Of a stretch of 57,384 bases of DNA, positions 1 through 57,384 are shown piece after piece. This DNA comes from a virus (taxonomy: Duplodnaviria > Caudoviricetes): positions 1 to 57,384 of the IMG/VR virus record IMGVR_UViG_3300028041_000098; one strand, given 5' to 3'. How positions within the stretch are numbered: position 1 is the stretch's first letter; every line of letters begins with the position of its first letter. Under the pieces are notes generated by a model. That model did not search any database. It was not told the origin of the DNA and saw only the letters and a list, made by a program, of their open reading frames with translations. The translations under genes were made by a program, and so were the position numbers.

Positions 1-1284
1 TCACGTCAGATCCGTTTCGGCGCCGTCGAGCGACCCCTCGATTTCCTGAGGAATTTTCGAGGTGTCGGAGGCGAGTACCCCCGGTTCCTGCCCCGGCTTG
101 CCGAACGCCGCCGTGAGGATCTCGTCGAGGTTCAGCACCTGGCCCAGCTCCTCGAGCACGGGCCGCTGCGTGTGGGGCCGCATGTGGGTGTACCCCTGCG
201 TCGTCAGGATGTCCTGTCCCATCGTCGCGGCCCGCTGCGCCTCGGTGAGGTACGGCACCTCAGCGAGCAGCGTCGCCGCGGTGTGCCGGATCGTGTGGAA
301 GGTGACGCCGCCCTTCAGCAGGCCGTACGTGAGGTCGGCCGCCTCGGCGCCGGCGCGGACGGATCCGCGAATCTCCTTGATCGGCTTCCCGCGATACGTG
401 ACGACGTACGCCTGGTCGCGCCGGCGATCGCGTTGGAGCACCTGCAGGAACGCGCGCAGTTGTCGTGAGATCGGCACGACCAGCGGCTGCTGCGTCAGGC
501 CAACCGTCTTGTGTTCCGGCACGGTGATGAACGTGAACGCCGGGTCGAAGCTGGTATCCCAGCGCAGGCCCAGCACGTTTTGCAGTCGCAGCTTCGGCGC
601 GAGTGCGGCGATCGCGATCGCGATCTGCGCGTGCCGCGGCGCGTGCTGCAGCCAGCGGCGGAGCTCGTCGGCCGTCACGGCGACCCGTTTCGTGCGGACG
701 CTGTACCGTTCCACTTTCGCGAAGGGGTTTTCCGTCACGCCGGTCTTCTTCGCGAACTGCGGGCGCATCGCCGTCTTGTACAGGCGGCTCATGATGCTGA
801 TGTAGTGATTGCGCGTCTGCGGGCTGACGGCGCGCTTCGGTCCCTTGCCGGTCCCGACGCGTCGCGCGTCCATCCACTGTTCGAACTTCGTGATCCACGA
901 CGGATCGAGGATCGGATCCGCCATCCGGAGATCGTGGTACGGCTCGCCCTCGATGGGCGGGTTCTTCGGATCGCGCCCTGACGGCCGGCGACCCCAGAAC
1001 CGCAGGACGACGCGGAGCAGGTCGTCGACGCGATCGAGGCGGCGGACCTTGCCCCGCTTTCGGATGTATTCGTAGTAGGTGGCCGCGAACTCCGTGATGT
1101 GCGGGCTGTGCTCCGCGAGCGTCGAGAGCCCGTGCGCGCGTCGGCGGACCTTCCGCTTCTCCTGTTCTTCGAACTCCTCCGCGTCTTCGCGGGTGAGCTG
1201 ACCGGTGGAGCCCTGATACACCTGGCCCTTGTAATAGAACTTATACCGCCAGGCGGCGCGATCCTTCTCCTTCCAGACCGTCAT
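1..1284 (-). CDS. int: Tyrosine recombinase / phage integrase
   Basis: Catalytic motifs LRLQN(R), HKT(K), FHTIRH (HxxR), QGY(Y); arm-binding-like N-terminus WRYKFYYKGQ; ATG at 1284 overlaps upstream stop (ATGA). Confidence 0.93.
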   Translation of the reverse strand: MTVWKEKDRAAWRYKFYYKGQVYQGSTGQLTREDAEEFEEQEKRKVRRRAHGLSTLAEHSPHITEFAATYYEYIRKRGKVRRLDRVDDLLRVVLRFWGRRPSGRDPKNPPIEGEPYHDLRMADPILDPSWITKFEQWMDARRVGTGKGPKRAVSPQTRNHYISIMSRLYKTAMRPQFAKKTGVTENPFAKVERYSVRTKRVAVTADELRRWLQHAPRHAQIAIAIAALAPKLRLQNVLGLRWDTSFDPAFTFITVPEHKTVGLTQQPLVVPISRQLRAFLQVLQRDRRRDQAYVVTYRGKPIKEIRGSVRAGAEAADLTYGLLKGGVTFHTIRHTAATLLAEVPYLTEAQRAATMGQDILTTQGYTHMRPHTQRPVLEELGQVLNLDEILTAAFGKPGQEPGVLASDTSKIPQEIEGSLDGAETDLT

Positions 1285-1553
1285 GATGACGACGACGATG
1301 CCACAGGATCCGTCCAGCCGAGGGCGAGTGCGGCCGCCTTCCACCGTTCGGCTGTGTCGAACACGTCCTCCTGGGAGCGGCATACCTGCGTTCGCCGCAC
1401 GTCGCCCGACGTTTCGAGGCGGAGCTCCCAGCCGAACTGGTGCGTGAATAGCCGGCAGACGGCCGTGCGCTCACCCTTCACCAGGCGGAAGTACTCGCCC
1501 TGGTCGAGCGGTTCGCCGTGCCAGTCGGGACGCTGAAGCACCTGCATCGCCAT
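1281..1553 (-). CDS. Small hypothetical protein (90 aa), coupled to integrase
   Basis: RBS GAGGTG upstream, ATGA overlap with int, protein-like composition. Confidence 0.75.
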   Translation of the reverse strand: MAMQVLQRPDWHGEPLDQGEYFRLVKGERTAVCRLFTHQFGWELRLETSGDVRRTQVCRSQEDVFDTAERWKAAALALGWTDPVASSSSS

Positions 1554-1983
1554 CGATCACCTCGTGTCGCCGCAGCCAGTCCAGTCGCCGACGGCAGCCG
1601 ACCGTCGGCCACGAGCGCAACGCGAGCTCGTAGAAGTGCATCGCGGCGTCGACATGGCCGCGGCGCTCCGCCAGCTCCCCAAGTTTCCGTTGCGCCTCGG
1701 CTCGGGTTTTTCGCTCGGCCGTCAGATCCAGGGCGAAGCCGCTCTCGGCGAGCGCACCGTGGAAATGCTCGAAGTACTCACGCAGCCGGTGCCCGTACTT
1801 GTTCAGGTGTTCGCGTTCCTGCGCCAGGATCTCCATCAGCGCGGCCACCGCGAGGCGGAGATCCGGATCGACCCCGATGGCCAATTCGACGGCCGGCTCC
1901 GGTTCGATGCCCGCTCGGCGCAGGAGGTCATCGGCCGTTGAGGGGCGCCGGCGAACCTGACGGACGCGCTCTGTCACGATCAC
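1471..1983 (-). CDS. Hypothetical protein with single TPR-like repeat
   Basis: AEAQRKLGELAERRGHVDAAMHFYELAL fits TPR consensus. Confidence 0.65.
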   Translation of the reverse strand: MIVTERVRQVRRRPSTADDLLRRAGIEPEPAVELAIGVDPDLRLAVAALMEILAQEREHLNKYGHRLREYFEHFHGALAESGFALDLTAERKTRAEAQRKLGELAERRGHVDAAMHFYELALRSWPTVGCRRRLDWLRRHEVIDGDAGASASRLARRTARPGRVLPPGEG

Positions 1984-2078
1984 CTGCTACGCTTCACTCT
2001 GCTACCCTCTCCCCGTATGGCCGAACGCGAGCGGATTCTCGACGTGATCGAGTCCTTGATCGTGCAGACGGAGGAATG

Positions 2079-2681
2079 ATGTACAACCGGCTCCGCCGTC
2101 TGTATAACGAGCTGTTCGCGCCGCCCCGCCGGCGTCGCCGTGTCCCCGCTGACGAACTGGAGGAACTCTTCGAAACCCACACGGCACCAGAACTCCTGGA
2201 GGAGCTCTTCGCGTTCGGGCAGTTGATGCTCGACGAGGTCGCCGGCCGCACCGTCGTCATCGAAGGCAAGGCGACGAGCGTCCTGGGCTGGACGACCGCG
2301 CTGCTGGCCCTGTTCGTGCTGCAACCGCCAACTCCCCTCGCGGCGCTCTCGCTGACCGAAGCCGTCCTCACTGCCCTCGGCGTGTCCGGCGCGATCGCCG
2401 CATTGATTGCCAGCGCGCTGGCGCTGCGCGTGCAGGACTGGGACTGGCCGAGTCAGCAGGACTGGCTCCGCTCGGCCATCTTCGATGACCCGACACTCCT
2501 GCGGCAGTACCACATCGTTTCGATGCTCGAGACGCACGAGGCGCACGCATGCGTGAACGAGAAGAAAGCCCGGGCGCTCAAGTTCGCTCAAGCGGGCCTG
2601 ATCCTCGCTGGCCTGTGTCTCGGGCTCCAGCTGGTGGCAGCGCTCGTCTTCCAATGGTGGACGGCGCCGCCACCCGGATAG
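2079..2681 (+). CDS. Three-TM membrane protein (PycTM/DUF5706-like architecture)
   Basis: GGAGG RBS; EGKATSVL before TM1, two adjacent TMs, soluble loop, NEKKARAL before TM3. Confidence 0.7.
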   Translation: MYNRLRRLYNELFAPPRRRRRVPADELEELFETHTAPELLEELFAFGQLMLDEVAGRTVVIEGKATSVLGWTTALLALFVLQPPTPLAALSLTEAVLTALGVSGAIAALIASALALRVQDWDWPSQQDWLRSAIFDDPTLLRQYHIVSMLETHEAHACVNEKKARALKFAQAGLILAGLCLGLQLVAALVFQWWTAPPPG

Positions 2682-2683
2682 AC

Positions 2684-2794
2684 CTACCCCTTCGACGGCC
2701 GAGGCGGAGGCGTCGGCTTCGGTCGCTGTGTTCCGGTTGAGGGTCCCTTCACGACGGTGTCCGGCCGCCGCGGCGGAATCTTCGACTTACTCAC
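2684..2794 (-). CDS. Pro-rich micropeptide B (36 aa, MSKSKIPPRRPDTVVKGPSTGTQRPKPTPPPRPSKG)
   Basis: Manual translation; GTGA start/stop overlap with peptide A; paralogous to A. Confidence 0.65.
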   Translation of the reverse strand: MSKSKIPPRRPDTVVKGPSTGTQRPKPTPPPRPSKG

Positions 2795-2922
2795 GACTTC
2801 TTCTCGTCCTGGTCGCGAGGCGGGGGCGGCGGCTGCGGCGTGGGAATCGTCCCTTCGACAATTGTGCGCTGGACCGTATCCGGCAGCCGCGCCGGAATCT
2901 TCGGCTTGCCCTTGTCAGCCAT
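2791..2922 (-). CDS. Pro-rich micropeptide A (43 aa, MADKGKPKIPARLPDTVQRTIVEGTIPTPQPPPPPRDQDEKKS)
   Basis: Manual translation; AAAGAGGA RBS before ATG; below ORF-track size cutoff. Confidence 0.7.
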   Translation of the reverse strand: MADKGKPKIPARLPDTVQRTIVEGTIPTPQPPPPPRDQDEKKS

Positions 2923-3024
2923 TGGCGTCCTCTTTCTTGAATCATCGCGCGGAAGATTGCAGCCTCCCCGCCGATCTGTGGGTCTCCCCCGGTTTCACAT
3001 ACTGGCGAGAATCTCAGCCTTCGC

Positions 3025-3591
3025 TTAGGCGCTACAACTCCACCCGGCTGTCTTTTCGACCATGTCGAATCCACGTACGTCAAAGGAACCTTCGGAGCCT
3101 TCGAACGGCTGTCCGAGTGAAAGGCGGTAGACCATGCGTCGGCTGCTTCGAAGAAGCGCTACGATGGCCTTCCCCGCCGCTGCAATCTGTGGCGCTCCAG
3201 GACTGCTTGTAAGCGTCTCGGCGTCAACGACACCGAGGATGAAATTTCCGTCTGCGTTCGAGCCGCCGATGTTCCTGATGAGTACTGCCTGCTCGATGTG
3301 GCGCAACGCGTAGAGCTCGGCGTCGGCCTTGTCGAATCTGATTTCGATTAGTGGTGGTCCAGACGTTCGCGTCGACTTTGGCAACGTAACGAACGCCACG
3401 TACTGATTGTTGTCGTTGCAAAACACCCGAAGTGATGCGGCCTTGTTCGAGGAGGCTAGCACCATGGTGGTGACCTTCTCATCTGTCATCGGATCGACGC
3501 TGCGCTGTACGCGCCATGCCGTCTGCGTCTGTGCAACGTTGATTTCCGCCGGGACGAGGCTAAGCATGAGAAGAGCTGGTGCCGCGCGCAT
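3025..3591 (-). CDS. Exported protein (signal peptide, W...DPMTD motif), lysogenic moron
   Basis: Hydrophobic N-terminus ending NVA-Q; more A/T-ending codons than flanks. Confidence 0.7.
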   Translation of the reverse strand: MRAAPALLMLSLVPAEINVAQTQTAWRVQRSVDPMTDEKVTTMVLASSNKAASLRVFCNDNNQYVAFVTLPKSTRTSGPPLIEIRFDKADAELYALRHIEQAVLIRNIGGSNADGNFILGVVDAETLTSSPGAPQIAAAGKAIVALLRSSRRMVYRLSLGQPFEGSEGSFDVRGFDMVEKTAGWSCSA

Positions 3592-3886
3592 CAGAGATCC
3601 CCTTTACAAGACGCAACGATGTCTGAACTTCGCTTGCCGCCGGCGAGCCCCGATGTGTCCGCTGATTCGTCAGCTCTTGGATCAAATCGTCGAACGCCTC
3701 GTGCGCTGCAGCCACCGCACCGCGGCGACGGTTGGCCGCGCGTACGAGCGACCGCAACAGCTCCGGCGCGACGATTTCAAGCCGGTCGAAGGCGCGCTGC
3801 GCTGCCCTGAGGTCTTTCACCAATTGCGCGTACTCAGGCCCGGATAGAGAGCTGCGGATCGTGACTTCCAGTTTGGTCTTGCTCAT
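3560..3886 (-). CDS. Hypothetical protein in repressor operon
   Basis: GAGGAGG RBS directly after repressor stop. Confidence 0.6.
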   Translation of the reverse strand: MSKTKLEVTIRSSLSGPEYAQLVKDLRAAQRAFDRLEIVAPELLRSLVRAANRRRGAVAAAHEAFDDLIQELTNQRTHRGSPAASEVQTSLRLVKGISDARGTSSSHA

Positions 3887-3894
3887 CGGCCTCC

Positions 3895-4434
3895 TCAGGC
3901 GCGGCGGCGCTCCCTAGCCGCAAGCCTGCCCTCGATCAACAGCTGGATGGCACTTCGCTCTTCGTCAGTCAATGACTGCCAGTCTTGGAGGAGTGTCGCC
4001 TCCGCTTCGTCCCGCGTCGGCTGCTTCGGCCACAGGTGCGTCGTCATGCCCATCAGCGTGCTGATTTCAGCGGTCAAGTTGAGCAGCCGCGTGACCTGGT
4101 CAGAGGACAGTTCTTCGACGATTACATGCTCGTCGTCACCAGGGCCGATCTCACGCAGCAACTGACGGAGCTCCGCGAGTTTGTCGTTGAGGTACTCGCC
4201 GCGAGCGATCTCCGCTCGGTCGTACTCCTCATCGACGCCGCGCAATAGATCACCGATGCTGCAGTTCAACGCCTTCGCGAGTTTGAATAGGGTGGGCGTT
4301 TCCGGCAGGCCACGCTTGTCGTTCTCCCACGCGGATACGACCGACGGAGCAACCCCAATCTTCTTCGCGAGCTGTCCGGCACGCATGGCGCGCCCCATTC
4401 GCAACCTGCGTACGTTCGCACCGAAGCTCGCCAC
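3895..4434 (-). CDS. CI-like XRE HTH repressor (no S24 peptidase domain visible)
   Basis: FGANVRRLR...QLAKKIGVAPSVVSAWENDKRGLP...LAKALNCSIGDLL; divergent from cro-like gene; GTG 4434 inferred from promoter position. Confidence 0.9.
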   Translation of the reverse strand: MASFGANVRRLRMGRAMRAGQLAKKIGVAPSVVSAWENDKRGLPETPTLFKLAKALNCSIGDLLRGVDEEYDRAEIARGEYLNDKLAELRQLLREIGPGDDEHVIVEELSSDQVTRLLNLTAEISTLMGMTTHLWPKQPTRDEAEATLLQDWQSLTDEERSAIQLLIEGRLAARERRRA

Positions 4435-4441
4435 GCAGAGA

Positions 4442-4470
4442 ACGATAGCCCCAGAGCTATAAGCGCGCAA
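4442..4470 (-). promoter_or_regulatory. Repressor promoter, probably leaderless
   Basis: TTGCGC-17 nt-TATCGT-7 nt-GTG on minus strand, no SD. Confidence 0.6.
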
Positions 4471-4479
4471 TATTTTTTC

Positions 4480-4598
4480 GCCTGTAAGTTCCTGTAACGA
4501 CGCCACTTAGCCTGAAAGGTTGCGACAGCCTGAACTCACAGGCTATTTTTTCGCTTGACTGCTACGAACGGCGGCAGCAAACTTCGCCTGTGAGTTCA
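4480..4598. promoter_or_regulatory. Operator array of genetic switch
   Basis: Palindrome AGCCTG-N6-CAGGCT at 4527-4544; related GCCTGTAAGTTC (4480), AGCCTGAA (4509), GCCTGTGAGTTCA (4586). Confidence 0.7.
4555..4583 (+). promoter_or_regulatory. Early lytic promoter, probably leaderless
   Basis: TTGACT-17 nt-CAAACT-6 nt-GTG(4590). Confidence 0.55.
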
Positions 4599-4883
4599 CA
4601 CCAGCAGCGCCGACCACTTACCGCTGAACAGCTGGAGGCACTTCGTGCCGTGCCCCTTGGCGCGATGCCAAACAAGATCCGAATCGCTCTCGCGCTCGTC
4701 AAGGCGCGACAGGCCGACGTCGCCGAGGCCACGGGAATCCCGGCCCCGAACGTCAGCAACATCGTGAACGGCCGTCCGGTGATGCTCGACACGGCCAGAA
4801 AGCTCGCGGAGTTCTTCGGCTGCCAGATCGAAGACCTGTTCCCTGGCACTACCGAAGATCGCCGTCAGCGGGTGAGCGCCTGA
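4590..4883 (+). CDS. Cro-like XRE HTH regulator
   Basis: RQADVAEATGIPAPNVSNIVNG...ARKLAEFFGCQIEDLF. Confidence 0.88.
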   Translation: MSSHQQRRPLTAEQLEALRAVPLGAMPNKIRIALALVKARQADVAEATGIPAPNVSNIVNGRPVMLDTARKLAEFFGCQIEDLFPGTTEDRRQRVSA

Positions 4884-5173
4884 TGACGCTCCAGGCTGCG
4901 TTCCAGTCGTGCGGTCGCCAGCCGCAGCGCGCGCTGCGCGCGGAGCACCGCCGCGTAGTCCGCGAGCAGCTCGGCGTCTGTTTCGGGTGCGGCGTCTCGC
5001 TCGGCCAGCATTTCGACGATCGCAACAACTTCCTGCCGTGCGGCGATCCGCGCGTGCGGTCCGCGCGCGTGCAGCGTGGGCTCCATGACGCGCTCGACGG
5101 TATCCACCAGGCGCGCCCCACGTCGAGAGCAAACACCGGCGAAGAAAGCCGAAAGCCGCGGAGGTCCCGCTGA
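4883..5173 (+). CDS. Hypothetical Cys-containing protein
   Basis: TGATG coupling at both ends. Confidence 0.6.
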   Translation: MTLQAAFQSCGRQPQRALRAEHRRVVREQLGVCFGCGVSLGQHFDDRNNFLPCGDPRVRSARVQRGLHDALDGIHQARPTSRANTGEESRKPRRSR

Positions 5174-5394
5174 TGGACGTCCTCGATCTGATCGTCGCGC
5201 AGCGGAACTTCGAGTCAGCCGCGGCCTCGGCGCACACCGCGCTGTTTCGGGCGGAGCAGGTGCTCCACGAGCGCGCGCTCCGCACGTCGACGGCCATCGC
5301 GCAGACGCGCGCGGCGATCGCCGACGCGATCCGCGCCTGTGACGCGATCCTGGCGCAGCTCGAGACGAACGGCGGGAACGGAGCCGCGGCGTGA
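5173..5394 (+). CDS. Hypothetical helical protein
   Basis: GGAGG RBS, coupled start/stop. Confidence 0.65.
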   Translation: MDVLDLIVAQRNFESAAASAHTALFRAEQVLHERALRTSTAIAQTRAAIADAIRACDAILAQLETNGGNGAAA

Positions 5395-5612
5395 GGACCG
5401 TCCTGAGGAACCGCGCAGCGTGGGAGGCCTTCGTGACGGCGGTGCATGCCGGACTCGAGGCGGTCGGCATCGAGCGCGACTACTTCAGCGTGTACGACCT
5501 GCAGCACCTCGCCCGCGCGCGGTACACGGCGGCGCAGGTCGTGGCGCTCGCGCGCGCAGCCGTCGCGAGCGACTTCCGCACGCGCACCGAACGAGAGGCG
5601 GCGCGGCCATGA
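5391..5612 (+). CDS. Hypothetical protein
   Basis: GTGA/ATGA overlaps. Confidence 0.65.
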   Translation: MRTVLRNRAAWEAFVTAVHAGLEAVGIERDYFSVYDLQHLARARYTAAQVVALARAAVASDFRTRTEREAARP

Positions 5613-6163
5613 CGCTGCAGAACCGCCTGGAGTGTCAGCTGCGCACGCCCTGCACGCCGCGGACGGCGCGGGAGTACGCACACTGCACGCTGCGTCATAC
5701 CGCGGCCGTGCCCCTCGAACAGATCGCCGCCGCCACCGCGATCCCGGTGAAGCGGCTGATGAAGATCTCCGCCCCGCAGGGGGACACACAGGCGAAGCCC
5801 GAGGAGATCGCGGCGATCTGCCGCTGCACGCGGCGGTACGAGTGGCTGCGCTTCTACGTCCGGCAGGCCGGCTGCGAGTTGTTCGAGCTACCCGACGTCG
5901 CCGGCGCCGGCGCTGATGCCGAGGTCCTGGAGCAGGCCGCCGCGTCCCTGCGGTCGCTGTCAACGGTCGTCGACACGCTGCGGACGATCACGGCGGCCGA
6001 TTCGGCCCGCGGCCATCGGATCAGCACCGAGGAACGGGCGGTGTTCAAGGACGTGGTCGGGCAGCACATGGCGGTCGTCGCGCGCCTCGAGGCGTGGGTG
6101 GACGCGCAATCCGACGCGCCGCTCAATCCCGTCGCCGTGGTGCAGATGCGGAGGGCGAACTGA
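5609..6163 (+). CDS. CII-like phage regulatory protein
   Basis: N-terminal HTH-like part, QAGCELFELP linker, C-terminal helical domain with RISTEER; position after cro. Confidence 0.6.
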   Translation: MTLQNRLECQLRTPCTPRTAREYAHCTLRHTAAVPLEQIAAATAIPVKRLMKISAPQGDTQAKPEEIAAICRCTRRYEWLRFYVRQAGCELFELPDVAGAGADAEVLEQAAASLRSLSTVVDTLRTITAADSARGHRISTEERAVFKDVVGQHMAVVARLEAWVDAQSDAPLNPVAVVQMRRAN

Positions 6164-6360
6164 TGGTACCCGCACACCTGCGGCCGCGGGCCCGACGCGT
6201 CGTGCGACTCGCCGTCGAGAAGGTGGGCCAGGCGACGTGCAGGCACACGTACGCACTCGTGATCTTCCGCGGCCGCATGTTCCTGCGCTGCAGCGCCTGC
6301 AATCGCGAAACGCGCGGCTTCGTGGTTTACGAACCGCTGAAAGGGCAGGGCGACTCATGA
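6163..6360 (+). CDS. Small Zn-binding hypothetical protein
   Basis: CRH...CSAC; coupled starts. Confidence 0.65.
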   Translation: MVPAHLRPRARRVVRLAVEKVGQATCRHTYALVIFRGRMFLRCSACNRETRGFVVYEPLKGQGDS

Positions 6361-6674
6361 GCCGCACGACCCTCGAGCGGCTCCTGACGATCAACGAGCT
6401 CGCCGAGCAGCTCGGCTGGCCGGCCGACTACGTCCGGGAGCTCGTCGCGACGAAGCAGATTCCGCACGTCCGCACCCCGAGCACCCGGAAGGGCCGCGCG
6501 ATCCATACCGGCGGCCGCGGCCGCATCTACTTCGAGCCGTCGGCGATCCGCGCCTGGCTCGACGAGCGGAGCCACCACGTGGATCGTCGGCGCACGCCGG
6601 CGGCAGCCGTGGATCCGGAGCGGTTGGCGGAATGCGAGGAGCTGGGGATCCCCGTGGATCACAGGTATTCGTGA
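6357..6674 (+). CDS. Excisionase-like HTH_17 DNA-binding protein
   Basis: LLTINELAEQLG...IPHVR...RIYFEPSAIRAWL. Confidence 0.8.
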   Translation: MSRTTLERLLTINELAEQLGWPADYVRELVATKQIPHVRTPSTRKGRAIHTGGRGRIYFEPSAIRAWLDERSHHVDRRRTPAAAVDPERLAECEELGIPVDHRYS

Positions 6675-7120
6675 TGCCGCACAACGTCCACATCCGCATC
6701 GACGCGCAGTGCGAGGAGTGCGGTGCAACGTTCTCCGCGCGACGCTCGAAGCGGAACGCCGGCGGGGCTCGATTCTGTCGTCGCGGCTGCGCCGCGAAGC
6801 GCCACTGGCGTCGTCGTCGGGAGCAGATCGAAGCGCTGCTCCTCGAGCGCCGCGAGATCACGGCTGACGGCTGTTGGAACTACACGAGGTCAGTGGACTC
6901 CGGTGGGTACGGCCAGATCGCTCTCGGTCTGCGAACAGCCGAGGGGCATTGCCGGCCGCTGCGCGTCCATCGCCTGGCGTGGGAGTTGTTCCGCGGCGCG
7001 ATTCCCACAGGTCTGACGATCGACCACCTGTGCCGCAACCGTCGGTGCTTCAACCCCGACCATCTGGAGCCGGTGACCTTGGAGGAGAACTCGCGGAGGG
7101 CCAGAACGGCCACCGCCTAA
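6674..7120 (+). CDS. HNH endonuclease with N-terminal Zn finger
   Basis: CWNY...GYG...VHRLAW...IDHLCRNRRCFNPDHLEPVTLEEN. Confidence 0.92.
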   Translation: MPHNVHIRIDAQCEECGATFSARRSKRNAGGARFCRRGCAAKRHWRRRREQIEALLLERREITADGCWNYTRSVDSGGYGQIALGLRTAEGHCRPLRVHRLAWELFRGAIPTGLTIDHLCRNRRCFNPDHLEPVTLEENSRRARTATA

Positions 7121-7125
7121 ACGAA

Positions 7126-7158
7126 GGGGTCCGCTGACCCTGCACGGCAGCGGACCCC
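7126..7158 (+). promoter_or_regulatory. Intergenic 11-bp perfect hairpin before RBS
   Basis: GGGGTCCGCTG / CAGCGGACCCC. Confidence 0.5.
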
Positions 7159-7172
7159 GAGGACCGAACGCG

Positions 7173-7676
7173 ATGCCTCATCAGAGTACAAAAGTCACGC
7201 CGTTTTCGCCAGCGCCGCTCCGGGAGTACGCCCGCGAGGCGGTGGCGGCCGCTCGCTGCGACCAGCGCCACGGTGTCCTGGCCTGGCGGATCGCGAGCCA
7301 CCTGGTGGGCCAGGTCCGGACGCTGACCGGTCGTCCCTCGGCGGAGCTGTCCCAGGTGCCGCCGGCGGAACGCGAGTTCTACATCGGCCTCGCCCAGGCG
7401 GCGATCGCGCTCATGGAGTCGATCGACGGAGAGGCGCCGCCCACGGCGACGGAGATCCTCCGCTACGAACAGCGCAAAGCGCTGGCGCTCGCGCGCGCGA
7501 AGGCGCGCGCCGACGCGCGCCGCTTCGGCCACGAGATGGACGTCTGGCGGCCGAGCGATCCCGGGTACGAGCTGTCCACCTGCCGGCGCTGCGGCGCCGG
7601 CGTCACCCTCCACCTCGAGTCGGCGGGGATCTCCGCCGCGCGGCAGCTGGAGCTGCCGTGTCAGATCGCGCGGTAG
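7173..7676 (+). CDS. Hypothetical protein (C-terminal H/CxxC/C)
   Basis: GAGGA RBS, GC3-rich codons. Confidence 0.7.
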   Translation: MPHQSTKVTPFSPAPLREYAREAVAAARCDQRHGVLAWRIASHLVGQVRTLTGRPSAELSQVPPAEREFYIGLAQAAIALMESIDGEAPPTATEILRYEQRKALALARAKARADARRFGHEMDVWRPSDPGYELSTCRRCGAGVTLHLESAGISAARQLELPCQIAR

Positions 7677-7690
7677 CGCAGAGGAGCGTC

Positions 7691-8860
7691 ATGAGCACAG
7701 CAGTCCAGGAACAGGAACAGGTCAGGCCGGCGGAGGGTACCGCCGCCGAGGAGATGCAACTCGAGAAGCGCAGCGCGGCCGCCTCCATCGGGTTCGGCAT
7801 GACGGCGCGCAACTGGGACGAGGGGTTGCGGATCGCCCGGCAGCTCGCCACCTCCACGCTCGTGCCAAAGAGCTACCAGGGCAAGCCGGAGGACATCGTC
7901 GTCGCCATGCAGCTCGGGGCGGAGATCGGGCTGCCGCCGATGCAGTCGCTCCAGTCGATCGCGGTCATCAACGGGAAGCCTGGCGTGTACGGGGACGGCT
8001 TCATGGCCGTGATCATGTCCTCGCCGAGCTACGCGAAACACGACGAGTACTACCTCGTCAACGGTGAGCGGCGCGACATCGTCGGTCCGAAGGACCTTGA
8101 GCTCGACGACACCACGGCTGTCACGAGCTTCTGGCGCAAGGGCAATCCGAACCCGTTTACCGGCACGTTCTCGGTCGCCGATGCGAAGCGGGCGAAGCTG
8201 TGGGGCAAGGAAGGCCCCTGGGCCAACTACCCGGCGCGGCAGATGCGGTGGCGAGCCCGCTCCTGGGCGGGTCGCGACGCCTTCGCCGCAGAACTGCGCG
8301 GCATGGGGTCGGCCGAGGAGCTCCGCGACATCCCGCCAGACGAACTCGAGGTTCAGTCACAGGCGATTCCTGAACCCGTCCGCCGCAGCGAGAAGGCGGC
8401 CGCGGCCTCGCCGACGCCGGCGGGCAGCAGCGCGGCCGCGAGCCAGGATCCCGTCCTCCAGACCGAGCTCCCGCCGGCCGGCGAGTCGCACCACGCCTCG
8501 CCGGAGAAGCCGGCACGCGAGGTGGCGGCGACGGCGAAGTCTGCCGGCCGCGGTTCGACGCAGCAGAAGCCTTCAGCTTCGAACACCGGTCCCACGGTCG
8601 AGACGAAGTCGATGGTCATCACCGACGTCGTGTACTGCACGCCCAAGGGCGAGGATCCGTACACGGAGATCAGCGCGACGGTGAAAGAGCAGGGGAAGGC
8701 GCCGATCGGCATGGTCTTCACCACGCGTGACAAGGCGCTGGCGGACATCGCGGCGTCGTGCGAGGGCACCGACACGCTCGTCAACATCACCTGGCACGGG
8801 GCCACCCGGCCGAACGGGAAGGCCTGCAAGGTGCTCGAGCGGATCGTCTCCGCCAGCTAG
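7691..8860 (+). CDS. RecT/Redbeta-like single-strand annealing protein
   Basis: VPKSYQGKPEDIVVAMQLGAEIGLPPMQSLQSIAVINGKP...GPWANYPARQMRWRA...DAFA. Confidence 0.85.
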   Translation: MSTAVQEQEQVRPAEGTAAEEMQLEKRSAAASIGFGMTARNWDEGLRIARQLATSTLVPKSYQGKPEDIVVAMQLGAEIGLPPMQSLQSIAVINGKPGVYGDGFMAVIMSSPSYAKHDEYYLVNGERRDIVGPKDLELDDTTAVTSFWRKGNPNPFTGTFSVADAKRAKLWGKEGPWANYPARQMRWRARSWAGRDAFAAELRGMGSAEELRDIPPDELEVQSQAIPEPVRRSEKAAAASPTPAGSSAAASQDPVLQTELPPAGESHHASPEKPAREVAATAKSAGRGSTQQKPSASNTGPTVETKSMVITDVVYCTPKGEDPYTEISATVKEQGKAPIGMVFTTRDKALADIAASCEGTDTLVNITWHGATRPNGKACKVLERIVSAS

Positions 8861-8872
8861 ACGAGGCGCCTC

Positions 8873-9313
8873 ATGTCCGCCATCGTCTGGCACACCCTCG
8901 GGCTGGCCGAGATCGAGGCCTGGCACCGCGCCGACGGCACGGAGCTCCGCTGCGTGCTGCGCATCGAGCACGTCGCGTGGCCGCACGCCTTCCGGATTCG
9001 CGCGTACCGGCCCCTGGAGACCGCCTTCGATCCGCTCGTGCTGACGCTCCGGCACAGCGCGCTCTCGATCGACGACGCGAAGCGGCTCGCCGAGCTCCTC
9101 GAATCGGAGTTCCCCGCCGAACGCCACGACGAACGCTCGCTCGAGCAGCTGCTCGACGAGCACCGGCGGCAACGCGAGGCGGCCCAGCCGCGGCCGACAC
9201 GCTGCCAGTTCGTCCACGCGTGGAAGGTGGGGGCGCGCGACAGCGACGCCTGCCTGTGCGGCTCGGTCACGAAGGGGTTCGCGCGCGACGCGGGACTGGC
9301 GGTGCCGGCATGA
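8873..9313 (+). CDS. Hypothetical protein
   Basis: GAGG RBS, codon bias. Confidence 0.65.
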   Translation: MSAIVWHTLGLAEIEAWHRADGTELRCVLRIEHVAWPHAFRIRAYRPLETAFDPLVLTLRHSALSIDDAKRLAELLESEFPAERHDERSLEQLLDEHRRQREAAQPRPTRCQFVHAWKVGARDSDACLCGSVTKGFARDAGLAVPA

Positions 9314-9525
9314 GACCGCACCAGCACGCGCCCGTCAAATCGCTCCGAACGGTTCGGCCGTTCACGCACTGCGTGGCGGAGCGGCCGGCGGAGTGCAACG
9401 AGCGGGCACACCAGAACAGCACCGTCGAGGACACGTGCCGGTGCGGCGCGAAGCGCAGCATGAACCGCAACATCGGGGGGCTTGCGGTTGAGTCCTCCGG
9501 CTGGCGACGGCAGGAGGGTGCATGA
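9310..9525 (+). CDS. Small Cys/His hypothetical protein
   Basis: ATGA overlaps at both ends. Confidence 0.6.
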   Translation: MRPHQHAPVKSLRTVRPFTHCVAERPAECNERAHQNSTVEDTCRCGAKRSMNRNIGGLAVESSGWRRQEGA

Positions 9526-10214
9526 CGCCGATGAACGCGCTCGTCGCGACGGCGCCGCCGCAGTTCGCGTTCGACCCCGAGAAGCACCTCTACACGATCG
9601 ATGGCCAGGTGGTGCCGAGCGTGACGCAGGTCCTCGAGGAGGAGCGGTTCATCGATTTCTCGGTCATCCCCGGCGAGACACTCGAGCAGGCGAAGGCGCG
9701 CGGGACCTACGTCCACACGGTCCTGCACTACTACCTCGAGGGCGACTTCGACCTCGCGGACGTCGACGAGCGGTTCCGCGGGTACGTGGACTCGGCGCTG
9801 GAGTATCTCGCGGTCGCCGGCATGAAGCCGCTCCGCGGCGCCGACGGCACGCCGATCGCGGTCGAGTACCGCTTCTGGGATCCCGATCGGCGGTTCGCCG
9901 GGACGATGGACTACCTGGCGTACGACAGTGACGGGGTCCTCGCGATCAACGACTGGAAGACCGGCGAGCCGAGCGACGTCGCGGCGCCCCTGCAGACCGC
10001 GGCGTACGAGTACGGCGTCCGCAAGTTCCTCCTGCCGACGGTCCTCCCGACATACGCGAAGTCGAAGAAACCGATCCGCCGGCGTGCCGTGAAGTTGTAT
10101 CGCGACGGCAAGCGCGGCCGGCCGGAGCCCTACGAGGACCCGCGGGACCTCGCGATGTTCTTCTGCGCGCTCTCGTGCGTGCATTTCCGCCGCAATCACC
10201 AGCGGCACCTCTGA
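9522..10214 (+). CDS. PD-(D/E)XK exonuclease (RecB/Cas4-like), recombination partner
   Basis: PSVTQVL, RGTYVH, VEY, FAGTMD, INDWKTG, LQTAAY. Confidence 0.88.
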   Translation: MTPMNALVATAPPQFAFDPEKHLYTIDGQVVPSVTQVLEEERFIDFSVIPGETLEQAKARGTYVHTVLHYYLEGDFDLADVDERFRGYVDSALEYLAVAGMKPLRGADGTPIAVEYRFWDPDRRFAGTMDYLAYDSDGVLAINDWKTGEPSDVAAPLQTAAYEYGVRKFLLPTVLPTYAKSKKPIRRRAVKLYRDGKRGRPEPYEDPRDLAMFFCALSCVHFRRNHQRHL

Positions 10215-10223
10215 AGGAGCGAC

Positions 10224-10973
10224 ATGGCAACAGAAACCGAGGTCGTCACACAGCAACCGATGGAGGCGACCGTCCTCCTGCAGCCGAAGAACCGCGCGGA
10301 GATCGACGCCGAACGCGCCGCGCTCGTGCTCGAGGCGGAGCGCGGGCTGCCCGACGAGATCGCGAGCCCAGCCGAGTACACGGCCGTCGGCGAGCTCGAG
10401 GTGCGACTCAACGGGTACGTGAAGAAGTTCGAGCCGGTTTTCGACGACCACGTCGCAAAGGCCCGGAGCGTTTGGCAGACCGCGTGCGCGATCCGCGACG
10501 TGTTCATCAAGGGCCCCAAGGACTTCGCTGCGCGATGCCGGCGGCTGCGCGGCGATTACGAGCGGAAGCAGGAGCAGATCCGGCTCGCCGAGGAACGGCG
10601 CCTCGCGGAGGAAGAGCGGCAGCGTCAACTGGCCCAGCGCAATGCCGAGGCGAAGCTGCTCGAGAAGCAGGGGCAGAAGGAAATGGCCGCCGCGGTCCGG
10701 CAGCAGCCGGTGCTGGCGCCGTCGGTCACGCTGCCGAGCGCGGTGCCGACGGTGGCGGGGGTGCGCGCCACCAGGAAGAACTGGACCTGGCGCATTGCCG
10801 GGTGCACCGACGCGTTCGGCGGCCGCAAGGATCCTGCGGCGCGGAAGCGCGCCGCCGCGCTGGTGCCGCGCGAGTACCTGACGCTCGACGACGCCGCGCT
10901 GACGGCGATCGCGAAGTCGATGAAGGGGACCGTCAAGATCCCGGGCATCGAGTTCTACGAGGAGAAGGTCTAG
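10224..10973 (+). CDS. Coiled-coil phage protein (Gp157/Gam-like)
   Basis: Long coiled coil; C-terminal VPREYLTLD...IPGIEFYEE. Confidence 0.65.
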   Translation: MATETEVVTQQPMEATVLLQPKNRAEIDAERAALVLEAERGLPDEIASPAEYTAVGELEVRLNGYVKKFEPVFDDHVAKARSVWQTACAIRDVFIKGPKDFAARCRRLRGDYERKQEQIRLAEERRLAEEERQRQLAQRNAEAKLLEKQGQKEMAAAVRQQPVLAPSVTLPSAVPTVAGVRATRKNWTWRIAGCTDAFGGRKDPAARKRAAALVPREYLTLDDAALTAIAKSMKGTVKIPGIEFYEEKV

Positions 10974-10978
10974 CACGT

Positions 10979-11362
10979 GTGGCCGTTCCGAACTGGAAGC
11001 CGCAGCGCCAGAGTGCCAGCGCACAGCGGCGGGCGAAGGAGGAGGTACGGCGCCGCGACGGGTGCCGGTGCCGGGTGTGCGGCCGCCCGACGCGCGTGGT
11101 GCACGAGCACAAGACACGGGGCGCCGGTGGCCGCGTCTCGCTGGAGAACTCGCTCTGCGTCTGCGACGTCGGCGACGGCGGCCTGTGCCATCCGCTGCTC
11201 CAGCGCGACGACATCCTGCCGGTCATGGCGGACGGCGCGGAGACGTTCGACGCGAGCGGCTGGCTGGATTTCGAGATGACCGAAACCGTCGCGCGAAAGG
11301 TATTTGGGGATCGATCGCGACCCGCCCACGTGCGGATCGTGGAGGACACGCAGGGTGCCTGA
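10979..11362 (+). CDS. HNH endonuclease
   Basis: VRRRDGCRCRVCG...VHEHKTRGAGG...ENSLCVC...CH. Confidence 0.8.
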   Translation: MAVPNWKPQRQSASAQRRAKEEVRRRDGCRCRVCGRPTRVVHEHKTRGAGGRVSLENSLCVCDVGDGGLCHPLLQRDDILPVMADGAETFDASGWLDFEMTETVARKVFGDRSRPAHVRIVEDTQGA

Positions 11363-12467
11363 CGACAGGCTGTTTCACAAACGCCTTGGCCATTCGGAGA
11401 AGGTCAACGCGTTATCGGATCTCGAGGACATCGTGTGGCGGACGTACATCCAGGCAGCCGACGACTTCGGCGTCATGCGGTTCTCGCCGCTTCCTCTGCA
11501 GGATTTCTATGACCGGCTGGCGAAGCACTCGACGCAGAAGGTGATGCGGATGCTCGAACGGGTCGCCGAGGTGGGCCTGGTCAGCCTCTTCGACCACCAG
11601 GGCCGCACCTACTGCTATCAGGTCGATTGGCAGGACTACCAGAAGATCCGCTACGCGCTCGCGACGGCGAACCCGCGGATCCCGGCACCGCTCCTCGCGG
11701 ACTGCAGCATCGCCACGCAATGGCTGCACACCCTCTGGCCTGGCGGCGGCGGTCGTGGGAAGAAGCTGAAGAACTGGACACCGGAGAAAACCTGGACGCC
11801 GCCCAACTGGGAGGACCGTTCCGGGAACGGTTCCGGGAACGGTTCCGGGAACGGTTCCAGAACGGTTCCAGACCGCAACGCGCGACACGCGGACCGTACC
11901 GCGCGTCACCCTGGGTGCCCTGTCCCTGTCAGTAGTACCCAGCTGGAACTACTCCCGCCTGTGCTGGTACACACGGCTGTAAGTACAAACCTACCGGCGC
12001 TGTCGCGCCGGCCTGTTGATTCCCTGTTGAAAACCCATGTCGAAGCGGACGAGGCGACCGCCTCCGTCGACGCCGGTGCCCTGGCGGCAGCTCTGCCAGA
12101 TCGCCCGCTCGCTGATCGAGGCGGAGCCGACGATGTCGGACAGCGAGTGGAAAGCGCGGATTCGCGATCGGCTGGCGCACTTGGAGTTCGCGCAGCCACC
12201 GACGAGCGAACCGATCCACGCGGCCATGGCGGCCGTCGAGAAGGCGCTCGAACGGCGGTGGGGACCGCGGCCGACGGGGCTGGTGACGCCGGCTCCACCG
12301 CGGCCACCGCAGCGCCAGGCGGACCCGCCCTGGGCCATGCGTCGCGAGCCACCGGGCCCCTTCACCCCGCTGCAGACGCTGATGATCCGGCTGGTGCAAG
12401 GGCTCTCGACACCCGGACGCTCGTCGACCAGTTGCGCCAGCTCGCCGCCGGAGGGCGCCGCCGATGA
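11355..12467 (+). CDS. Phage replication initiator-like protein
   Basis: N-terminal SEKVNALS...AADDFG...GLVSLF...WQDYQKI domain; internal tandem repeats; 3' part of this frame has poor codon bias. Confidence 0.65.
   Translation: MPDDRLFHKRLGHSEKVNALSDLEDIVWRTYIQAADDFGVMRFSPLPLQDFYDRLAKHSTQKVMRMLERVAEVGLVSLFDHQGRTYCYQVDWQDYQKIRYALATANPRIPAPLLADCSIATQWLHTLWPGGGGRGKKLKNWTPEKTWTPPNWEDRSGNGSGNGSGNGSRTVPDRNARHADRTARHPGCPVPVSSTQLELLPPVLVHTAVSTNLPALSRRPVDSLLKTHVEADEATASVDAGALAAALPDRPLADRGGADDVGQRVESADSRSAGALGVRAATDERTDPRGHGGRREGARTAVGTAADGAGDAGSTAATAAPGGPALGHASRATGPLHPAADADDPAGARALDTRTLVDQLRQLAAGGRRR
11818..11875. repeat. Iteron-like tandem repeats (putative phage ori)
   Basis: GTTCCGGGAACG x3 then GTTCCAGAACG, GTTCCAGACCG. 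Confidence 0.75.
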
Positions 12468-12507
12468 TCACGCGGTCGCTCTTTCACCCGCTCGACGACG
12501 TCGCTGA
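12037..12507 (+). CDS. Hypothetical protein overlapping replication ORF in +1 frame
   Basis: Strong G/C third-position bias in this frame; no SD. Confidence 0.55.
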   Translation: MSKRTRRPPPSTPVPWRQLCQIARSLIEAEPTMSDSEWKARIRDRLAHLEFAQPPTSEPIHAAMAAVEKALERRWGPRPTGLVTPAPPRPPQRQADPPWAMRREPPGPFTPLQTLMIRLVQGLSTPGRSSTSCASSPPEGAADDHAVALSPARRRR

Positions 12508-12985
12508 CATCACGCGGCCCCGGCTGGAGTTCGTAGCGCCCGGCTCGTGGATCTTCCGGATCCCACGTGAGGTTCGCTCGCTCAACGCGACGATGTGGGG
12601 TCATTGGCGCAATGCGCAGCGTGAGCGCGAGGGCTGGGAGCACGAGCTCGCCGGCGCGATCGCCGCGTACGTCGTCCTCCGCGGGCTCGACGGCTGGCGC
12701 CCCGGCGAACGGGTGGCGCAGCAGCAGCTCGTCGGCCGTCGCGAATACCGACGCGTCCAGGTGCTGCGCCTGATCCCGTCCGCGCGTCATCGGCTCGACC
12801 CGGGGAACCGCCGCGCCTGCGACAAGCACCTGGTCGACGCCATGAAGCGTGTCGGCCTGATCACCAACGACAACGCGAAGTGGCTCGAGCACGGCGAGCC
12901 GCTCGAGATGGTCGCCCCCGACGGGAAGTTCTGGACCGTGATTCAGCTCGATCGTCCTGACGTTCGAGCGGCGTGGAGGAGTTGA
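12464..12985 (+). CDS. RusA-like Holliday junction resolvase
   Basis: RSLN...W...RLDPGN...KHLVDAMKRVGLITNDN. Confidence 0.7.
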   Translation: MITRSLFHPLDDVADITRPRLEFVAPGSWIFRIPREVRSLNATMWGHWRNAQREREGWEHELAGAIAAYVVLRGLDGWRPGERVAQQQLVGRREYRRVQVLRLIPSARHRLDPGNRRACDKHLVDAMKRVGLITNDNAKWLEHGEPLEMVAPDGKFWTVIQLDRPDVRAAWRS

Positions 12986-14482
12986 ATGGCGAAGCGAAAG
13001 GCATCGACCAAGGCCCGGTACTCCATGGCCGCGCGGAGCGGTCGGCACCGCGATCGGTACGGGAAGACAACGCGGAGTCCGCGAACCGCGCCGGCGGACG
13101 TGAGGCCGGCTGCGGCGGGACGCCAGCCGACGACGTACACCTGGACCGCCGACCAGGATCAACTGCTGCGCGACTACTACGCCGCCAATCCCCGGCGTGC
13201 CGCACGATCCGTGGCGACGGTCCTCGGCTGGCCGTTCCACGTCGTGAAGAACCGCATCAAGGCGCTCGCGCTCGACCGCGACGCCACCGAGGCCGCCGCG
13301 GCCCCTGAACAGACCGACTCCCCCAGCACTCACCAGACGCCATCGCGCGCGCGGCGCCGCAACAAGCGCGCGACGGACACGCCCGCGTCACCCCCTCCGC
13401 CTGACGAGCAGCAGGTCACGGGTGACGTCGCGGAGGCGCCGGCCGCGCGTCTCCGTCACGCCATCTGCCCGAACCGCCCGCACTGCTACACGCGCGCGCA
13501 ATTCGATCCGACTGACCCTCCGGAGCAGCTGCGCGAACAGGGGTTCATCTACGGCCTCGATCCGGCGACGCAGATGCCGATCTGCGCGAACTGCCGCACG
13601 ACCATGGTGGCCGCCGAGCCGGTTGATGCGCCCGAGGCCATTCGCCAGGCGATCGCCGCCGGCGACAGTCACCAGCCACGGCTCTGGCCCGACCCGCCGT
13701 TCAACTCCGATGGCGCGCTGCGCGAGCTGTTCGAGAAGCGCCGCGAGACGCGTCTGCTGAAGGAGGCGGCCGAGGCGGCGCAGCGGGCCGCAAAGAAGGC
13801 GCAGAAGGCGTACGCGAAGAGCCTCGTCGAGAAGGACGCGATGGAGGAGGCCTTCGAGGAGCGCATGATCCGGCAGGAACGCGAGGCGCAGCGGCGTCGC
13901 GATCGTGCCGAGGAGACGCTCGAGGATGTCGCGCGCGCCGCGAGCGCCTGCACGTTCGAACGCAACACGGGGCAGCCGTGCCCCGTGTGCCGCGCCGCGA
14001 GCCCCAGCCTGGTCGCCGCCGCCCTGCAGTCGACCAACGGCGCCCTCACCGACCTCGCGAGTGAAGCGCACCGCGCGCTCGCGCTCAACGCCAACTCCCG
14101 CGCGATCGACATCGCCGAGAAGCTGCGCGACGCCGGTCTCGTCGTCGACGCGCTCACCGCGCGCGGACTGCTCGGCATCCCCGAGGACGTCGTCGCCACC
14201 TGGACGGAGGACGAGCGGCGCCAGGCGCTCGCCTGGGTCGACGGTGGGCTCTCGCTCGAGGAGATCCCCGACGTGCTCGGCCAGCCGCATCGCGCCGCCG
14301 CCGCCGGCGCGGACGAGCAGCACTGCGCCGCGTGCGGCGCGCGGATCCTCCGGCTGAACGCCGGCGACGGTGACGTGCAGCCGTACCCGGAGGGTGCGCT
14401 GGTCGGCATGCACTGCACCGGCGTCGAAACGGCGGCGCCGGCGGCCGAAGACGCACCAGCGACGGCAGCCGCGGAGGTGTGA
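12986..14482 (+). CDS. Hypothetical protein with HTH-like N-terminus, Zn fingers and coiled coil
   Basis: GGAGGAG RBS; WTADQDQLLRDYY; several CxxC. Confidence 0.7.
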   Translation: MAKRKASTKARYSMAARSGRHRDRYGKTTRSPRTAPADVRPAAAGRQPTTYTWTADQDQLLRDYYAANPRRAARSVATVLGWPFHVVKNRIKALALDRDATEAAAAPEQTDSPSTHQTPSRARRRNKRATDTPASPPPPDEQQVTGDVAEAPAARLRHAICPNRPHCYTRAQFDPTDPPEQLREQGFIYGLDPATQMPICANCRTTMVAAEPVDAPEAIRQAIAAGDSHQPRLWPDPPFNSDGALRELFEKRRETRLLKEAAEAAQRAAKKAQKAYAKSLVEKDAMEEAFEERMIRQEREAQRRRDRAEETLEDVARAASACTFERNTGQPCPVCRAASPSLVAAALQSTNGALTDLASEAHRALALNANSRAIDIAEKLRDAGLVVDALTARGLLGIPEDVVATWTEDERRQALAWVDGGLSLEEIPDVLGQPHRAAAAGADEQHCAACGARILRLNAGDGDVQPYPEGALVGMHCTGVETAAPAAEDAPATAAAEV

Positions 14483-14486
14483 CGCG

Positions 14487-14729
14487 ATGGGGTTCATTGC
14501 GCGTCTCATCGCTCGCTTCCGGCGGCCCCGTCTGACGAGCGGGAAGGTCCCGGCGCCCGCGCCGTGGCCGCCACCGCCCGCACCACCGCCGGCCGCCGCC
14601 GGCACCCACACCCATCGCTGTGGCGCCTGCGGCTACGTGTGGCGACACGGCGACGAGAACGCGGGCATCAGGACGGCGCACCTGTGCCCCCGCTGCGGCG
14701 GCGGCCCGTGGTGGACACGGGGCGCGTGA
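14487..14729 (+). CDS. Zn-ribbon microprotein
   Basis: GGAGG RBS; CGACG...CPRCG. Confidence 0.65.
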   Translation: MGFIARLIARFRRPRLTSGKVPAPAPWPPPPAPPPAAAGTHTHRCGACGYVWRHGDENAGIRTAHLCPRCGGGPWWTRGA

Positions 14730-14746
14730 CGACGAGGAGGAGTGCA

Positions 14747-15070
14747 ATGGCCAGCAGAGCAGAGCGAGCCCTCGGCGAGATCGCCGACGAGTTCGATGAT
14801 CTCCCCGACGACGAGGACGACTTCGACGGCGAGCCGGACGAGGACGAGGAGGACGACGACTACCTCGCGCCGCTGAGCCCCGCAGACACCGTCCCGCTGC
14901 TCGCCGCGGCGCGACAGGAGGCGGCGCCACGGTGGCTGCAGGCCGACGGCCGGATCCGCATGCCGGCCGGCGAGATGACGTGCCGTGTGTGCGGCTGCAG
15001 CGACAGTCGTGCGTGCCGAGGCGGATGCCTCTGGGCGGCGCCGAATCTCTGCTCACGGTGTGTCGCATGA
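14747..15070 (+). CDS. Acidic protein with Cys-rich C-terminus
   Basis: GAGGAG RBS; CRVCGCSDSRACRGGCLW...CSRC. Confidence 0.7.
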   Translation: MASRAERALGEIADEFDDLPDDEDDFDGEPDEDEEDDDYLAPLSPADTVPLLAAARQEAAPRWLQADGRIRMPAGEMTCRVCGCSDSRACRGGCLWAAPNLCSRCVA

Positions 15071-15219
15071 AACGGAGGGGACACCGAACCGAGCCGTACC
15101 GCGCGCGGCGCCGGCGGCAGCGCGACCGCGGGAAGTGCGTGACGTGTCGGAGGCGCCTGCCGGCCGAGTACCGACGGGCACGATGGCTGGAATGCCCCAG
15201 CTGTGAAATCCCGTTCTGA
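15067..15219 (+). CDS. Zn-finger microprotein
   Basis: ATGA overlap; CVTC...CPSC. Confidence 0.55.
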   Translation: MKRRGHRTEPYRARRRRQRDRGKCVTCRRRLPAEYRRARWLECPSCEIPF

Positions 15220-15235
15220 CGAGAGGAGAGGACCG

Positions 15236-15862
15236 ATGCAGAACACCATCGGCGCGGCTGCACCCGCGCTGCCAGCGGACCCCGTGATCGAGTGGCTCGA
15301 GCGGATCCGCGACTACGTGGTCGCCACACCCGAATCGAAGGAGCTCGCGCAGCGCGCGATCGATCGGCTGACGCGCGCGGACGAGCCCACCATTGGCGAC
15401 GTCATCGAGCAGCTCCGTCACGAGATGGGCTGCTGGCGTGCGCGCCGCGGCTCCGTTGTGGCGGATCGTCCTGGAGCCACGCAGTTTCCAGCGGCGGGCC
15501 CCGACGACCTGCGCTACTACGGCGGCCACCTGGTCGCCGAGTCGATGAGCGCCAAGGCGGCGATCGCCGTTGCCCGCCTGCCGCAGCTGCTCGACGTCGC
15601 CAGCGCGACGCCCGAAGGGCGCGAGGTCCTCGCGGACATCGCCCGGGACCTGACCGATCCGCGGCCGACGCAGCGCGTCGTGGATCGCCTGGACGGGTCG
15701 CTCCGGATCCACCGGCTCGCCGACGACTTCGAGGTCTCGGACTTCGACGGTGTCGCACACCTCCTGCGCGCCCTCGCCGCCACGGTGATGGATCGCACCA
15801 CGCCCGCCCTGGCGCAGCGGCTCTACGACTGGATGGAACGCGAACGCGAGCGTGCCCGATGA
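15236..15862 (+). CDS. Hypothetical phage protein (YYGGHLVAES motif)
   Basis: GAGGA RBS, codon bias. Confidence 0.7.
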   Translation: MQNTIGAAAPALPADPVIEWLERIRDYVVATPESKELAQRAIDRLTRADEPTIGDVIEQLRHEMGCWRARRGSVVADRPGATQFPAAGPDDLRYYGGHLVAESMSAKAAIAVARLPQLLDVASATPEGREVLADIARDLTDPRPTQRVVDRLDGSLRIHRLADDFEVSDFDGVAHLLRALAATVMDRTTPALAQRLYDWMERERERAR

Positions 15863-16068
15863 GCCAGCAGAACCTGAAGAACCCGACCAACACGCCGCGG
15901 ATCGATCTGCGGTCGATCGACACGGAGATCCTCAAACGCGAGCTCCGTGCGCGGGAGCGCTGCGCGACCTGCGGCACGCAGCACGCGCGCAGCTGGAAAA
16001 CGGCCGGACGGAACCGCGTGCTCTGCGACGAGTGCGCGCCCGATCACGCGGTCGACGTGACGTCATAG
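15859..16068 (+). CDS. Zn-finger microprotein
   Basis: ATGA overlap; CATC...CDEC. Confidence 0.6.
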   Translation: MSQQNLKNPTNTPRIDLRSIDTEILKRELRARERCATCGTQHARSWKTAGRNRVLCDECAPDHAVDVTS

Positions 16069-16110
16069 CCGGTTCGTCGGACCGGCCATCAACGAAGGGG
16101 ACAGATCACG

Positions 16111-17643
16111 ATGCAACCACAGACCACGACGGCGCCGGATGGCGCCGCCACTCTCGTCGAGAAATTCGAGAAGCTGCCGATCGCCACGATTCAGCGGTCG
16201 GCCACGAATCCCCGCACGCACTTCGACGATGCCTACATCGCCGAACTCGCGTACAGCATCACGGAGAAGGGGCTCATCCAGCCGATCGTCGTCCGCCCGC
16301 ATGCCGAGCAGCGGGGCACCTACGAGATCGTCGCCGGCGAGTGCCGGTGGCGCGCCTCGAAGCTCGCCGGACTGGACCGCGTGCCGACGATCATCCGGAG
16401 CTACACCGACGAGCAGGTGCTCGAGGTGCAGCTGATCGAGAACATCCACCGCACCGATCTGACGCCGCTCGAGCAGGCCGTCGGATACCGGAAGCTGATC
16501 GACAGCAACCCCGACAAGCACAGCGCCGAGACGATCGCGCGGCGCATCGGGATGTCGCCGGCGTGGGTGTGGGACCGGCTGAAGCTGAACGATCTGATTC
16601 CCGAGGCGAAGCAGCTCCTCGAGGAGGAGCGGATCTCCGTCGGCCACGCGATCGTCATCTCCCGGCTGAAGCCGGCCGACCAGGCGCGCGTCATCAAGCC
16701 GGGCCGGTCGAACGGTTACAACGCCGATCGGAGCAGCGGGCTGTGGGAATCCGAGGATGCGTCGCTGCCGCTCGACCAGGACACAGGCAAGCCGGCGAAG
16801 AAGGGACCGTACGACGGCTGCAAACCGAAGACGATCCGGGAGCTCGAGAACTGGATCGCCGACCACATCCGGTTCGACATCCAGCATGCCGCGAAGGCAG
16901 CGCCGCTCGAGTTCGGTGAGGTCGCCGAGCAGGTCGCGGCGCGAGCCGCGGAGCCCGGCCGCGGCAAGAAGGTCGTCCCGATCACGTTCGACCAGGTGGC
17001 GCACACCGAAGCCGCGAAGGCCGACGACGAGCGGACGTACGGCTCGAGCGCCTGGAAGCGGGCGGACGGCCAAGCCGGCTCGAAGACGTGCGAGCACGCG
17101 GTCCTCGGCGTCGTCGTCGCCGGCGATCGCGAGTACGGCCGCTCGTTCGACGTCTGCGTCGCGCGACACAAATGCACCGTCCACTGGGCGAAGGAGGTCA
17201 AGGCGAAGCAGCAGGCGCAGAAGCTCCGGGAGTCGGGGCAGACGAAGAAGGCGGCGAATGTGGAGAAGCGCGCCGAGGATCGCTGGGCGGTGCAGCGGCG
17301 GCGCGAGGAGGAGCAGCGCAAGGCCTGGGAGGCGCTGAAGCCGAAGGCGATGGCGGCATTGGCCGAGCACCTGAAGACCCAGGCGGTCACGCCGGCACTC
17401 GTCGGGCAGTTGATCGGCTGGAATCTGAAGGAGGTCGAGAAGCTGACCGGCAAGCTCACCGAGAAGAACCTCGGTCAGGCAATCGCGCTCGCTGTCGTGA
17501 TCGACGACGGCACCTACAACCGCGACGCGTTCCTGCGGGCCGTGAAGCCGTTCGGGTTCAACCTGGGCGCCGTCGAGCGGGCGCAGAAGCCATCCGCCGC
17601 GGCGCCGGCGAAGAAGGCCGCGAAGGCCGGGAAGAAGCGGTAG
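16111..17643 (+). CDS. ParB/RepB/Spo0J family protein
   Basis: NPRTHFD...GLIQPIVVR...YEIVAGECRWRA...QLIENIHRTDLTPLEQA + HTH. Confidence 0.92.
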   Translation: MQPQTTTAPDGAATLVEKFEKLPIATIQRSATNPRTHFDDAYIAELAYSITEKGLIQPIVVRPHAEQRGTYEIVAGECRWRASKLAGLDRVPTIIRSYTDEQVLEVQLIENIHRTDLTPLEQAVGYRKLIDSNPDKHSAETIARRIGMSPAWVWDRLKLNDLIPEAKQLLEEERISVGHAIVISRLKPADQARVIKPGRSNGYNADRSSGLWESEDASLPLDQDTGKPAKKGPYDGCKPKTIRELENWIADHIRFDIQHAAKAAPLEFGEVAEQVAARAAEPGRGKKVVPITFDQVAHTEAAKADDERTYGSSAWKRADGQAGSKTCEHAVLGVVVAGDREYGRSFDVCVARHKCTVHWAKEVKAKQQAQKLRESGQTKKAANVEKRAEDRWAVQRRREEEQRKAWEALKPKAMAALAEHLKTQAVTPALVGQLIGWNLKEVEKLTGKLTEKNLGQAIALAVVIDDGTYNRDAFLRAVKPFGFNLGAVERAQKPSAAAPAKKAAKAGKKR

Positions 17644-17647
17644 CTCG

Positions 17648-18103
17648 ATGGTGTCCACCGCTCTGACCACTGCCCTCACCACGCTCCAGGAGACCGAGCA
17701 GCAGCTCGTCGTCGAGCTCGAGGCGACGCGTCGCGCGATCGCCGCCATTCAGGAGATCGCGGCACTGCCGGCCGCGGCGACCCGCGTCCGTGAAGACGCG
17801 GACCGCGGCCCCAGGCCCCGCCCACGCACGACCGGCGTGCCGGTCGCGGAACTGGCGCGCACGGCGGCGTCGCGCGACCGCGCGCTGCTGACGCTGATCG
17901 CCGGCGGAACGCGTTCGCGGTCGGCGCTGCGGTCGGCGCTACCCCTCGAGCCGGGCGTGACCGAGCGGCAGCACAAGTCGGCGGTCTCCAACACGCTGAC
18001 GCGGCTGTCCCGCCAGGGCCTCATCGTGCGCACCACGGACGGCTGGGAGTTGACCGCGAAAGGCCGCAAGGCTGCCGGCGCGCCGGCGAAGGAGGCGCCC
18101 TGA
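17648..18103 (+). CDS. Coiled-coil + winged-helix protein
   Basis: AVSNTLTRLSRQGLIVRTTDGWELT. Confidence 0.7.
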   Translation: MVSTALTTALTTLQETEQQLVVELEATRRAIAAIQEIAALPAAATRVREDADRGPRPRPRTTGVPVAELARTAASRDRALLTLIAGGTRSRSALRSALPLEPGVTERQHKSAVSNTLTRLSRQGLIVRTTDGWELTAKGRKAAGAPAKEAP

Positions 18104-18509
18104 ACCCGCGGCCGCCGAGCATCTCGCGAGCGAGGTTGAGCCCGCGCCGGCGGACCAGGCCGCGATCGATGCCGCGGAGGCCGAGGCTGACAACGTCACG
18201 GCCGACACCGCGCTGGACGACGTCGAGCTGCCGGAGCCGGACGCGGACCGCTGCCGGAAGTGCGGGAAGGACGTCATCGTCCTCAACGCGCGCGGGCTCT
18301 GCGCGGAGTGCTGCGCCCAGGCGGTGAGCCACGGCCGCTCGATGCGTCCGGGCCTGCGTCAGGAGACGACGGCGCCGCCGGCGGCGGCCGGCTGGTGGGT
18401 CGGGAAGGATCGCGACGCGTTCAGCGCGGCGGCGGCCGCACGGGCCGAGCAGCTGCGGACGTCCGCAGACGCCGCCAAGGTGAAGACGCCGGTCAACTTC
18501 GTGGAGTGA
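18102..18509 (+). CDS. Acidic/Zn-finger coding segment, probable +1 frameshift extension of 17648 gene
   Basis: Open GC3-rich frame with CRKC...CAEC but no ATG/GTG/TTG until 18324. Confidence 0.5.
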   Translation, partial: EPAAAEHLASEVEPAPADQAAIDAAEAEADNVTADTALDDVELPEPDADRCRKCGKDVIVLNARGLCAECCAQAVSHGRSMRPGLRQETTAPPAAAGWWVGKDRDAFSAAAAARAEQLRTSADAAKVKTPVNFVE

Positions 18510-18514
18510 CGACG

Positions 18515-18841
18515 ATGCCATTGCCATCCACCACCGTCGGCTTGCATTTGGAGCGACAGGCGGACACCGCCCGTGCGGCGTTCCTCGAGGTCGCCGGGCC
18601 TGCTCGCTCGTTCCAGCGGTCCCTGGAGATCGCGCGGCTGCCGCGCGTCGACTGGCGAGGCCGGCGTCTCTACACCCTGCGATGTCAGGGGACGAGCGGT
18701 AAAGGGCCGCACGACGTGAACGTGCCAGAAGGATTGCTCTGGTCGCTGATCGACCTGCGGATGTTCAGGTGTCCCTATCACGCGCACGACGTCAGCGACC
18801 CGGGGCCCGAGCAGCCTGGCGCGCTGCGAGGGGAGGGCTGA
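18515..18841 (+). CDS. Hypothetical protein
   Basis: GGAG RBS; C...H...CPYH. Confidence 0.6.
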   Translation: MPLPSTTVGLHLERQADTARAAFLEVAGPARSFQRSLEIARLPRVDWRGRRLYTLRCQGTSGKGPHDVNVPEGLLWSLIDLRMFRCPYHAHDVSDPGPEQPGALRGEG

Positions 18842-18846
18842 GGGCA

Positions 18847-19086
18847 ATGAAGCGCCCCCGCATCGTGAAGCCGCGCACGGCGAAGCAGCGCGCGCACGCG
18901 CAGCGCTACAGCGCACGCGCGACGCCGCCAGCGGTCGCGCCGAAGGACACCGGGCTCCCCGCGTACTCCTGGTGGGCCTACGCGCCAGCCGACGGGTTCA
19001 CCACCATCGCGCAGATTCAGTCGCGCCGGATGCGGCGCTCACAGTTTGGTTCCGTGCGGAACCCGACGTTTGGAGATGAAGCATGA
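18847..19086 (+). CDS. Small basic hypothetical protein
   Basis: GAGG RBS, ATGA overlap downstream. Confidence 0.6.
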   Translation: MKRPRIVKPRTAKQRAHAQRYSARATPPAVAPKDTGLPAYSWWAYAPADGFTTIAQIQSRRMRRSQFGSVRNPTFGDEA

Positions 19087-19493
19087 GTACCGAGCAGCAG
19101 GCGAAGTTCGAGGGATGGGCGGTCGTCGAAGTCTTCGGGCACCAGCGGTACGCCGGCTATGTCACGACGGAAGCATTCGGCCAGGCCGTCCTCTTCCGCG
19201 TCGACGTGCCGCCGCTCCAGGAGCGGGAGCGCGTGACGAAGGCATGGGAGTACGTCGACGGCACGCACGTGCCGCCTGGGTCCACGGTGAAGGAGGCGCC
19301 GGTCCAGGGCTACACGAAGCTGTTCGGGGTCGGGGCGATCTACGGCATCACGCCCTGCACGCAGGAGGTCGCCGAGCGCGCCGTCGCCGGCATGCAGCAG
19401 CGGAAGCTCTCGGTCGTGTCGCTCGCCGAGGAACGCTCGCTGCCGGCGCCGGCGTCCGCGGGCGTCGACGAGGAACCGTCGGAGATCTTATGA
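19083..19493 (+). CDS. Phage hypothetical protein
   Basis: WAVVEVFGHQRYAG...FRVDVP...AIYGITPCTQE. Confidence 0.75.
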   Translation: MSTEQQAKFEGWAVVEVFGHQRYAGYVTTEAFGQAVLFRVDVPPLQERERVTKAWEYVDGTHVPPGSTVKEAPVQGYTKLFGVGAIYGITPCTQEVAERAVAGMQQRKLSVVSLAEERSLPAPASAGVDEEPSEIL

Positions 19494-19834
19494 CGATGAA
19501 GACCTTCACGATCGGCTGCCTGGCGTTTCTGGTCGGCGGTGTCATCACTATTCAGTTCAGGCTGGAGCAGATTCGTCGAGGTATCGCAGCCCTGGACGTG
19601 GCTCGGCCCATCACGGCCGTTGCCGCTCAGGCGACGCCACTCGCCACCGAGGCGGACCGCGCGATCGCGCCGCTGGAGATCTCGCGCGACGGGCGCCAGG
19701 TCACGTTCCGCGGACCTGCTCCCGACGACCTCCAGGTCTGCGTCGTGCTGCCGCTCGGGCAGACCTCCAGCGTGAAGTGGCGGGAGTGCTTCACCGTTGG
19801 CGACGTGCGCCGCGGCCGCTTCGGGGTGAAGTGA
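19490..19834 (+). CDS. Membrane-anchored hypothetical protein
   Basis: N-terminal hydrophobic helix; coupled overlaps. Confidence 0.65.
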   Translation: MTMKTFTIGCLAFLVGGVITIQFRLEQIRRGIAALDVARPITAVAAQATPLATEADRAIAPLEISRDGRQVTFRGPAPDDLQVCVVLPLGQTSSVKWRECFTVGDVRRGRFGVK

Positions 19835-20826
19835 TGGCGGAGAACAGCAGCATCGAATGGACGGATTCTACGTGGCCCGTGGTGACCGGCTGCGATTACG
19901 CCTCGCCCGGGTGCGCGAACTGTTACGCCGTCCGTGACGCGCGGCGTCTGAGCCACAACCCGAATCCAAGGGTGGCAGCGGCATTCGCGGGCGTCGTCGA
20001 GCCGACGGCAGCCGGCAAGCTGCGGTGGACGGGGCGGGTGAACTGCCTGGAGGAGCGGCTGGACTGGCCGCTGAAGTGGAAGCGGCCGCGGAAGATTTTT
20101 GTGTGCAACCAGAGCGACCTGTTCCATGAGGACGTTCCGCAAGCGTTCATCATCGCGGTGTTCAACCGGATGGCTCGGGCGCCACAGCACACGTTTCAGG
20201 TGCTGACCAAGAGGCCAGCGCGGATGCGGGAGATGGTGCAGTTGATCGACGCGCTGCGTGGTGGCTCCAGCCTTTACGCGAATTGGCCGCTCCCGAACGT
20301 GTGGCTCGGCGTCTCGGTGGAGAACCAGCGATTCGCCGACGAGCGGATCCCGCTCCTGCTCCAGACGCCCGCGGCGGTGCGGTTCATCTCCGCCGAGCCG
20401 TTGCTCGGTCCCCTCGAGCTGCGCCACGACTGGCTCTATGAATACCGGAACCTGAACCCCGTGAAGGCGATCGTTCCTGCTGGCGCGCCGCTGCCGCGGC
20501 TGTCATGGGTCATCGTCGGCGGGGAGAGCGGCAAGGGCGCGCGGCCGTTCGATCTCGCGTGGGCGCGCTCGATCGTCCAGCAGTGCCAGGCGGCAGGGAC
20601 AGCGGTGTTCGTGAAGCAGCTCGGGGCGAAGCCGCTGGAGTTCTTCCGCCGCCGCCCTGAGGACCCGCAGCACGTCGAAGGATGGACCGCGGTTTACTCC
20701 GGTGATCAGGCGTCGTGGTACCGCTACCTACGGCTGAAGGACAAGAAGGGCGGCACACCAGACGAGTGGCCTCACGAGGGCCTGCGCGTCAGGGAGTTCC
20801 CTGAGGTGGCGCCGTGCCGTCCCTGA
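19834..20826 (+). CDS. DUF5131 / phage Gp37-Gp68 family protein
   Basis: SIEWTDSTW...GCDYASPGCANCYA...SDLFHE...QVLTKRP...NVWLGVSVENQ...WVIVGGESG. Confidence 0.93.
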   Translation: MAENSSIEWTDSTWPVVTGCDYASPGCANCYAVRDARRLSHNPNPRVAAAFAGVVEPTAAGKLRWTGRVNCLEERLDWPLKWKRPRKIFVCNQSDLFHEDVPQAFIIAVFNRMARAPQHTFQVLTKRPARMREMVQLIDALRGGSSLYANWPLPNVWLGVSVENQRFADERIPLLLQTPAAVRFISAEPLLGPLELRHDWLYEYRNLNPVKAIVPAGAPLPRLSWVIVGGESGKGARPFDLAWARSIVQQCQAAGTAVFVKQLGAKPLEFFRRRPEDPQHVEGWTAVYSGDQASWYRYLRLKDKKGGTPDEWPHEGLRVREFPEVAPCRP

Positions 20827-21011
20827 TTCCGTTCACCCCGCGGCCGCCGAAGCCGCGTGAACCGGAGCAGCCGGCGCTCTTCGAGTCCGCCGAGGCCGAC
20901 TGCGTCACGCAGCACGATTTCCAGCCGACGCAGACCGTCTGGCCAGGCGAAACCTTCGAGCGAATGACCTGGACGTGCACCCGGTGCGGCGAAGTGCGGG
21001 GACGGTGCTGA
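20814..21011 (+). CDS. Zn-binding microprotein
   Basis: GAGG RBS; C..H...CTRC. Confidence 0.55.
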   Translation: MPSLIPFTPRPPKPREPEQPALFESAEADCVTQHDFQPTQTVWPGETFERMTWTCTRCGEVRGRC

Positions 21012-21154
21012 TGGCGAAACGAAACGATCCACCACCACAGGTGAAGGTCACCGTCGCGAAGTGCGTCATCCAGGCCAGCTTCGCCGTCGTGTGCCCGCTC
21101 TGTGGTGTGACCGTACCAGCGGGGCAGCTGCACGAGTGTTCGACGAAGAGGTAA
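21011..21154 (+). CDS. Zn-binding microprotein (47 aa)
   Basis: Manual translation; TGATG coupling; CPLC...HEC. Confidence 0.5.
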   Translation: MAKRNDPPPQVKVTVAKCVIQASFAVVCPLCGVTVPAGQLHECSTKR

Positions 21155-21174
21155 TCAGCGAAAGGGGCATAGCC

Positions 21175-21408
21175 ATGGCGTTCTGGATCACGTTCGAAGA
21201 CGGGAAGCGCGGCAGCATCGAAGTTCGACAGGGAGAGGATCCGCGGGCGATCGCCGCCACGTTTGGCGTCGTGAAGACGATCGATCCCCTGCCGTATCCG
21301 GCGACGCCGCAGCTCCGGAGCGTCACGGGCTGTCCGCCCTTCTGCTACTCGCCCCAGACCTGTAAAGGGCGCACCAGCTGTCCGAAGTCGTACGCCTGCA
21401 GCGAGTGA
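21175..21408 (+). CDS. Cys-rich microprotein
   Basis: AAGGGG RBS; CPPFCYSPQTCKGRTSCPKSYAC. Confidence 0.65.
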   Translation: MAFWITFEDGKRGSIEVRQGEDPRAIAATFGVVKTIDPLPYPATPQLRSVTGCPPFCYSPQTCKGRTSCPKSYACSE

Positions 21409-21623
21409 GGGACCGCATGTTCACGAGCGCGAAGTTTGCGGACTACCGATCGCCGGCGTGGGAGCGCTGGCGAGAAGTCGAGCGCGACGGCCGCGGCCAC
21501 GTCCGCTATTGCGGCGGGTGCGGCTTCGCGCACCGCGTCAACAACCACGCGCCGAAGCGGGAGGCCGCGCCCGTGCCGCCCGTCGCAGGCGCGTCACCAG
21601 GAACCCTGCACGTGGACGTGTAG
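21405..21623 (+). CDS. Small hypothetical protein
   Basis: GTGA overlap; CGGC..H...H. Confidence 0.55.
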   Translation: MRDRMFTSAKFADYRSPAWERWREVERDGRGHVRYCGGCGFAHRVNNHAPKREAAPVPPVAGASPGTLHVDV

Positions 21624-21795
21624 GAGGCGACGGGCCGCGCCCACTGGTTGAGGGCGAGCGCGACCCGTCTGAGGCGGACCCGGACACGCGGCGCCAACCG
21701 CGCGCCGGGCCCTGAGCGAGTACAGCGCTGGAGACGACCCAGCACCTTCCCCGCCTGGCGGGACCTATCGGTCCCTGCCGGGCTCAGGTGTAGGC

Positions 21796-23088
21796 GTGTC
21801 CAGCCCTAAAGAAAAACCAGAAAGTCTCGATCTATCGGCACTTACGCCCGATCCCAACAATGCCCGACGGCACAACGCCCGGAACCTCGAGATGATCACC
21901 GACGCACTCCAGGAGGTCGGCGCCGCGCGCAGCATCGTCATCGACGAGGAGGGGACGATCCTCGCCGGCAACGCGACCGTGGAAGCCGCGGCGCGCGCCG
22001 GCATCGAGAAGGTTCTCGTCGTCGACGTCGACGGCCGGACGCTCGTGGCGGTCCGGCGACGGGACCTCGCGCCGGAGCAGAAGGTCAAGTTGTCGGTGTA
22101 CGACAACCGCGCGGCCGAACTCGCCGAGTGGGATCCCGCCGTCCTCGCGCGCCTGCAGCAGGAGTTTCCAGACTTCGACATCCACGCGTTCTGGGACGCG
22201 CGCGAGTTCGACCAGGTCATGGAGGGGCTCGGCGAGAGTGCGCCAGGCTTCACCGACCCAGACGCGATCCCGCCGCTGCGCGGCACCGACATCATGCCTG
22301 GTGACGTCTTCCGGCTCGGCGCGCACCGACTCCTGTGCGGCGACAGCACGAACCCGGCACACGTCGCCGCGCTGTTCGCCGGCGCCGTCCCGTTCCTCAT
22401 GGTGACGGATCCGCCGTACGGCGTGGAGTACGACCCGACCTGGCGCAACCGCGCCGGCGTCAGCGAATCACTGCGCACAGGGGCGGTCGCGAACGACGAT
22501 CGCGCCGACTGGTCCGACGCCTGGCGCCTGTTCCCGGGCGACGTCGCGTACGTGTGGCACGCCGGCATCTACTCCTCGGTGGTGGAGTCGTCGCTGGTGG
22601 CCACCGGCTTCGAGCCGCGGGCGCAGATCATCTGGCGAAAGCCGAGGTTCGTCCTGAGCCGCGGGCATTACCACTGGCAGCACGAGCCCTGCTGGTACGC
22701 CGTGCGCCGCGGCGCCGCCGCGAAGTGGACCGGACGCCGCAATCAATCGACCGTCTGGAACCTGGCGACCTTCCTCCGCTGCAACCACTGCGGCGCCGTG
22801 CTCGCCGAGGCGGCCGACGTTTCTGCCTCGACGGTCTGGGACATCGAGCACGCGGACGAAACCGGCGTGACGCGACACGGCACGCAGAAGCCGGTCGAGT
22901 GCATGGAGCGCCCGCTCCGGAACCACGGCGGCCGCGGCGATGCCGTGTACGAGCCGTTCAGCGGGAGCGGCTCAACCCTCATCGCTGCCGAGCGGCAGCG
23001 CCGTGCGTGCTTTGCCATCGAGCTCACGCCCGGCTACGTCCAGATGGCGATCGATCGATGGGAGCACTACACCGGACAGAAGGCGTAG
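21796..23088 (+). CDS. ParB-like N-terminal domain + beta-class amino (m6A/m4C) DNA methyltransferase
   Basis: HRLLCGDS, TDPPYG, HGTQKPVE, YEPFSGSGSTLIA; no cognate nuclease seen. Confidence 0.93.
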   Translation: MSSPKEKPESLDLSALTPDPNNARRHNARNLEMITDALQEVGAARSIVIDEEGTILAGNATVEAAARAGIEKVLVVDVDGRTLVAVRRRDLAPEQKVKLSVYDNRAAELAEWDPAVLARLQQEFPDFDIHAFWDAREFDQVMEGLGESAPGFTDPDAIPPLRGTDIMPGDVFRLGAHRLLCGDSTNPAHVAALFAGAVPFLMVTDPPYGVEYDPTWRNRAGVSESLRTGAVANDDRADWSDAWRLFPGDVAYVWHAGIYSSVVESSLVATGFEPRAQIIWRKPRFVLSRGHYHWQHEPCWYAVRRGAAAKWTGRRNQSTVWNLATFLRCNHCGAVLAEAADVSASTVWDIEHADETGVTRHGTQKPVECMERPLRNHGGRGDAVYEPFSGSGSTLIAAERQRRACFAIELTPGYVQMAIDRWEHYTGQKA

Positions 23089-23129
23089 AAGGTCGGCGAG
23101 ATCCGCTGACCACAACACAGGAGAGACGT

Positions 23130-23477
23130 GTGAATCGAAAACTCTACGTCGGCAATTTTCCGTTCGCCACGACGGAGCGCGAGCTGCGCGAGGCCTTCAG
23201 CCAGGCGGGCGCCGTCGAGAAGTGCAACGTCGTCAACGACAAGGACACCGGTAGGCCGCGGGGCTACGGCTTCGTCACGATGGCGACCGAGGCGGACGCC
23301 CTGGCGGCGATTCAGCGATTCGACGGCACCGACTTCGGGGGGCGCACCCTCGTCGTCTCGCCGGCGAAGGAGTCGCCGCGGCCGGACGGCACTGGGTCCG
23401 GCCGCCGTGACGATCGCGAGTACCACCGGCGCGAGGACCGGCGCGATCGCCGGTCACAGCGAGAGGCGCGCTGGTAG
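23130..23477 (+). CDS. RRM (RNP-1/RNP-2) RNA-binding protein
   Basis: RNP2 LYVGNF, RNP1 RGYGFVTM, R/D-rich tail; AGGAG RBS. Confidence 0.95.
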   Translation: MNRKLYVGNFPFATTERELREAFSQAGAVEKCNVVNDKDTGRPRGYGFVTMATEADALAAIQRFDGTDFGGRTLVVSPAKESPRPDGTGSGRRDDREYHRREDRRDRRSQREARW

Positions 23478-23480
23478 GTC

Positions 23481-25307
23481 ATGAAGCCGCACACGATCCA
23501 CCTCGGGTACGAGGTCGGGACCGGCGACCCCGTGGCGATCCCGTTGAAGCACCTGGTCATCACCGGCATGACGCAGGAGGCCGGGAAGACCACCGCGCTC
23601 GAAGCGCTGATCTCGCGCGCGCCCGCCCGGGCGATCACCTTCGTGACCAAGCGCGGCGAGGGCGCGTTCGCCGGCGGCCGCCGGATCCCGCCGTTCTTCC
23701 GCGAGCGCGCTGACTGGGTGTTCGTCTCGTCGCTGATCGACGCCACGCTCGGCGAAAAGAACAAGTTGCTGCGCTCCTGGCTGATGAAGGTGTGCCGCAA
23801 CACGTCGACGCTCGCCGAGGTCCTCGTGAACGTCCGCACGGCGAAGGCCTCGGCGCGTGGCTTCTCGGAAAGCATCTACACCGAGATCGAGGGCTACCTC
23901 GAGCTCGTGGTCCCGCAGCTGCGGCGGCTGCCGGCGCACACCTCGCTGACGATCGGCGAGGGCCTGAACGTCATGGACCTCTCGCCGTACAGCACGGAGC
24001 TCCAGGCGCTCGTGATCCGGTCGGTGCTCGAGCACGTGTACGCGCACGAGCGAGACGTCATCACGGTGATTCCGGAGGCCTGGGAGTTCATCCCCGAGGG
24101 CCGTGGGACGCCCGTGAAGCGCGAGGCCGAGGTGCTGATCCGCAAGGGCGCGAGCCTCGGCAACTACGTGTGGATCGACAGCCAGGACCTCGCCGGCGTC
24201 TGGAAGACCGTCGTCCGCGCGGCCGCGGTGTGCCTGGTCGGCGTCCAGCGCGAGGCGAACGAGATCAAGCGCACGCTCGCCAACATCCCTGGTGGCATCG
24301 CAAAGCCGAAGGCGGCCGACGTCGCCACGCTGGAACTCGGGCAGTTCTACGTCTGCCATGGACGGCACGCGGTGAAGACCTACGTGCAGCCGGCGTGGAT
24401 GCCACTGGAAACGGCGCGGCTCATCGCGACGGGCACGGTGACCGTCGCCGACGCGATCAGGTCGCGGGCCTTCGTCAACAAGCTACGGGAGGAGGAGCAG
24501 GTGAATGCAGCAGAAGCGGAACGCATCCGGCAAGAGAGCCAGCAGCTCGCGCGCGACAACGAGACGCTTCGCCGCGAGAACGACGACCTACGGCGACGGA
24601 TCGACGCGCTCGAGAGCAGCCGTAGATCGGCTGATCAGCGACACCAGGATCCTCGGCGCGAGCCTGGTGATCAGTCCGGCGCTGGAGGCAATGACGCCGG
24701 CTCAGCGGCGAGCGCTCGGACGGATCATGCGGCAGGCGGGACGGCTCGCCAGGTGCAGCAGATCGCCGGCGCGACGCCGCTGACGAACGACGCGCTGTAC
24801 GCGGAGCTGCTCGCGCGGCTCGTGCAGGACGCGGCGAAGGATCCCGTGCTGCTCCGCGTGATCGCCACGAAGCCGGAGCTCGAGGTCCTCGTCGAGCGGA
24901 AGATGATCCAGATGGACGGCAGCAGCCTCAAGGGACGCGTCGCGCGGCTGATCGCCGAGGGGTTCTTCCGAGAGCCGCGCACGCAGGGCGCGACGCGCTC
25001 GGAGCTGAAACGTACCGGGCCCGACGTGAACAGCGGGAACCTGTCGCGCGCCTTCAGTGAGTTCGTGCGGGACGGATTCCTGACCGACGAGGGATCGGTC
25101 GGGTACCGCGAAGTCGCGGGGATGAAGACGCTGGGCGACGTGCGGCGGGCGATCCGGTGGCTCTCGGAGCGCGTGTCGGTAGCGGCCCGCTCCATCGAAG
25201 ACGTGCTGCACAACGAGAGGGAGCGAGACGGGCATGTGCGCGTGCTGCAGCAGGCGGCCAACGTCTTGGAGGCCGTAACTGCTGCAAAATCACCGAGTTC
25301 GACCTAA
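23481..25307 (+). CDS. HerA/FtsK-like P-loop ATPase with coiled coil and C-terminal wHTH
   Basis: HLVITGMTQEAGKTT, VITVIPEAWEFIP, IRKGASLG, IDSQ, LELGQFY. Confidence 0.75.
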   Translation: MKPHTIHLGYEVGTGDPVAIPLKHLVITGMTQEAGKTTALEALISRAPARAITFVTKRGEGAFAGGRRIPPFFRERADWVFVSSLIDATLGEKNKLLRSWLMKVCRNTSTLAEVLVNVRTAKASARGFSESIYTEIEGYLELVVPQLRRLPAHTSLTIGEGLNVMDLSPYSTELQALVIRSVLEHVYAHERDVITVIPEAWEFIPEGRGTPVKREAEVLIRKGASLGNYVWIDSQDLAGVWKTVVRAAAVCLVGVQREANEIKRTLANIPGGIAKPKAADVATLELGQFYVCHGRHAVKTYVQPAWMPLETARLIATGTVTVADAIRSRAFVNKLREEEQVNAAEAERIRQESQQLARDNETLRRENDDLRRRIDALESSRRSADQRHQDPRREPGDQSGAGGNDAGSAASARTDHAAGGTARQVQQIAGATPLTNDALYAELLARLVQDAAKDPVLLRVIATKPELEVLVERKMIQMDGSSLKGRVARLIAEGFFREPRTQGATRSELKRTGPDVNSGNLSRAFSEFVRDGFLTDEGSVGYREVAGMKTLGDVRRAIRWLSERVSVAARSIEDVLHNERERDGHVRVLQQAANVLEAVTAAKSPSST

Positions 25308-25330
25308 CGGGAAATTCCGTTCGATTTTTG

Positions 25331-25367
25331 TAGACAAAGCCAAGCGAGCCGACGTATAGTCTGTCTA
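25331..25367 (+). promoter_or_regulatory. Sigma70-like promoter of accessory cassette with flanking inverted repeat
   Basis: TAGACA-18 nt-TATAGT then TGTCTA; AT-rich patch. Confidence 0.6.
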
Positions 25368-25442
25368 TCGACGGCGGGCACGGAGAGCCTGCCACACCAC
25401 AGCGCCCGGTGCGTAGGGCGCCAGAACTCAGGAGACGCTGAG

Positions 25443-26447
25443 ATGACCCACCAGACCGACGCCCTCACCCAGACCCAGCAGACCGCGCTCGAGACCGCCG
25501 CCCGCGAGTGGCTCGCCGGCGAGCCCGAGGGCACGACCCCCGAGATCCTCGACGGCGGGATGTACGACGATCTGATCCGCGAGACCATCGGGCTCCCCGA
25601 GGGATCCAGCATCCCAACCGACGCGTGGCACATCGTGCGGCGGGTCTACGCCGACCTGCGCCGATGGGAACTGATCGAGGGCGGCGACGGCTTCGCCTAC
25701 GCCACGATCGAGGCAGACAGCGTCGAGGACGCGCTGGAGATCGCGCGCGGCAACGTGGATCGCGACCAGTACGACCCCGCAGACGAGCAGTCGACGCTGT
25801 ACATCGACGTCTGCGCGCGCAACATCGTCACCGGCGAGATGGCCCGGGCGACCGTGGTGCTGGAGCCCGAGGCGCCCGAGTGCCTCGCCGGGCAGGAGCA
25901 CGACTGGCAGAGCCCCCACGAGCTCGTCGGCGGGATCAAGGAGAATCCCGGCGTGTGGGGCCACGGCGGCGGCGTCATCATCCACGAGGCGTGCCTCCGC
26001 TGCGGCTGCCGCCGGACGACCGACACGTGGGCGCAGCGTCCCGACACCGGCCAGCAGGGACTCACCGAGGTCCGCTACGAGGCGGACTACTACGACCTCG
26101 ACGAGCTGGGCTACGTCGTCGAGGAGCGCGAGATCCCGACCGTCACGGCCGACCAGCTCACCATCTGCCGCAGCGACCTGGGCGACGGTGGCTGGAGCCT
26201 CCACCGCGGCGACGAGGACGACGTCCTGGCGAGCGGCGAGGCGGAGCAGACGGACGACGGCTGGAGCCGGCCGAACGCCGACGACTACCGCGCCGCGATC
26301 GATGCGAGCCGCGAGTCTCGCTGGATCGTGCTCGACCGCTCGGACTCGACCTACACCGTCGCGCGGGACGAGGACGACGCGCGCGAGATCGCCTATCGCT
26401 GCCGCCTCGGGCACGTCGGCGCCTACGTGTGGCAGGACGCCGAATGA
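25443..26447 (+). CDS. Highly acidic hypothetical protein
   Basis: AGGAG RBS; D/E-rich, no more than one Lys. Confidence 0.85.
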   Translation: MTHQTDALTQTQQTALETAAREWLAGEPEGTTPEILDGGMYDDLIRETIGLPEGSSIPTDAWHIVRRVYADLRRWELIEGGDGFAYATIEADSVEDALEIARGNVDRDQYDPADEQSTLYIDVCARNIVTGEMARATVVLEPEAPECLAGQEHDWQSPHELVGGIKENPGVWGHGGGVIIHEACLRCGCRRTTDTWAQRPDTGQQGLTEVRYEADYYDLDELGYVVEEREIPTVTADQLTICRSDLGDGGWSLHRGDEDDVLASGEAEQTDDGWSRPNADDYRAAIDASRESRWIVLDRSDSTYTVARDEDDAREIAYRCRLGHVGAYVWQDAE

Positions 26448-27517
26448 CCCGCCCACAGTTCGCGCCGCGCGGCTCCCACCGCGCGCGCACGATCCTTACG
26501 GCCGTGTCGCGGGGCTACCCGGACGCATGGACGCAGGTCGATCGGTTCCGGCAGTCCCGCGGGCGGGAGCTGCCGGCGTGGCCCATCTGGTGCTATCTCC
26601 CGTTGCACGGCGCGTACGCGATCGTGAGCGGCGGGGAGGATCGGCGCGTCCCGCTCGATCACATCCACCACGTCGGCATCCTCGGCGCGCTCGCGGCCTG
26701 GCGCGTCACCCAGGGGATCTACCGCTACGACCCGCAGCTCTACGCCGCGCTGCGCGAGACGCCGATGCCGGACGATCTGCCGGTGTCGGTCCTCTACCGG
26801 CTACCCGAGTGGTGCGTCTACCTCGAGACGCCCGGCGAGACTTGGATCGAGGGGCGGCCGATGCACGGCGTCTGGATCCACCTGGAGTGGGACGAGGGTG
26901 GCGCGGACGAGCTGCGGCTCGTGCTCGATACCGCGGAGGATCCATCGGATCCGCTCGACGCGGCCCACGGGCTGATCCCGCTGCCGCTCGTGCTCGGGCA
27001 GGGCTCGATCGCCGACGCGCTCCGGCGCGTCGTCGCCAGTGGCACGATGCGCGCGCAGGAGGCCGGCTACGGGGTCGCCTCGCCTGCCGTCACGGACGTC
27101 GAGCGCCTCTCGGCGTGGCTGTGGCCGATCGTCTCGCTGGCGCTGTACCTGTGTGCGGATGAGCCCGACATCGCCGGCGATCGCCGCCCGCGGCGCCCGG
27201 CGCCGACACGGACGAAGGCGGGATACCGCATCTTTCCGCCGGACCGTCTCACGACGTGGGACGTCGGTGTGCGGATCGGCGCGGCGATCCGTCGGTGGCA
27301 GGAGCGGGACGCACGCGAGGCGCGCGAGGCGACGGCATCAGGTCGCGCGCGGCCGCGGCCCCACATTCGGAGAGCGCACTATCACAGCTTCTGGCGCGGC
27401 CCGCGAGACGAGGCGCGCGCCAGCGAGCGGCAGCTCGTGCTGCGGTGGCTCCCGCCGATCCCGGTGAATGTCGCAGGAGACGATGATGTCGTCACGACGA
27501 TCCACGACGTCGAGTAG
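26444..27517 (+). CDS. AcrVA2/FinQ-like protein
   Basis: AWRVTQGIYRYD, LPEWCVY, LYLCADEPDI, VGVRIG, RPHIRRAHYHSFW, RWLPPIPVN match the motif series I recall for AcrVA2. Confidence 0.8.
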   Translation: MTRPQFAPRGSHRARTILTAVSRGYPDAWTQVDRFRQSRGRELPAWPIWCYLPLHGAYAIVSGGEDRRVPLDHIHHVGILGALAAWRVTQGIYRYDPQLYAALRETPMPDDLPVSVLYRLPEWCVYLETPGETWIEGRPMHGVWIHLEWDEGGADELRLVLDTAEDPSDPLDAAHGLIPLPLVLGQGSIADALRRVVASGTMRAQEAGYGVASPAVTDVERLSAWLWPIVSLALYLCADEPDIAGDRRPRRPAPTRTKAGYRIFPPDRLTTWDVGVRIGAAIRRWQERDAREAREATASGRARPRPHIRRAHYHSFWRGPRDEARASERQLVLRWLPPIPVNVAGDDDVVTTIHDVE

Positions 27518-27769
27518 AATACGCCGATCACAGGAGGAGCCGAATGGAGCTCGACGTGACGATCCAATGCGACGAGGACGGCGCGTTCATCGCGGAGTGT
27601 CCATCGATCCCGGGGTGCGTCAGCCAGGGGGCGACACGCGACGAGGCGCTCTCGAACGTGCGCGCAGCGGCGATCGAGTGTCTCACCGTGCGGCGCGAGT
27701 CGGGTCTGCCTCTCACGATCGAAACCGCCCGTATCACGCTGGACATGTGATCGGAGGATCCACGACGTC
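27499..27769 (+). repeat. 13-bp direct repeat flanking hicB
   Basis: GATCCACGACGTC at 27499-27511 and 27757-27769. Confidence 0.8.
27544..27750 (+). CDS. hicB: HicB-family antitoxin (short, orphan)
   Basis: DEDGAFIAECPSIPGCVSQGATRDEALSNVRAAA; no hicA nearby. Confidence 0.88.
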   Translation: MELDVTIQCDEDGAFIAECPSIPGCVSQGATRDEALSNVRAAAIECLTVRRESGLPLTIETARITLDM

Positions 27770-27977
27770 CCGTCGGGCTGACGCCGGCCGCCTCGGCGGC
27801 GCCGTCACGTCCCCGGCGAAGGCCGCGGCCGCTCGGCGCAATGGTGCGCTGAGGTCTCGGTCAATCTGCACCTGCCACTGCCTCTACAGCCGACACCGCG
27901 CGCAGCGCGACGGGTCACGCGGGAGCTGCAAGGATTGCCCGTGCCCCCGGTTCCGCCTGCTGGACGCCCGCAAATAA
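27747..27977 (+). CDS. Small basic protein with GG..TSPAKAAAARRNG motif and Cys/His finger
   Basis: GTGA overlap with hicB; CTCHC...H...CKDCPC. Confidence 0.55.
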   Translation: MIGGSTTSRRADAGRLGGAVTSPAKAAAARRNGALRSRSICTCHCLYSRHRAQRDGSRGSCKDCPCPRFRLLDARK

Positions 27978-28007
27978 CTGTCTACACTGAGGTGCGGAGG
28001 TGTTCGG

Positions 28008-28355
28008 GTGGACGACCCCCGCACGATCAAGGGCCCGATCGCGGGCCCCGACGACATCCCGGCCGGCTTCGCCCTCGGCCCGGGTGGGCTTCTCGTCCCG
28101 CAGGGTGACGCCCCCCGCGCGCGCGAGGTGTGGCGCGAGGAGGAGCGGAAGGCGATCCTGGCGGCCATCCGGATCGCCGAGCGGCACGACCTGCTCCTGA
28201 TGGTCGGCTGCAAGGACGACCGGTGCGCCGAGCACCCGCTGGTGGTCGAGCGGGAGCTGGAGGACGGCTCCCTGGCGTGGGTGTGCGACCACAAGGTGCG
28301 CGTCCTGACGCGGCCGCCTCGCCCGCGGCCGGCGCGGAAGGGGTTCAGGCCCTGA
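28008..28355 (+). CDS. Hypothetical protein
   Basis: GGAGGT RBS, codon bias. Confidence 0.7.
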   Translation: MDDPRTIKGPIAGPDDIPAGFALGPGGLLVPQGDAPRAREVWREEERKAILAAIRIAERHDLLLMVGCKDDRCAEHPLVVERELEDGSLAWVCDHKVRVLTRPPRPRPARKGFRP

Positions 28356-28356
28356 G

Positions 28357-28767
28357 ATGGCCTACCGGGTCATTTGCGAGGCTTGCGGACAGGCCATGGG
28401 GAACCCCGCCTGCGCCGTTTGTCGGCGCTCTGGGGGCAGCCAGAGCCTCGGACGGGCCGAACCGGCGCGGCCGCCTGACCCGCCTCGCCGGCCACCTGCT
28501 GGCGGTACGCGCGAGCGCCGCGATCCTCGCCGCCAGCACGCCCTGCAGGACGGCCGTCGAGCCAGCGATCCCACCCTCACGACCCGTGACGTCGCCGACC
28601 GGCTCGGCGTGTCAACGGCGTTCGTGATCGGGGAGATCCGCGACGGCCGGCTCACGGCCACGGTCTGGAAACGGGACGGGAAGCGGGCGATCTACCGGAT
28701 CGCGCCGGCCGACCTCGACGACTACGAGCGCCGCCACAGATGGAACCGGGGGCGCTCCGCCTCATAA
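28357..28767 (+). CDS. Zn-finger + HTH_17 (Xis/BldC-like) DNA-binding protein
   Basis: CEAC...CAVC; LTTRDVADRLGVS...IRDGRL...YRIAPADLDDY. Confidence 0.8.
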   Translation: MAYRVICEACGQAMGNPACAVCRRSGGSQSLGRAEPARPPDPPRRPPAGGTRERRDPRRQHALQDGRRASDPTLTTRDVADRLGVSTAFVIGEIRDGRLTATVWKRDGKRAIYRIAPADLDDYERRHRWNRGRSAS

Positions 28768-28774
28768 GCCCACC

Positions 28775-28837
28775 GAACGCACGGAACGCACCGATGCGAC
28801 GGAACGCGTGGAACGCACCGACGCAACGGACGAAACT
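28775..28837 (+). repeat. Seven 9-bp tandem degenerate repeats upstream of terS
   Basis: GAACGCACG GAACGCACC GATGCGACG GAACGCGTG GAACGCACC GACGCAACG GACGAAACT. Confidence 0.85.
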
Positions 28838-28991
28838 GAGCCTTTGCACGGGAATTCGGTCGTGCGACCCTCCAGACTGACGCGACGGTCCTGAGCCGGA
28901 TCGGCGCGTCGCCAACCACCACAACTTATTCGCTGCGCCTTATGGGCGAACACCGTGCGCGCGGCCGCGCTGCGCTCGGAGAAAGGCCGGA

Positions 28992-29603
28992 GTGCCGTCG
29001 AAGGTTCCGCGTGCGCTCGTCGTCGAACGCGAGACGACCGCGTGGCGGATGGCGTGTGCCGGGAAATCGCAGTCGGAGATCGCCGAGCATCTCGGGATCA
29101 CCCAGCCGGCGGTCAGTCAGATCCTGAAACGCGTCTCCACCCGGGTGCTCAAGGACCTCGATGGCTCCGTCGCCCGGCAGAAGGTGATCCAGGACGTCCG
29201 CCTGGAACACATCTACGCCGAGTCGATGGAGGCCTGGGCGAAGTCGAAGACTCCGAAGAAGAAGTCCAAGCGAAAGAAGCTCACTGCCGGTCTCTCGCCT
29301 ACGCAGCTCGCACAACTGCCGGACGGCGTAGCCCTGCCCGGACGGAATGGCGCACCGCTGACCCTCCGCGAGGAGACGACCGACGAGGCCTGCACGTCGG
29401 ACGGCAATTTCCTGTTCCTGCAGACGGCGCTGATGGCGCTCGCCGACAAGCGGAAGCTGTGGGGCATCGACGCGCCGAAGAAGGTGGATCTCGTCGATCA
29501 GCGCCGGCCGCTCGAGAAGCTCACCGACGAGGAGCTCCTGGCGCGCGCGCGCGAGAACGCGGCGCTCCTCGAGGCGGACGATGACCGGGAGCACGGCCAT
29601 TGA
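28992..29603 (+). CDS. terS: Terminase small subunit (HTH)
   Basis: N-terminal HTH, RKLWGIDAPKKVD, EKLTDEELL; directly before terL. Confidence 0.8.
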   Translation: MPSKVPRALVVERETTAWRMACAGKSQSEIAEHLGITQPAVSQILKRVSTRVLKDLDGSVARQKVIQDVRLEHIYAESMEAWAKSKTPKKKSKRKKLTAGLSPTQLAQLPDGVALPGRNGAPLTLREETTDEACTSDGNFLFLQTALMALADKRKLWGIDAPKKVDLVDQRRPLEKLTDEELLARARENAALLEADDDREHGH

Positions 29604-31399
29604 TCCGCGCGCTCTGCGTCGCGCTCGCCACGATCGGAGCGCTGCTCGTGGGTGACGTGCGCCTGGCCACCGCCGGCGAGCAGGCCGCGGTGCGCACGCG
29701 GCCGACCGCCAAGCAACTGCTGCGGTCGATCGAGGCGCAGGAAGAGCTGCTCGCGCGCAAGGCGGAGACCTCGCTGCGATCGTTCTACCGCCAGCAGTGG
29801 AAGATCGTCGAGCGCCTGCAGCCGCGGGTCGACAACTGGCACGTCGATGCGATCTGCGATCACCTGCAGGCGACGGTCGCGCCACCGAACGAGCGGCCGC
29901 AGATCAACCAGCTGGTGATCAACGTGCCGCCGCGGAACTCGAAGTCCACGACCACGTGCGTGGCGTTCCCCTCGTGGGTGTGGGGCCCGCGGAACCTGCC
30001 AGGGAAACGGTTCATCTTCATCACGCACGCGCTGCGCCTGGCGCGTCGCGACTCGCGCTACACGCGCGCGGTCATCACGTCGGGTTGGTACCAGCAGAAC
30101 TGGGGCGCGCGGTTCCGCCTGACCGGCGACCAGAACGCGAAGGACCGCTTCGATAACGACCAGACCGGCTACCGCATGATCGGCTCGATGCGCGGCGGCG
30201 TCATGGGCGAGGGCGCGAACTACCTCGTCGTCGACGATCCGATCGACGCCAACAAGCTCGCGAGCCAGAACGAGCTCGAGCACATCGTCGAGATGTGGAA
30301 GACGGGGCTCGTCACCCGCCTCAACGACCAGATCAACGACGTCCGGATCATCATCATGCAGCGGCTGCACGAAAACGACCTGTGCGGCCACGTGCTGAAG
30401 GAGGACGGCTGGGTCCACCTGAAGCTGCCGGCGGCGTTCGAGGTCGAGGATCGGTGCCGGACGTTCGTGTACGTGAGGAGGGATGATGCCGCAGGAGCCG
30501 AGGCCGGTACCAACGAACCAGATTCGACCGGCGCCGCCGCCACCCCCGCCGCCGAAGAGGACCTGCCCACACTGCGGCAGGTAGCGCCGGTCGGCCACAA
30601 ACGCGTCCTCTTCTTCGAAGACCCGCGCACCGAGGAAGGTGAGCCGCTGAACCCGAAGCGGTTCCCGCGCGAAGCGCTTGACAAGATGCGCGCGGAGGAC
30701 GAGGTCGTCTTCGCCGCGCAGCAACAGCAGCGCCCGGCCCCGCGAGGCGGCCAGATCCTGCAGGAGCAGTGGTGGCGGTACTACGATGCGCTGCCCGTCG
30801 ACGCCGAGGGAAAGCCGCGGAAGCCCGATCACGGCGCGCAGTCGTGGGACCTCGCGTTCAAGGATCTCAAGACGTCCGACTTCATCGCCTGCCTCGTCGG
30901 CGAGCTGTACGGCCCCGACATCTACATTCGCGCGTACTTCATGGACCGCCGCGGCTTCGGCGCGAGCTGCGACGAGATCCGACAGATGCGCAGCCGGTAC
31001 CCGCACCTGCCCGCGATCCTCATCGAGGACAAGGCCAACGGACCCGCCGTGATCGAGGTCCTCCGGCAGGAGATCTCCGGCATCGTGGACGTCGATCCGC
31101 AGGGCGGCAAGGTGGCCCGCGCGTTCGCTGCGCAGCCCACGCTGAAGGGCGGCAACGTCTACCTGCCGAACCCGATCGACGGCAGGACAGGGAAGGTGAT
31201 GCCCGAGCGGGCGTGGGTGCAGCGCTTCGTCGCGAACTGCGCCGTGTTCCCCAAGGGACGGCACGACGACGACGTCGACGCGTTCACCCAGCTCGTGACC
31301 TATCTCCGCGGCACGCACAACGCGATGCTCGACTTCATGAAGCAGCTGAAGGCGCGGGACGCGGAGCGCGCGCGCAAGGAGCGCGAGGGCCGTGGATGA
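29600..31399 (+). CDS. terL: Terminase large subunit
   Basis: INVPPRNSKS, LVVDDP, IMQRLHENDL, SWDLAFK, IEDKANG, HDDDVDA; start uncertain (TTG 29600 vs GTG 29690). Confidence 0.95.
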   Translation: MIRALCVALATIGALLVGDVRLATAGEQAAVRTRPTAKQLLRSIEAQEELLARKAETSLRSFYRQQWKIVERLQPRVDNWHVDAICDHLQATVAPPNERPQINQLVINVPPRNSKSTTTCVAFPSWVWGPRNLPGKRFIFITHALRLARRDSRYTRAVITSGWYQQNWGARFRLTGDQNAKDRFDNDQTGYRMIGSMRGGVMGEGANYLVVDDPIDANKLASQNELEHIVEMWKTGLVTRLNDQINDVRIIIMQRLHENDLCGHVLKEDGWVHLKLPAAFEVEDRCRTFVYVRRDDAAGAEAGTNEPDSTGAAATPAAEEDLPTLRQVAPVGHKRVLFFEDPRTEEGEPLNPKRFPREALDKMRAEDEVVFAAQQQQRPAPRGGQILQEQWWRYYDALPVDAEGKPRKPDHGAQSWDLAFKDLKTSDFIACLVGELYGPDIYIRAYFMDRRGFGASCDEIRQMRSRYPHLPAILIEDKANGPAVIEVLRQEISGIVDVDPQGGKVARAFAAQPTLKGGNVYLPNPIDGRTGKVMPERAWVQRFVANCAVFPKGRHDDDVDAFTQLVTYLRGTHNAMLDFMKQLKARDAERARKEREGRG

Positions 31400-31800
31400 C
31401 CAGCGAGCAGCTGCAGGCCCTCGCGCGGCTCACGGCGTCCACCCGCGACGTGGTCGCCCAGCTGCGAGTGATCGCCCACGCGGCGCCAGCCGCCGCGGCC
31501 GCCACGGAGATCGGCCAGACGCTGGCGCAGCTGCAGGCCGAGGTGGCGCTGCTCGCGGACGCCGTGCAGGAGACGCACGCGCGCACCTGGCTCAACACCA
31601 ACCCGCCGCGTCCGCCGGCGCCGGTGACGTCCGCCGACCTGCCGCACGGCGTGCACGTGCGGAAGTTCGACCCGAACGGCCGCGCGACGACCGAAGCCAA
31701 CAGCGCGGCGCCGGCGCTGTCCGGCCGCTGGCAGATCGGCACCCTCGGTCGCCCGAAGCCACGCTCCCGGAGCGCAGAGGCGGGATGTCAGGAGCGATGA
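31396..31800 (+). CDS. Hypothetical protein between terL and portal
   Basis: ATGA overlap, coiled coil. Confidence 0.6.
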   Translation: MTSEQLQALARLTASTRDVVAQLRVIAHAAPAAAAATEIGQTLAQLQAEVALLADAVQETHARTWLNTNPPRPPAPVTSADLPHGVHVRKFDPNGRATTEANSAAPALSGRWQIGTLGRPKPRSRSAEAGCQER

Positions 31801-31801
31801 G

Positions 31802-33703
31802 ATGAAGATCTTCGGGGACATCAGTCCCACACCCGACTCAGTCACGAAGAAGATCCCCGCCGGCGGGGTGGCGGCGCGTGATCTGTCGGCCGATGCCGAT
31901 CGCCTCAGCCGACGCGGGGCCTTCGCGGATCAGGGGGCCCCGGCGGCCGGCGCGCGTCCGCACCCGGGCCCGATCCCGGCGTCCGGCGAGACCGGACCCG
32001 CCGAGAACCTGCGGCACGCGCCCATCCGCTGGAATTACCCCTACGCGTATAACCAGGTCTGGACACCGCGCAGCAAGGCCCTCACGCCCTTCGCGGTCCT
32101 GCGCCAGCTCGCCGAAGTCGACGACATCATCCGCATCTGCATCGAGACGCGGAAGGATCAGATGACGTCGCTCGACTGGGACATCGTCCCGCGCGACAAG
32201 AAACAGGGGAGCGGGCTGACGGCGAAGATCCAGCTCGCGCGGGAGTTCTTCGCGCGTCCCGATCGGCGCCGCGATTTCAGCACCTGGTTGCGCATGGCGA
32301 TCGAGGACGTGCTCGTCGTGGATGCGTTGAGCATCTACCGTCGGCGCACGCGCGGCGGCCGGCTGTACGCGCTCGAGCTGAAGGACGGCACGACCTTTCT
32401 GCCGCTCCTCGATGAGGACGGGGATCTGCCGCTGCCGCCGAAGATCGCGTACCGCCAGATCATCAACGGCGTGCCGATGGAGGGCGGCGACTGCACGGTC
32501 GACGAGCTGATGTACCGCCCGCGGACCGTCCGGACGCACACGCCGTACGGCCTCTCGCCCACCGAGGCGGTCCTGCTGACGGTGAACGCTGCGCTGAGTC
32601 GGCAGGTGTTCAACCTGCAGTACTACACCGAGGGCAACGTGCCCGAAGGGCTCCTCGAGGTACCGAGCTCCTTCACGACCACGCAGCAGATGGCCGACTT
32701 CCAGGAATACCTGGACGACTATCTCGCCGGGCTCGACAACCTCGGGCGGCGTCGGCGCCTGAAGGTCGTCGGGTCCGGCAGCAAGGTCCATGAGTTCAAG
32801 GAGCCGGATTTCACCAGCGTGTACGACGAGTGGCTCCTGAAGGTCCGCTGCGCCGCGTTCGCGGTCCCGCCGCAGGAAGTCGGATTCACGGCCGACGTGA
32901 ACAAGGCCACGGGCGAGCAACAGGAAAACGTCGCCTACCGCCGCGGCGTGAAGCCACTCGGCCGGTTCTTCAAGGGCATCTTCGACGAGGCCCTCGTCGC
33001 GATGGATGCGGCGGAGCTCGAATGGGTGTGGACGGGTGGCGAGGTCGAAGACAAGCTGAAGCAGGCCCAGGCCGACAGGATCTACGTCTCGATGGGGAAG
33101 ACGAGCGTCGACGAGCTGCGGTCGCGCGATGGCCAGGAGCCGATCGGCCTGGGGCCCTACATCGAAACCGCGATGGGCCCCATCTTCGTCGACGAGCTGC
33201 TCACCGGTCGTGACCCCGACGCGGACCTGACCACGACCGACGGCGGTCGGACGCCGGCGGGCGAGACGCTCGACGGCGACGCGAAGACCACGCCCTCTGG
33301 GAAGGGTGCCGCGCAGGCGCTCGCCGAGGCGCAGGAGGACGGCGCCGAGAAGCTGTCCGACGCGGCGCTCGCTGATCTGCGGAAGTGGCGCGCGTGTGCC
33401 ATCAAGGCCGTGAAGGCGGGCCGCGCCGTGCCGGAGTTCGTGTCCGACACCATCCCGCTCGAGCTGCACGTGCGCGTCGAGCGATTCGTCAAGCTGGCGG
33501 CCGCCTCGGGGGACGTCGGGAAGGTCGTCGTCGCCTTCGACCTGGCGATCGCGGATCACCAGGTCACGAAGGCCGGCGAAAGCCGCACCATGACGCGGCT
33601 CGAGCAGCGCGCCGCGAAGGCCTACCAGCGGCTGATGAAGCGGCACTTCAGGGCGCAGGGGCGGGCGCTCGCCGAGCACCTCAAGCAGGGGCTCGGATCA
33701 TGA
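31802..33703 (+). CDS. Portal protein
   Basis: YGLSPTE, YYTEGNVPEG, CAAFAVPPQEVG, DELRSRDGQEP. Confidence 0.92.
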   Translation: MKIFGDISPTPDSVTKKIPAGGVAARDLSADADRLSRRGAFADQGAPAAGARPHPGPIPASGETGPAENLRHAPIRWNYPYAYNQVWTPRSKALTPFAVLRQLAEVDDIIRICIETRKDQMTSLDWDIVPRDKKQGSGLTAKIQLAREFFARPDRRRDFSTWLRMAIEDVLVVDALSIYRRRTRGGRLYALELKDGTTFLPLLDEDGDLPLPPKIAYRQIINGVPMEGGDCTVDELMYRPRTVRTHTPYGLSPTEAVLLTVNAALSRQVFNLQYYTEGNVPEGLLEVPSSFTTTQQMADFQEYLDDYLAGLDNLGRRRRLKVVGSGSKVHEFKEPDFTSVYDEWLLKVRCAAFAVPPQEVGFTADVNKATGEQQENVAYRRGVKPLGRFFKGIFDEALVAMDAAELEWVWTGGEVEDKLKQAQADRIYVSMGKTSVDELRSRDGQEPIGLGPYIETAMGPIFVDELLTGRDPDADLTTTDGGRTPAGETLDGDAKTTPSGKGAAQALAEAQEDGAEKLSDAALADLRKWRACAIKAVKAGRAVPEFVSDTIPLELHVRVERFVKLAAASGDVGKVVVAFDLAIADHQVTKAGESRTMTRLEQRAAKAYQRLMKRHFRAQGRALAEHLKQGLGS

Positions 33704-34182
33704 CGCTGCGGCATGAACCTATCGCGGTGCCGCAGGGCTTTGCCGGCGAAGGGCTGCGCGAGTACCTGCCGATCGCGACCTCGCCGCGCCCGCCGCGCCG
33801 CTGGCCGTGGCTGCTGGCCCTCGTGACGCTGACGTTCATCGTCGGCCTCTGGTGCGGCACGCAGGTCCACGCCGCGAGTTGCCTCACGCTGAAGGTGCGG
33901 CCCCAGGCCATGCTGCGCCGCGGCGACGTGTCGGTCGAGGCGCGGATCCCGCGACACGCCGATCATCGGCTCCTCGCCGTCTCCTGGCTGTCGGAAAACG
34001 GCAAGGACGGCGGCTACCAGGTCCCGCTCGAGGGCGACCAGGCGCCGGCGGTGCGCACGGACTGGCTGCGCGACATGCCGCCGGCGCATTACGTGTTCAC
34101 CGCCGCTGTCATCGATAGCCGCGGCAAGGTGGTCGGTCGTGATCGCGCCGAAATCCTGACGATCGAAGGGGACCCGCGGTGA
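33700..34182 (+). CDS. Exported/membrane-anchored beta-sandwich-like protein
   Basis: RRWPWLLALVTLTFIVGLWCGTQVHA-A then beta-rich domain. Confidence 0.65.
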   Translation: MTLRHEPIAVPQGFAGEGLREYLPIATSPRPPRRWPWLLALVTLTFIVGLWCGTQVHAASCLTLKVRPQAMLRRGDVSVEARIPRHADHRLLAVSWLSENGKDGGYQVPLEGDQAPAVRTDWLRDMPPAHYVFTAAVIDSRGKVVGRDRAEILTIEGDPR

Positions 34183-34781
34183 AGACCATCCGCCAGATCG
34201 CCGACATCACCCCCGATCCGCACAACGCGAACAAGGGCACGAAGCGCGGTCACGATCTTCTGGAGCGCTCGATCGAGCGCAACGGCGCCGGGCGATCCAT
34301 CGTCGTCGATCGGCACGGCGTGATCATCGCCGGCAACAAGACCTGGGAGATGGCCGGCCAGGCGGGCCTCGACGTCGAGGTCGTCAGGACGGACGGCCGG
34401 AAGCTCGTCGTCGTGCAACGCATGGATCTGGATCTCGCGAGCGGGACGGACGCGCGTGCGCGGGAGCTGGCGATCGCCGACAACCGGACGAGCGAGGTCA
34501 GCCTCGACTGGGATCCGAACGTCCTGCTCCACCACGTGCCCGGCGTCAGCCTGTCGGAGTACTTCTTCGACCGCGAGCTCGCGCGGATCCTCGGGGAGGC
34601 CGACGAGAAGGGGGAGCTGGCCCCGCTCCCGGACAACACCAAGCGGACGAGGGGACCCTCCGAAGAGTGTGAAAAACCGGAAGCCGGCCGCTCGATCGAG
34701 CCGGACGCGGCCGCAGCGCCGGCGCACGATCCCGCCGACGAGGACCAGACGATCTGCCCGGAGTGCGGACACACATGGTGA
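34179..34781 (+). CDS. Stand-alone ParB-like domain protein
   Basis: TPDPHNAN...GAGRSIVVD...IIAGN...LAIADNR; paralog of MTase N-terminus. Confidence 0.8.
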   Translation: MKTIRQIADITPDPHNANKGTKRGHDLLERSIERNGAGRSIVVDRHGVIIAGNKTWEMAGQAGLDVEVVRTDGRKLVVVQRMDLDLASGTDARARELAIADNRTSEVSLDWDPNVLLHHVPGVSLSEYFFDRELARILGEADEKGELAPLPDNTKRTRGPSEECEKPEAGRSIEPDAAAAPAHDPADEDQTICPECGHTW

Positions 34782-35209
34782 GGACCGTCGGACGGGTCGG
34801 GACGGCGATCGCCGCGGTGGCCTGGTTCACCGTGCTGGTGGTCGTGCTCGGCACGATCCTGCTGCTGAAGGGATGCGGCCGCGTCGTCCAGCGTCTGCGC
34901 CGGCGGCCGCCGGTACCGGTACCGCCGATCGACGACCGGCTCCTCGTGCCGCGGCCGGCGCCGGCGAAGATCAGCGCTGTGCCGCTGCCCTGTCGCTGGT
35001 GCGGTCGCACCACGTTTCATCTGCGTCGGCGTAGCGCCTTCGTGTGCGAGTTCCAAGCGGAGCACCACGCCACGGAAGCCTACCGGATGCTGGCCGCGGC
35101 GATGCCGCACGCGGACCTGTTCCCTGGCTGCGTGTGCGCGCCGGGCGAGCGCACGCTGTTCGAGGGCAAGCCGGATCCGTTCTGCTTCGCGCTGGAGCAC
35201 CGGCCGTGA
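34775..35209 (+). CDS. Membrane-anchored Cys-containing protein
   Basis: One TM helix; overlaps both neighbours. Confidence 0.55.
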   Translation: MVRTVGRVGTAIAAVAWFTVLVVVLGTILLLKGCGRVVQRLRRRPPVPVPPIDDRLLVPRPAPAKISAVPLPCRWCGRTTFHLRRRSAFVCEFQAEHHATEAYRMLAAAMPHADLFPGCVCAPGERTLFEGKPDPFCFALEHRP

Positions 35210-35832
35210 TCGTCGAGAAGAAGGACCCGCCGAAAAAGCGGCCGATCACTGCGAAGCAGCTGCGCGCGCTCGTGAAATCCTTCCCCTGGGCCGAGTGGAA
35301 CCAGCAGCTCGCTCCGGAGCTCGAGCAGGTGTATCGCGATCTCGTGGTCGGCCAGGGGACCGCCGCGGCCGCGGCGCACGACGTCACGTTCAATCAGGAC
35401 GACCCGTTCCTGCAGAAGCACATGACGGCATACCTCGGCGAGCGGATTACACAGTTGTCGCGGACATCACAAAAAGACGTGATCCGCACCGTCACCCGGG
35501 CGCTCGAGGGCGGCGACGACCTGACGCCGGCGACGCTCGCCGATCGCATCCTCGGGGCCGTGCGCAAGACCTACGAGCACTACGAGGTCTTCCGCGCGCT
35601 GCGGATCGCGCGGACCGAGAGCGCGATCGCCTACAACCACGGGGCGGTCCTCGGCGCCGAGCAGGCGGGGTTCAAGAGCTTCGAGGTCATCGATGGCACC
35701 GACGATCCGGAGTGCGCCGCCGCCAACGGGCAGGTGTGGAGCGGGACGAAGTGCCTGAACAACCCGATCGCGCACCCGAACTGCGTGCGGGCCTTTTTCC
35801 CGGTCGAGGAGGAGGAGTCGGACCGGGAATGA
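35206..35832 (+). CDS. Mu gpF/SPP1 gp7-like minor head protein
   Basis: RALRIARTESAIAYN...C...NG...HPNCVR. Confidence 0.88.
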   Translation: MIVEKKDPPKKRPITAKQLRALVKSFPWAEWNQQLAPELEQVYRDLVVGQGTAAAAAHDVTFNQDDPFLQKHMTAYLGERITQLSRTSQKDVIRTVTRALEGGDDLTPATLADRILGAVRKTYEHYEVFRALRIARTESAIAYNHGAVLGAEQAGFKSFEVIDGTDDPECAAANGQVWSGTKCLNNPIAHPNCVRAFFPVEEEESDRE

Positions 35833-35865
35833 ACCTTGCCCTGAGAGAGGGCTCATTCAGATTTC

Positions 35866-36028
35866 AGGTCGTCGGTCCGCCCGGGCCTCATGAACCCGGG
35901 TTGCGGCAGTGGGGCTCTCCGCTGCCAGGATCGACAACGCCAGAGGAGAGCCGCGAGCTAGAGCCGCTCGCACCCGGCGCCCGCAGCGCGATCTGCGGCC
36001 GCGGCCGGTTGCGGCGGCTTTTTGTTTG
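35866..36028 (+). ncRNA. Structured leader RNA, copy 1 (before prohead protease)
   Basis: Multi-stem junction with UCAUGA-loop hairpin, then AGAGCCGC...GCGGCUUUU hairpin; homologous to 43845-44007. Confidence 0.55.
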
Positions 36029-36054
36029 GCGGCTCCGTTTCTCACGAGGCACTC

Positions 36055-37713
36055 ATGAACGCAGGCCAGGTGATCGAGCAGGACATCCCCGTCCACTTCT
36101 CCGTCCGCATCGCGAAGGTCGACAAGGAGAAGCGGGAGGTCGAGGGGATCTGCACGCAGGAGGTGGTCGACGTCCACGGCGAAGTGGTCGATCACGAGTC
36201 GATGAAGGCCGTCCTCCTGGAGTGGCCGGGCAACATCCGTGAGATGCACCAGCCGATCGCCGTCGGCAAGGCGGTGCGGGTGGAAAGCGACGACGCGGCG
36301 AAGGCCACGATCCTCCGCGCGCGGATCTCGAAGGGCGCGCCGGACACCTGGGCGAAGGTCGAGGACGGCACCCTCTCGATGTACTCCATCGGCGGTACCG
36401 GCAAGCGCGTCATCTCGAAGAAGGCGGACGGCAGCGAGGAGAAGCGGATTTTCCTCAACAAGCTCCACGAGATCTCGCTCGTCGACAGCGGCGCCTGCCC
36501 GACGGCGAGGTTCGAGGTCGTGAAGATGGTCGACGGTCACCCGACGGACGTGCAGCCGGAGGACGTCGAGAAGGGCGACGAGGCCTGCGCCGACTGCCAG
36601 AAGGCGAAGGCGGATTGCACGTGCAGCGCCGACAAGGCCGCGCAGCCGCGCGTGCTCGTCGTGCCGGCTCAGTTCGCGGAGCTGCTGGCGAAGCTCGCCG
36701 ACGCGCCCCGCGCCCTCGAGGTCCTGAAGGCCGCCGAGCCGAAGCTCACGGCACCGCTGCCGGAGGTCCCCGCCGGATCGGTCGAGAAGCGGTCCTACCC
36801 GACCCCCTACAACATCGAGCAGACGCTCGGCGCGATCGCGCTGCTCGAGCGGATCCTCGCCGAGGAGTGGTGGAAGGCCCGCGACGCCGAGAGCGCCGAC
36901 GAGGACGCCACGACCGACAAGGCGCAGCTGCAGGTCCTGCGAACCGCGATCGAGCTCGTGATCGCGTACCTGCTGTCCGAATTCAACGCGCAGTTCGCGG
37001 ACTTCGACGCCGAGGCCGCCGGCGTCTCGATCGAGAACGCGGCGATCACCCGCCGCGCGGCGCTCGTCGAGCAGGCCGCGTTCGCGCTGCCGATCGTCTT
37101 CCAGAAGCTCGATCACACCGGCCAGCTGTGGATCGCCAAGGCGGGCGCCCGCCACTCGAAGGCGGACACCCAGATGATCCAGGCGATGCACGACACGGCG
37201 GTCACGCTCGGCGCCACGGATTGCGCGAAGTGCGTCGAGTCCGCCACGAAGCGCGCCGACGGCACGCCGGCGACGCCCGTCCAGCAGGCCGCCGGCCTCG
37301 ACACCGAGGCCGTGCAGGCGATCGTGAAGGCAGCCGTCGACCAGGCGCTGCAGGCTCACAAGGCGACGTCCGACGAGGCGATGCGCGCGCAGAAGGCGGC
37401 ATCCGACGCGGCGATCGCGGAGCTGCAGGCGCGCGTCGAGAGGCTGTCGAACGAACCCGCGCCCGGCGGGCCGAAGGCCCGGGCCACCGGCACCGAGGGC
37501 ACGCCGGTGCACAAATCGATCGGCAACACCGGCCTCGCGGATTTCGCCGGGGTGGACCCGGCTGCCGTGGAGGCGTTCGCCCAGCAGCTGGCCAAGGACG
37601 CCAAGACCCAGGAGGAGCGCGATCGCATCGCCGAGAACCTCCTGAAGTTCCACCACACGACTGGCGCCGGCGCCGTCGTGATGCGGCAGTCGGAATCGCG
37701 CCGGCCATCCTGA
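36055..37713 (+). CDS. Prohead protease fused to scaffold
   Basis: NIREMHQPIAVGK, YSIGG, EISLVD; Ala-rich coiled-coil C-terminus. Confidence 0.88.
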   Translation: MNAGQVIEQDIPVHFSVRIAKVDKEKREVEGICTQEVVDVHGEVVDHESMKAVLLEWPGNIREMHQPIAVGKAVRVESDDAAKATILRARISKGAPDTWAKVEDGTLSMYSIGGTGKRVISKKADGSEEKRIFLNKLHEISLVDSGACPTARFEVVKMVDGHPTDVQPEDVEKGDEACADCQKAKADCTCSADKAAQPRVLVVPAQFAELLAKLADAPRALEVLKAAEPKLTAPLPEVPAGSVEKRSYPTPYNIEQTLGAIALLERILAEEWWKARDAESADEDATTDKAQLQVLRTAIELVIAYLLSEFNAQFADFDAEAAGVSIENAAITRRAALVEQAAFALPIVFQKLDHTGQLWIAKAGARHSKADTQMIQAMHDTAVTLGATDCAKCVESATKRADGTPATPVQQAAGLDTEAVQAIVKAAVDQALQAHKATSDEAMRAQKAASDAAIAELQARVERLSNEPAPGGPKARATGTEGTPVHKSIGNTGLADFAGVDPAAVEAFAQQLAKDAKTQEERDRIAENLLKFHHTTGAGAVVMRQSESRRPS

Positions 37714-37774
37714 GGACCTGCACGCACACAGTTTCGCCGCGTCGCCGCGGCATGGAGTCACGGAGTACACGACC

Positions 37775-39184
37775 ATGAAGAACATCCAGGAGCTCACCCA
37801 GGAGGCGGTGACGAAGATCACCGAGATCCTGAAAGGCGGAGGCGAGCCGTACAGCTCCGTCCGCAAGGAAGTCAACACCGCCACCGGCCTGGTGGCGTAC
37901 AACCTCGAGCCGATCGCGCGGCTCCTCCAGCCGGCGTACTCGCCGCTGCGCAACCGCATCCCGCGCGTCGGGAACACGAAGGGCGGCACCGCGGTCAACT
38001 GGAAGGTCATCCGGTCGCTCGACACCGCGAAGTCGGCCGTCTTCACCGCGGAAGGGGTCAAGGCGGCGAAGGTGTCGGTCACGGTGACCGACAGGAACGC
38101 CGCGTTCAAGACGATCTCCCTCGGCGACGAGGTGACGTTCAAGAGCCAGTGGGCTGGCCGCTCGTTCGAGGACGTGAAGGCGCGGACCATCCAGCGGTTG
38201 CTGAAGACCGGGATCATCCGCGAGGAGCAGGGGATCCTCGGCGGCCGCAACGCGGCGCTGCCGGCGGTGACCAACCCCACGGTCGCCGTCATCAACGGCG
38301 GCGGCACGGTGGCCGACGCGACGTACAACGTGCACGTGCGCGCCGTGGGCCACATGCCGGGCGAAGGCCTGACGGCCAAGGGCCGCTTCTCGGCGGCGGT
38401 GTCCACCGGTGCCGTGGCCAACGGCAACGACTCGATCATCACGGCCTCGGTGCCGTACGTCGAGGGGGCGAGCCGCTACGAGTGGTACGTCGGCGTGGGC
38501 GCCGACGCCAACTGCCGCCTCGAGGCGGTGACCCGCATCAACAGCGTCGCGATCAGCGCGCTGAAGGGCACCGGCGTCGACGTCGCGGCCGTGAAGGCGG
38601 CCGACACCGGCAACGGCGGTGACGTGCTGGCGTTCGACGGGCTGTTCGCGCAGCTCGACGGCCAGTTCAACATCAACAAGACCCTGCCGACCGGCGTCCT
38701 GGGCACCGGCACGCAGCTGTCGCTCGACGACGTCGACGGCGTCCTGCAGAACATGTGGGACGAGTACCGGACGGATCCGGACCTGATCTCGGTGAACTCC
38801 GAGGAGTCCATCAAGATCACGCAGCTCGTGCTCGCCGCCAACGGCGGCCCGACGCTGTACGTCACGCGGAACGACGACCAGTCGTCCGTCACCGGCGGCT
38901 ATCGGGTGACGCACTACATCAACAAGGCGACCGGGAAGGCCATCCCGATCGAGGTGCACCCGTACCAGCAGCAGGGGACGATCGGGATCTTCACGTTCGA
39001 GATGCCGTTCTCCGCGAGCGACATCGACAACCCGATCGAGATCGAGACGCTCCAGGAGTGGATGCAGATCGACTACCCGCCGACCCGTCCGGCGTGGGAC
39101 TTCGAGGTCCTCGTCGACGAGGCGGTGAAGATCTACTTCCCCGGCGCCAATGCGGTGATCCGGAACATCGCCCGTCGGGCGTAG
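37775..39184 (+). CDS. Major capsid protein with internal FN3/Ig-like insertion
   Basis: Position after protease; SPLRNRIPR, EEQGILGG, LAFDGL, IEVHPY; beta-rich insert with YNVHVRAV...VEGASRYEWYVG. Confidence 0.85.
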   Translation: MKNIQELTQEAVTKITEILKGGGEPYSSVRKEVNTATGLVAYNLEPIARLLQPAYSPLRNRIPRVGNTKGGTAVNWKVIRSLDTAKSAVFTAEGVKAAKVSVTVTDRNAAFKTISLGDEVTFKSQWAGRSFEDVKARTIQRLLKTGIIREEQGILGGRNAALPAVTNPTVAVINGGGTVADATYNVHVRAVGHMPGEGLTAKGRFSAAVSTGAVANGNDSIITASVPYVEGASRYEWYVGVGADANCRLEAVTRINSVAISALKGTGVDVAAVKAADTGNGGDVLAFDGLFAQLDGQFNINKTLPTGVLGTGTQLSLDDVDGVLQNMWDEYRTDPDLISVNSEESIKITQLVLAANGGPTLYVTRNDDQSSVTGGYRVTHYINKATGKAIPIEVHPYQQQGTIGIFTFEMPFSASDIDNPIEIETLQEWMQIDYPPTRPAWDFEVLVDEAVKIYFPGANAVIRNIARRA

Positions 39185-39195
39185 ATCGCGATCGT

Positions 39196-39233
39196 GAGGC
39201 TCGGTTCCTGGCGCGCGCTGGGAGCCGAGCCTT
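39196..39233 (+). terminator. Long hairpin after capsid gene (weak U-tract)
   Basis: GAGGCTCGGTTCCTGGCG / CGCTGGGAGCCGAGCCTT. Confidence 0.5.
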
Positions 39234-39270
39234 CCGGTCTGTCGGCTCCCCCTCTTCACAAGGCGTACTG

Positions 39271-39648
39271 ATGCGTCGTCATCGTTCTCCCGGACCGCGG
39301 GCGCGGCTGATCGCCCTGACCATCGGCGGCGCCGTGTGCGCCCTGATGGCGGTGCTCGGCGCCCAGCAGGTGATCTCGCGCGAAACGCTGACCATCACGG
39401 ACCAGCCCACGCGGATCGCGCCGGCGACGATCACCACAGCCACGGGCGAAGTCGCGCGCGAGTGCCGCGGCCGCCTCGAAACCGCGCAGGTCCGGTACTG
39501 GACCAGTGCGACGCCCACGGCGTCGGACGGGATCCTGCTGGAGGTCGGCGACACGATCGTGATTCGCGGTACCTCGAATCTGGAAACCTTCCGCGCCATT
39601 CGCACCGGCGCGACGAGCGGCAAGTTGCCGCTGGAGTGTGCACGATGA
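39271..39648 (+). CDS. Signal peptide + small beta protein (head decoration/spike base-like)
   Basis: n/h/c regions ending VLGA-QQ; VRYW...PTASDGILLEVGD. Confidence 0.7.
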   Translation: MRRHRSPGPRARLIALTIGGAVCALMAVLGAQQVISRETLTITDQPTRIAPATITTATGEVARECRGRLETAQVRYWTSATPTASDGILLEVGDTIVIRGTSNLETFRAIRTGATSGKLPLECAR

Positions 39649-40016
39649 CCTTCCGCGCCGTCTGGACGATTGTGATGTGCTGCAGCCTGCTGAGTGCCGC
39701 GTCGGCGCAGCAAGCTGCGGCGCCGTCGGAGGCACCGGCCAAGCCGACCCTGACGCGGGAACTGGAGCTCGAGCTCGAAGTGTTTGCGCTCACGGTCGAG
39801 AACGCGCAGCTGCGCGCCAACCTCGCCAAAGCCTCGAACGACGCGCTCGCGCTCGAAGCGCAGCTCCTCACCCAGCAGCTCACGGCCCGACAGAAGACCC
39901 TCGGCGAGAAGATGGTGCGCGCCCTCGGCGGGGACCCGGAGAAGGGCGACACGTTCGACTGGCAGACGAAGACGCTCGTGCGCGCGCCGACGCCGCCGAA
40001 AGGGCAGGAGCCGTGA
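39645..40016 (+). CDS. Signal peptide + coiled-coil protein
   Basis: MTFRAVWTIVMCCSLLSAASA-QQ. Confidence 0.75.
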   Translation: MTFRAVWTIVMCCSLLSAASAQQAAAPSEAPAKPTLTRELELELEVFALTVENAQLRANLAKASNDALALEAQLLTQQLTARQKTLGEKMVRALGGDPEKGDTFDWQTKTLVRAPTPPKGQEP

Positions 40017-41209
40017 GACGGACCGTCCTCGCGCTCGCGCTCGTCGTAGCCGTCGTCCGCCCAGCGGCCGGACAGGTGGAGATCATCCCGGCACGCGCGA
40101 CGCTCGCCATCCCCGGCGTCGACACCCAGGTCATCTTCAACGACGGCGGGACGTTCGGGGCGACATCCGGCCTGACGTTCAACAAGACGACTGACATCCT
40201 CTCAATCGGCGCGGCCGTCCGCGTGGGCGATGGCAGCGCGTCCGCGCCGTCCTTCACCTTCGGCAATAGCACAAACACGGGTTGGTATCGGGCCAGCAAC
40301 CAAGTGAACCTCGCCATGAGCGGGGTGAATGCGCTCTTGATTGAGAACGGCGGGAGCGGTTCGACGTGGACGCAGTTCCGAAGTGGGACGAGCTATCTCT
40401 ATCTCGGTTCGGGTGGTGCGACCCAACTCACACTAACGTCGGGATCAGTCCAGATTGCGTCGGCAAGCAATCTGTCGTGGGGGACGCCGGGAGGATCGTC
40501 GGATCTCACCGTTGTGCGCGATGCCGCGGACACCCTCGCGCTGCGGCGCGGGGCGAACGCGCAGACGTTCAGACTCTATGGCACGTTCACAGACGCGAGC
40601 AACTACGAACGACTCCACGCAGGGTGGGACGGCGACCGCTTCTCGGTGATGGTGCAGCAGGCAGGCACCGGCACGGCTCGCGCAATGCGCTTCGGAACGG
40701 CAGGAAACGCAGCCATTCAGTTCCGCACGAACAATACCGACCGTTGGACGATCAATGGCAGCGGCCATTTGCTTGCGGACGCCGACAACACTTACGACAT
40801 CGGCGCGAGCTTAGCAAATAGACCGCGAAATCTGTTTATCGGCGGCTTTCAAAGTCTGGCTGGCGTGTTGTATTTCACCAGCAGGAGCGCAATTTCCAGC
40901 CCTAGTGACGGGGTTCTACGCCTCACGAATAACGCTGAAAACGATTTCAACCGCCTCCAGTTCGGCGGCACGACGAGCAGCTTCCCGGGGCTGAAGCGAA
41001 ATGGAGCGGAACTCCAAGTGCGTCTTGCTGACGACTCTGTGTTTGCCAGCTTCCAGTCGATGTATCAGCGCGTGGGGTCTGGCTCTCCTGAAGGTGCTGT
41101 CACTGCTCCCGTAGGGGCGATCTACCACCGCACCGATGGCGGTGCAGGCACGAGCCTCTACGTCAAGGAATCGGGGACCGGAACCAACACCGGCTGGGTC
41201 GCCAAGTAA
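40013..41209 (+). CDS. Signal peptide + fibre/spike-like protein
   Basis: MRRTVLALALVVAVVRPAAG-Q; G/S/T/N-rich fibre repeats; C-terminal GSGSPEGAVTAPVGAIYHRTDGGAGTSLYVKESGTGTNTGWVAK. Confidence 0.8.
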   Translation: MRRTVLALALVVAVVRPAAGQVEIIPARATLAIPGVDTQVIFNDGGTFGATSGLTFNKTTDILSIGAAVRVGDGSASAPSFTFGNSTNTGWYRASNQVNLAMSGVNALLIENGGSGSTWTQFRSGTSYLYLGSGGATQLTLTSGSVQIASASNLSWGTPGGSSDLTVVRDAADTLALRRGANAQTFRLYGTFTDASNYERLHAGWDGDRFSVMVQQAGTGTARAMRFGTAGNAAIQFRTNNTDRWTINGSGHLLADADNTYDIGASLANRPRNLFIGGFQSLAGVLYFTSRSAISSPSDGVLRLTNNAENDFNRLQFGGTTSSFPGLKRNGAELQVRLADDSVFASFQSMYQRVGSGSPEGAVTAPVGAIYHRTDGGAGTSLYVKESGTGTNTGWVAK

Positions 41210-41219
41210 AGGAACACAT

Positions 41220-41507
41220 ATGCCTCGCATCACGCTCGAAGTCGATCTCACGGACGAGCAGCTCGCCGGGCTCGCGCACGCCATTCAGCGATCGGGCGCG
41301 GATCCGGCGCCGTCGCCCTCCGCGTATCTGCATGCGCGTGTGCAGGACCTCGTGACGAGCTACGCGCAGGCGCGTACAGCGGAGATCGCGCGGCAGTCGA
41401 TCGAGCCGATGATCCCGGCCTTCATCGCGGCGCCCCCCGGTCTCAAAGCGCAGGTCCTGCCCCTGCTGGAGGAGGCACGGCAGCTGTTGGGGGTGCCGAC
41501 GACGTAA
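41220..41507 (+). CDS. Small fibre-associated protein (chaperone-like)
   Basis: AAGGA RBS; resembles 53760-54044. Confidence 0.7.
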   Translation: MPRITLEVDLTDEQLAGLAHAIQRSGADPAPSPSAYLHARVQDLVTSYAQARTAEIARQSIEPMIPAFIAAPPGLKAQVLPLLEEARQLLGVPTT

Positions 41508-41643
41508 CGAGATCGCGACGGCGTGTCGGCGGGTCGGGGCCCCGGCAGCACGCACGAGCGGTGCACCGCAGACAGGCGCCGGGCCCTCCTGGGTGAAAGC
41601 AGGATCCCGGCGCCTGCGGTGCGACAGAGGAGACCAACGAATC

Positions 41644-42081
41644 ATGCAGCCGATCTTCGAAGTACCGGTTCCTGGGCGATGCGACGAGGTGCGCGTCGGT
41701 GGCGACGTGTATCCCGTCTTCACGCCGCACAAGTATCTCGGCCGGACGTGCCGCCGCGCCGCCCTCGTGGAAGCGCCGCTCGAGGTGGGCGTGCAGCAGG
41801 GCTGGACCCGGCGGATCGACGTCGAGGCCGGCCGGAAGGCGTACTACCTGGCGCTGGGCGCGGCCGCGGCCGACGCGATGCGGCAGGCCGATGCCGAGGG
41901 TCTCGACGCGGAGCGCCAGGCGCGCGAGGACGCGGAGCGCCAGGCGCGCGAGGCGGAAGACGCCGCCCGGGCAGCCGCGCAGCCCGACCCGGCGGCCGAC
42001 GCCGCATCGAGCGCCGCGCCGAGCGAGCCGGCGCCGGCGACGCCGCCCGCCACGAATGGTCGCCGGAGCCAGCGGCGGTAG
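41644..42081 (+). CDS. Hypothetical protein
   Basis: GAGGAG RBS after structured intergenic region. Confidence 0.65.
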   Translation: MQPIFEVPVPGRCDEVRVGGDVYPVFTPHKYLGRTCRRAALVEAPLEVGVQQGWTRRIDVEAGRKAYYLALGAAAADAMRQADAEGLDAERQAREDAERQAREAEDAARAAAQPDPAADAASSAAPSEPAPATPPATNGRRSQRR

Positions 42082-42084
42082 CCC

Positions 42085-42642
42085 ATGGACCCGCTCGCGC
42101 TGTTCGACCTGCCGGCGTTGAAGGCGCACTGCAAGATCTCCGCGGCAGACGGGACGCGCGACGCGATCCTGTCGGTCATCGGCAACGCCGCCTCGGCGTA
42201 CTGTGAGGCGCGCGTCGGCCAGCAGTTCAAGCCGCGCGTCTACACGATCGAGCGCAGCGGCGACGGCACGACGAAGCTCCTCCGGCTGCCGCGGCCGATC
42301 ATCTCGGTCGAGAGTCTGTCCGTGGACGGGATGGACATCGCGCCGTCGGAGTACTTCGTGTACGCGGAGGCCGGCAAGATCCAGCTGCGCACGCGGACGT
42401 TCCGCGCCGGCGTCGGCAACGTGCGGGTGATCCTCAACGCGGGCTACGACGAGACGCACCCGCGGCGCCGGCAGATCACCGCGGCCGCGCTCGACCTGGC
42501 GAAGAGCCACTACGACGAGTGGGACGCCAATGCCATCTCGGCGACGTCGATCTCCGTCGGCCCGCAGTCGATGGTGATCCGGCCGGGGCTGAACCCGCGC
42601 ATCGAGAAGTTCCTCGACTCGATCCGGGACGTGAGGGGGTAG
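42085..42642 (+). CDS. Head-tail adaptor (gp6/gp15-like)
   Basis: LKAHCKI...D..L...AASAYCE...PIISVESL...NVRVILNAGY. Confidence 0.85.
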   Translation: MDPLALFDLPALKAHCKISAADGTRDAILSVIGNAASAYCEARVGQQFKPRVYTIERSGDGTTKLLRLPRPIISVESLSVDGMDIAPSEYFVYAEAGKIQLRTRTFRAGVGNVRVILNAGYDETHPRRRQITAAALDLAKSHYDEWDANAISATSISVGPQSMVIRPGLNPRIEKFLDSIRDVRG

Positions 42643-42644
42643 GC

Positions 42645-42707
42645 ATGCGAACGCTGTCATTCATCGTGATGGTGCTGATCGCCGCGATGCATCCGCTGTT
42701 CGGGTAG
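42645..42707 (+). CDS. Possible 20-aa hydrophobic micro-ORF (MRTLSFIVMVLIAAMHPLFG)
   Basis: GAGGGG RBS; fills the gap between neck genes. Confidence 0.4.
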   Translation: MRTLSFIVMVLIAAMHPLFG

Positions 42708-42714
42708 CGACGCG

Positions 42715-43377
42715 ATGGAATTGCGGCTCAAGGCAGGCGAGGTCGTCTCCGACTACGGCCAGGCGTCGAAACTGATCGGGGCGAACATCGTCCGGCAGCT
42801 GCGCACGATCGGCGCAGCCCTGATCCGGATCATCGCCCGCGACAAGCTCTCTGGCGGCGGCGCCGCGGGGACCGGTGCGGCGCTGACGCGGCGGACCGGC
42901 ACGCTCACGCGCGCGCTGTTCTGGAAGTTGCGGCTCGACGGCAAGGACGCGGTCCTGATCGTCGGCGCCGACGGGAAGAAGGCCGCGTACGCCGCGATCC
43001 AGGAGGAAGGCGGGACCGTGCGCCCGGTGCACGCCGAGAACCTGACGGTGCCGCTCGAGGCGGCACGGACGGCGAAGGGCGTCGCCCGGTTCAGCGCGCG
43101 GCAGCTCTTCGACAATCCGCAGTCCGTCGGCTACGTCGACGCGTTCACGGCCAAGGGCGTGATCTTCGGCGTGAAGCAACGGAAGCGGAAGGGTGAGGCG
43201 GTCGACGGCTACGGGTCGATCGAGGCGCTCTTTGCGCTCAAGAAGCAGATCACGATTCCGGGGCGCCACTACATGCGGGACACCGTGCAGGAGCGCCGGG
43301 CGTGGATCCTCGAGCAGCTGGGCGCGGCGGCGGCGGACGGCGCGAACGGTGAGAAGACCGCTGGGAGCGACGGATGA
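42715..43377 (+). CDS. Neck/tail completion protein (HK97 gp10-like)
   Basis: RRTGTL...YAAIQEEGG...ITIPGRHYM. Confidence 0.75.
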   Translation: MELRLKAGEVVSDYGQASKLIGANIVRQLRTIGAALIRIIARDKLSGGGAAGTGAALTRRTGTLTRALFWKLRLDGKDAVLIVGADGKKAAYAAIQEEGGTVRPVHAENLTVPLEAARTAKGVARFSARQLFDNPQSVGYVDAFTAKGVIFGVKQRKRKGEAVDGYGSIEALFALKKQITIPGRHYMRDTVQERRAWILEQLGAAAADGANGEKTAGSDG

Positions 43378-43844
43378 TCTTCGACACGAAGCGCGGCAAG
43401 GCCCTGAAGGCGATCGCCGATCGGCTCCGCGCCATGACGGTGGCGACCGGGTACCACTGGGACGTCCGGCCCGGATCGGTATACACCGACCCGGTCAACC
43501 TGCTGGCGATCTCCGGGACCGAAGCGCCGCTGTTCCTGGTGGAGCTCTCGGAGAACAGCCGCGAGTTCCTGCCGGCGAACGAGCTCGAAGACGAATTTGA
43601 CGTCCTGATTACAGGGCTGGTGGAGGCGCCGGGCACCGCGCCCGACCGCAAGGTGATCGCCGGCGAGAACCTGATCGGCGACGTCGAACGGACGCTGTGC
43701 GTCGACGTGACGCTCGGCGGGCAGCTGTTCGATCTGCGCGTGGTGCACGCCGATCCGCCGCTGGCCGGCATGGGGACGCAGTCCAAGGTCGTGGTGTTGG
43801 TGACGGTCCGCTGCAGCCAGCATCGGCAGCACGGCGCACCGTAG
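43374..43844 (+). CDS. Tail terminator protein
   Basis: GY...P.F.V...LIGDVERTL..DVTLGG; position. Confidence 0.75.
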   Translation: MIFDTKRGKALKAIADRLRAMTVATGYHWDVRPGSVYTDPVNLLAISGTEAPLFLVELSENSREFLPANELEDEFDVLITGLVEAPGTAPDRKVIAGENLIGDVERTLCVDVTLGGQLFDLRVVHADPPLAGMGTQSKVVVLVTVRCSQHRQHGAP

Positions 43845-44007
43845 CGGTTGTTGGAGATCGCCAGGCGCGGGCGTCATGACCCCGCGTCCGCGCGCGCCCG
43901 TCGCGCTGGCGCCTCTCCCGAGTCACGGGTAGCGAGTTCGAGAGCCACCTCGCCCGCGGTCCGGCGCGTATGTCGCCGGCGCCCGCGGCTGGGTGGCTTT
44001 TCGTTTT
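43845..44007 (+). ncRNA. Structured leader RNA, copy 2 (before tail-tube module)
   Basis: UCAUGA-loop hairpin within junction, then AGAGCCAC...GUGGCUUUU hairpin. Confidence 0.55.
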
Positions 44008-44020
44008 GAGGAGGACACAC

Positions 44021-44305
44021 GTGCGACTGATGCGCTGCGCCTTGAGTTCGGTGTCGGAAATCTCCCTCAGCTACGGCGAGTTCAGCCGCGAGCTGGGCGG
44101 GGGCGCGGTGGTCGATTTCGACCAGGTCGTCGGGCGCCAGGCGGCCGTGACCGACGTCGACGGCCGCGAGCTCGCGCCGGCTCGGTCCGTCACGATCGAG
44201 GACCTGCTGGCCGGCCGGCTGGAATGCTTCGTGCCGGTGGAGGCAGCATCCCCGCAGGAGCGGCCGCGGCTGACGCCGGCGGCCACCGACGACGTCGAGG
44301 AGTAA
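44021..44305 (+). CDS. Small protein preceding tail tube
   Basis: GAGGAGG RBS, GTG start. Confidence 0.7.
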   Translation: MRLMRCALSSVSEISLSYGEFSRELGGGAVVDFDQVVGRQAAVTDVDGRELAPARSVTIEDLLAGRLECFVPVEAASPQERPRLTPAATDDVEE

Positions 44306-44349
44306 CAAACGACGCGCGCGCGAGGCGTGCGCCCCAGGAGTAGACCGCA

Positions 44350-45492
44350 ATGCGACAGGTAGGACGTCTCGGACGATTGCTCGCCTTCGAGGAAGCCGCG
44401 TACGGCGACACGCCGGCGCTGCTCGCCACGATGGCGGTGCGGCACCTCAATTTCACCGCCGAGTACCAGCCGCGGAACCGGGTGCCGAGCGAAGAAAAGA
44501 AGGCCACCCGTGGCCGCAAAGTGCGCTTCGATCGCGCGCGGACCGCAGGCTTCGATCTCACCGCGATCCTGCGCCCGTCGGGCACGATCGGCACGATCCC
44601 CGAGGCGCACACGCTGCTGCGACACGGGTTCGGGGCCGCGATCGTCGGCACGCTGAACGGCACGGTCGCGGCCGCGGCGTCGACGACCGTGTTCACGCTG
44701 CAGGCCGGCGAAGGCGCGAGCGTCGTCGCGGGCGAGTTCGTCAGCGTCCGTCGCGCGGCCAACGGCAACGTGCCCGAGGCGCGTCGCGTCCTCTCGAAGG
44801 CCGGCGACGAGCTGACGCTCAATGCGCCCCTCGGCGGGATTCCCGCGGCGAATGACACGGTCAAGGCGGGGGTGACGTACCGATTCGGCGCGCTCGCGAA
44901 GTCGATCGGATTCGCCCACTACCTGACGGACCTGAAGCGCACCGTCAAGGGCGGGCTCCCGAACGAGCTGACGCTCAGCTTCGAGCGCAACAAGGAGCCC
45001 GAGTTCCGCCTCGCAGGTCCGGCGCAGCAGGCCCCGCGCGGCGCCGCCGCGCTCCCCGGCTTCACGACGGTCGGTTCGCAGAACCCCCCGTCGGGGCTCG
45101 CCGGCAGCGGCCTGATTGTCAACGGCGTCGCGCGAAAGTTCATGAAGTGCGAGGTCTCGATCGATCTCGGCCGGGAGCTCATCTCGGAAAACTACGGGAC
45201 GTCGATGGCCGAGGCCTTCGACGAGCCGGACTTCCGTGACGTGACGTTCTCGTTCGAACGGCGCGCCGACACGGACTACACCCTGTACGACCTGGCGGAG
45301 GACGGTGCGCTGTTCGACTTGCTCCTGCAGACGGGGCTCACGGAAGGCAACATCGTCGCGATCCACGCGCCGAAGGCCGAGATCGAGCACGTGCCGCAGC
45401 TGCCGGACGACAACGGCGTGCTGACGCACAGCTTCGCCGGCGTGCTGAACGAGAACGCCGGCGACGACGAAGTCGCGCTCGGCCTGCTGTAG
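44350..45492 (+). CDS. Major tail (tube) protein
   Basis: EEAAYGDTP N-terminus, beta-rich; position before chaperone and tape measure. Confidence 0.82.
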   Translation: MRQVGRLGRLLAFEEAAYGDTPALLATMAVRHLNFTAEYQPRNRVPSEEKKATRGRKVRFDRARTAGFDLTAILRPSGTIGTIPEAHTLLRHGFGAAIVGTLNGTVAAAASTTVFTLQAGEGASVVAGEFVSVRRAANGNVPEARRVLSKAGDELTLNAPLGGIPAANDTVKAGVTYRFGALAKSIGFAHYLTDLKRTVKGGLPNELTLSFERNKEPEFRLAGPAQQAPRGAAALPGFTTVGSQNPPSGLAGSGLIVNGVARKFMKCEVSIDLGRELISENYGTSMAEAFDEPDFRDVTFSFERRADTDYTLYDLAEDGALFDLLLQTGLTEGNIVAIHAPKAEIEHVPQLPDDNGVLTHSFAGVLNENAGDDEVALGLL

Positions 45493-45498
45493 ATCGTC

Positions 45499-45612
45499 AT
45501 GTGCGAGCACCCGACGCATCTGTCGCCGACAGATCGTGTGCTCTTGAGACAGCTCCGGATCGCCGCCTGGACGTGCCCACGCTGCGCGCCACCTGGCGAT
45601 CCAGAGGAATAG
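45499..45612 (+). CDS. Possible 37-aa Zn-binding microprotein (MCEHPTHLSPTDRVLLRQLRIAAWTCPRCAPPGDPEE)
   Basis: Manual translation; CxH...CxxC; no clear SD. Confidence 0.4.
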   Translation: MCEHPTHLSPTDRVLLRQLRIAAWTCPRCAPPGDPEE

Positions 45613-45769
45613 GTTCGCAACACCAGTTCGTTCGCTGACGCGGGGCCCACCTTGTCCAGGGGAGAGGGTTCCGCGTCCCCCTCGCGAACGCCTCGTCGGT
45701 CCCTCGGCAGCCGTCGTGTCGCTGCCGTCATCCCACGATCCATCGTTCGACGTCCCCGGAGGAAGCGCC

Positions 45770-46414
45770 GTGAAAGTTGCCAGTTCATATCCGACCACCC
45801 TCTACATCGACGGGGAGCCGCTGCGGCTCCGCGTGAAGAAGCTCACGCGCGAGCAGTGGATCGACTTCAGCGCGGAGATGGAGCGCAGCGGCCGCCTGCT
45901 GCGCGGCCGCGAGCTCCTCCTGAAGGACCGGCAGCCGGGGGAGGACGGACTCACGAGCGAACAGGTGGAGGCGAAGCGGTTCATGGCGCTGTCGCTGCAC
46001 GAGCGCGAGGCGCAGCTCGAAGCGGAAAAGGCCGAGGAGTTGCGGGCCGCCGCGTTCACCGACGCGTCCATTTCGGCCTACGTCACCGCCGAGGCCGACG
46101 CCCTGTACGACGAGGAGGCGGGCCGCTACGTGACGGACGGCGCTGACATCGTGCGCCTCTTCGGGCAGCGTCCCGACGTGCTGGCGGAGATCCTGACGGC
46201 CGTCCTCCTCGAGAACCGCCTGTCCGCCGAGCAAAAAAAAACCTTGCAGGTGCTGCGCGCTTCTCAGCGTGGCTCGAGCGGCAGAGCAGTGGCGCCTGGC
46301 ACGACACCGGACTCGACTGCGGCGCCTGCCGAGAGCGAAGCCTCTGCGGCGAGCGCGGATGCGACGGGGTCGCCCGAGACGAGCCCGTCTGGAGCGACGG
46401 CCCCCTCGAGCTGA
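45770..46414 (+). CDS. Tail assembly chaperone (gpG-like)
   Basis: GGAGG RBS; LSAEQKK at slippery A9 run. Confidence 0.85.
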   Translation: MKVASSYPTTLYIDGEPLRLRVKKLTREQWIDFSAEMERSGRLLRGRELLLKDRQPGEDGLTSEQVEAKRFMALSLHEREAQLEAEKAEELRAAAFTDASISAYVTAEADALYDEEAGRYVTDGADIVRLFGQRPDVLAEILTAVLLENRLSAEQKKTLQVLRASQRGSSGRAVAPGTTPDSTAAPAESEASAASADATGSPETSPSGATAPSS

Positions 46415-46686
46415 CCACCTGTCCGGTGCTGCTCTTCACGCCGGATGTGAAGGCGGCGCTCATGTGGTTCACCGGCACGCATCGCCTGGTGATCGAGCAG
46501 GGCTACGCGCAGTGGGTGCGGACGGCGCTGCCGCACGAGGGAGGGCTCGGCGACCAGGACAACCGGCTCCTCGAAACCTTGGAGCTGCTGCAGGGCGTCC
46601 ACAACGCCATCGCCCACGAGCAGATGGCGGAGGTCGCGCGCAGGCGAGACACAGAGACCTGGCGCAAGAACAGACGGAACGAGTGA
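46233..46686 (+). CDS. gpT-like part of tail chaperone reached by -1 frameshift
   Basis: A9 at 46233-46241; -1 frame open: KNLAGAARFSAW...CGAC...TCPV...LPHEGGLGDQ. Confidence 0.85.
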
Positions 46687-46689
46687 ACG

Positions 46690-49600
46690 GTGGCCAAAGA
46701 TCGCAACGTCGAGCTGGAAATCAGGGCGAAGAACCTGACGGAAGCTGCCTTCAAGAAGGTCGCGGACGCGATCAAACACCTGGAGGACGCTTCAGAGGCG
46801 ACGTCCGCGAAAGGGACGCAGAGCTGGGGCAAGTGGTTCGCCACGATCGCCGGCGGGGTCGCCGTGGGGAACCTCATCTCGTCGACCTTCAAATCGGTGC
46901 TGGGCACCGTCGCACAGATCCCCGGGCAGCTGATGGAAATCGCGAAGCGCGGCAACGACGTCGCCGACGTGAAGGAGGCGTTCGTCGGGCTGGCGGGCGG
47001 CGGCGAGCAGGCGAACGCGATCCTGAAGGAGCTCCGCACCCAGTTCGGACACACGGTGAACGACTTCGAGCTGATGAAGTCGTCGAACGAGCTGCTGCGC
47101 AAAGGTGTGGGGATGACGGCGCAGGAATTCGGCGTCCTCACCCAGGGCGCGCGGATCCTCGCCAACCAGGTCGGGGGAGACGGCAAGGCAAACTTCGACA
47201 GGTTCCTCAGCGCGATCGGGCGCGGCAACGAGCGGGAGCTGCGTGACCTCGGCGTCAACATGGCGAACATCGAGCGCGCCGTCGATCGCCAGGCGGCCGC
47301 GTGGGGCAAGGAATCGAGCGCGCTCAGCCAGGCCCAGAAGCAGCAGGCGATGAAGAACGCCGTGCTCGAGGAGGCGAACCGGCTCCTGCGCGAGAACGGC
47401 CCCGTCCAGAACGGATTCAACGACAACCTCAAGGCGGCCGAAACGCTCGTCCAGAACTGGACCGATCGGCTCGGCGAGGCGATCGCCACCTCGCCCCAGC
47501 TGAACACCGCGCTCAATCACATCGTAGGTGGCATGGCTGCCGCCTTCGGTCATGACCCTCAGGAGCAGGTGAAGTCGATCGCGCGGCTGATCGGCCACGT
47601 CGCCATCGCTGGCGTCAACGCGGCGCAGTACCTCGTGAGCGGAGCGGAGCTGGTCGCCCGCGCCTACTACCAGGTTCGCGAGATTTTCAGCGCAACGATG
47701 GCGGCGCTGAATGCGAAGAAGATCCGCGAGACCGAGATTCTGCTCGACGCGTTCAGGGCGATGAACCAGGGATCCCAGGAGGTCCGCAATCAAATCCGTG
47801 CGCTCGAAGACGAACTGGCGCAGTTGCAGGGACGCACGAAGGGCTTCAGTGACGACGCCGCGTTCGCGGCGCAGATGAACAAGGACCTCGCCACGAAGAG
47901 CGAGGACCTCAGGCGAAAGCTCGCCGAGATGGAGCTCGCCATGCGTGCCGCCGGCGAGGCGACCGGCGAGGCCTCCAGGACCGGCCGGGGGCTGATCGGC
48001 ACGCAGGGCGCGCTCGGCGAGTCGAGCGCGGAGCTCGCGAAGCTGCAAACGGAGGTCACGAAGAAGCTCCGCGAGATGGCCGCGGCCGCGGACGCCGCTG
48101 CCAAAAACAACGTGCTCGAGGCGTGGGCGCGTCAGAACGCCAGCGCGCTCCAGAAGCTCGCCATCGATGCGATGACCGTGGGCAAGACGCTGCAGGGTCC
48201 CCTAAAGGACGCCCTAGTCTTCAACATGAAGGCCGACGGCGCGCAGTTCGCCGCAAAGGAGTTCGATCGGATCATCAAGGAACAGCAGGCGACGCACTTC
48301 AAGGCCGTCGACGCGATGAACACGAAGTTCACGACGTCGCTCGACCTGCGCGCCGGCGCGTTCGCGGAGTACCACGACCTGGTGGCGAAGCGGACGATGA
48401 CGGAGCTCCAGTACCAGCTCGAGGTCATCCAGCGCGAGGAGGACGCCAAGATCCTCCAGCTGCAGCGGCTCGGATACGCCACCGCCGAGAATCTCGAGCT
48501 GATTCGAGCTGTCACCGCGGAGAAGATGGCGGCCGCCCGGCTCGCGCACAACACCGAACTCGAACGGATGCGGCGCGAGGTGGATTCCTGGGGGAAGCGG
48601 TTCCGCGACATCGTCGGGGCCGTTCCATCGCTCCTGAAATCGGCGTTCACCGGCGGGGGTGGCGCCAAGGGATTCGGCCAGGCCCTGTCCGTCCAGATCG
48701 GCGAAAGCCTGTTCGGGAAGGGCGCCGAGAAGCTCATGACGAAGGGCTTCCAGGGGCTGTTCAACAAGGGGCTGATCAGCGCGCGGACGCTCGGTGGGCT
48801 GGCCGAGATGATCCCGGGTCTCGGCGGTGCAATCGGCGCGCTCGCGGGACCGCTGCTCGGCAAGGTGTTCAGCTTCTTCGGCAACAAGGAACGGAAGGAG
48901 AACGAGGCGGCCACGAAGGAGGTCCGCGCACTCGGCGGGGAGCTCCTCACGACCTACGGCTCGATGGAGAACCTGCGTCTGCTGGGCCAGATGACGGGGA
49001 AGGACATCGCGGGATCGTTCGGCCACGCCGGAAAAAAGGGCCTCGAACAGTTCAAGCTCGACGCCAAGGAATTCGAGAAGGCCGTCGGCGAATTGCGCAC
49101 GCGCGTGAACCGCGACCTCGGTGGCGTGCTCGAGGAATTCCGCGGGATGGGCTTCTCGATTCCGGCCGCGCTCCAGCCGTCGCTCGACAAGCTCCGCGAG
49201 ATGAACCTGCTCACGGAGGACACGCAGGCGCTGCTGCGTGGCTTCGGCGACCAGGCGACGATCGACTACAAGCGGATGGAGGAAGCGGCCGCCCGCTATG
49301 GCATCCACGTCGACAAGCTGGGACAGGGATTCAACAACGCGAAGATCTCGGCGTCGGTGCAACAGATCCTTGAGGACTACGACCTGCTGACCCGCGGCGG
49401 CGCCGAACCGACCGGCATCCTGGAGGACATGGCCGACGAGATCTCCGAGGTGGCGCAGCGCGCGATGCGGCTGGGCATCTCGATGCCGGAAAACATGCGG
49501 CCGATCCTGCAGGCGCTCGTCGACAAAGGCCTGCTGCTCGACGCCAACGGCGAGAAGATCGAGGACCTCAACGGGATGTCGTTCGGGGACCCGATCAAGG

Positions 49601-50058
49601 TGGGGCTCGAGCGGATCGCGGATCTCCTCGAAAAGCTACTGAAGGGTCTCGGGATCGATCTGCCGAATGCGCTGAACAACATCCCGCGACGCGTCGACAT
49701 CGACATCAACGCGCACGTGCGCACCCACGGCGAGCTGCCGGCGTCCGGGTACGCGCCGGACGACAGCGGCCTGGGCATGCCGACGTTCCGCGGCGCGGCC
49801 GCCGGCGGCCTGTTCACGCGGCCGACGTTCCGCGTCCTCGCCGAGCGCGAACCGGAGATCGTCGGCTCCCCGAACGTGATCTCCGACGCGATCGCCACGG
49901 CACTCCGCCAGGCGGGCGGGGGCCTCGTCGGTGGTGGCGAGGTCGTCATTGAGAACGTGACGTTGGTCACCCGCGACCATCGCGTGCTCGCGGACGTCGT
50001 CGTGCCGGAGATCCCGCACGTCGTGAAGCGTCGCGTCGGGCCGGGAAGGCGGCGCTGA
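46690..50058 (+). CDS. Tape measure protein
   Basis: 1122 aa, helical Ala-rich; follows G/GT pair; C-terminal AAGGLFTRPT...EREPEIV. Confidence 0.93.
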   Translation: MAKDRNVELEIRAKNLTEAAFKKVADAIKHLEDASEATSAKGTQSWGKWFATIAGGVAVGNLISSTFKSVLGTVAQIPGQLMEIAKRGNDVADVKEAFVGLAGGGEQANAILKELRTQFGHTVNDFELMKSSNELLRKGVGMTAQEFGVLTQGARILANQVGGDGKANFDRFLSAIGRGNERELRDLGVNMANIERAVDRQAAAWGKESSALSQAQKQQAMKNAVLEEANRLLRENGPVQNGFNDNLKAAETLVQNWTDRLGEAIATSPQLNTALNHIVGGMAAAFGHDPQEQVKSIARLIGHVAIAGVNAAQYLVSGAELVARAYYQVREIFSATMAALNAKKIRETEILLDAFRAMNQGSQEVRNQIRALEDELAQLQGRTKGFSDDAAFAAQMNKDLATKSEDLRRKLAEMELAMRAAGEATGEASRTGRGLIGTQGALGESSAELAKLQTEVTKKLREMAAAADAAAKNNVLEAWARQNASALQKLAIDAMTVGKTLQGPLKDALVFNMKADGAQFAAKEFDRIIKEQQATHFKAVDAMNTKFTTSLDLRAGAFAEYHDLVAKRTMTELQYQLEVIQREEDAKILQLQRLGYATAENLELIRAVTAEKMAAARLAHNTELERMRREVDSWGKRFRDIVGAVPSLLKSAFTGGGGAKGFGQALSVQIGESLFGKGAEKLMTKGFQGLFNKGLISARTLGGLAEMIPGLGGAIGALAGPLLGKVFSFFGNKERKENEAATKEVRALGGELLTTYGSMENLRLLGQMTGKDIAGSFGHAGKKGLEQFKLDAKEFEKAVGELRTRVNRDLGGVLEEFRGMGFSIPAALQPSLDKLREMNLLTEDTQALLRGFGDQATIDYKRMEEAAARYGIHVDKLGQGFNNAKISASVQQILEDYDLLTRGGAEPTGILEDMADEISEVAQRAMRLGISMPENMRPILQALVDKGLLLDANGEKIEDLNGMSFGDPIKVGLERIADLLEKLLKGLGIDLPNALNNIPRRVDIDINAHVRTHGELPASGYAPDDSGLGMPTFRGAAAGGLFTRPTFRVLAEREPEIVGSPNVISDAIATALRQAGGGLVGGGEVVIENVTLVTRDHRVLADVVVPEIPHVVKRRVGPGRRR

Positions 50059-51890
50059 TGCCGGTCGACCATGAGATCGAGATCAACGGCGTCGTCCGGC
50101 CGTTCGTCGCCACGTCACTGGATGTGGAGTGGGATCTCGACGGCCGCGGGAGTATCGCCTTTGATGTCCCCTCCGGTGACGCGTCGTTCATTCCCGCCGA
50201 GCGGCAAACGGTACTCGTCCGCGAGAACGGCGTGCCGATCGCGCGCGGCACGATTGACACGCCGCGGTCGGCAGGCGTTGGAGGCGTCGGCCTGACGCCG
50301 GTGGAAACCCACGTGACGGCGCTCGACGCCGTCGCGATCTTCGACCGTCTCTACGTCACCGGCACGATGCCGGCAGGGTCACTGAAAACGAAGCTCCAGT
50401 GGCTGGTGTCGTTTTTCTCAGGGCACGGGCTCGAGCTCGATCCGGCACAGGTGGATGGGCCTCTCGACCTGCCGGAGATGCCGTATCCCGAGCCGACCCG
50501 CGGCGCCGACATCGCCGGGGACTTGGAAATGGTGACTGGCTACGCGCTCGACGTGAGTCCCACGCTCGCGGTGCGGATGTTTCTGCCTGGCACCGACCCC
50601 GCGCCGTTCGCGATCGTCGAAGGTGACGGCAACGTCTACGGTGACCTCGAGGTTGAGCGCGTCGACCTGGACTACGGAAACCGGATCCGGCTGCGCTACA
50701 CCTTCGCCGCGCTCGCAGCCTATGCCTTTTACGGGGGCGGCGGGAACGTCGTCGATGGGGACCAGGTGACGATCGGCTCGCGCACCTATACGTTTCACGA
50801 CGAACTCCAGGGCTCCAGCGGCAGCGTGCTGATTGGACCAGACCTGCACGAGAGCCTGTCTCACCTGATGCTGGCGATCGCGTCAGCGGATCGCGTGGGG
50901 GCTGGAGTGCTCTATTCGGCGGCCACGGCCGTGCACACGCAGGTGTCCGCCTACTTTCAACACGCGACTGCGCTGCGCGTCGTGGCCCTCACGCCGGGCA
51001 GCGCCGGCAACAACATCGGCGTGGACTCCACGTCGGGCAGCGCGGGGTGGTTCACCGAGGGCGGCGGACCGACGTCGACGCTCCTGTTCGGCCTCGACGC
51101 CGGGCTCGGCAATGAGGTCGTCGTCGACGACGCGGTCGAGCAGGCGAAGCCGGGCGTCGGCGTCTGGGAGGCGCTGGTCGTCCGCGAGGACGTCTACACC
51201 GCCGACGTCGCCCAGCTGTTTGCCGCAGCGTATCTCGCCCGGGCCGTGCAGTCCTCCTACTCTCGTGTCACCTACGCCACCCGCCGCCCAGGATTGCGGA
51301 AGGGGCAGACGCAGACGATTGAAGCGCCGGCGCGCGGCGCGACGGGCACGCACCTCATCACGAACGTGCGCGTGCGTCGCCCGAAACCGTTCCGGCCCGT
51401 CTGGTACGTCACAGCCATCTCCGGCACGGTGTGGCCACGCACGTCCTGGAAAGACACCTACGCCGGCTGGTCGGCGGGCGGCGGCTCGAATGCCGCGGCG
51501 CCGCCGGGAGGCGTGACCGTCGTGACCGGTGGAGATGTCGCCTCCGTCTTCCACGGCGGCTCAAGGGAGATGGCGGTGCCCATGGGGGCACCGCCCGCCT
51601 GGACGCCGATCGTCGGCTGGCTCCCACACGTCGCGCGCGCCACCGGTACGCGGCGAATTCGCGCGGCACTCGGCGCCCGGGCAGCCGGCGTTGCGGTGAA
51701 GGTGCGGTGGCACAACCTCACCGACGGAACAGATGTTGAATCGAGCTGGGTCACTGCGGTCACGCCGCAGGTCCTCATCGAAACCGAATTCCTGGTCACC
51801 GAGGAGGCCGGCAAACGGTACCGGCTCGACGTGATCACCGATACGAACGGAGTGTCCGCGTATGCGCTCGTGCAATCTGAACGTGTGTAG
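50058..51890 (+). CDS. Tail tip / baseplate hub protein
   Basis: Directly after TMP; YGNRIRL, GLRKGQTQTI...HLITNV. Confidence 0.75.
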   Translation: MPVDHEIEINGVVRPFVATSLDVEWDLDGRGSIAFDVPSGDASFIPAERQTVLVRENGVPIARGTIDTPRSAGVGGVGLTPVETHVTALDAVAIFDRLYVTGTMPAGSLKTKLQWLVSFFSGHGLELDPAQVDGPLDLPEMPYPEPTRGADIAGDLEMVTGYALDVSPTLAVRMFLPGTDPAPFAIVEGDGNVYGDLEVERVDLDYGNRIRLRYTFAALAAYAFYGGGGNVVDGDQVTIGSRTYTFHDELQGSSGSVLIGPDLHESLSHLMLAIASADRVGAGVLYSAATAVHTQVSAYFQHATALRVVALTPGSAGNNIGVDSTSGSAGWFTEGGGPTSTLLFGLDAGLGNEVVVDDAVEQAKPGVGVWEALVVREDVYTADVAQLFAAAYLARAVQSSYSRVTYATRRPGLRKGQTQTIEAPARGATGTHLITNVRVRRPKPFRPVWYVTAISGTVWPRTSWKDTYAGWSAGGGSNAAAPPGGVTVVTGGDVASVFHGGSREMAVPMGAPPAWTPIVGWLPHVARATGTRRIRAALGARAAGVAVKVRWHNLTDGTDVESSWVTAVTPQVLIETEFLVTEEAGKRYRLDVITDTNGVSAYALVQSERV

Positions 51891-53748
51891 AGGCGCCCTG
51901 CTCGCGCTCGTCATGTGCGCAGCGGCGGCGCCGGCGCTGGCGCAGGCGCCCGAGATCGATGTCTCGCGGATCTATCTTGGGTCGCCCGCCGCGACGCTCC
52001 ACAGCGGCTCGGGCGCACCCTCGGCCTCGGCGCCGTCCGGCAGCATGTACTTCCGCACCGACACCGGGCAGTGGTACCAGCACATCGCCGGCGCGTGGCG
52101 CGCATTAACCGATGCCAACGGCGTGCTCGTCGGGTCGGCGAATCTGACCGATCTCAGCGCTTCTGGCTCGGTGGACGCGACCGGCAATGTATTCGCGCGT
52201 CAGGGGCTCTATATCGGGAGCGATGGCGCCTGGCTGCTGAACAAGTCCGGCAGCGGGTGGCTGAACTGGGCCGTGCGGAACACGAGCGGCAGCGAGTCGA
52301 CGCTGGATCTGCAGTTTCTCGGGCCGATCGGGGCGCATCTGATGCCGGCCACTCACGACGCGTTCCATGTGGGTCGTGCGGATCGCATCTGGCGCGAGGC
52401 GTGGATCGGGCAGCTGCATTCGCTGGTGTTCAGCGCGTCGACGCAAACGATCTTCGGCGGCTACAACATCATCGGCAAAGGGGCGGGGACCCTTGCGTCG
52501 CTGGTGACGCCGTCGGACACGAGCATCGATTTCGGCCGGTCGATGACGGCGACCGACTGGGTGGAAATCCGCGCGCACGACACCAGCGGCGACGTCAAGG
52601 TCGAGTACCTGCAGGTGGGCGCGCTCGTCAGCGGCACCACCTACGCCGTCACGCGCGATCTCGCCGGCGCGCATGGGACCGACCCGGAGTGGGCGGCCGG
52701 CACGCCGTTCTTGGTGCTGGGCTCGGCTGGGGATGGGCGGATCGCGCACCTCGCGGCTGGGCCCCGCACGATCTGGGGGCAGCAGGGGGTGACCCACGAC
52801 GCGTTCACGCCACGCGTCGTCGTGGGCAATCTCGACGGATTCTTCGGGTACAGCTCGCGCGTCTTCGGCCTCGCTGCTGGAGATCCGGCCGCGGCGTGGA
52901 TCAAGATCGATCCGACGAATGGCCTCCGCATCGGCCACGGATCCACCACGAAGATCAGCCTTGACGCCAGCGGGAGCGCCGTGATCACCGGTCCCGACAT
53001 CACCCTCGGCACCGCGGCGAGTTACCTGTCGAGCAACGCGCTGAAGTTCGCGCGGCCGTCGAATCACAGCGGGGTCTTCGACCTCTATTCCGTCGCCGGA
53101 TCAGGTCTGACGGATCTCTATTTGGAAAACGACCTCGCGCCGGCGTTCGGCGCGTCGCAAGGCCGGATCATCCTGCGCGCGCGGAGCTACAGCGTGGGGC
53201 CCACGCCGTCGAACTGGGCCTCGCTCACGCTCACGAGCCTGTCGAGCAACACCGTTTCCGCCGCCCAGCTCGTGGCCGATCAGATCGCGCTTACGGGCAC
53301 GACGAGTATCACGGGCGCGCTCTCCACGTCGAGCGCCATCACGGAGCGGAACCGCGCGACGCCACTCGGCGAATGGCAGTCGGTCGCGTACAACAGCGGC
53401 CACTTTTCGGCGTCGGCAGGGACGTGGACGGTGGAGAGTGCCGACCAGGAGGTACTCGGCTACACGCTCGTCGGCAAGACCATGACGGTGACGTATCGGC
53501 TCACGTCGACCAGCGTGAGCGCGGCGCCTGGCGCGCTGCGCGTCGCGATCCCGGGCGGCTTCACGGCCGCCCGCAGCACGCTCGTGCCCATCGGCTATGC
53601 GGCGGACGCGGGCACGATCGTGGACGCGTACGCGTCGGTAGGTAGCGGGGGCACGCTCATTGTGTTCAACAAGCGCACCGCCGCGAACTGGTCGACCGCC
53701 ACCAACAGCACCGACGTGATCGGGCAGATCACGTTCGAGATTCAGTGA
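51883..53748 (+). CDS. Signal peptide + tail fibre / receptor-binding-like protein
   Basis: MCRGALLALVMCAAAAPALA-Q; GSGAPS...GSMYFRTDTGQWY; C-terminal YTLVGKTM...IPGGF...GQITFEIQ knob-like domain. Confidence 0.8.
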   Translation: MCRGALLALVMCAAAAPALAQAPEIDVSRIYLGSPAATLHSGSGAPSASAPSGSMYFRTDTGQWYQHIAGAWRALTDANGVLVGSANLTDLSASGSVDATGNVFARQGLYIGSDGAWLLNKSGSGWLNWAVRNTSGSESTLDLQFLGPIGAHLMPATHDAFHVGRADRIWREAWIGQLHSLVFSASTQTIFGGYNIIGKGAGTLASLVTPSDTSIDFGRSMTATDWVEIRAHDTSGDVKVEYLQVGALVSGTTYAVTRDLAGAHGTDPEWAAGTPFLVLGSAGDGRIAHLAAGPRTIWGQQGVTHDAFTPRVVVGNLDGFFGYSSRVFGLAAGDPAAAWIKIDPTNGLRIGHGSTTKISLDASGSAVITGPDITLGTAASYLSSNALKFARPSNHSGVFDLYSVAGSGLTDLYLENDLAPAFGASQGRIILRARSYSVGPTPSNWASLTLTSLSSNTVSAAQLVADQIALTGTTSITGALSTSSAITERNRATPLGEWQSVAYNSGHFSASAGTWTVESADQEVLGYTLVGKTMTVTYRLTSTSVSAAPGALRVAIPGGFTAARSTLVPIGYAADAGTIVDAYASVGSGGTLIVFNKRTAANWSTATNSTDVIGQITFEIQ

Positions 53749-53759
53749 GAGGACTCCAC

Positions 53760-54044
53760 ATGGAGATCACGATCGTCGGTATCAACCCGCTCACCGTCCA
53801 AATCGCGTTTGGCCCGAAGGAGCAGCGCGCCCTCGCGTTCGCCGCGCAGGAGGCGAGCCGGACGGAAGGCCGCGCGATCACGGCCCGCGAGCACCTCGAG
53901 GGCCGCATCGGCGAATACGTCAGCGCGATGCTCCGCCGCTACAAGGAACGCGTGACCAATGAGCTGTTGGAGAAATTCGACGTGGCCACGCCGGAGCAGC
54001 AGCAGATCGCGATCGAAGCCGTGGGCGGCACGATGCCGCAATAG
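53760..54044 (+). CDS. Small fibre-associated protein (chaperone-like)
   Basis: GAGGA RBS; resembles 41220-41507. Confidence 0.7.
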   Translation: MEITIVGINPLTVQIAFGPKEQRALAFAAQEASRTEGRAITAREHLEGRIGEYVSAMLRRYKERVTNELLEKFDVATPEQQQIAIEAVGGTMPQ

Positions 54045-54110
54045 GGCCGCGACCACTCATGCTCATTGTCTCGCCTCTCGGGTAGGCCCCAAGCAAAGGT
54101 AGGAGCTCAG

Positions 54111-55805
54111 ATGGCGCATCCGAACCGTCGCGGTGACGTGCTCGCCGGCACGTGGGGGCCGGTGTCGATCACCAACGTGCCGCTGTCGGCGACGCACGCT
54201 GGGAGCCGGCTGGCCGACGCCGGCGCGGTCGGCTGGCTCGACGACGTGGACACCGCGGTCCTCGTCGCGCGGCTCGACCCGCCGACCGCGGGCACGGATC
54301 CGCAGGGGCTCTGCATCGCGCTGTACGACCAGCGCACCCAGACGGTAACCCCCGTCGCGCCGCGTGGCGCAAACGCCGGGGCAGCGGGCGGCGGCGTGTG
54401 GGCGGTGTCGTCCAGCCGCGACGGCCTGCTCGCGTCGACGGGCTGGGCCGACCCTGGCCTGTTCGTGCACGACGTGGGGCCGGACGGCGCGATCGCGTAC
54501 ACCGACTTCCGCAACTTCCCGGTGCGGCTCCGCTACCCGAACGGCCACGATGTCGAACTCTACGCCGGCGTGGTGCACAGCCTCACGCTGCTCGGCGACG
54601 GGCGCGCGGTCTTCGGCACGCACGATGGCCGCTGGCACTTCGTCGGTGTCCCGCAACCGGTCGGGCTGCCGCAGGGCGCCAACCTGGTGCGCCTGGCCGA
54701 GGTCGCGGGGACCTGGTGGCTGACGTATCAGCTCGGCTACCAAGTCGTCCTTCGGCGGGCCGATGACCCGACCCGCGGATACGTGTACCCGTTCGTGCAG
54801 CGGCCGGACGCCGGCGCGTTCGGCCTGCAGCTGCGCGACGTCGACGGGCAGGCGCTGGTCTGCTGGTCCGTCTTCGCCGGCGCACGACCCGGCGAGCAGG
54901 AGGTGCGCGTGCAGGATCTCGGCGCCCCGATGGTGGCGCTCCTCGAGGCGCCGGTACCGGTTCCGGTTCCGGCGGTCCGTCCCTGGCCGCGGAAACTGTG
55001 GATCGCGCCGTTCAAGACCCACTCGCACCGGTACGGTGACACGCCGATCGAGGACCACGTCGGCAACGCGGTGTACGTCGAGGGGGACGACCGCGAGCAC
55101 CCCGGCCGCATCCACGCGGAGCTCGACCGCGTGCGGCGCTTGGGTCAGCCGATGATCGTCGCGGTCGAGGAGCCGATCGACGCAGTGCACATCAACACCA
55201 CGATCGCGTGGTTCGTGCACGCGGCCGATCTCCCGACGCTCGAGCAGAAGGTCGAGGTGGCGCTGGGCTGGCCGGAGAAGCCGGTCATCGCGTATCTCGA
55301 CAAGATGCGCGCCGAGGACTGGCCCCTGCAGCGGCCCGCCTGGATGTCGGCACGGGTGTGGCCGTCGGTGATGGCGTACCGGGATCCCGGCGAGCCCCTC
55401 GCGACCTTCGACCTGCGGGTGACCGCGATGCTGCACCGGGTCGCGCAGTGGGGGACCTCCCTGGCGCTCACCCCGGCCTTCTTCACGCGCAACGGTCGCG
55501 CGACCGTGGCGGAGATCGTCGAGTGCATGCCGCTCTACGAGCGGTGGATTCGGGAGTTCCCGATCGTCTGTGTCATGCCGTTCGCGGACCGTCGGCCGAC
55601 GGGCATGATCGACCATCCAGTGCTGCGCGCCTGGGCGCGGGCCTTCCTCGAGGCCAATCCCGCGCGGCCCAACCGGTTCGACTATTGGCGGGGCGGCGCG
55701 ACGGACCTGCCAACGGTGTTGCGGAACAAGCTCGGACAGTCGACGGAGCTGGTGATCCTGTCGGCCGACGAGAAGCGTTACCTCCTGGACCGGCTCGGAA
55801 CGTAA
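54111..55805 (+). CDS. Two-domain hypothetical protein (beta-rich N-terminus, PVPVP linker, alpha/beta C-terminus)
   Basis: AGGAG RBS; strong codon bias. Confidence 0.8.
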   Translation: MAHPNRRGDVLAGTWGPVSITNVPLSATHAGSRLADAGAVGWLDDVDTAVLVARLDPPTAGTDPQGLCIALYDQRTQTVTPVAPRGANAGAAGGGVWAVSSSRDGLLASTGWADPGLFVHDVGPDGAIAYTDFRNFPVRLRYPNGHDVELYAGVVHSLTLLGDGRAVFGTHDGRWHFVGVPQPVGLPQGANLVRLAEVAGTWWLTYQLGYQVVLRRADDPTRGYVYPFVQRPDAGAFGLQLRDVDGQALVCWSVFAGARPGEQEVRVQDLGAPMVALLEAPVPVPVPAVRPWPRKLWIAPFKTHSHRYGDTPIEDHVGNAVYVEGDDREHPGRIHAELDRVRRLGQPMIVAVEEPIDAVHINTTIAWFVHAADLPTLEQKVEVALGWPEKPVIAYLDKMRAEDWPLQRPAWMSARVWPSVMAYRDPGEPLATFDLRVTAMLHRVAQWGTSLALTPAFFTRNGRATVAEIVECMPLYERWIREFPIVCVMPFADRRPTGMIDHPVLRAWARAFLEANPARPNRFDYWRGGATDLPTVLRNKLGQSTELVILSADEKRYLLDRLGT

Positions 55806-55887
55806 CTTGCCGTTCCTGAGGTACCGAACCTGAAACTGTCCGCATCGGCGCGCCCCGGCGACCGATTTTGTGACTGACGATCGAGAA

Positions 55888-56268
55888 ATGCGTGCGCTCC
55901 TCTTCGCCGGCGCTCTCCTGGGTCTGGCCTTCAGCCAGCCCGCGGCGTCGTCCGCCCAGATCCCCGCTGCAGCGGTGACACCGGCAGCCGAGGACGGGCG
56001 GACCACGGCGAGCGGGGGACCCATGGACGAGCAGCTCTTTAAGTACGCACTGACCCAGGGAGGGCTGACGATCGTCTGCCTCGTGCTGTTCTGGTGGATT
56101 CAGCGCGAACACCGCCGGCAGGACGCGGCGAAGGACGAACGGATGCAGATCCTCGTCGTCCTGGTGGAGAAAAACACGGCGGCCCTCACGGCGTCTGAGG
56201 CGACCAACGCGCGGCTCGCGCGCGCGATCGAGACCACGCGGCTGTTGCCGCCTGGGGCGACCGTATGA
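55888..56268 (+). CDS. Holin-like protein (BhlA/UviB-like core) with N-terminal signal-like extension
   Basis: MDEQLFKYALTQGG + one TM + coiled coil; ATGA overlap with lysozyme. Confidence 0.7.
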   Translation: MRALLFAGALLGLAFSQPAASSAQIPAAAVTPAAEDGRTTASGGPMDEQLFKYALTQGGLTIVCLVLFWWIQREHRRQDAAKDERMQILVVLVEKNTAALTASEATNARLARAIETTRLLPPGATV

Positions 56269-56819
56269 CACCGCAGGACTACGCGGCGCTCGAGGCGCAG
56301 CTGATCCAGCACGAAGGCCTCCGCCTGACGCTGTACCTGTGCACGAGCGGCAAGCTGACGTGGGGCGTCGGGTACAACGTGTCGGACCGCGGACTGATCC
56401 CGCTGCAGCGGGCGCTTGGCCGCAGCGTCACGATCGAGGATCTGCGCGCCGGGCGCCTGACCCGCGAGGATGCCCTGACGGTGCTCCGGAGAGACATCCC
56501 CACGTTCGAGGCGCAGATCCGCGAGCGCCTGCCCCGGTACGACCAGCTCGGGGCGGTCCGGCAGCGGGCGATCATCGACTTCGTGTTCAACCTGGGCGCC
56601 ACCCGCGCCGCCGCGTTCACCAGCGCGATCGCTGCGGGTCGACTCGCGCTCGCGCAGACGGATCCGCGCCTGGCGCAGGCCTGCTGGGACGCCTGCGCGT
56701 TTCACATGATGGATTCGCTCTGGGCGCGTCAGGTCGACGACGGGCTCGGGGGGAAGCGCGGTCGCGCCGATCGCGTCTGTCACATGATCCGCACCGGCGT
56801 GGACCCGGGGCCGCGATGA
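56265..56819 (+). CDS. Endolysin, T4-like GH24 lysozyme
   Basis: HEGLRLTLYLCTSGKLTWGVG (E-x8-C-x5-T), FNLG, DSLWARQV. Confidence 0.92.
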   Translation: MTPQDYAALEAQLIQHEGLRLTLYLCTSGKLTWGVGYNVSDRGLIPLQRALGRSVTIEDLRAGRLTREDALTVLRRDIPTFEAQIRERLPRYDQLGAVRQRAIIDFVFNLGATRAAAFTSAIAAGRLALAQTDPRLAQACWDACAFHMMDSLWARQVDDGLGGKRGRADRVCHMIRTGVDPGPR

Positions 56820-57082
56820 GCGATCTCTTCGAGGCGGTACCGCCGCGGCCGCGCTCGCGCATCCACGGATGCCGCCGCATCCTGTCGGAGCTCCGGCGAC
56901 TGCTGGGGAAGACCCGCCGCGCCGCGGAGTACCGCGCGCACTCCGATGTGGAGCAGCGGTGGACGGCACGCGTCGGCGATGCGCTCGACCAGTTGATTCG
57001 CGAGGGTGACCTGGTGCTACCAGGTGGCGACGATCCGCGAGATCGGCGCCGCGTGCGCAAACGCCAGGTGAAGATGTTCTGA
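56816..57082 (+). CDS. Hypothetical protein
   Basis: ATGA overlap with lysozyme. Confidence 0.6.
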   Translation: MSDLFEAVPPRPRSRIHGCRRILSELRRLLGKTRRAAEYRAHSDVEQRWTARVGDALDQLIREGDLVLPGGDDPRDRRRVRKRQVKMF

Positions 57083-57156
57083 TCTGCGTTCGTCCGCGCC
57101 CGTTCCTCCTTTCACAGGACGCGCGCTGTTCGTCAACTGCCGAGCCCCGGCGGCGA

Positions 57157-57384
57157 ATGGTGAGGTGTCCCGTGAGTCGAGTCTTTGCGTCTCTGTTCTT
57201 GCTGCTATTTCTGCTGACGCCGGCGCCGGCGTTTCTCCAGGCCGACCGCGTGCAGTCGCCGGAGGCCTCGATCGGCTTCCTGGACGAACTGCCGCCGATC
57301 GTCGGCATGACGTCCGCTCCGGTCCAGGTCCCCGACCACGGTGCGTACGTCGCGCGGCGCTGGCGTGAACTCGGATTGTCGCCG
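57157..57384 (+). CDS. Partial exported protein, runs off window
   Basis: SRVFASLFLLLFLLTPAPA hydrophobic leader; frame open to window end. Confidence 0.5.
   Translation, partial: MVRCPVSRVFASLFLLLFLLTPAPAFLQADRVQSPEASIGFLDELPPIVGMTSAPVQVPDHGAYVARRWRELGLSP

Follow-up and report, generated by a model that had tools for sequence, protein, structure and literature searches.

The locus considered here lies between the integrase and the repressor of a putative soil prophage, where two short proline-rich reading frames on the minus strand, termed pep1 and pep2, run towards a plus-strand gene for a protein with three hydrophobic segments (the 3-TM protein). An earlier note on this DNA proposed a peptide-controlled membrane toxin or defence module at this place, or else a peptide signal or RiPP-like precursors. 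The question raised by the locus is whether the two short frames are genes at all, what kind of protein the membrane protein is, and whether anything besides position ties the peptides to it.

The locus within its prophage

The window, meaning the whole stretch of DNA that was analysed, comes from IMG/VR, where it is recorded as a provirus; it has 57,384 bases, 68.7% G+C and an estimated completeness of 60%. Pfam scans covered the nine ORFs near the mini-ORFs (E <= 0.1) and 48 further window ORFs that were picked by codon-position GC (E <= 1e-5). Beyond the cro-like gene lie an HNH endonuclease, a PD-(D/E)XK nuclease, ParB, DUF5131 and a methylase, and the later window genes comprise a terminase, a portal protein, a tail tube protein, a 1122-aa ORF and a lysozyme. 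Read from its sequence, the window is a siphovirus-like temperate prophage of soil origin. Among 50,697 phage records no terminase is more than 34% identical to that of the window, and the prophage therefore has no close cultured relative. The same 50,697 records gave no match in a blastn search with positions 1984-3030 and none in a tblastn search with the 3-TM protein.

The position of the block between an integrase and an HTH repressor, claimed in the earlier note, was confirmed by the Pfam matches of both genes (Table 1), the integrase having a GC content by codon position of.67/.46/.88. Coding potential was scored throughout with a codon log-odds model trained on 26 long ORFs past position 4600 (30,375 nt). 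Public records include the 90-aa ORF upstream of the integrase as a called protein; it belongs to no Pfam, PHROG or PADLOC family. The 170-aa ORF scores +13.2 bits, about the same as the +0 frame at +11.9 bits (with two stops in that frame), and its exact sequence with the given start is absent from a collection of 15 billion proteins. A candidate ORF of 20 codons directly ahead of the 3-TM gene scores +14.4 bits, or 0.72 per codon, the top value among the six frames. On the other side of the mini-ORFs, a gap of 102 bp separates pep1 from the 188-aa ORF upstream of it, whose N-terminus is hydrophobic over residues 2-17 and whose predicted product is probably exported; used as a query for related prophages in viral contigs, this ORF found none. 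Overall, as prophage accessory regions go, the one between integrase and repressor is moderately ordinary.

Table 1. Position, strand and characteristics of features at the locus and of the lysozyme gene (window coordinates)
Feature	Position	Strand	Characteristics
Tyrosine integrase	1..1284	-	PF00589 1.7e-6, PF13102 1.3e-3; stop codon at window edge
90-aa ORF	1281..1553	-	Downstream of 170-aa ORF, upstream of integrase; codon score +22.7 bits, best of six frames
170-aa ORF	1471..1983	-	Divergent from 3-TM gene; sub-threshold TPR matches only, E 0.03-0.04
Candidate 20-aa upstream ORF	2017..2079	+	TGA and ATG of 3-TM gene have one base in common (TGATG)
3-TM gene	2079..2681	+	200 aa; GGAGGA 3 nt ahead of ATG
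pep2	2684..2794	-	36 aa, GTG start, basic, Pro-rich, pI 12.0; diverged copy of pep1
Repeat block 2, pep2 copy	2700..2722		Encodes P-x-P-x-P-P-P-R
Repeat block 1, pep2 copy (reference)	2753..2788		Encodes K-x-K-I-P-x-R-x-P-D-T-V
pep1	2791..2922	-	43 aa, ATG start, Pro-rich, pI 9.4, five consecutive Pro
Repeat block 2, pep1 copy	2816..2838		23 nt, 87% identity, spacing 116
Repeat block 1, pep1 copy	2872..2907		36 nt, 86% identity to 2753-2788, spacing 119
Shine-Dalgarno-like AGAGGA	2928..2933	-	5 nt ahead of pep1 ATG
188-aa ORF	3025..3591	-	Directly upstream of pep1, same strand; phrog_1848 1.7e-5 (function unknown); GC3 0.66, lower
108-aa ORF	3560..3886	-	Between repressor and 188-aa ORF; called protein in public records
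cI-like HTH repressor	3895..4506	-	PF01381 1.3e-11
Cro-like HTH gene	4590..4883	+	Divergent from repressor; PF13443 4.7e-11
Lysozyme gene	56265..56819		Pfam scan; far end of window

Duplication, coding status and relatives of the mini-ORFs

Read from the sequence, both mini-ORFs are exactly where the earlier note had placed them, and its account of their layout was borne out in three further respects. The GTG start of pep2 overlaps the TGA stop of pep1 as GTGA at 2791-2794, the stop of pep2 (2684-2686) is separated by 2 bp from the convergent TAG stop of the 3-TM gene (2679-2681), and the two peptides have in common the motif K-I-P-x-R-x-P-D-T-V...G-T...P-x-P-x-P-P-P-R. The proteins are 53% identical with 19 invariant columns (BLASTP E 5e-4, as a single comparison), both contain PxxPxR, and both carry a run of prolines shortly before the stop, which in pep2 is three residues long to the five of pep1. 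At the DNA level the likeness resides in two repeat blocks (Table 1), and since the spacing of block 2 is 3 nt shorter than that of block 1 the reading frame is preserved in both copies. When the window was searched with a 27-nt consensus of block 1, only these two places matched, and 100 shuffles gave no match. The pair is a true tandem duplication, far beyond chance, in which the repeated unit measures about 117-119 bp, and a six-frame search of the window for further copies of the peptides found none. A single gene broken by a frameshift was also considered and rejected; joining the two frames would take a -1 shift where the sequence is not slippery, and at the junction of pep1 and pep2 a metagenome contig of independent origin is identical to the window.

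A duplication need not be a duplication of genes, and it has to be asked whether either copy is translated. In a window of 68.7% G+C, 36-43 codons without a stop are no evidence on their own, and several other frames over 2684-2922 are also open. According to one reading, which is rather unlikely, neither ORF is translated and the repressor operon ends in a non-coding 3' tail that has been duplicated, with blocks that are kept at the DNA or RNA level, for example as two protein-binding sites 119 bp apart. The abundance of cheap open frames would suit such a tail, as would an 18-bp inverted repeat of the form 6-N6-6 (TCCGSC-N6-GSCGGA), which occurs at 2760-2777 in pep2 and at 2879-2896 in pep1 and nowhere else in the window, where 0.13 occurrences are expected. 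However, this repeat arises automatically because the Pro codon CCG, read on the other strand, is the Arg codon CGG, and there is no third copy of it near the cI and cro promoters. Block offsets that differ by exactly 3 nt, so that the frame is kept, also argue against a non-coding tail. Comparison of the 22 codons conserved between pep1 and pep2 gave six synonymous and five non-synonymous changes, a lean towards constraint that is not significant and that, in the lack of a clear codon-position bias, is compatible with the non-coding reading.

The codon scores weigh more clearly, at least for the first copy. In its own frame pep1 scores +21.0 bits, the remaining five frames scoring -9.2 or less, and its score per codon equals that of the 3-TM gene. 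This value, which is typical of genes, was reached by none of 67 spurious small ORFs (30-60 aa, out of frame within the training genes; maximum 19.1), and true-frame windows of 43 codons have a mean of 28.4 bits with a 25th percentile of 22.3. The score of pep2 is -0.6 bits, to which 11 of the 67 spurious ORFs attain; only 3% of true 36-codon windows are as low, and pep2 has many rare codons. Of 38 confident gene starts, 18 have a Shine-Dalgarno-like core ahead of them, as against 322 of all 2892 ATG/GTG positions (11.1%). The ATG of pep1 has such a core at ideal spacing, which again tells against a non-coding tail, whereas the ribosome-binding site of pep2 is poor, being at best AGGA at 12 nt upstream; the good ribosome-binding site ascribed to the mini-ORFs is thus a property of pep1. 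Missing from the ORF track of the earlier note, pep1 has nevertheless been annotated elsewhere, its exact sequence being among the called proteins of NCBI, JGI, ENA and Logan, while that of pep2 has never been called and is absent from the collection of 15 billion proteins.

Natural variation might have been expected to help, and contigs from four other soil metagenome runs agreed with the window where they cover the peptides, the whole of pep2 and the greater part of pep1 being included (in one run, by a piece at 2539-2878). A search for sequencing runs yielded seven DNA runs from soil and no RNA run; four of the seven were compared with the window, and cover was thin over 2879-3031. The long pieces (>100 nt) departed from the window twice, by a single letter in a piece at 2405-2648 and by an insertion of four bases at 1850, and neither place lies in the peptides. 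The contigs are essentially identical to the window and therefore offer no test by polymorphism. Some short metagenome pieces had four or five differing letters; these look like fragments of other organisms. Taken together, codon usage and start signals make it quite probable that pep1 is a real gene. For pep2 the chances are put a little short of even, with same-frame paralogy and the GTGA overlap speaking for it.

Relatives of the peptides were sought in several collections. A profile of both peptides recovered, from 1.84 billion representative proteins at E <= 1e-3, pep1 itself only, at thresholds that would miss a weak relative of about 25-35 bits, i.e. very diverged homologues. A word-limited search of the proteins of 19-76 aa in a 5.8-billion collection likewise had pep1 as its one candidate, and nothing usable came out of the Atlas when pep1 was the query. 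The back-translated motif KIPxRxPDTV was absent from viral contigs and was matched at 29 loci of metagenome contigs and at 30 of genome contigs. At no locus is a start codon combined with a Pro-rich tail, and an all-frame profile search of the loci (E <= 1) found no relative of the 3-TM protein. All were rejected as relatives of the peptides, as they look like chance matches in other frames, UTRs and long ORFs; one of them (L039) proved on detailed reading to be the 5' UTR of another gene. Three soil contigs have in common a possible 25-aa ORF with a TTG start, beginning MSKIPRRRPDTVSK, which is probably a chance match to the motif. Both pep1 and pep2 are orphans, with no detectable relative in the collections searched, a lack of homologues that a non-coding origin would also produce.

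The 3-TM protein and the PycTM family

The earlier note had also seen in the 3-TM protein the layout of PycTM, the membrane effector of Pycsar systems (PF18967, formerly DUF5706). In PMC11224242, Pycsar is described as a cyclase, PycC, with an effector that is either PycTM or PycTIR; activation of PycTM by cyclic pyrimidines disrupts membrane integrity and leads to abortive infection. A typical Pycsar system is given as two genes in PMC13069673.

The hydrophobic segments of the 3-TM protein lie at about 74-92, 92-118 and 169-194, and an AF2 model (pLDDT 71.9) has helices at 37-81, 92-116 and 138-195. Only four homologues were found in 5.8 billion proteins, with 49-60% identity and all from Logan/ENA assemblies, where the longest contigs that encode them measure 6.7, 21.2, 14.7 and 1.5 kb; aligned with the 3-TM protein they reveal a strongly conserved core. 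Single-protein and alignment searches of viral, genome and metagenome contigs found no further relatives. The protein belongs to no Pfam, PHROG or PADLOC family, and the PF18967 model (gathering score 27.2 bits) matched neither it and its four homologues nor the six frames of the whole window, even at E <= 10. Foldseek with the AF2 model returned nothing from BFVD and PDB at E <= 0.001, and a sequence profile search of the PDB returned nothing meaningful.

The family was recognised by other comparisons. In the ESM Atlas the 3-TM protein has a feature match to PycTM clusters with a score of 0.94 (216 of 256 in common) and a structure match to a PycTM cluster with a TM-score of 0.76/0.80 over 167 residues, which suffices for the naming bar. 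Bona fide PF18967 genes, all above the curated cut-off, were found at 25 places in 19 of 401 sampled Actinomycetota genomes. A PycTM profile was built from 18 of the 25 (seven were omitted, with a first-start ORF of >205 aa or of 112 aa), and hhalign aligned it with the 3-TM family of five sequences at 92.1% probability, E 6.3e-7 and a score of 47.6 over 136 columns; as controls, reversal of the template gave a score of 17.6, and none of 20 column shuffles exceeded 20.1. Residue K64, in the motif E-G-K-A-T-S, aligns with the invariant PycTM lysine before TM1, and the second invariant PycTM lysine is one column away from K162/K163. By these profile and structure matches the 3-TM protein is assigned to the PycTM family as a divergent member below the Pfam threshold, in agreement with the likeness first suspected, and a tiny orphan family with five members in 5.8 billion proteins is given a place. 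A role as a holin was judged unlikely because the lysozyme gene sits at the opposite end of the window.

If the protein is a PycTM, its cyclase might be looked for nearby. Neither PF00211 nor any other cyclase family was found in the nine neighbouring ORFs (E <= 0.1), and no cyclase in the 48 further window ORFs (E <= 1e-5); the record holds an estimated 60% of the provirus, and a cyclase encoded by the host is conceivable. The bona fide PF18967 loci put this in perspective. A PF00211 match within 1.5 kb (E <= 1e-6) was found at only one (L063) of 22 loci, in a scan that took in 150 of 169 candidate frames at 22 of the 25 loci (L083-L085 were left out) and that divergent cyclases may escape. 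As 21 of 22 of these loci in Actinomycetota have no recognisable cyclase next to them, the Pfam family is wider than Pycsar systems, and the absence of a cyclase demands no special partner. At another locus (L078) an S24-HTH repressor gene is immediately followed by the PF18967 gene, and immunity regions of mobile elements are therefore among the places where the PycTM family is found.

A possible link of the peptides to the 3-TM gene, and known counterparts

The evidence that links pep1 and pep2 to the 3-TM gene is adjacency, and nothing else. Convergent stops only 2 bp apart are an unusually close arrangement, behind which there may be a functional link. No terminator-like site was found between the 3-TM gene and pep2; RNA structure at the convergent stops did not exceed that of shuffles (z = 0.5 and -1.16) and no Rfam family was found in the convergent region (best E 0.12). 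With so narrow a gap and neither terminator nor stable hairpin, the transcripts of the 3-TM gene and the mini-ORFs probably overlap at their 3' ends. Going by orientation only, pep1 and pep2 would be members of a minus-strand operon headed by cI.

The proposal that the Pro-rich peptide or peptides bind the PycTM-like protein and restrain or trigger it, as a toxin or defence pair driven from convergent promoters, has this tight spacing in its favour. The peptides would moreover be expressed in the lysogen if they do lie in the cI operon, and an effector of this family with no activating cyclase among the 57 ORFs scanned would need another regulator. This last point loses its force at the bona fide loci, where a PF18967 gene without a cyclase is the rule (21 of 22) and no special partner is called for. 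When the six frames of all 25 bona fide PycTM loci were searched within 1.5 kb with the peptide profile, no similar small ORF was found (best E 0.85). No relatives of the peptides were found in any collection searched, and it is pep2, the copy nearest to the 3-TM gene, that has the weak coding support. Peptide control of the membrane protein is accordingly very unlikely. If it were true, it would represent a new regulation of a widespread class of abortive-infection effector and an example of micro-proteins in phage immunity. A more elaborate version, in which a cyclase-independent PycTM-like pore is gated by prophage polyproline micropeptides instead of a cyclic nucleotide, would have the repressor operon supply the peptides in the lysogen, and their loss or titration at superinfection or induction would free the effector; this is regarded as highly improbable.

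The remaining ideas of the earlier note, a peptide signal or RiPP-like precursors, fare worse. Short and duplicated ORFs are found in some sets of precursor genes, and a secreted communication peptide of the arbitrium-like AimP type could also be imagined. But the peptides contain no hydrophobic segment (maximum 19-residue hydropathy 0.04 in pep1 and -0.96 in pep2) and therefore no signal peptide. They have no Cys and no relatives, and no family of modifying enzymes, proteases, transporters or exporters was found near the mini-ORFs or among the 57 window proteins. A precursor or a secreted signal is extremely improbable.

The mini-ORFs might also matter through the act of translation and not through the peptide. 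Polyproline runs need EF-P for efficient translation, and ribosomes stalled at PPPPP in pep1 and PPP in pep2 could tune how far the lysogenic transcript reads through antisense to the 3-TM gene. The placing of the proline runs shortly before both stops and the lack of a terminator between the convergent genes are in keeping with regulatory ORFs of this kind. The N-terminal KIPxRxPDTV is, however, as conserved as the proline run, and a pure stalling element would not need it; such a function is decidedly unlikely.

The best explanation, held with a confidence somewhat better than even, is that the locus is the accessory end of an immunity region in which orphan mini-genes happen to lie beside a PycTM-like gene and no dedicated pair exists. 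Under this explanation pep1, and perhaps pep2 by way of GTGA coupling, would encode a young, lineage-specific, cytoplasmic, basic and Pro-rich mini-protein that is made in the lysogen from the tail of the repressor operon. Its adjacency to the PycTM-like gene would result from the packing of accessory genes into the gap between integrase and cI, and any coupling between the two would more likely be transcriptional, by convergent interference or antisense, than due to binding of the peptide. By analogy with the family as described, the PycTM-like protein would most likely be a membrane-disrupting effector of abortive infection or of exclusion. What is then recorded at the tail of a repressor operon is a young, duplicated and probably translated mini-gene.

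Three known systems invite comparison. The 3-TM protein resembles PycTM in its size of about 200 aa, in a layout in which a cytoplasmic N-terminal helix leads into TM1 and is followed by TM2, a cytoplasmic helical insert and TM3, and in the acidic-x-K-A-S/T motif carried by the N-terminal helix. Unlike PycTM it has no match to the Pfam model even at E <= 10, and unlike the PycTM of Pycsar it has no PycC cyclase among the 57 window ORFs scanned; it also differs in the very small size of its own family (four relatives in 5.8 billion proteins) and in the place of its gene, in a prophage between integrase and cI. Proline-rich antimicrobial peptides on the one hand and PxxPxR motifs of the SH3-ligand type on the other are a second point of comparison. 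The products of pep1 and pep2 are likewise short, basic and rich in Pro and Arg, and both contain PxxPxR, but they have no sequence relationship to these counterparts and no export signal, and the resemblance is a lead only. Operons of the lambda cI-rexA-rexB type carry accessory genes that lie downstream of a phage repressor and are expressed in the lysogen. The present locus differs from them in that the tail of the operon consists of two orphan mini-ORFs of no known family and that the membrane protein is encoded by the other strand, in a gene that converges on the operon; it agrees with them in that the mini-ORFs stand behind the repressor, on the same strand and within the immunity region.

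The reading frame upstream of the 3-TM gene

Reading of the sequence immediately upstream of the 3-TM gene, which encodes a divergent member of the PycTM family (PF18967), revealed a short acidic ORF of 20 codons (see table), and the two are joined at a TGATG junction in which the stop codon TGA of the first shares one base with the ATG of the second. The codon score of this ORF was +14.4 bits (0.72 per codon), the highest among the six frames. This frame could serve as a leader or as a coupled mini-gene upstream; judged by position, it is a better candidate for a regulator of the 3-TM gene than the convergent proline-rich peptides, pep1 and pep2.

Features of the window and of the soil metagenome contigs
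Feature	Position	Strand	Remarks
20-aa ORF	2017-2079	+	acidic; MAERERILDVIESLIVQTEE; immediately 5' of 3-TM gene
Inverted repeat, 18 bp	2760-2777; 2879-2896		TCCGSC-N6-GSCGGA; within both copies of repeat block 1
188-aa ORF	3025-3591	-	hydrophobic N-terminus (residues 2-17)
25-aa ORF	L004:283-311; L028:3490-3518; L030:84-112	- (all)	intergenic; TTG start; MSKIPRRRPDTVSKTDTKEPQSSKPKE; common to three contigs

Repeats in the convergent peptide ORFs and a probable chance match to pep2

The copies of repeat block 1, which lie in the peptide ORFs, each contain an inverted repeat that was found nowhere else in the window and that may be a mere consequence of CCG and CGG codons. Among loci found by scanning metagenomes for the back-translated KIPxRxPDTV motif, three share a 25-aa ORF whose beginning resembles that of pep2 past the searched motif and which is followed 3' by AGGAGG and then another ORF. 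The likeness to pep2 is probably a chance match.

Neighbouring ORFs and other PycTM loci

The 188-aa ORF has a GC3 of 0.66, below that of the phage backbone, and matches phrog_1848 (function unknown). Its product is likely to be an accessory protein that the lysogen exports. One contig of a soil DNA sequencing run (X3) carries a 4-base insertion (depth 2.3 of 9.0) after position 1850, within the 170-aa ORF (1471-1983, minus strand), which would shift its frame in a minority variant.

Among 22 actinomycetotal loci with bona fide PF18967 genes (L061-L082), only one had a PF00211 cyclase (E <= 1e-6) within 1.5 kb of the PycTM gene. An S24-HTH repressor precedes the PycTM gene in L078 and a DUF6284 gene does so in both L067 and L069, the former also having a GntR regulator and the latter a sigma-70 region 4 protein instead. 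The Pfam family PF18967 seems to be much wider than the Pycsar systems.

Follow-up and report, generated by a model that had tools for sequence, protein, structure and literature searches.

An AcrVA2/FinQ-family gene in an accessory segment of a temperate phage from a soil bacterium

The locus described here raises two questions: whether an AcrVA2/FinQ-like gene and the three small or unnamed genes around it form a self-promoted anti-defence cassette, as an earlier note on this DNA had proposed, and what the AcrVA2/FinQ-like product acts on. The element (IMG/VR record IMGVR_UViG_3300028041_000098, 57,384 nt, all of which was analysed and is called the window below) is a temperate phage integrated in a soil bacterium, with a GC content of 69%. 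PHROG matches in the window comprised an integrase, a repressor, RecT, an exonuclease, ParB-like proteins, a methyltransferase, terminase, portal and endolysin. The genes are ordered from integrase and repressor through recombination and replication, then ParB-like and methyltransferase genes, to terminase, portal and structural genes, with every gene from about 4590 on carried by the + strand. The four genes of interest are a variable accessory segment at the junction of the DNA-metabolism and packaging blocks. Contigs from four soil runs carried letter-for-letter copies of the element that spanned both ends of the segment; short-sided joints also seen on contigs of these runs were taken as noise. 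The best relatives among isolated phages showed at most 34% identity in TerL and 32% in the capsid, and their hosts were unrelated to one another. Searches of the 57-kb window for known RNAs and tRNAs gave no match.

All four open reading frames were present on the + strand where they had been claimed, and GC content by codon position supported coding for each of them, with the weakest signal in the 76-aa ORF (0.64/0.70/0.82). The features of the segment are as follows.

25306..25321, + strand: terminator-like hairpin followed by CGATTTTTGT (6 pairs, 3 G-C; weak stem, consensus match only)
25329..25336, + strand: TGTAGACA, extending over the -35 hexamer; the window has one more copy
25331..25360, + strand: sigma-70-like promoter, TAGACA (25331-25336), 18-nt spacer, TATAGT (25355-25360); 10/12 consensus
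25362..25367, + strand: TGTCTA, directly after the -10 hexamer; imperfect inverted pair (6/8) with 25329-25336
25443..26447, + strand: acidic protein P0001, 334 aa; pI 4.27, 71 D+E against 28 K+R
26444..27517, + strand: AcrVA2/FinQ-family protein P0002, 357 aa; keeps W86, D96, H307, R309 and H312
27544..27750, + strand: HicB-like protein, 68 aa; N-terminal HicB/UPF0150-type domain only
27747..27977, + strand: basic protein P0004, 76 aa; GTG start, pI 11.28, 6 Cys, 2 His
27979..27986, + strand: TGTCTACA, reverse complement of the 8-mer at 25329; in the 30-nt gap before the gene at 28008

The ATG of the 357-aa gene overlaps the stop codon of the 334-aa gene by 4 nt (ATGA), and the GTG of the 76-aa ORF likewise overlaps the stop of the 68-aa ORF by 4 nt. 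The next gene starts with a GTG at 28008, 30 nt past the 76-aa ORF, and has its own GGAGG.

The series of AcrVA2-like motifs that had been noticed in the 357-aa protein proved to be real, and the homology was significant at the level of profiles. Residues 13-343 of 357 matched phrog_6160 (positions 7-318 of 322) with an E value of 8.3e-54, and a phmmer search of PDB sequences returned AcrVA2 (7ci1_A; E 9.6e-21 and 77.3 bits, with query residues 73-342 aligned to 64-317 of the chain) as the sole sequence below E 10. An AlphaFold model of the protein (pLDDT 90.8) gave the same chain in Foldseek at E 5.6e-18 and probability 1.00, with TM scores of 0.62/0.73 over 357 columns; an unrelated chain first appeared at E 0.27. 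By tblastn, plasmid genes annotated finQ were found in three of the 40 rows listed (H32, H34 and H41; E 1e-10 to 7e-10, query coverage 72-78%, residues ~78-357, 24-27% identity), together with a phage gene annotated AcrVA2 (E 2e-9). Among the 8000 candidates scored there were 1060 relatives at E<=1e-5, of which the closest, at no more than 62% identity, were unnamed metagenome proteins; two that were 51-54% identical bear the NCBI name 'AcrVA2 family anti-CRISPR protein', and a single 631-aa protein was the only form in which the AcrVA2 domain was fused. The 357-aa protein itself was found on a contig of 106.8 kb. The precomputed family PF26125 stood on the row of the query itself and on those of 120/120 relatives listed; the Pfam set that was searched directly did not contain PF26125 and so gave no match. 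Sequence, profile and fold, together with the functional residues, thus mark the 357-aa protein as a genuine member of the AcrVA2/FinQ family. It adds one member to a family that is already described and is not itself new, and its close relatives may already stand among the ~1,800 orthologs of Marino et al. (bioRxiv 10.1101/2022.11.29.518452).

AcrVA2 itself comes from a Moraxella bovoculi prophage (PDB 7CI1/7CI2). The two prophage-encoded proteins share family and fold over nearly their whole length and are similar in size (357 aa here, 323 aa in the PDB chain). According to Marino et al., alanine substitution of W79 or D89 in AcrVA2 caused partial loss of function, and that of H286, R288 or H291 strong loss. 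In the phmmer alignment these five residues correspond to W86, D96, H307, R309 and H312, so that the W, the D and the H-x-R-x-x-H motif are all kept, and they were invariant in 37/37 aligned relatives. This retention, like the names given by NCBI to the relatives, would accord with a working anti-CRISPR against Cas12a, with which the phage would silence the cas12a mRNA of a host carrying a type V-A system. Nevertheless, such a role seems to us very unlikely. Marino et al. describe the family as widespread on mobile elements, typically where Cas12a is absent; identity to AcrVA2 is low (~22-30%), the N-terminal ~70 residues could not be aligned by sequence and, in a further difference from AcrVA2, no AcrVA1-like neighbour was recognised beside the 357-aa gene. 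A Cas12a family model had no match in the 57-kb record and none in 14 control genomes either, which makes that search uninformative. Because of the low identity and the unaligned first ~70 residues, the target is not readable from the sequence. The suggestion of the earlier note that this homolog may silence something other than Cas12a would agree with the proposal of non-Cas12a targets that Marino et al. make for the homologs of the family.

One such alternative is suggested by FinQ, which in the account of Marino et al. inhibits F transfer and seemed to lower tra mRNA: the prophage would silence genes of incoming plasmids or phages and not host immunity. The homology to annotated finQ genes is in keeping with this, as is the occurrence of homologs on plasmids (19 of the 40 matching plasmid records listed by tblastn are conjugative or mobilizable; one homolog lies directly downstream of the BREX genes pglZ and brxL). 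Both proteins are carried by a mobile element that could turn them on other elements, and the near-consensus promoter would permit expression from the prophage. On the other hand, lytic expression would account just as well for a place in front of the packaging genes. FinQ is plasmid-borne in enterobacteria and acts on F tra expression; the 357-aa gene lies in a high-GC soil provirus. Overall we regard exclusion of this kind as unlikely. Marino et al. give the mechanism of FinQ as not established, and a review (PMC13131331) describes the RNA-degrading step of AcrVA2 as not known; for these reasons, to say that the 357-aa protein works like AcrVA2 amounts to extrapolating across a deep family. 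Literature listings contained nothing beyond Marino et al. on FinQ, or on HicB together with anti-CRISPRs and Aca proteins.

The earlier note had also treated the three neighbours of the 357-aa gene as anti-defence candidates through guilt by association. The AcrVA2-family loci compared comprised 73 viral and 80 metagenome loci (63/80 of the latter with more than 500 nt upstream), and the gene set was not conserved beside AcrVA2 homologs in either collection. No HicB-like gene adjoined the homolog at any of the 73 viral loci (BLASTP) or the 80 metagenome loci, and BLASTP found no relative of the 76-aa ORF at the viral loci (0/73). The profile of the 76-aa ORF had a single match at the metagenome loci (L211, which shares its contig with viral locus L019; E 3.4e-5), which on reading by eye consisted of the N-terminal motif only. 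The acidic family adjoined an AcrVA2 homolog at one viral locus of 73 and at 0/80 metagenome loci, and 66/67 loci carrying the acidic family had no AcrVA2 homolog. More generally, the largest BLAST cluster among the neighbours of AcrVA2 homologs covered 4/72 loci, a rough figure since the gene caller was noisy. The three flanking genes therefore do not form a conserved unit with the 357-aa gene and, there being no conserved anti-defence module, guilt by association is unsuited to annotating them. The one viral exception (L016) is an otherwise unrelated phage in which an acidic-family gene stands directly upstream of the AcrVA2 homolog, followed by a gene for an Xre-type HTH protein; the acidic protein and the AcrVA2 homolog may therefore be functionally linked.

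The first product of the segment is, as had been claimed, a very acidic protein. Its conserved core (approximately residues 73-215) contains an invariant C147, H153, C184 and C187, a Cys-His-Cys-Cys set that is predicted to be a zinc site, and its family of 161 relatives has no name. Searches of Pfam, PHROG, NCBIfam, PADLOC and PDB sequences gave no match. Foldseek against the PDB and BFVD returned nothing at E<=1e-3, and the best Z score in the wide VIA-align search was 5.5 (AcrIF9 scored 4.9 over 57 residues), within the range of chance arrangements, with residues 140-215 of the core barely covered by the structure-match rows listed. The comparison with DNA mimics of the ArdA/Ocr type consists of these same family, Foldseek and VIA-align results, with the same sparse coverage. 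Feature matches in the ESM Atlas were all below 0.8, and prediction of a complex between the 357-aa protein and the acidic core (73-220) gave a score of 0.00 and no verdict. A Pfam family was assigned to 23 of the 150 neighbours of acidic-family genes that were scanned (of 162 candidates). They included integrases or a resolvase, HNH, GIY-YIG and EndoVII nucleases, a SAM-lyase-family protein and an ADP-ribosylglycohydrolase, among others; judged from these annotations, the family would belong to accessory regions, with no clear function indicated.

Downstream of the 357-aa gene, the 68-aa protein is HicB-like, and its orphan state within the 57-kb record held up. The protein matched phrog_497 'HicB-like' (E 2.6e-8) and also PF15919 over profile positions 3-46 of 123 (E 2.3e-5), where its 25.0 bits fall short of the Pfam cut-off of 27. 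For the HicA family PF07927 the record gave no hit at E<=1; the same search was positive in 12/14 control genomes. The likeness to HicAB type II toxin-antitoxin systems is confined to the N-terminal profile; the C-terminal DNA-binding (RHH/HTH) domain is lacking, and Pfam gave no HTH or RHH family. The last ORF does encode a small basic Cys/His protein, as had been noticed. Its motifs are C-x-C...H...C-x2-C-x-C and an N-terminal G..GG....S.AK..AAR.N, and six relatives of 70-105 aa share an invariant C41, C43, H50, C61, C64 and C66; it is a real small zinc-knuckle-like protein. Pfam, PHROGs and NCBIfam assigned it to no family, HTH and RHH included, and a profile from a tight alignment found no relative in viral contigs.

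An acr-aca operon pairs an anti-CRISPR gene with the gene, downstream of it, for a small autoregulator that binds inverted repeats in the promoter. The segment resembles this arrangement in having a promoter-proximal gene of an Acr family, then small genes, and an inverted-repeat-like motif that brackets the promoter, and in L016 the homolog is likewise followed by an Xre-type HTH gene. It differs in that its small genes encode no recognised HTH or RHH domain, and across the family, of 74 small ORFs that follow AcrVA2 homologs (drawn from the 120 of 138 unique loci that had room downstream), just 3 had an HTH/RHH Pfam match. Several of these downstream ORFs looked HTH-like by eye, an impression that Pfam did not confirm. 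The Aca-like role that had been offered for the 76-aa ORF is thus not borne out.

Turning to the promoter, the TAGACA-18-TATAGT site was found ahead of the four genes as described. It is the sole match to the sigma-70 consensus in the whole 57-kb window, a consensus that may not be that of the host. Three promoter scans found 0, 1 and 0 sites against 1.1, 0.7 and 0.9 expected from shuffles, so that the count is no greater than chance. Its position is suggestive, in a 135-nt intergenic gap directly after the terminator-like hairpin, which itself lies just past the stop codon of the upstream 608-aa gene and is the only + strand site of its kind between 22500 and 30000. From consensus and position, 25331-25360 would be the promoter of the segment; the fold of the 5' leader was unremarkable (z -1.16).

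The exact-complement 8-mers TGTAGACA and TGTCTACA were confirmed at 25329 and 27979, as was the TGTCTA after the -10 box. On both strands of the window TGTAGACA occurs twice, at 25329 (+) and 27979 (-), against 0.19 expected, and two copies were reached in 1/100 shuffles; the significance is modest, since in a genome of 69% GC words containing A/T would be expected to concentrate between genes. The hexamer TAGACA/TGTCTA is not enriched in number (three occurrences, at 25331, 25362 and 27979, against 3.7-4.0 expected). The arms of the 8-mers end at 8 nt; there are 215 inverted pairs of >=10 nt, and the 25 longest do not include this pair. The imperfect inverted pair that brackets the promoter may, from its placement, act as an operator.

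These elements bear on the idea that the four genes are one system, in which the acidic zinc protein is the partner of the AcrVA2-like one and the HicB-like and zinc-knuckle proteins act as an Aca-like autoregulator on the TGTAGACA/TGTCTA sites. The 4-nt overlaps that join genes 1 and 2 and genes 3 and 4, the arrangement in L016, the inverted pair around the promoter with its exact complement after the last ORF, and the basic character and invariant Cys/His motif of the last protein are all consistent with such a system. Set against them are the locus comparisons given above for all three flanking families, the partial nature of the L211 match, the want of an HTH/RHH family in the last two proteins and the failure of the 8-mer arms to extend, and we hold this idea to be very improbable. 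A bounded, self-contained cassette is also at odds with the downstream boundary, as the next gene is 30 nt on and there is no + strand terminator-like site from 25321 to 34540, in a simple scan that can miss terminators.

The same observations, with the uniform + orientation of the genes from ~4590 on and the separate GGAGG of the gene at 28008, point to the possibility that the promoter is a late or middle promoter of the phage and that the four ORFs open the long packaging/structural operon and are not regulated separately. Late promoters are usually activator-dependent and without a good -35, which counts against this reading, and the terminator scan has the limit just mentioned. We see this as a serious possibility, if somewhat short of an even chance; it is compatible with the main explanation of how the AcrVA2-like protein acts.

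As a whole, the locus is in our view probably best explained as an accessory segment behind a sigma-70-like promoter, with a silencer of the AcrVA2/FinQ type. By homology, the 357-aa product would recognise the polypeptide of a specific target during its translation and, by means of the H-x-R-x-x-H region conserved in its C-terminal part, bring about loss of the mRNA for the target protein. That target is likelier to be a defence gene of the host, or one from a rival mobile element, than Cas12a. The acidic, HicB-like and zinc-knuckle-like genes would be co-located accessory genes and not parts of a conserved system, and transcription from the promoter probably continues into the packaging genes. 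A bolder proposal can be framed, although we give it a very slim chance: that the acidic Cys-His-Cys-Cys family is a novel factor of phages, accessory or anti-defence, able to work with AcrVA2-family proteins, translationally coupled directly upstream of them in two otherwise unrelated phages and perhaps supplying or modulating the choice of target for mRNA silencing, with the HicB-like and zinc-knuckle pair as a non-HTH regulator.

To our knowledge, AcrVA2 is the first bacterial example of gene silencing through recognition of a nascent polypeptide by a protein, and the family poses the question of which targets its many homologs have where Cas12a is missing. From a soil host of high GC content, the provirus contributes a full-length, well-conserved member in which every functional residue is kept. 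Current knowledge is not altered by it; efforts to discover targets could use the 357-aa protein as a test case.

The four ORFs that the earlier note had assigned to a self-promoted anti-defence cassette at 25329-27986 are all present as described, including the acidic 334-aa protein. Their third-codon-position G+C is 0.95, 0.89, 0.84 and 0.82 for genes 1 to 4, respectively, in a window of 57,384 bases and ∼69% G+C.

Features of the gene 1-4 region
25306-25321, + strand: terminator-like hairpin, just 3' of the upstream gene and immediately ahead of the promoter-like site
25331-25360, + strand: putative sigma-70-like promoter TAGACA-18-TATAGT, 10/12 consensus positions
25443-26447, + strand: gene 1, 334 aa, pI 4.27
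26444-27517, + strand: gene 2, 357 aa; ATG overlaps the gene 1 TGA (ATGA)
27544-27750, + strand: gene 3, 68 aa; GGAGG in front
27747-27977, + strand: gene 4, 76 aa, pI 11.28; GTG overlaps the gene 3 TGA

The product of gene 2 is a true member of the AcrVA2/FinQ family. Among all PDB sequences it matched AcrVA2 alone (7ci1/7ci2; E 9.6e-21), the match to phrog_6160 ran end to end (E 8.3e-54), and its AlphaFold model (pLDDT 90.8, built on 37 relatives) matched AcrVA2 chains only (E 5.6e-18, TM 0.62/0.73), the next match lying at E 0.27. Plasmid genes annotated finQ were reached by tblastn (E about 1e-10), as was a Shewanella phage gene annotated AcrVA2, and two relatives with 51-54% identity carry the NCBI name 'AcrVA2 family anti-CRISPR protein'. 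The Pfam set used was without PF26125, which explains why gene 2 gave no Pfam match; PF26125 is the precomputed family of its product and of 120/120 relatives listed. The AcrVA2/FinQ-like reading was thus borne out by sequence, fold and a significant profile match. According to Marino et al. (bioRxiv 10.1101/2022.11.29.518452), the substitutions W79A and D89A weaken AcrVA2 activity, whereas H286A, R288A and H291A largely abolish it. In the PDB-sequence alignment these five residues correspond to W86, D96, H307, R309 and H312 of the gene 2 product, all invariant in 37/37 relatives; the first ∼70 residues gave no alignment with AcrVA2 in that search.

The closest named plasmid homolog of gene 2 (51.9% identity) was found on the conjugative Thioflavicoccus mobilis plasmid pTHIMO01 (locus L146, 967-7020). 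There pglZ and brxL, both BREX genes, and a 114-aa ORF are followed directly by the AcrVA2-family gene in the same orientation; starts overlap stops along the run, and the AcrVA2-family gene is attached to a defence operon.

The earlier note had also proposed the neighbours of gene 2 as anti-defence candidates through guilt by association. The loci compared comprised 73 of the AcrVA2 family from viral contigs, 80 from metagenome contigs and 67 of the gene 1 family. Apart from the window, profile searches detected both the gene 1 and the AcrVA2 family in a single contig only (L016, the same as L096), in which the end of the gene 1-like ORF immediately precedes the AcrVA2 homolog. The 80 metagenome loci, 63 of them with >500 nt upstream, contained no relative of gene 1 and none of gene 3, and BLASTP detected no relative of gene 3 or gene 4 in the 73 viral loci. 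The gene 4 family profile gave one match among the metagenome loci (L211, the contig of viral locus L019), which covers only the N-terminal motif G..GG..S..K..A.R.N, as read from the sequence by eye. Otherwise, the neighbours of AcrVA2 homologs were highly variable. Genes 1, 3 and 4 therefore form no conserved set beside AcrVA2 homologs in these viral and metagenome loci, and the association argument is not supported: the neighbours of gene 2 are genuine genes, as yet uncharacterised, that do not make up a conserved anti-defence module.

In L016 the pair lies in an insert (2762-4689) comprising a 71-aa ORF, the gene 1-like ORF (145 aa), the AcrVA2-like gene (348 aa) and an Xre-type HTH gene (68 aa), placed between terminase/neck genes and head-tail-joining/portal genes. 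The L016 packaging proteins are unrelated to those of the window, and the window terminase proteins had no BLASTP match in any AcrVA2 locus. That unrelated packaging proteins accompany the same pair indicates that genes 1 and 2 travelled together at least twice, so a functional link between them stays possible but rare.

Gene 1 itself belongs to a family of 161 relatives (E<=1e-3, among 3436 candidates), none of which has a name or a Pfam family. Alignment of 40 sequences showed that only the middle, approximately residues 73-215, is common to all, with an almost invariant stretch (HDWQSP..LVGGI.ENPGVWGHGGG) and with C147, H153, C184 and C187 invariant, a predicted zinc site; the C-terminal third is common to the three closest relatives only. 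The structure model was decent (pLDDT 80.7); Foldseek against PDB and BFVD returned nothing at E<=1e-3, VIA-align gave no convincing structural neighbour (best Z 5.5) and there was no match to PADLOC models.

Gene 3 had been called an orphan HicB. No HicA was found in the 57-kb record. Gene 3 matches phrog_497, and its match to the first part of the HicB-like Pfam profile is just below threshold; no DNA-binding domain was found in its product. For gene 4, 8 matches at E<=1e-3 were obtained among 1.84 billion representatives. In the six relatives aligned (70-105 aa; two long multi-stretch matches of 2916 and 592 aa were left out), G14, G17, G18, C41, C43, H50, G56, S57, R58, C61, K62, C64 and C66 are invariant, which argues that the product is real, rare, small and basic, with a zinc-knuckle-like motif, in agreement with the Cys/His protein first described. 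Its supposed role as an Aca-like autoregulator has nothing in favour but position and a short repeat. A general acr-aca layout was not supported, as only 3/74 small ORFs downstream of AcrVA2 homologs had an HTH or RHH family.

Immediately 5' of the AcrVA2 homolog in L019, with a 4-nt overlap, a 193-aa protein (4420-5001) carries the motif LGRRGG..KSERKTAAVRENAKKGGRP, which resembles the N-terminal motif of the gene 4 product (profile E 3.4e-5). One contig of the soil-metagenome run X3 lacks 2 bases at window position 27806, inside the 76-aa ORF (depth 5.8 of 31.1), a gap that either a frameshift variant or faulty assembly could explain.

The promoter-like site is the sole 10/12 sigma-70 match in the whole window, and one match is no more than shuffles predict (1.1 + 0.7 + 0.9 expected). 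The promoter reading is suggestive by position, in a 135-nt gap between genes directly past the terminator-like hairpin. The flanking complementary pair was also recovered: TGTAGACA occurs in the window only at 25329 (+) and 27979 (-) (0.19 expected; two copies reached in 1/100 shuffles), and its arms stop at 8 nt. The hexamer TAGACA/TGTCTA occurs 3 times, the number expected, always within the two gaps flanking genes 1-4; a high-GC genome would be expected to concentrate words with A/T in its non-coding DNA. Together with TGTCTAtc (25362), the copy at 25329 forms an imperfect inverted pair, ∼33 bp apart, around the -35 and start region, which would suit an operator. Past genes 1-4, a scan found no + strand terminator-like site before 34540, and the next gene, which has a GGAGG of its own, begins (GTG at 28008) 30 nt beyond gene 4. 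Genes 1-4 are therefore left open on the packaging side, and the bounded cassette proposed is not supported.

PHROG matches across the window gave a temperate tailed phage layout, with all likely genes from ∼4590 onward on the + strand.

Provirus features from PHROG matches
1-1383, minus strand: integrase
3895-4506, minus strand: repressor
Grouped with integrase and repressor: Cro-like gene
Next group: genes for HNH nuclease, RecT and exonuclease
16111-17643, + strand: ParB-like protein
21796-23088, + strand: ParB-methyltransferase fusion
28992-29603, + strand: HTH small-terminase-like gene, downstream of the gene 1-4 region
29600-31399, + strand: large terminase
Past the large terminase, + strand: portal, protease, capsid and tail genes
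56265-56819, + strand: endolysin

This block order places genes 1-4 at the junction of the DNA-metabolism/modification and packaging blocks. The closest isolated phages share just 32-34% identity in terminase or capsid and have hosts unrelated to one another; the window DNA is also present in soil-metagenome runs.

Several other genes of the provirus were noted. Two PADLOC candidate-defence models, PDC-M41B (E 1.2e-67) and PDC-M30B, were strongly matched by a DUF5131 protein (19777-20826; Pfam E 2e-79, phrog_2045 E 1e-92). Its gene lies just 5' of the ParB-methyltransferase fusion, and the two may together make up a DNA-modification or candidate defence module of the phage. ParB-like N-terminal domains occur in three separate genes (16111-17643, 21796-23088 and 34179-34781), one of them as a fusion with an N6/N4 DNA methylase and another between portal and head-morphogenesis genes. 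Adjoining the gene 1-4 region upstream, a 608-aa protein (23481-25307) carries a Walker-A-like GKTT close to the N-terminus, followed by a coiled-coil middle, and is without a solid family (weak PADLOC matches to mad8, E 3.9e-4, and an HTH model, 1.3e-4; weak YabA match). Two genes past the region, ahead of the small-terminase-like gene, a 136-aa protein (28357-28767) combines a Cys-rich N-terminal stretch with HTH_17 (excisionase/MerR-like; Pfam E 4e-7) and, as a DNA-binding regulator for the stretch around genes 1-4, would be a more conventional candidate.

By homology, the gene 2 product most likely acts by recognising the nascent polypeptide of its target, whose mRNA would then be lost; the degradation machinery behind AcrVA2 is described as still unknown in a 2026 review (PMC13131331). 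The same preprint (bioRxiv 10.1101/2022.11.29.518452) reports ∼1,800 AcrVA2 orthologs, including FinQ, from a variety of mobile elements, Cas12a being typically absent. Gene 2 is a new addition to this AcrVA2/FinQ family, already described and widespread.

Follow-up and report, generated by a model that had tools for sequence, protein, structure and literature searches.

A conserved structured leader before the head genes of a soil prophage, with a predicted long intrinsic terminator and a weak second copy

Why would a phage place a very long hairpin directly in front of its capsid genes, and does the same element return in front of its tail genes? The window, a stretch of 57,384 nucleotides making up a 57-kb provirus from soil, holds two intergenic regions, IGR1 and IGR2, that a first-pass annotation had read as two copies of one structured RNA leader. 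A packaging/portal block lies upstream of IGR1 and is closed by the head-morphogenesis gene; an HTH/sigma-region-4-like gene precedes TerL. The setting is as follows.

35044-35832, + strand: head-morphogenesis (MuF-like) gene (PHROG phrog_2468 head morphogenesis, E 2.1e-13)
35833-36054, + strand: IGR1, leader between the head-morphogenesis and protease/scaffold genes (sequence, fold, orthologs)
36046-37713, + strand: Shine-Dalgarno GAGG (36046-36049) and protease/scaffold gene (ATG 36055; PHROG head maturation protease phrog_9427, E 1.2e-24)
37775-39184, + strand: major capsid protein (MCP) gene (Pfam SU10_MCP and phrog_13692, E 7.2e-91)
43374-43844, + strand: 156-aa head/neck-module gene ending directly 5' of IGR2 (high-GC3 ORF; homologs in the relatives L072 and G001)
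43845-44020, + strand: IGR2, apparent second, weaker copy (sequence; match to model R1 at 43856-43953)
44008-45492, + strand: Shine-Dalgarno GAGGAGG, 94-aa gene (GTG 44021) and tail tube gene (44350-45492; Pfam Phage_tube_2, E 2.7e-11)

Predicted fold and terminator of IGR1

Taken whole, IGR1 folds at a predicted -119.7 kcal/mol (z -4.07), and 0/200 shuffles are as stable. Its parts, with the terminator of IGR2 for comparison, are these.

35867-35941, + strand: 5' domain, whose three-way junction has P0 as its closing stem (35871-35878 with 35928-35935; MFE equals centroid)
35879-35901, + strand: P1 hairpin, stem GCCCGGG/CCCGGGU, 9-nt loop CCUCAUGAA (pair probabilities 0.99-1.0)
35905-35926, + strand: P2 hairpin, apex GGGGCUCUCC (folding)
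35940-35971, + strand: conserved block CCAGAGGAGAGCCGCGAGCUAGAGCCGCUCGC, comprising a linker, two GAGCCGC repeats and a small hairpin, H (near-invariance in the window, L072 and G001)
35960-36029, + strand: predicted intrinsic terminator of IGR1, a 25-bp hairpin closed by AGAGCCGC/GCGGCUUU, then UUUUUGUUUGG (hairpin and T-run scans)
36030-36036, + strand: CGGCUCC, 3' of the U-tract (full-length folds)
43941-44007, + strand: predicted intrinsic terminator of IGR2, a 23-bp hairpin closed by AGAGCCAC/GUGGCUUU, then UUUUCGUUUU (hairpin and T-run scans)

The three-way junction is returned by MFE and centroid alike (z -3.43), and none of 200 shuffles equals it. The first-pass annotation had placed an outer stem around the TCATGA hairpin; in IGR1 that stem is indeed predicted, as the closing stem of the junction, and its description lacked the second enclosed hairpin. 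The apex motif had been located correctly, with GGGCCTCATGAACCC at 35883-35897 and GGGCGTCATGACCCC at 43869-43883 as the only exact matches in the window: two copies of the exact GGGCNTCATGANCCC are found against 0.01 expected, and 0/100 shuffles reach two. Bare TCATGA shows no enrichment across the window (13 found against 8.2 expected; 10/100 shuffles reach 13). The self-complementary UCAUGA occupies loops of 9, 9, 9 and 10 nt. HIV-1 DIS-type kissing-loop dimerisation hairpins carry a 6-nt self-complementary sequence centred in a loop of about 9 nt, and the element has the same sequence arrangement. The kissing-loop switch and the control of structural protein stoichiometry suggested in the first-pass annotation are hypothetical, and no trans factor was identified. 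Here the protease start codon is indeed within TCATGA (36053-36058), as annotated, but this is true of only one of three orthologous starts, the others being CTGATGC (L072) and GCATGA (G001).

Downstream of the junction, two sets of helices compete for the same sequence. The P2 segment GGCUCUCC is complementary to GGAGAGCC at 35945-35952, giving a potential long-range helix, and GCGAGC (35953-35958) pairs with GCUCGC (35966-35971) in hairpin H, which shares part of the terminator 5' strand. The GGCUCUCC:GGAGAGCC helix, P1 and H are together the RNAalifold choice for an RNA ending before the terminator 3' strand; H appears in the predicted nascent-transcript folds of IGR1 (win1), L072 and G001, and gives way to the terminator once the 3' strand of the latter exists.

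Both long hairpins are where the first-pass annotation put them, closed by AGAGCCGC (35960-35967)/GCGGCTTTTT and by AGAGCCAC (43941-43948)/GTGGCTTTT, with U-rich tails after each. Predicted energies are -43.8 kcal/mol for the 25 bp of IGR1, including a small side hairpin, and -41.2 for the 23 bp of IGR2; the U-tracts, UUUUUGUUU at 36019-36027 and UUUUCGUUUU at 43998-44007, follow directly 3'. A consensus scan flags both hairpins as terminators too, both combine the GC-rich hairpin and the U-tract of an intrinsic terminator, and no other strong hairpin-plus-T-run site occurs on the + strand anywhere in the window. GCGAGYT was also rightly recognised (GCGAGCT at 35953-35959, GCGAGTT at 43932-43938), at 65 and 58 nt after TCATGA as against the claimed distance of about 70. 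The "compensatory G-C to A-U change" between the two stems proves little alone, as it comes from a two-sequence comparison inside terminator stems, where self-complementarity is required in any case. We regard the long 3' hairpin, as modelled, as an ordinary-looking, very long intrinsic terminator, and an attenuator or antiterminator would therefore be the natural class for the element.

Conservation in related and unrelated phages

The architecture of IGR1 stands at the same site in all three close relatives examined, namely the window, L072 (MCP 75% identical) and G001 (TerL 67%, protease 40-45% and MCP 40% identical). In each, MFE and centroid both give the three-way junction (z -3.43, -1.19 and -3.41, respectively) and P1 has a pair probability of at least 0.96. 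The P0 sequences differ among the three while the topology is kept, and the same pattern recurs throughout the domain: the UCAUGA loop of P1 and the GGCUCU loop of P2 are invariant, and the stems of P0, P1 and lower P2 vary. UCAUGA is unchanged in 4/4 P1 copies, and in the model-fitted alignment 4/7 P1 stem pairs are altered on both sides. The three also share the purine-rich 30-nt block CAGAGGnGAGCCGCGAGCnAGAGCCGCUCG, nearly invariant, and the long terminator, whose 5' strand GAGCCGCGAGCnAGAGCCGCUCG is exactly conserved with the hairpin apex free. In G001 exactly one strong + strand terminator was found, at the IGR1 site; a reverse-strand ORF, read by eye, is inserted there just upstream of the element.

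Outside this group, the block and terminator precede the major capsid/head protein gene of an unrelated HK97-type phage (L206) and the terminase gene of another unrelated phage (L081), so that five phage contexts in all have the element immediately 5' of structural genes. Both share GAGCCGC(C)GAGCnAGAGCCGCUCGC, a stem-closed two-hairpin domain 5' of the block and GGCUC in hairpin loops; UCAUGA is absent from both. The 5' domains span 62-77 nt, and in them a third stem closes two hairpins; the terminator stems are 18-28 bp, and U-tracts equivalent to those of the window occur in L072, G001, L081 and L206. The distant relatives L003 and L070 (MCP about 50% identical) have no IGR1, which indicates that the element is dispensable for the gene order. 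None of 401 genomes sampled from G002's phylum carries the block, and neither G002 nor G003 does; it is thus not a common host terminator there.

In a model-fitted alignment of six sequences, 94.3% of cells pair, compared with 82.5 (sd 2.1) in shuffles and 33-44% in slid controls, and 8/21 pairs are altered on both sides, which 0/500 shuffles reach; these figures come from an alignment fitted to the tested structure, half of whose rows served to derive that structure. P0 and P2 stand outside the column-wise scoring, in that MAFFT shifts their register, and the family is tiny (three orthologs, one in-genome copy and two partial relatives). The long-range helix shows one-sided changes, A to G in L072 and C to U in G001, and both leave G.U pairs, which argues for pairing in RNA rather than in DNA. 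Both of the mutually exclusive helix sets are conserved.

It might be supposed that the locus works as DNA, as sites bound by a late-gene activator, recombinase or packaging protein, or as a late promoter of a non-sigma-70 type, with the RNA structure incidental. The element does head late gene blocks, its GAGCCGC direct repeats and several inverted repeats are possible protein sites, and the HTH/sigma-region-4-like gene before TerL could be counted in favour. We nevertheless consider this very improbable: the TCATGA centre is fixed and its arms vary, which is the reverse of dimeric DNA sites and typical of RNA hairpins; the stem changes include G.U pairs, unpaired in DNA (in P1 of G001 and in the long-range helix of L072 and G001); and a GC hairpin with a conserved U-tract behind it, on the coding strand, marks an RNA terminator. 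IGR1 is a real, conserved structured element. The proposal of a structured cis-acting RNA before the head module thus receives real support for IGR1, from three of three relatives, invariant loops and differing stems. The Rfam check shows no match over the whole window at gathering thresholds, and in E-value mode the best score on the two intergenic regions was 15.5 bits against a threshold of 40.

The second intergenic region

IGR2 has counterparts of several of these parts.

43866-43886, + strand: P1-like hairpin CGCGGG-CGUCAUGAC-CCCGCG (exact motif)
43895-43953, + strand: equivalent of the long-range helix, CGCCCGU (43895-43901) with ACGGGUAG (43925-43932) (model-fitted alignment A7, pair counts)

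In alignment A7 the equivalent of hairpin H follows, GCGAG (43932-43936) with CUCGC (43949-43953). Model R1, built from IGR1 orthologs with IGR2 excluded, matches 43856-43953 over its full length with 20.9 bits (E-value 0.057 over 677 kb, 0.0087 over 103 kb), and IGR2 is its best new match in the window, the runner-up scoring 12.0. Direct sequence similarity between IGR1 and IGR2 is modest, with 7/500 dinucleotide shuffles as high (3/500 for the 5' halves, 1/500 for the 3' halves). Of the architecture said to be shared by both regions, the motif, GCGAGYT and the terminator are present; the TCATGA hairpin of IGR2 is possible but is not predicted. Its pair probability is 0.03, and the forced fold reaches -28.6 against an MFE of -32.8, a cost of 4.2 kcal/mol. 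The 5' domain has a z of -0.52, with 56/200 shuffles folding equally well, and the whole of IGR2 a z of -0.75.

These values raise the question of whether IGR2 is homologous at all. It could be an independent terminator with an apex inherited from a short hairpin of the L072 type, its likeness to IGR1 due to chance or to transfer of a short patch, and the two-copy design would then be functionless. The terminator apex GCGCGUAUGUCGC has its ortholog in the short IGR2 of L072 (score 34; 0/500 shuffles as high), which spans 65 nt and has neither the TCATGA hairpin (P1) nor a T-run; G001 has no IGR2 at all. IGR2 bears no likeness to the IGR1 of L072 (score 17; 449/500 shuffles as high) and lacks the GGCUC apex and the first GAGCCGC repeat, and the low P1 occupancy, the unremarkable z of its 5' domain and the shuffles that match its similarity to IGR1 point the same way. 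Against this, the exact 15-nt motif occurs at these two sites only, P1, the long-range helix, H, AGAGCCRC and the U-tract come in the same order and spacing, R1 ranks IGR2 well above any other new match in the window, and the long-range helix persists despite a changed sequence. Non-homology therefore seems to us unlikely, and IGR2 appears to be a weak copy seen solely in this window. As a conserved feature the "two-copy" design does not survive, L072 and G001 both being without the IGR2 copy.

Possible termination and read-through before the structural genes

Transcription across IGR1, termination there and its regulation are inferred. Among the sequencing runs listed for this DNA, none is recorded as RNA. 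No sigma-70-like promoter was found in 30000-49999 by a scan covering sigma-70-like sites only, and the U-tract lies only 15-45 nt from the start codon, so that the downstream genes would need read-through. A phage promoter at the 5' edge of the intergenic region might instead yield a small RNA of 150-160 nt that ends at the terminator, comparable to the short lambdoid PR'-tR' transcript, and acts in trans with its UCAUGA and/or GGCUC loops serving as seeds or kissing loops. The compact unit of structured body and terminator, the invariant loops and the self-complementary UCAUGA in a 9-10-nt loop would suit such an RNA, and a short terminated RNA from a lambdoid late promoter is reported to be a regulatory sRNA (PMC7547250). 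Yet that scan found no promoter-like site, the distance from stop codon to domain (about 15 nt in L081, about 8 nt in IGR2) offers no intergenic promoter room, six nucleotides are a very short seed, and L081 and L206 are without UCAUGA. We hold a small-RNA gene to be decidedly improbable.

Known systems offer partial parallels. HK022 putL and putR, a similar pair in each genome, are RNAs of roughly 70 nt with two stem-loops apiece; they act in cis in the nascent transcript, just downstream of early promoters and upstream of terminators that need read-through, and work on RNA polymerase without a phage protein (PMC9378689). The 5' domains described here measure 62-77 nt and hold two hairpins; compared by description, they differ in that the hairpins are closed by a third stem, that the element stands in the late structural region fused to its own terminator, and that one copy is conserved, the second being weak and absent from relatives. 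Lambda N/nut is described as a loop-specific hairpin with a conserved linear element, in two copies that each stand ahead of terminators, where a phage protein on the nascent RNA gives timed read-through (PMC9378689, PMC11658703). Here, unlike in that early system as described, the location is late and neither an N-like protein nor boxA/boxB was identified. No antiterminator (N-, Q- or LoaP-like) or sigma factor was recognised with Pfam and PHROGs among the ORFs tested. Small basic ORFs without family matches are present (4883-5173), in which an N-like protein could be hidden.

The lambdoid PR'-tR' region resembles the element in its short leader ending in a terminator immediately before late genes, with a terminated product that may regulate (PMC7547250). 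As described, it differs in needing a constitutive promoter and the DNA-binding Q; in our case there are 0 sigma-70-like sites in 30000-49999 and no match to a Q family. We know of no need for a conserved three-way junction in the lambdoid late leader. Riboswitch and attenuator platforms are similar in having a junction-type 5' domain followed by a terminator whose 5' strand can pair upstream, and dissimilar in that the element has no known ligand class, no Rfam match and structural rather than metabolic genes downstream. Tn916 canT also pairs a mobile element's terminators with a structured cis-acting RNA: it is combined with the insulator terminator T1 and lets the element's own transcripts pass the terminators that silence its genes in the integrated state (PMC11658703). 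As that account has it, canT is about 452 nt, far from T1 and next to a defined promoter, whereas here a 62-77-nt domain abuts the terminator. The candidate structured RNAs (csRNAs) of IMG/VR phages are covarying intergenic structures at most 25 nt from the starts of structural genes, before terminase and capsid genes, of which 1241/8495 contain predicted Rho-independent terminators (PMC10690425); category and data source are the same, and the main text of that survey, whose motif lists are supplementary, describes no motif with these features (PMC10690425).

A serious rival is that the element is constitutive, an unregulated strong terminator and 3'-end stabiliser of the packaging/portal transcript marking an operon boundary, with the 5' three-way junction as a 3'-UTR structure that has no switching role and the extended read-through helix of 30-46 bp as a site of RNase III-type processing or a 5' hairpin that protects and stabilises the capsid mRNA. 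Several observations fit. The hairpins have 18-28 bp, against a typical 7-9 bp and the 15 bp of the antitermination-resistant TerR of plasmid pLS20, a long-stem intrinsic terminator (PMC10325885). With TerR and other intrinsic terminators the element shares a GC-rich hairpin and U-tract on the coding strand, an upstream purine-rich segment that can pair with the U-tract and a stem far above average; it departs from TerR, as described, in its still longer stem, in its place inside a structural cluster before essential genes rather than at an operon end, and in its attachment to a conserved three-way junction plus an invariant 5' block. Terminators with long stems reportedly resist processive antitermination (PMC10325885), and this suits a hard stop more than regulated termination. 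Furthermore, CGGCUCC is complementary to GGAGAGCCG and extends the predicted hairpin to about 40 bp in read-through RNA; its equivalents (GCGGC/GGCGG) occur in L072, G001, L081 and L206. This conserved GCGGCUCC or GGCGG 3' of the U-tract, pairing with upstream GAGCCGC, lengthens the helix only once transcription has read through, and so suggests a role after that step. In every case the element lies 15-45 nt before an abundantly needed structural gene, the reverse-strand ORF of G001 is as expected at a transcription-unit boundary, and no regulator was found among the ORFs tested. However, a plain terminator or stabiliser leaves unexplained the invariant UCAUGA and GGCUCU loops, the exact conservation of GAGCCGCGAGCnAGAGCCGCUCG beside a completely variable apex, and the three-way junction maintained through stem changes. 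Moreover, a strong stop before the most needed proteins, with no promoter room after it, is hard to reconcile with their expression. On balance we judge the constitutive reading somewhat unlikely.

We tentatively favour, at a little under an even chance, a cis-acting leader that gates transcription into the head genes, and here the tail genes, through a conditional terminator. The leader lies directly 5' of the capsid-assembly genes (protease/scaffold and MCP), in the order P0/P1/P2 junction, purine-rich block and exceptionally long-stem terminator, with 15-30 nt left to the ribosome-binding site. RNA polymerase would have to cross the terminator for the head genes to be expressed, whether it arrives from the packaging/portal genes or starts at an unrecognised promoter on the 5' border of the region. 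By default the terminator would form. As in attenuators, alternative helices are conserved and predicted by RNAalifold in truncated RNA, though far weaker than the terminator: at -41 to -44 kcal/mol it thermodynamically overwhelms the 6-bp alternative hairpin, so that a switch would require a factor. Read-through might accordingly be brought about by a phage or host factor that reads the invariant loops or the block, and that would either stabilise the GGCUCUCC:GGAGAGCC helix and the GCGAGC/GCUCGC hairpin or render polymerase terminator-resistant. IGR2, as a diverged or partly assembled second copy, may place the same gate on the tail genes of this phage alone.

Genomic setting of the two intergenic regions

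The window (57,384 bases, 68.7% GC) is recorded in IMG/VR as a provirus. It has an integrase gene at its left end and carries nearly all of its genes on the plus strand. The first-pass annotation had described a structured RNA leader with a palindromic UCAUGA loop, in two copies before the head and tail-tube modules, and the gene table bears out the flanking modules: IGR1 precedes the head protease/scaffold gene, and IGR2 precedes a 94-aa gene and the tail tube gene.

Genes and intergenic regions of the late region (window positions)
29600-31399, terminase large subunit (TerL)
31802-33703, portal
34179-34781, ParB-like gene
35044-35832, head-morphogenesis (MuF-like) gene
35833-36054, IGR1
36055-37713, head protease/scaffold
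37775-39184, major capsid protein (MCP)
39185-42084, MCP-adaptor interval of 2.9 kb lacking high-GC3 ORFs
42085-42642, head-tail adaptor
42715-43377, neck protein
43374-43844, 156-aa gene
43845-44020, IGR2
44021-44305, 94-aa gene
44350-45492, tail tube
46690-50058, tape measure

The stretch at 39185-42084 is probably an inserted gene or moron. Its equivalent in L072 and L074 is only ~400 nt long, GC falls to 0.58-0.63 at 40300-41200 within it, and its ORF at 39638-41209 has only weak, fibre-like PHROG matches. Neither tRNA nor tmRNA was found in the window.

Every sequence feature listed in the first-pass annotation is present in the two regions. Each region has one exact copy of the 15-nt motif GGGCNTCATGANCCC, and the rest of the window has none (two copies against 0.01 expected; 0 of 100 shuffles reach two); this count is post hoc, since these very sites supplied the pattern. 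The IGR1 hairpin has a 25-bp stem followed by UUUUUGUUU, and that of IGR2 a 23-bp stem followed by UUUUCGUUUU; judged by their sequence, both long hairpins and their U-rich tails are textbook intrinsic terminators with an unusually long stem. In a scan of the whole window, these two sites were the only strong hairpins before a T-run on the coding strand. On the minus strand at ~11720-11790, tandem GGAACCGTTCCC-type repeats make a long hairpin ahead of a T-run.

The likeness between IGR1 and IGR2 is modest, with 7 of 500 dinucleotide shuffles scoring as high. Whole IGR1 folds far better than its shuffles (z -4.07), and its 5' domain forms a three-way junction in both the minimum free energy (MFE) and the centroid structure (z -3.43), whereas whole IGR2 and its 5' domain fold no better than shuffles (z -0.75 and -0.52). 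The UCAUGA hairpin proposed for both regions is predicted for IGR1 but not for IGR2, where its pair probability is 0.03 and imposing it costs 4.2 kcal/mol. No other letters or indels were listed within either region in contigs of four soil-metagenome DNA runs over 35000-44999, so these runs carry no natural covariation information; the listed variants lie in coding sequence (36174-36240 and elsewhere).

Other observations concern IGR2 itself. In run X2, one contig stops at 43870 and the next starts at 43897, inside the TCATGA hairpin, and the gap is covered only by a 77-nt contig (43841-43893); this break may be an assembly fork. In addition, CCUCUCC has two possible partners, GGAGA in the outer stem and GAGGAGG, the Shine-Dalgarno sequence of the 94-aa gene (43853-43857, 43913-43919, 44008-44014). 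The full-length fold predicts the latter pairing, a possible translational layer.

In related phages the two-copy layout does not recur. L072 has only 65 nt between the genes flanking IGR2; their apex matches that of the IGR2 hairpin in the window (score 34, reached by 0 of 500 shuffles), and they contain neither a TCATGA hairpin nor a T-run. In G001 these genes nearly abut, and its sole strong plus-strand terminator is of the IGR1 type. Among the three comparable phages (window, L072 and G001), the two-copy layout is thus confined to the window.

The IGR1 element in related and unrelated phages

Homologs of the MCP in metagenomes have 45-78% identity; five of them (P0002, P0003, P0005, P0008 and P0010), at 73-78%, lie on contigs of 11-65 kb that would be expected to contain orthologs of IGR1 and IGR2. 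A single-protein MCP scan of viral contigs yielded no close relatives, and blastn gave no match to the window in the phage collection. Three useful loci came from profile-based scans: the 14-kb metagenome contig L072, whose MCP is 75% identical to that of the window, and the more distant L003 and L070 (MCP ~50% identical). Through L216, a hit of a later DNA-pattern scan, we reached G001, a phage record of 57,992 bases that has terminal repeats and shares the gene order of the window (identity: TerL 67%, portal 59%, protease 40-45%, MCP 40%).

L072 and G001 both carry an element on the IGR1 plan between the head-morphogenesis and protease genes. An outer stem, P0 (UUCAGC/GCUGAA in L072, UUCAGCGA/UCGCUGAA in G001, GUCGGUCC/GGAUCGAC in the window), encloses two hairpins, P1 with UCAUGA in its loop and P2 with the apex GGCUCU. 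There follow a linker and a block, CAGAGG(A/G)GAGCCGCGAGC(1-2 nt)AGAGCCGCUCG, otherwise invariant in the three orthologs, then a long terminator whose apex is wholly different in each phage, and a U-tract. Located 3' of the U-tract, a segment GCGGC(U/C)C is able to pair back to GAGCCGC of the block. The core of the P1 loop is invariant in all four copies, while the stem differs, at times on both sides together. At the IGR1 position L003 and L070 have no intergenic space, which limits the element to the closer clade. In G001, a small reverse-strand ORF, read by eye, lies between the head-morphogenesis gene and the element (L233:9870-10035), lengthening that region by ~350 nt relative to the window.

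Base pairs of the P1 stem, from the loop outward
Window IGR1: GC GC GC CG CG CG GU
G001: GC GC GU CG CG GC CG
Window IGR2: GC GC GC CG GC CG GU
L072: GC GC CG CG CG CG

A covariance model of the 5' domain and block, built from the three IGR1 orthologs only, was used to search 677 kb, made up of the window and 36 loci. IGR2 is the best extra match in the window, with borderline significance.

Covariance-model hits after the three training sequences (E-values are rough, as calibration was shortened)
L081: 31.1 bits, E 3.8e-4
L206 / L208: 22.2 bits, E 0.03
Window IGR2, 43856-43953, full-length match: 20.9 bits, E 0.057 (0.0087 over 103 kb)
Next best: 12.8 bits, E about 3

In the model-fitted alignment of six sequences, 94.3% of cells are standard pairs, compared with 82.5 (sd 2.1) in shuffles and 33-44% in slid controls, and both sides change in 8 of 21 pairs (4 of 7 in P1), a count reached in 0 of 500 shuffles; since the tested structure guided the fit of the alignment and was itself defined with three of the six rows, these figures lean towards that structure. 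P0 and P2 are reported from single-sequence folds and not from column-wise covariation, which is impossible here because MAFFT shifts registers between sequences.

Two unrelated phage contigs also carry the block GAGCCGC(C)GAGCnAGAGCCGCUCGC with a terminator and U-tract. In L081 it lies immediately before the gene for a terminase large subunit from another family, and in L206 (identical to L208) between genes for an HK97-type protease and a major head protein. In both, the block is preceded by a stem-closed two-hairpin domain in which one hairpin presents GGCUC, and UCAUGA is absent from both domains. Most stretches returned by pattern scans of viral contigs were rejected as coding sequence or simple repeats: among 25, only L081 was real and 24 were coding sequence without a terminator; of 98, 17 could form a stem of 5 bp or more around TCATGA, but none had the architecture; of six, L081 and L206 (= L208) were real and L204, L205 and L207 were not; of 17, only L081, L206, L208 and L216 were real; and of 25 others the same four were real, the rest being GCCGCAGA tandem repeats or coding sequence. 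Five provirus loci (L209, L212, L215, L218 and L222) share an identical stretch with the motif GAGCTAGAGCCGC after a reverse-strand tRNA-gene-like sequence, which is unrelated to the IGR1 element. The block as a host terminator or REP-like sequence was also rejected: it was not found in G002 or G003, nor in any of 401 bacterial genomes sampled from the phylum of G002, a search that is weak as evidence as it covers one candidate host phylum, perhaps not that of the true host.

Alternative pairings and a possible conditional terminator

The full-length RNA is predicted to fold into the three-way junction and one long hairpin, in which GAGCCGC pairs with GCGGCUC past the U-tract and AGAGCCGCUCG.. 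with ..GCGGCUUU. For RNA ending before the 3' strand of the terminator, RNAalifold predicts P1, a long-range helix GGCUCUCC:GGAGAGCC that opens P2, and a small hairpin H (GCGAGC/GCUCGC) that takes up part of the terminator 5' strand. Nascent-transcript MFE folds contain H in all three orthologs and the long-range helix in L072; once the terminator 3' strand is made, the terminator displaces H in these folds. In the long-range helix, A becomes G in L072 and C becomes U in G001, each change leaving a G.U pair, and at the model-aligned place IGR2 has other complementary segments, CGCCCGU with ACGGGUAG. As modelled, these two conserved, mutually exclusive pairings are built like a terminator and an anti-terminator, of which the latter is far weaker (6 bp versus 22-28 bp), so it could matter only if stabilised by something.

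The U-tract lies 15-45 nt ahead of the following start codon, and a search for sigma-70-type sites gave no promoter-like site; expression of the protease, scaffold and capsid would thus need polymerases that pass the terminator. Tentatively, we suggest a conditional terminator as the best explanation. A phage or host factor might recognise the invariant loops and the block and cause read-through, either by stabilising the alternative pairing or through a terminator-resistant polymerase, the latter as in the N/nut, put or canT systems (excerpts of PMC9378689; PMC11658703). The main rival, an unregulated element at an operon boundary, is possible but somewhat unlikely. In its favour, the stems far exceed the 7-9 bp given as typical in an excerpt of PMC10325885, according to which the 15-bp stem of TerR resists processive antitermination. 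Moreover, the conserved pairing past the U-tract would exist only in read-through RNA, giving a helix of 30-46 bp that could be cut by RNase III or serve as a protective 5' hairpin. That the element is a free-standing small RNA seems quite improbable, and that it acts as a site in DNA very improbable indeed.

With respect to a regulator, no antiterminator or sigma factor was recognised among the early genes with Pfam and PHROGs. Near the late region, the lone gene resembling a regulator is the ORF at 28992-29603, which is HTH/sigma-region-4-like, lies before TerL and is common to G001; it may encode a small terminase or a late regulator and also matches phrog_645, annotated 'Rnase E'. Two further ORFs common to G001, 4883-5173 and 12464-12985, encode basic proteins (pI 11.3 and 10.4) without an informative family match and are candidate nucleic-acid-binding proteins. 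The loop ATG as the start of a leader peptide was rejected: the ORFs it starts have 23, 18, 12 and 57 codons, encode unrelated peptides and lack a Shine-Dalgarno sequence. The TCATGA at the protease start codon, which the first-pass annotation had tied to the loop, is confined to the window phage; absent from L072 and G001, it was rejected as a conserved pairing partner.

It would be tempting to go further and propose, as a rather unlikely model, an undescribed class of RNA switch of phage late genes, in which the three-way junction, with its invariant UCAUGA and GGCUC loops, acts as a sensor and toggles the long-stem terminator via the conserved GGCUCUCC:GGAGAGCC helix. The UCAUGA loop might kiss, between head and tail leaders or between transcripts, or mimic the anticodon arm of initiator tRNA, which we take it to resemble in its three G-C pairs closing a CUCAU-containing loop. 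Head and tail expression would then be tied to a signal from the cell or the phage, with no need for a classical N or Q protein.

Novelty and significance

The element has no Rfam match. We found no description of the IGR1 motif in the literature searched; it may be listed among the motifs of an IMG/VR survey that reports thousands of candidate structured RNAs, some before capsid or terminase genes and many with terminators (PMC10690425). From its sequence, the IGR1 element appears to be a structured leader with a terminator in a phage late region, a kind already known. We consider it of moderate interest, given its clean conservation pattern and a long-stem terminator in an unexpected place; the family is small and the function putative. 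Because it has no Rfam match, clear boundaries, invariant loops and predictions testable by mutation, the IGR1 element at least is a candidate new RNA family.

To our knowledge, the control of late structural genes is understood for a handful of model phages only (lambda Q, P2 Ogr, Mu C, T4, T7), and we know of almost nothing on it for the high-GC phages of soil, dominant in metagenomes. If the terminator is regulated, a terminator with a 20-28-bp stem would stand in the middle of an essential gene cluster, and since long stems are linked to resistance to processive antitermination, its position before the capsid genes would be a direct test case. It would then be a compact RNA gate right before the capsid genes, common to unrelated phage lineages.

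Follow-up and report, generated by a model that had tools for sequence, protein, structure and literature searches.

Four late genes of this phage (P0001 to P0004; Table 1) begin with leaders whose reading as genuine Sec/signal peptidase I (SPI) export signals in the style of the host is well supported, as far as sequence can tell. One of the four proteins, P0004, is best explained as the central tail fibre, which in relatives appears as a C-terminal extension of a gp27-like hub. Virion proteins of tailed phages normally assemble in the cytoplasm. We propose, with a confidence that falls just short of even, that the fibres are exported, cleaved and, after holin action has opened the inner membrane, docked on the tail.

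The window, the whole stretch of 57,384 nucleotides that was analysed, has a GC content of 69%. It belongs to a temperate siphophage of a soil bacterium, a high-GC diderm most likely of the Vicinamibacterales (Acidobacteriota), a host name based on the source label of one relative, P0126. A search with the capsid protein found no related phages among viral contigs. A spacer of 86 nt lies between the capsid gene and a cassette of three of the leader genes, P0001-P0003, while the fourth overlaps the end of the hub gene. The lysozyme is soluble, with no membrane segment and an N-terminus that is not hydrophobic, and a holin making large lesions is therefore expected, as a soluble endolysin generally implies. 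A leader-less protein of 579 aa shows a weak likeness to beta-propellers (TM 0.33-0.59, ESM Atlas); it belongs to no Pfam, PHROGs or NCBIfam family, and a PDB sequence search with it was empty or gave only E >0.2.

Table 1. Features of the window, with positions counted along its whole length; arrows mark predicted cleavage sites
Feature	Position	Strand	Length (aa)	Leader	Remarks
Major capsid protein	37775..39184	+	469	none	PF17236 SU10_MCP, E 2.4e-5
P0001	39271..39648	+	125	residues 1-31 (39271-39363), LGA↓QQ	first gene of the cassette
P0002	39645..40016	+	123	residues 1-21 (39645-39707), ASA↓QQ	
P0003	40013..41209	+	398	residues 1-20 (40013-40072), AAG↓Q	
Tape measure protein	46690..50058	+	1122	none	assigned by position and length; hub directly downstream
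Tail hub	50058..51890	+	610	none	gp27 / Mu gp44-like
Private C-terminal domain of hub	51378-51887				hub residues about 441-610
P0004, tail fibre	51862..53748	+	628	residues 1-27 (51862-51942), ALA↓Q	
Predicted docking strand of P0004	51943-51969				fibre residues 28-36
99-aa protein	53745..54044	+	99		directly 3' of the fibre gene
Holin-like protein	55870..56268	+			BhlA holin (E 1.7e-4, short of the Pfam threshold)
Lysozyme	56265..56819	+			Phage_lysozyme, E 5e-10

Leaders on four late genes

The initial annotation had placed Sec/SPI leaders with Gln at +1 on the genes starting at 39271, 39645, 40013 and 51883, and all four N-termini were confirmed in the sequence. Each has a positively charged n-region, a hydrophobic h-region within the usual span of about 7-15 residues, and small side chains at both -3 and -1, as judged by eye and by a home-made heuristic rule for n-, h- and c-regions used in place of SignalP. 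For P0003 the rule picked another site, an Arg breaking the hydrophobic run, and AAG↓Q was read by eye. Gln directly follows the predicted cleavage site in 4/4 of the genes. The claim that leaders are absent from capsid, portal, tube, tape measure and hub also held, as the same rule flagged none of them. Three more leader-like N-termini were seen, at 33727-34182, on the holin-like protein and on a cut ORF at 57157.

To set a chance level, the rule was applied to 1355 ATG, GTG and TTG starts in six frames with at least 100 codons downstream. It flagged ten, six of which belong to the four genes, leaving a background of 4/1349 other starts. Gln at +1 was found at five of the flagged sites, all in the four genes. 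The leader signal of the four genes is far above chance.

Over-extended ORFs can yield hydrophobic N-termini, and the terminase ORF, read from a TTG at 29600, was flagged in just this way. That the four leaders are likewise artefacts of start-codon choice or of the 69% GC composition is nevertheless extremely improbable, given that background rate and the persistence of leaders in homologues. For three of the four, the stop of the gene before leaves the start only a few codons of freedom: P0002 begins with an ATG that overlaps this stop (ATGA), and P0003 with a GTG that does likewise (GTGA) and has GGAG 5 nt ahead of it. The fibre more likely starts at the ATG at 51862 than at 51883, with GGAG at -13..-10 and a public gene call at the same position (628 aa); its leader is the same from either start. 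About 55 codons separate the fibre start from the next one in frame, an interval over which third-position GC is 0.88. In all four frames, leader stretches included, third-position GC speaks for coding.

Leader conservation in homologues had been put forward as a check, and leaders do recur among the homologues of the window genes. They were found in 7/20 P0004 homologues, all 7/7 with A↓Q, in 18 of the 119 P0003 homologues examined, and in 91 of the best 150 of 380 P0001-family representatives, 56 of these 91 with Gln at +1. When eight leader-bearing fibres were aligned, M1, A27 and Q28 were the only invariant positions within the first 140 residues. P0125 and P0126 are identical at 6/20 leader positions versus 41/79 mature ones, P0002 and its homologue P0146 at 3/20 versus 68/98, and a third pair is similar, at 17/29 versus 60/94. 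On these identities the leaders are kept while their sequence appears to drift faster than the mature part.

Leader composition follows the host, being rich in Lys, Phe and Leu in a phage of GC 0.52 and in Arg, Ala and Val at GC 0.69. Gln stands at +1 in 24/31 leaders of Acidobacteriota OmpH, a single orthologous family. In the LptD_N family only 4/28 members had any predicted leader, none with Gln at +1, and most of these frames ran off their loci. On the OmpH count, the window leaders appear to follow the manner of the likely host phylum, Gln at +1 included. Twin-arginine (Tat) export was considered and rejected: several leaders start with two Arg, yet a single Arg or a Lys takes their place in many relatives, and the h-regions, besides being short, are strongly hydrophobic.

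The probable central fibre and its hub

The hub has no match in Pfam, PHROGs or NCBIfam, and a PDB sequence search with it was empty or gave only E >0.2. Its AF2 model (pLDDT 62.7 overall, 75-92 in the matched parts) gave 94 Foldseek matches at E<=0.001, led by 3cdd (E 6e-15) and followed by Mu gp44, T4 gp27 and VgrG. Its C-terminal domain, of roughly 140 aa, is private. Among 3955 ORFs from 60 loci, the profile of this domain matches only the hubs of leader-bearing fibres, in four lineages; no stored protein is matched.

Tape measure, hub and leader-bearing fibre follow one another in the window, L010, L013/L022 and L014, across a GC range of 0.52-0.69, with the fibre start overlapping the hub stop. 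In five relatives (P0132-P0136) the hub is fused to the P0004 fibre core, a core common to 29 viral loci, and three P0004 homologues carry the S74 domain (PF13884). The protein had been named as the main tail fibre, and these homologues behind tape measure and hub in four lineages, together with the fusions, bear this out. P0004 itself has no match in Pfam, PHROG, NCBIfam or PDB sequences, and a PDB sequence search with the fibre profile was empty or gave only E >0.2. No cultured relative matches it in 50,697 phage records, and in the ESM Atlas it has weak viral neighbours only (best score 0.85). The 99-aa protein behind the fibre, which has no Pfam, PHROGs or NCBIfam match, is kept in the same place in the closest relative, L010 (12640-12936), with nearly identical N-terminal residues.

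The proposed modelling of hub and fibre as a complex gave a score of 0.89, against 0.00 for the best of three controls. Runs shared at least 93% of their contacts, with a partner pLDDT of at least 81. The same mark was reached by 58/80 solved complexes and by 2/110 mismatched pairs, counts that are only approximate for the present alignments and for 3+3 copies. The input alignments were shallow, of 4 and 7 rows. In the model, fibre residues 28-36, the first nine of the mature protein, contact hub-domain residues near an invariant GG, W75 and R101. The docking of the mature fibre N-terminus on the private hub domain is a prediction of this model only. Because the fibre was supplied already cut at residue 28, the docking equally fits assembly in the cytoplasm. 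The hub domain could equally well be a cap completing a tail tip that bears no fibre.

The cassette behind the capsid gene

The mature part of P0001 is a 94-aa jelly-roll with two cysteines, Cys65 and Cys123; its AF2 model (pLDDT 93.6) has a helix at residues 9-30 followed by a beta-sandwich. The best structural match is the PM2 spike P1 (Z 8.5, rmsd 2.8 over 85 residues), with cupins tied at Z about 8, and Foldseek found no match in the PDB at E<=0.001. The protein belongs to no Pfam, PHROGs or NCBIfam family, a PDB sequence search with its profile was empty or gave only E >0.2, and the collection of 50,697 phage records holds no match. It had been described as a decoration protein or spike base, and the decoration label finds no support here; the place of the cassette varies between phages. 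Nor is P0001 a copy of the docking domain: its profile matched that of the hub C-terminal domain with a probability of 0.9%.

Both cysteines are present in 72/76 leader-bearing members of the P0001 family versus 11/48 leader-less ones (Fisher p=2.6e-17), in a count from which 27/151 members were dropped, having no anchor motif. The pair occurs in two alternative registers, with both positions shifting together. As the leader covaries with the Cys pair, export to an oxidising compartment is the best reading, and for this family the link suggests real export independently of the leader sequences themselves. Mature P0002, P0003 and P0004 have no Cys, so the disulfide argument is direct only for P0001. 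In a small module common to fibres, a Cys pair occurs in 3/9 leader-bearing and 2/26 leader-less members, a weak link (p=0.09).

P0002 matches nothing in Pfam, PHROGs or NCBIfam; its mature part resembles a coiled coil and ends in a Pro-rich stretch, and the earlier description of it as a coiled coil goes as far as inspection by eye and a weak CENP-H match. Its sole homologue, P0146 (68% identity), carries a leader of distinct sequence that ends in A↓Q. P0002 was also considered as the i-spanin subunit of a spanin pair and rejected: it has an ASA↓QQ cleavage site, lies 16 kb from the lysis genes and between two leader-bearing genes, and neither contains nor is followed by a gene for a lipoprotein.

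P0003 matches a tail fibre family (phrog_9942, E 2.8e-7) and has 1178 homologues. Its last 44 residues form a module that shares 75-82% identity with the C-terminal ends of annotated tail spike and fibre proteins of cultured phages. Of its proposed identity as a head fibre, the fibre part is borne out by these matches and the head part is not, given the changing place of the cassette. This follows the capsid gene here, stands beside tail genes in L044, L047 and L057, and comes after fibre and holin in L049. Such shifting would suit an accessory cassette no less than a component of the virion. A link between P0001 and P0003 is suggestive only: one of 21 long P0001-family members (P0165) matches P0003 by BLAST, and in L043/L044, which are one phage, a P0001-like gene is followed by a leader-bearing P0003-like gene. 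P0001, P0002 and P0003 probably form a second exported set, making up one appendage unit.

Proposed assembly in two compartments

We know of no tailed phage that sends a virion protein through Sec, and the prior for such a route is therefore low. The literature searched describes no tailed phage whose tail fibre is exported by Sec. The available text of the phiCbK genome paper (PMC3556154) and of a survey of polymorphic toxins (PMC3482391) has nothing on such fibres; the toxin survey does list repeats of tail-fibre type in secreted toxins. Sec-led trimeric phage-like fibres do exist, among them the MAT (mosaic adhesive trimer) proteins of Bdellovibrio bacteriovorus, and a PelB-led construct has been made in E. 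coli, according to the portions of that study available (PMC10769870).

The fullest form of our proposal is more tentative, and we hold it at somewhat less than even: head, tube and hub would be cytoplasmic, the Sec-exported fibres would be stored, and the holin would act as the assembly switch, in a trait of fission origin found across several host groups. In both forms the fibre would, during late expression, be translocated unfolded through Sec, cut after ALA by SPI and perhaps capped with pyroglutamate. It would then fold and trimerise in the periplasm, where one stored protein, P0001, would be disulfide-bonded, and fibre-less particles would meanwhile assemble in the cytoplasm. Once holin lesions let the soluble lysozyme through the inner membrane, the two pools would mix with the outer membrane still closed, and the new N-terminal strand of the fibre could plug into the hub C-terminal domain. 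Dilution after lysis would oppose docking unless this took place before the outer membrane failed. The trait may have arisen by fission of a hub-fibre gene and gain of a leader, and may now occur widely in phages that infect Acidobacteriota, Gemmatimonadota and at least one host of lower GC. Of the original idea that exported appendages dock at lysis, export has stood as the best reading and docking of the fibre is backed by the model, while the decoration and head-fibre identities have gained no support. The other role suggested there, secreted receptor blockers, drew evidence neither for nor against. Export of the P0004 fibre itself, the timing by the holin and the pyroglutamate cap are parts that we infer.

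Several known systems share features with this one. Hubs such as gp27, Mu gp44 and siphophage Tal carry a C-terminal central fibre; the hub fold is alike here, and in P0132-P0136 the hub continues into the fibre core. They differ from the window in that hub and fibre here are separate genes, the fibre has a Sec/SPI leader and the hub a private domain. Phages also export proteins with roles in the envelope, among them Sec-type and SAR endolysins, spanins, T5 Llp and lambda Lom and Bor, and the host export signals are common to both cases; the window proteins have no lipobox, and to our knowledge none of those proteins is a virion-fibre homologue or a fibre gene of a tail module. The coat proteins of filamentous phages have signal peptides, pass through Sec and assemble at the membrane by extrusion without lysis. 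Those phages belong to a different virus realm, however, and here capsid, tube, tape measure and hub are leader-less and a holin and lysozyme are present.

Likenesses also extend beyond virions. MAT proteins combine a signal peptide, a conserved beta-rich domain, a long phage-like trimeric fibre and, in some, an S74 chaperone-protease end, a build like that of the present fibres; they are unlike these in being encoded by chromosomal genes of the predator and displayed on its own surface (PMC10769870). The window proteins, unlike MAT, lie inside a phage structural operon, one of them overlapping the hub gene. In Bacteroidetes, exported proteins follow a Q-rule, with Gln exposed after SPI cleavage, in an analysis whose accessible part leaves the likely host phylum of this phage outside its scope (PMC5837995). 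Phages of P. gingivalis have proteins with predicted SPI cleavage exposing Gln, as in host exports; in the part of that paper at hand these are five genes of function-less annotation, read as host-surface modifiers, as against fibre homologues in virion gene positions here (PMC10367356).

It is possible, though rather unlikely, that the proteins are exported and never join the particle, acting in the lytic cycle as envelope or periplasmic fibres like the bacterial MAT adhesins. Such fibres might mask glycans or receptors and so spare progeny from debris, or might loosen exopolymers, with the hub domain as a cap replacing the fibre. The same export evidence (leader conservation, A27/Q28 and the Cys pair) would serve this reading, as would the MAT build, the lack of a fixed place for the P0001 cassette and the surface-modifier interpretation of the P. 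gingivalis proteins by their authors; the leader-less 579-aa protein could then be the particle's own receptor binder. It fits less well with the overlap of the fibre gene and the end of the hub gene in four lineages, which ties fibre dose to hub, and with the complex model, which sets the mature N-terminus on the hub domain. A scan for promoters and terminators, whose consensus may not fit the host, found no sign of separate transcription units, with no promoter-like site or plus-strand terminator setting the genes apart. The missing lipobox and the PADLOC result (0/7 proteins matched) also speak against it. A periplasmic fibre might alternatively exclude superinfecting phages, binding the hub domain of incoming relatives and blocking DNA entry. 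The predicted binding of mature N-terminus and hub domain would fit this too, and some phage proteins that are exported, Ltp/Llp-type lipoproteins among them, are known to block incoming tails. We nevertheless regard exclusion as very unlikely: the gene lies in the late operon, overlapping the hub gene, and so is unlikely to be made in the lysogen, PADLOC found no defence family, and a 600-aa fibre is far bigger than such a block needs. Lipoproteins of the Llp/Cor/Ltp type were rejected on the four cleavage sites, each followed by Gln and not by the lipobox Cys at +1.

Tailed phages as a rule assemble in the cytoplasm, and the leaders may be unused or only partly used, with the fibre assembling on the tail in the cytoplasm and its hydrophobic N-terminus tolerated there, removed in some other way, or giving a dual location in which some copies are exported and others kept. 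The fibre core and the 44-residue module do occur in leader-less tail proteins of many phages, the complex model is indifferent to compartment, and mature P0003 and P0004 have no Cys. We consider idle leaders quite unlikely, since the n/h/c build and the invariant A-Q site are kept despite drift, leader composition adapts to each host, and the Cys-pair link in the P0001 family indicates that such leaders work in these phages.

If export and docking of the fibre are correct, the assembly of tailed-phage virions would not be wholly cytoplasmic in every case, and the holin would also serve to gate the final step of assembly. Fibre production might then call for periplasmic expression, with the N-terminus at Gln. 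In annotation, signal-peptide proteins are commonly taken for host-modifying 'morons' and do not enter virion predictions; here there are hundreds of leader-bearing relatives within structural modules. The OmpH leaders suggest that the Gln+1 rule of Bacteroidota applies in Acidobacteriota too.

Leaders of the four late genes

The initial annotation had read Sec signal peptides, each exposing Gln after the cleavage site, at the start of three cassette genes behind the capsid gene (P0001, P0002 and P0003) and of the tail fibre gene (P0004), and a check of the sequence bears out the four N-termini as given. For the fibre, the leader stands, and the ATG at 51862 is a likelier start than 51883, with GGAG at -13 to -10; it is also the start in the public gene call, and makes the n-region seven residues longer with the rest the same. 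Three of the starts are fixed by the preceding stop (ATGA at 39645, GTGA at 40013 and the overlap with the hub gene at the fibre). The predicted cleavage sites, with a hyphen marking the cut, are LGA-QQ (39271), ASA-QQ (39645), AAG-Q (40013) and ALA-Q (fibre).

Leaders were called with a simple n/h/c-region rule of our own, run with controls, rather than with SignalP. In the six frames, 1355 possible starts are followed by at least 100 codons. The rule flagged ten of these, six of them in the four genes, and all five of the flagged sites with Gln at +1 lay in the four genes (n=1355 starts). As the annotation had proposed, leaders are absent from capsid, portal, tube, tape measure and hub, none of which was flagged. 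The rule also flags a hydrophobic start when the terminase ORF is taken from its first TTG; this start is most likely over-extended, and is an example of how false leaders can arise in this GC-rich DNA. Between the portal gene and the one that follows lies an ORF of 151 codons (third-position GC 0.89), whose N-terminus combines an Arg-rich stretch with a hydrophobic segment and an AxA-like site, but lacks Gln at +1. A PADLOC search found no match to it, and its product may be the fifth in the late region to be exported or to sit in the membrane.

In homologues the leader is kept as a feature and not as a sequence. The fibre (P0004/P0125) has 20 homologues, seven of which carry a leader, all seven exposing Gln; in an alignment of the eight leader-bearing fibres, invariance within the first 140 residues is limited to the initiator Met and to Ala-Gln at the cleavage site. 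The single homologue of P0002 is 68% identical in its mature part, and its leader is unrelated yet also ends A-Q. P0003 belongs to a very large fibre family (1178 matches among 8000 scored candidates); 18 of its 119 best non-self matches were flagged with a leader, although two look doubtful on inspection, and Gln stands at +1 in nine. The P0001 family has 380 representatives at E<=0.001, and among the best 150 of these 91 have a leader and 56 Gln at +1. Compared with the mature part, the leader diverges faster in two close pairs and about equally in a third.

Features of the window and of three compared loci (the plus strand is given as +)
Feature	Position	Strand	Remark
Integrase	1-1383	minus	
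Terminase ORF read from first TTG	29600-31399	+	
ORF between portal gene and next gene	33727-34182	+	151 codons
SU10-type capsid protein	37775-39184		
GC-rich inverted repeat	39196-39231		8 bp
P0001	39271-39648		predicted leader
P0002	39645-40016		predicted leader
P0003	40013-41209		predicted leader
44-residue module of P0003	41075-41206		C-terminal
44-residue module, locus L093	3501-3629		
44-residue module, locus L094	3501-3629		
Tape measure gene	46690-50058		
Hub	50058-51890		610 aa
P0004, tail fibre	51862-53748		predicted leader
579-aa protein	54066-55805	+	
Holin-like gene	55870-56268	+	
Soluble lysozyme	56265-56819		no membrane segment
ORF cut by right contig end	57157-57384	+	
Genes behind the fibre, locus L014	9177-10153		

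The cassette and the evidence for export

The model of P0001 is a leader helix followed by a jelly-roll (pLDDT 93.6). Foldseek found no solved structure at E<=0.001, and in BFVD it returned 44 small uncharacterised phage proteins. A wide structural search placed the PM2 spike protein P1 first (Z 8.5, rmsd 2.8 over 85 residues), tied with generic cupins, and nine of 41 family members match a chitobiase C-terminal domain weakly. Relatives without a leader lie in structural modules of lower-GC phages, and those with one lie among other leader-bearing genes on high-GC contigs; in one locus, L049, the cassette sits behind fibre and holin. The structure matches and this genomic placement of relatives leave the labels first attached to the cassette, decoration for P0001 and head fibre for P0003, without support.

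P0003 has a weak tail-fibre PHROG match. Its C-terminal module of 44 residues is 75-82% identical to the C-termini of cultured-phage proteins annotated as tail spike, tail fibre and minor tail proteins, in phages of Klebsiella, Acinetobacter, Pseudomonas and Gordonia. Conservation of this module across host phyla is unusually high, and some P0004-type fibres carry a related module right behind the leader. The third-position GC of P0003 is 0.74 against 0.84-0.97 in its neighbours, in keeping with a fibre gene that is mosaic or was acquired recently. The inverted repeat, as read from the sequence, lies in the 86 nt that separate the capsid gene from P0001, and could reduce read-through into the cassette.

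The mature domain of the P0001 family has two Cys or none. Among members with a placeable anchor motif (27 of 151 were dropped for lacking it), both Cys are found in 72 of 76 with a leader against 11 of 48 without a predicted one (Fisher p=2.6e-17); of the 48, 26 lack Cys at both places. N-termini that look truncated or over-extended are seen in several of the 11 exceptions. The pair occurs in two alternative registers, which shift together in both strands, as predicted for a disulfide between neighbouring strands. Because the disulfide comes with the leader and goes without it, this pattern argues that leader-bearing P0001 forms truly reach an oxidising compartment. The mature parts of P0002, P0003 and P0004 are Cys-free, so the test is limited to P0001; in a small module common to the fibres, the Cys pair divides 3/9 against 2/26 by leader, a weak trend (p=0.09).

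The host is most likely a high-GC diderm of the Acidobacteriota, since the source label of the fibre's closest relative is a Vicinamibacterales MAG protein, that of a second relative is Gemmatimonadaceae, and the viral record of locus L010 is a provirus by its classification. Gln at +1 is characteristic of the proteins that signal peptidase I cleaves in Bacteroidetes, a rule whose original description did not cover Acidobacteria or Gemmatimonadetes (PMC5837995). Across a spread of Acidobacteriota genomes (L061-L092, leaving out L075, whose genome is unpublished), 24 of 31 predicted leaders of OmpH/Skp genes expose Gln, in genomes with GC from 0.32 to 0.73. The Bacteroidetes rule may thus extend to Acidobacteriota. 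The likeness of the phage leaders to the host's own is suggestive, as it comes from one orthologous family, a second being unusable.

Hub, fibre and predicted docking

The 610-aa hub has a gp27-like fold, with the 43-kDa tail protein of MuSo2 as its best structural match (E 6e-15) and further matches to Mu gp44, T4 gp27, VgrG and siphophage tail tips. Five fibre homologues, one of them partial (P0132-P0136), are hub-fibre fusions, whose first ~430 residues align with the hub and which from ~466 align with P0004 from residue 40 onwards. Judged from these fusions, the P0004 core is the hub's C-terminal central fibre in related phages. The core was found in 29 viral and nine genomic loci, mostly behind ordinary N-terminal domains without a leader. 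It bears a leader in five viral loci, four of them distinct. Three of these four have the window's order of tape measure, hub and leader-bearing fibre with overlapping stop and start (L010, GC 0.69; L013/L022, GC 0.66; L014, GC 0.52); in the fourth, L038, a leader-bearing protein with part of the core lies behind a capsid gene. No separate distal-tail (Dit) gene lies between tape measure and hub in the window (46690-51890), nor in L010, L013 or L014. In L014 the fibre directly precedes two genes, one of lipoprotein type, whose lipobox-like motif ends in Cys, and one whose N-terminus is hydrophobic; the pair may be spanins, which would make the fibre the last tail gene there.

Every hub that precedes a leader-bearing fibre ends in a homologous domain of ~140 residues. 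Its profile, run against 3955 ORFs of 60 loci and the plus-strand ORFs of the window, matches those hubs alone, and has no match among the proteins collected for comparison, fused hub-fibre proteins included. As the domain is private to such hubs, gene fission, leader gain and domain gain go together.

The annotation had suggested modelling hub and fibre as a complex. Three copies of the domain with three of fibre residues 28-140 gave a supporting score of 0.89, where the best of three controls scored 0.00, with contact agreement between runs of at least 93% and partner pLDDT of at least 81; in the calibration, which fits only roughly here, 58 of 80 solved complexes and two of 110 mismatched pairs did as well. 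The modelled contacts involve the first nine residues past the cleavage site, which lie against residues of the hub domain beside its invariant GG, W75 and R101. As the fused relatives align only from P0004 residue 40, this predicted docking strand is special to the split form. The model suggests that the mature fibre N-terminus docks on the hub domain, and is silent on where the two meet.

A possible assembly route and the phage that would use it

Fibres would be made late, exported unfolded by Sec and cleaved by signal peptidase I, perhaps with cyclisation of the exposed Gln. They would fold in the periplasm, where the P0001 disulfide would form, and particles without fibre would form in the cytoplasm. 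A lysozyme without a membrane segment calls for a holin that makes large lesions. Once the holin fired, cytoplasm and periplasm would become one space, with the outer membrane still the boundary, and there the fibre's new N-terminus would dock on the hub domain.

Real export seems to us probable. The whole scheme of export, cleavage and docking after the holin has fired is put forward tentatively, as the likeliest of the readings though at a little less than even odds. The exported fibres might instead act on the envelope and never be part of the particle, a rather unlikely reading that shares the evidence for export and has to be set beside the modelled contacts with the hub. If the leaders were unused or partly used, assembly would be cytoplasmic; the Cys-free fibres are silent here and the Cys pairs of the P0001 family speak for an oxidising compartment, and we judge this improbable. 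That the fibres serve to exclude incoming phages, again as exported proteins, is very improbable. Hardly credible is an artefact, set beside flagged Gln sites confined to the four genes and leaders recurring in homologues.

Exported proteins encoded by phages, fusions of hub and fibre, and exported fibres of bacteria have all been described before. Our full-text literature search found no report of a tailed-phage tail fibre with a Sec leader or periplasmic assembly, and if docking after export is true the assembly route would be new in kind. Sec-led phage-like trimeric fibres are feasible: in the 21 MAT proteins of Bdellovibrio a signal peptide leads into a conserved beta-rich domain and then a long trimeric fibre, and one of these proteins was produced behind a PelB leader (PMC10769870). 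Phages of P. gingivalis have five Q-rule proteins described as without known function (PMC10367356), and the supplementary gene list of that paper may bear on the present case.

The window is the whole of its record, a single virus contig of 57,384 bases with GC of ~69%. Its other genes include those for the large terminase, the portal, a fusion of protease and scaffold, and the tail tube protein. The holin-like protein matches BhlA below the Pfam cut-off, and has before its membrane helix an extra hydrophobic N-terminal segment that ends Ala-Gln like the four leaders. The 579-aa protein matches no family. In the Atlas model, its first half is weakly like beta-propellers (TM 0.33-0.59), and the protein could serve as a receptor binder without a leader or as an accessory enzyme. 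The record may be a cut prophage, since a contig of 106,821 bases also carries the identical fibre protein. The ORF at the right contig end has a leader-like hydrophobic start and a third-position GC of 0.82, and could be a spanin or a host gene.
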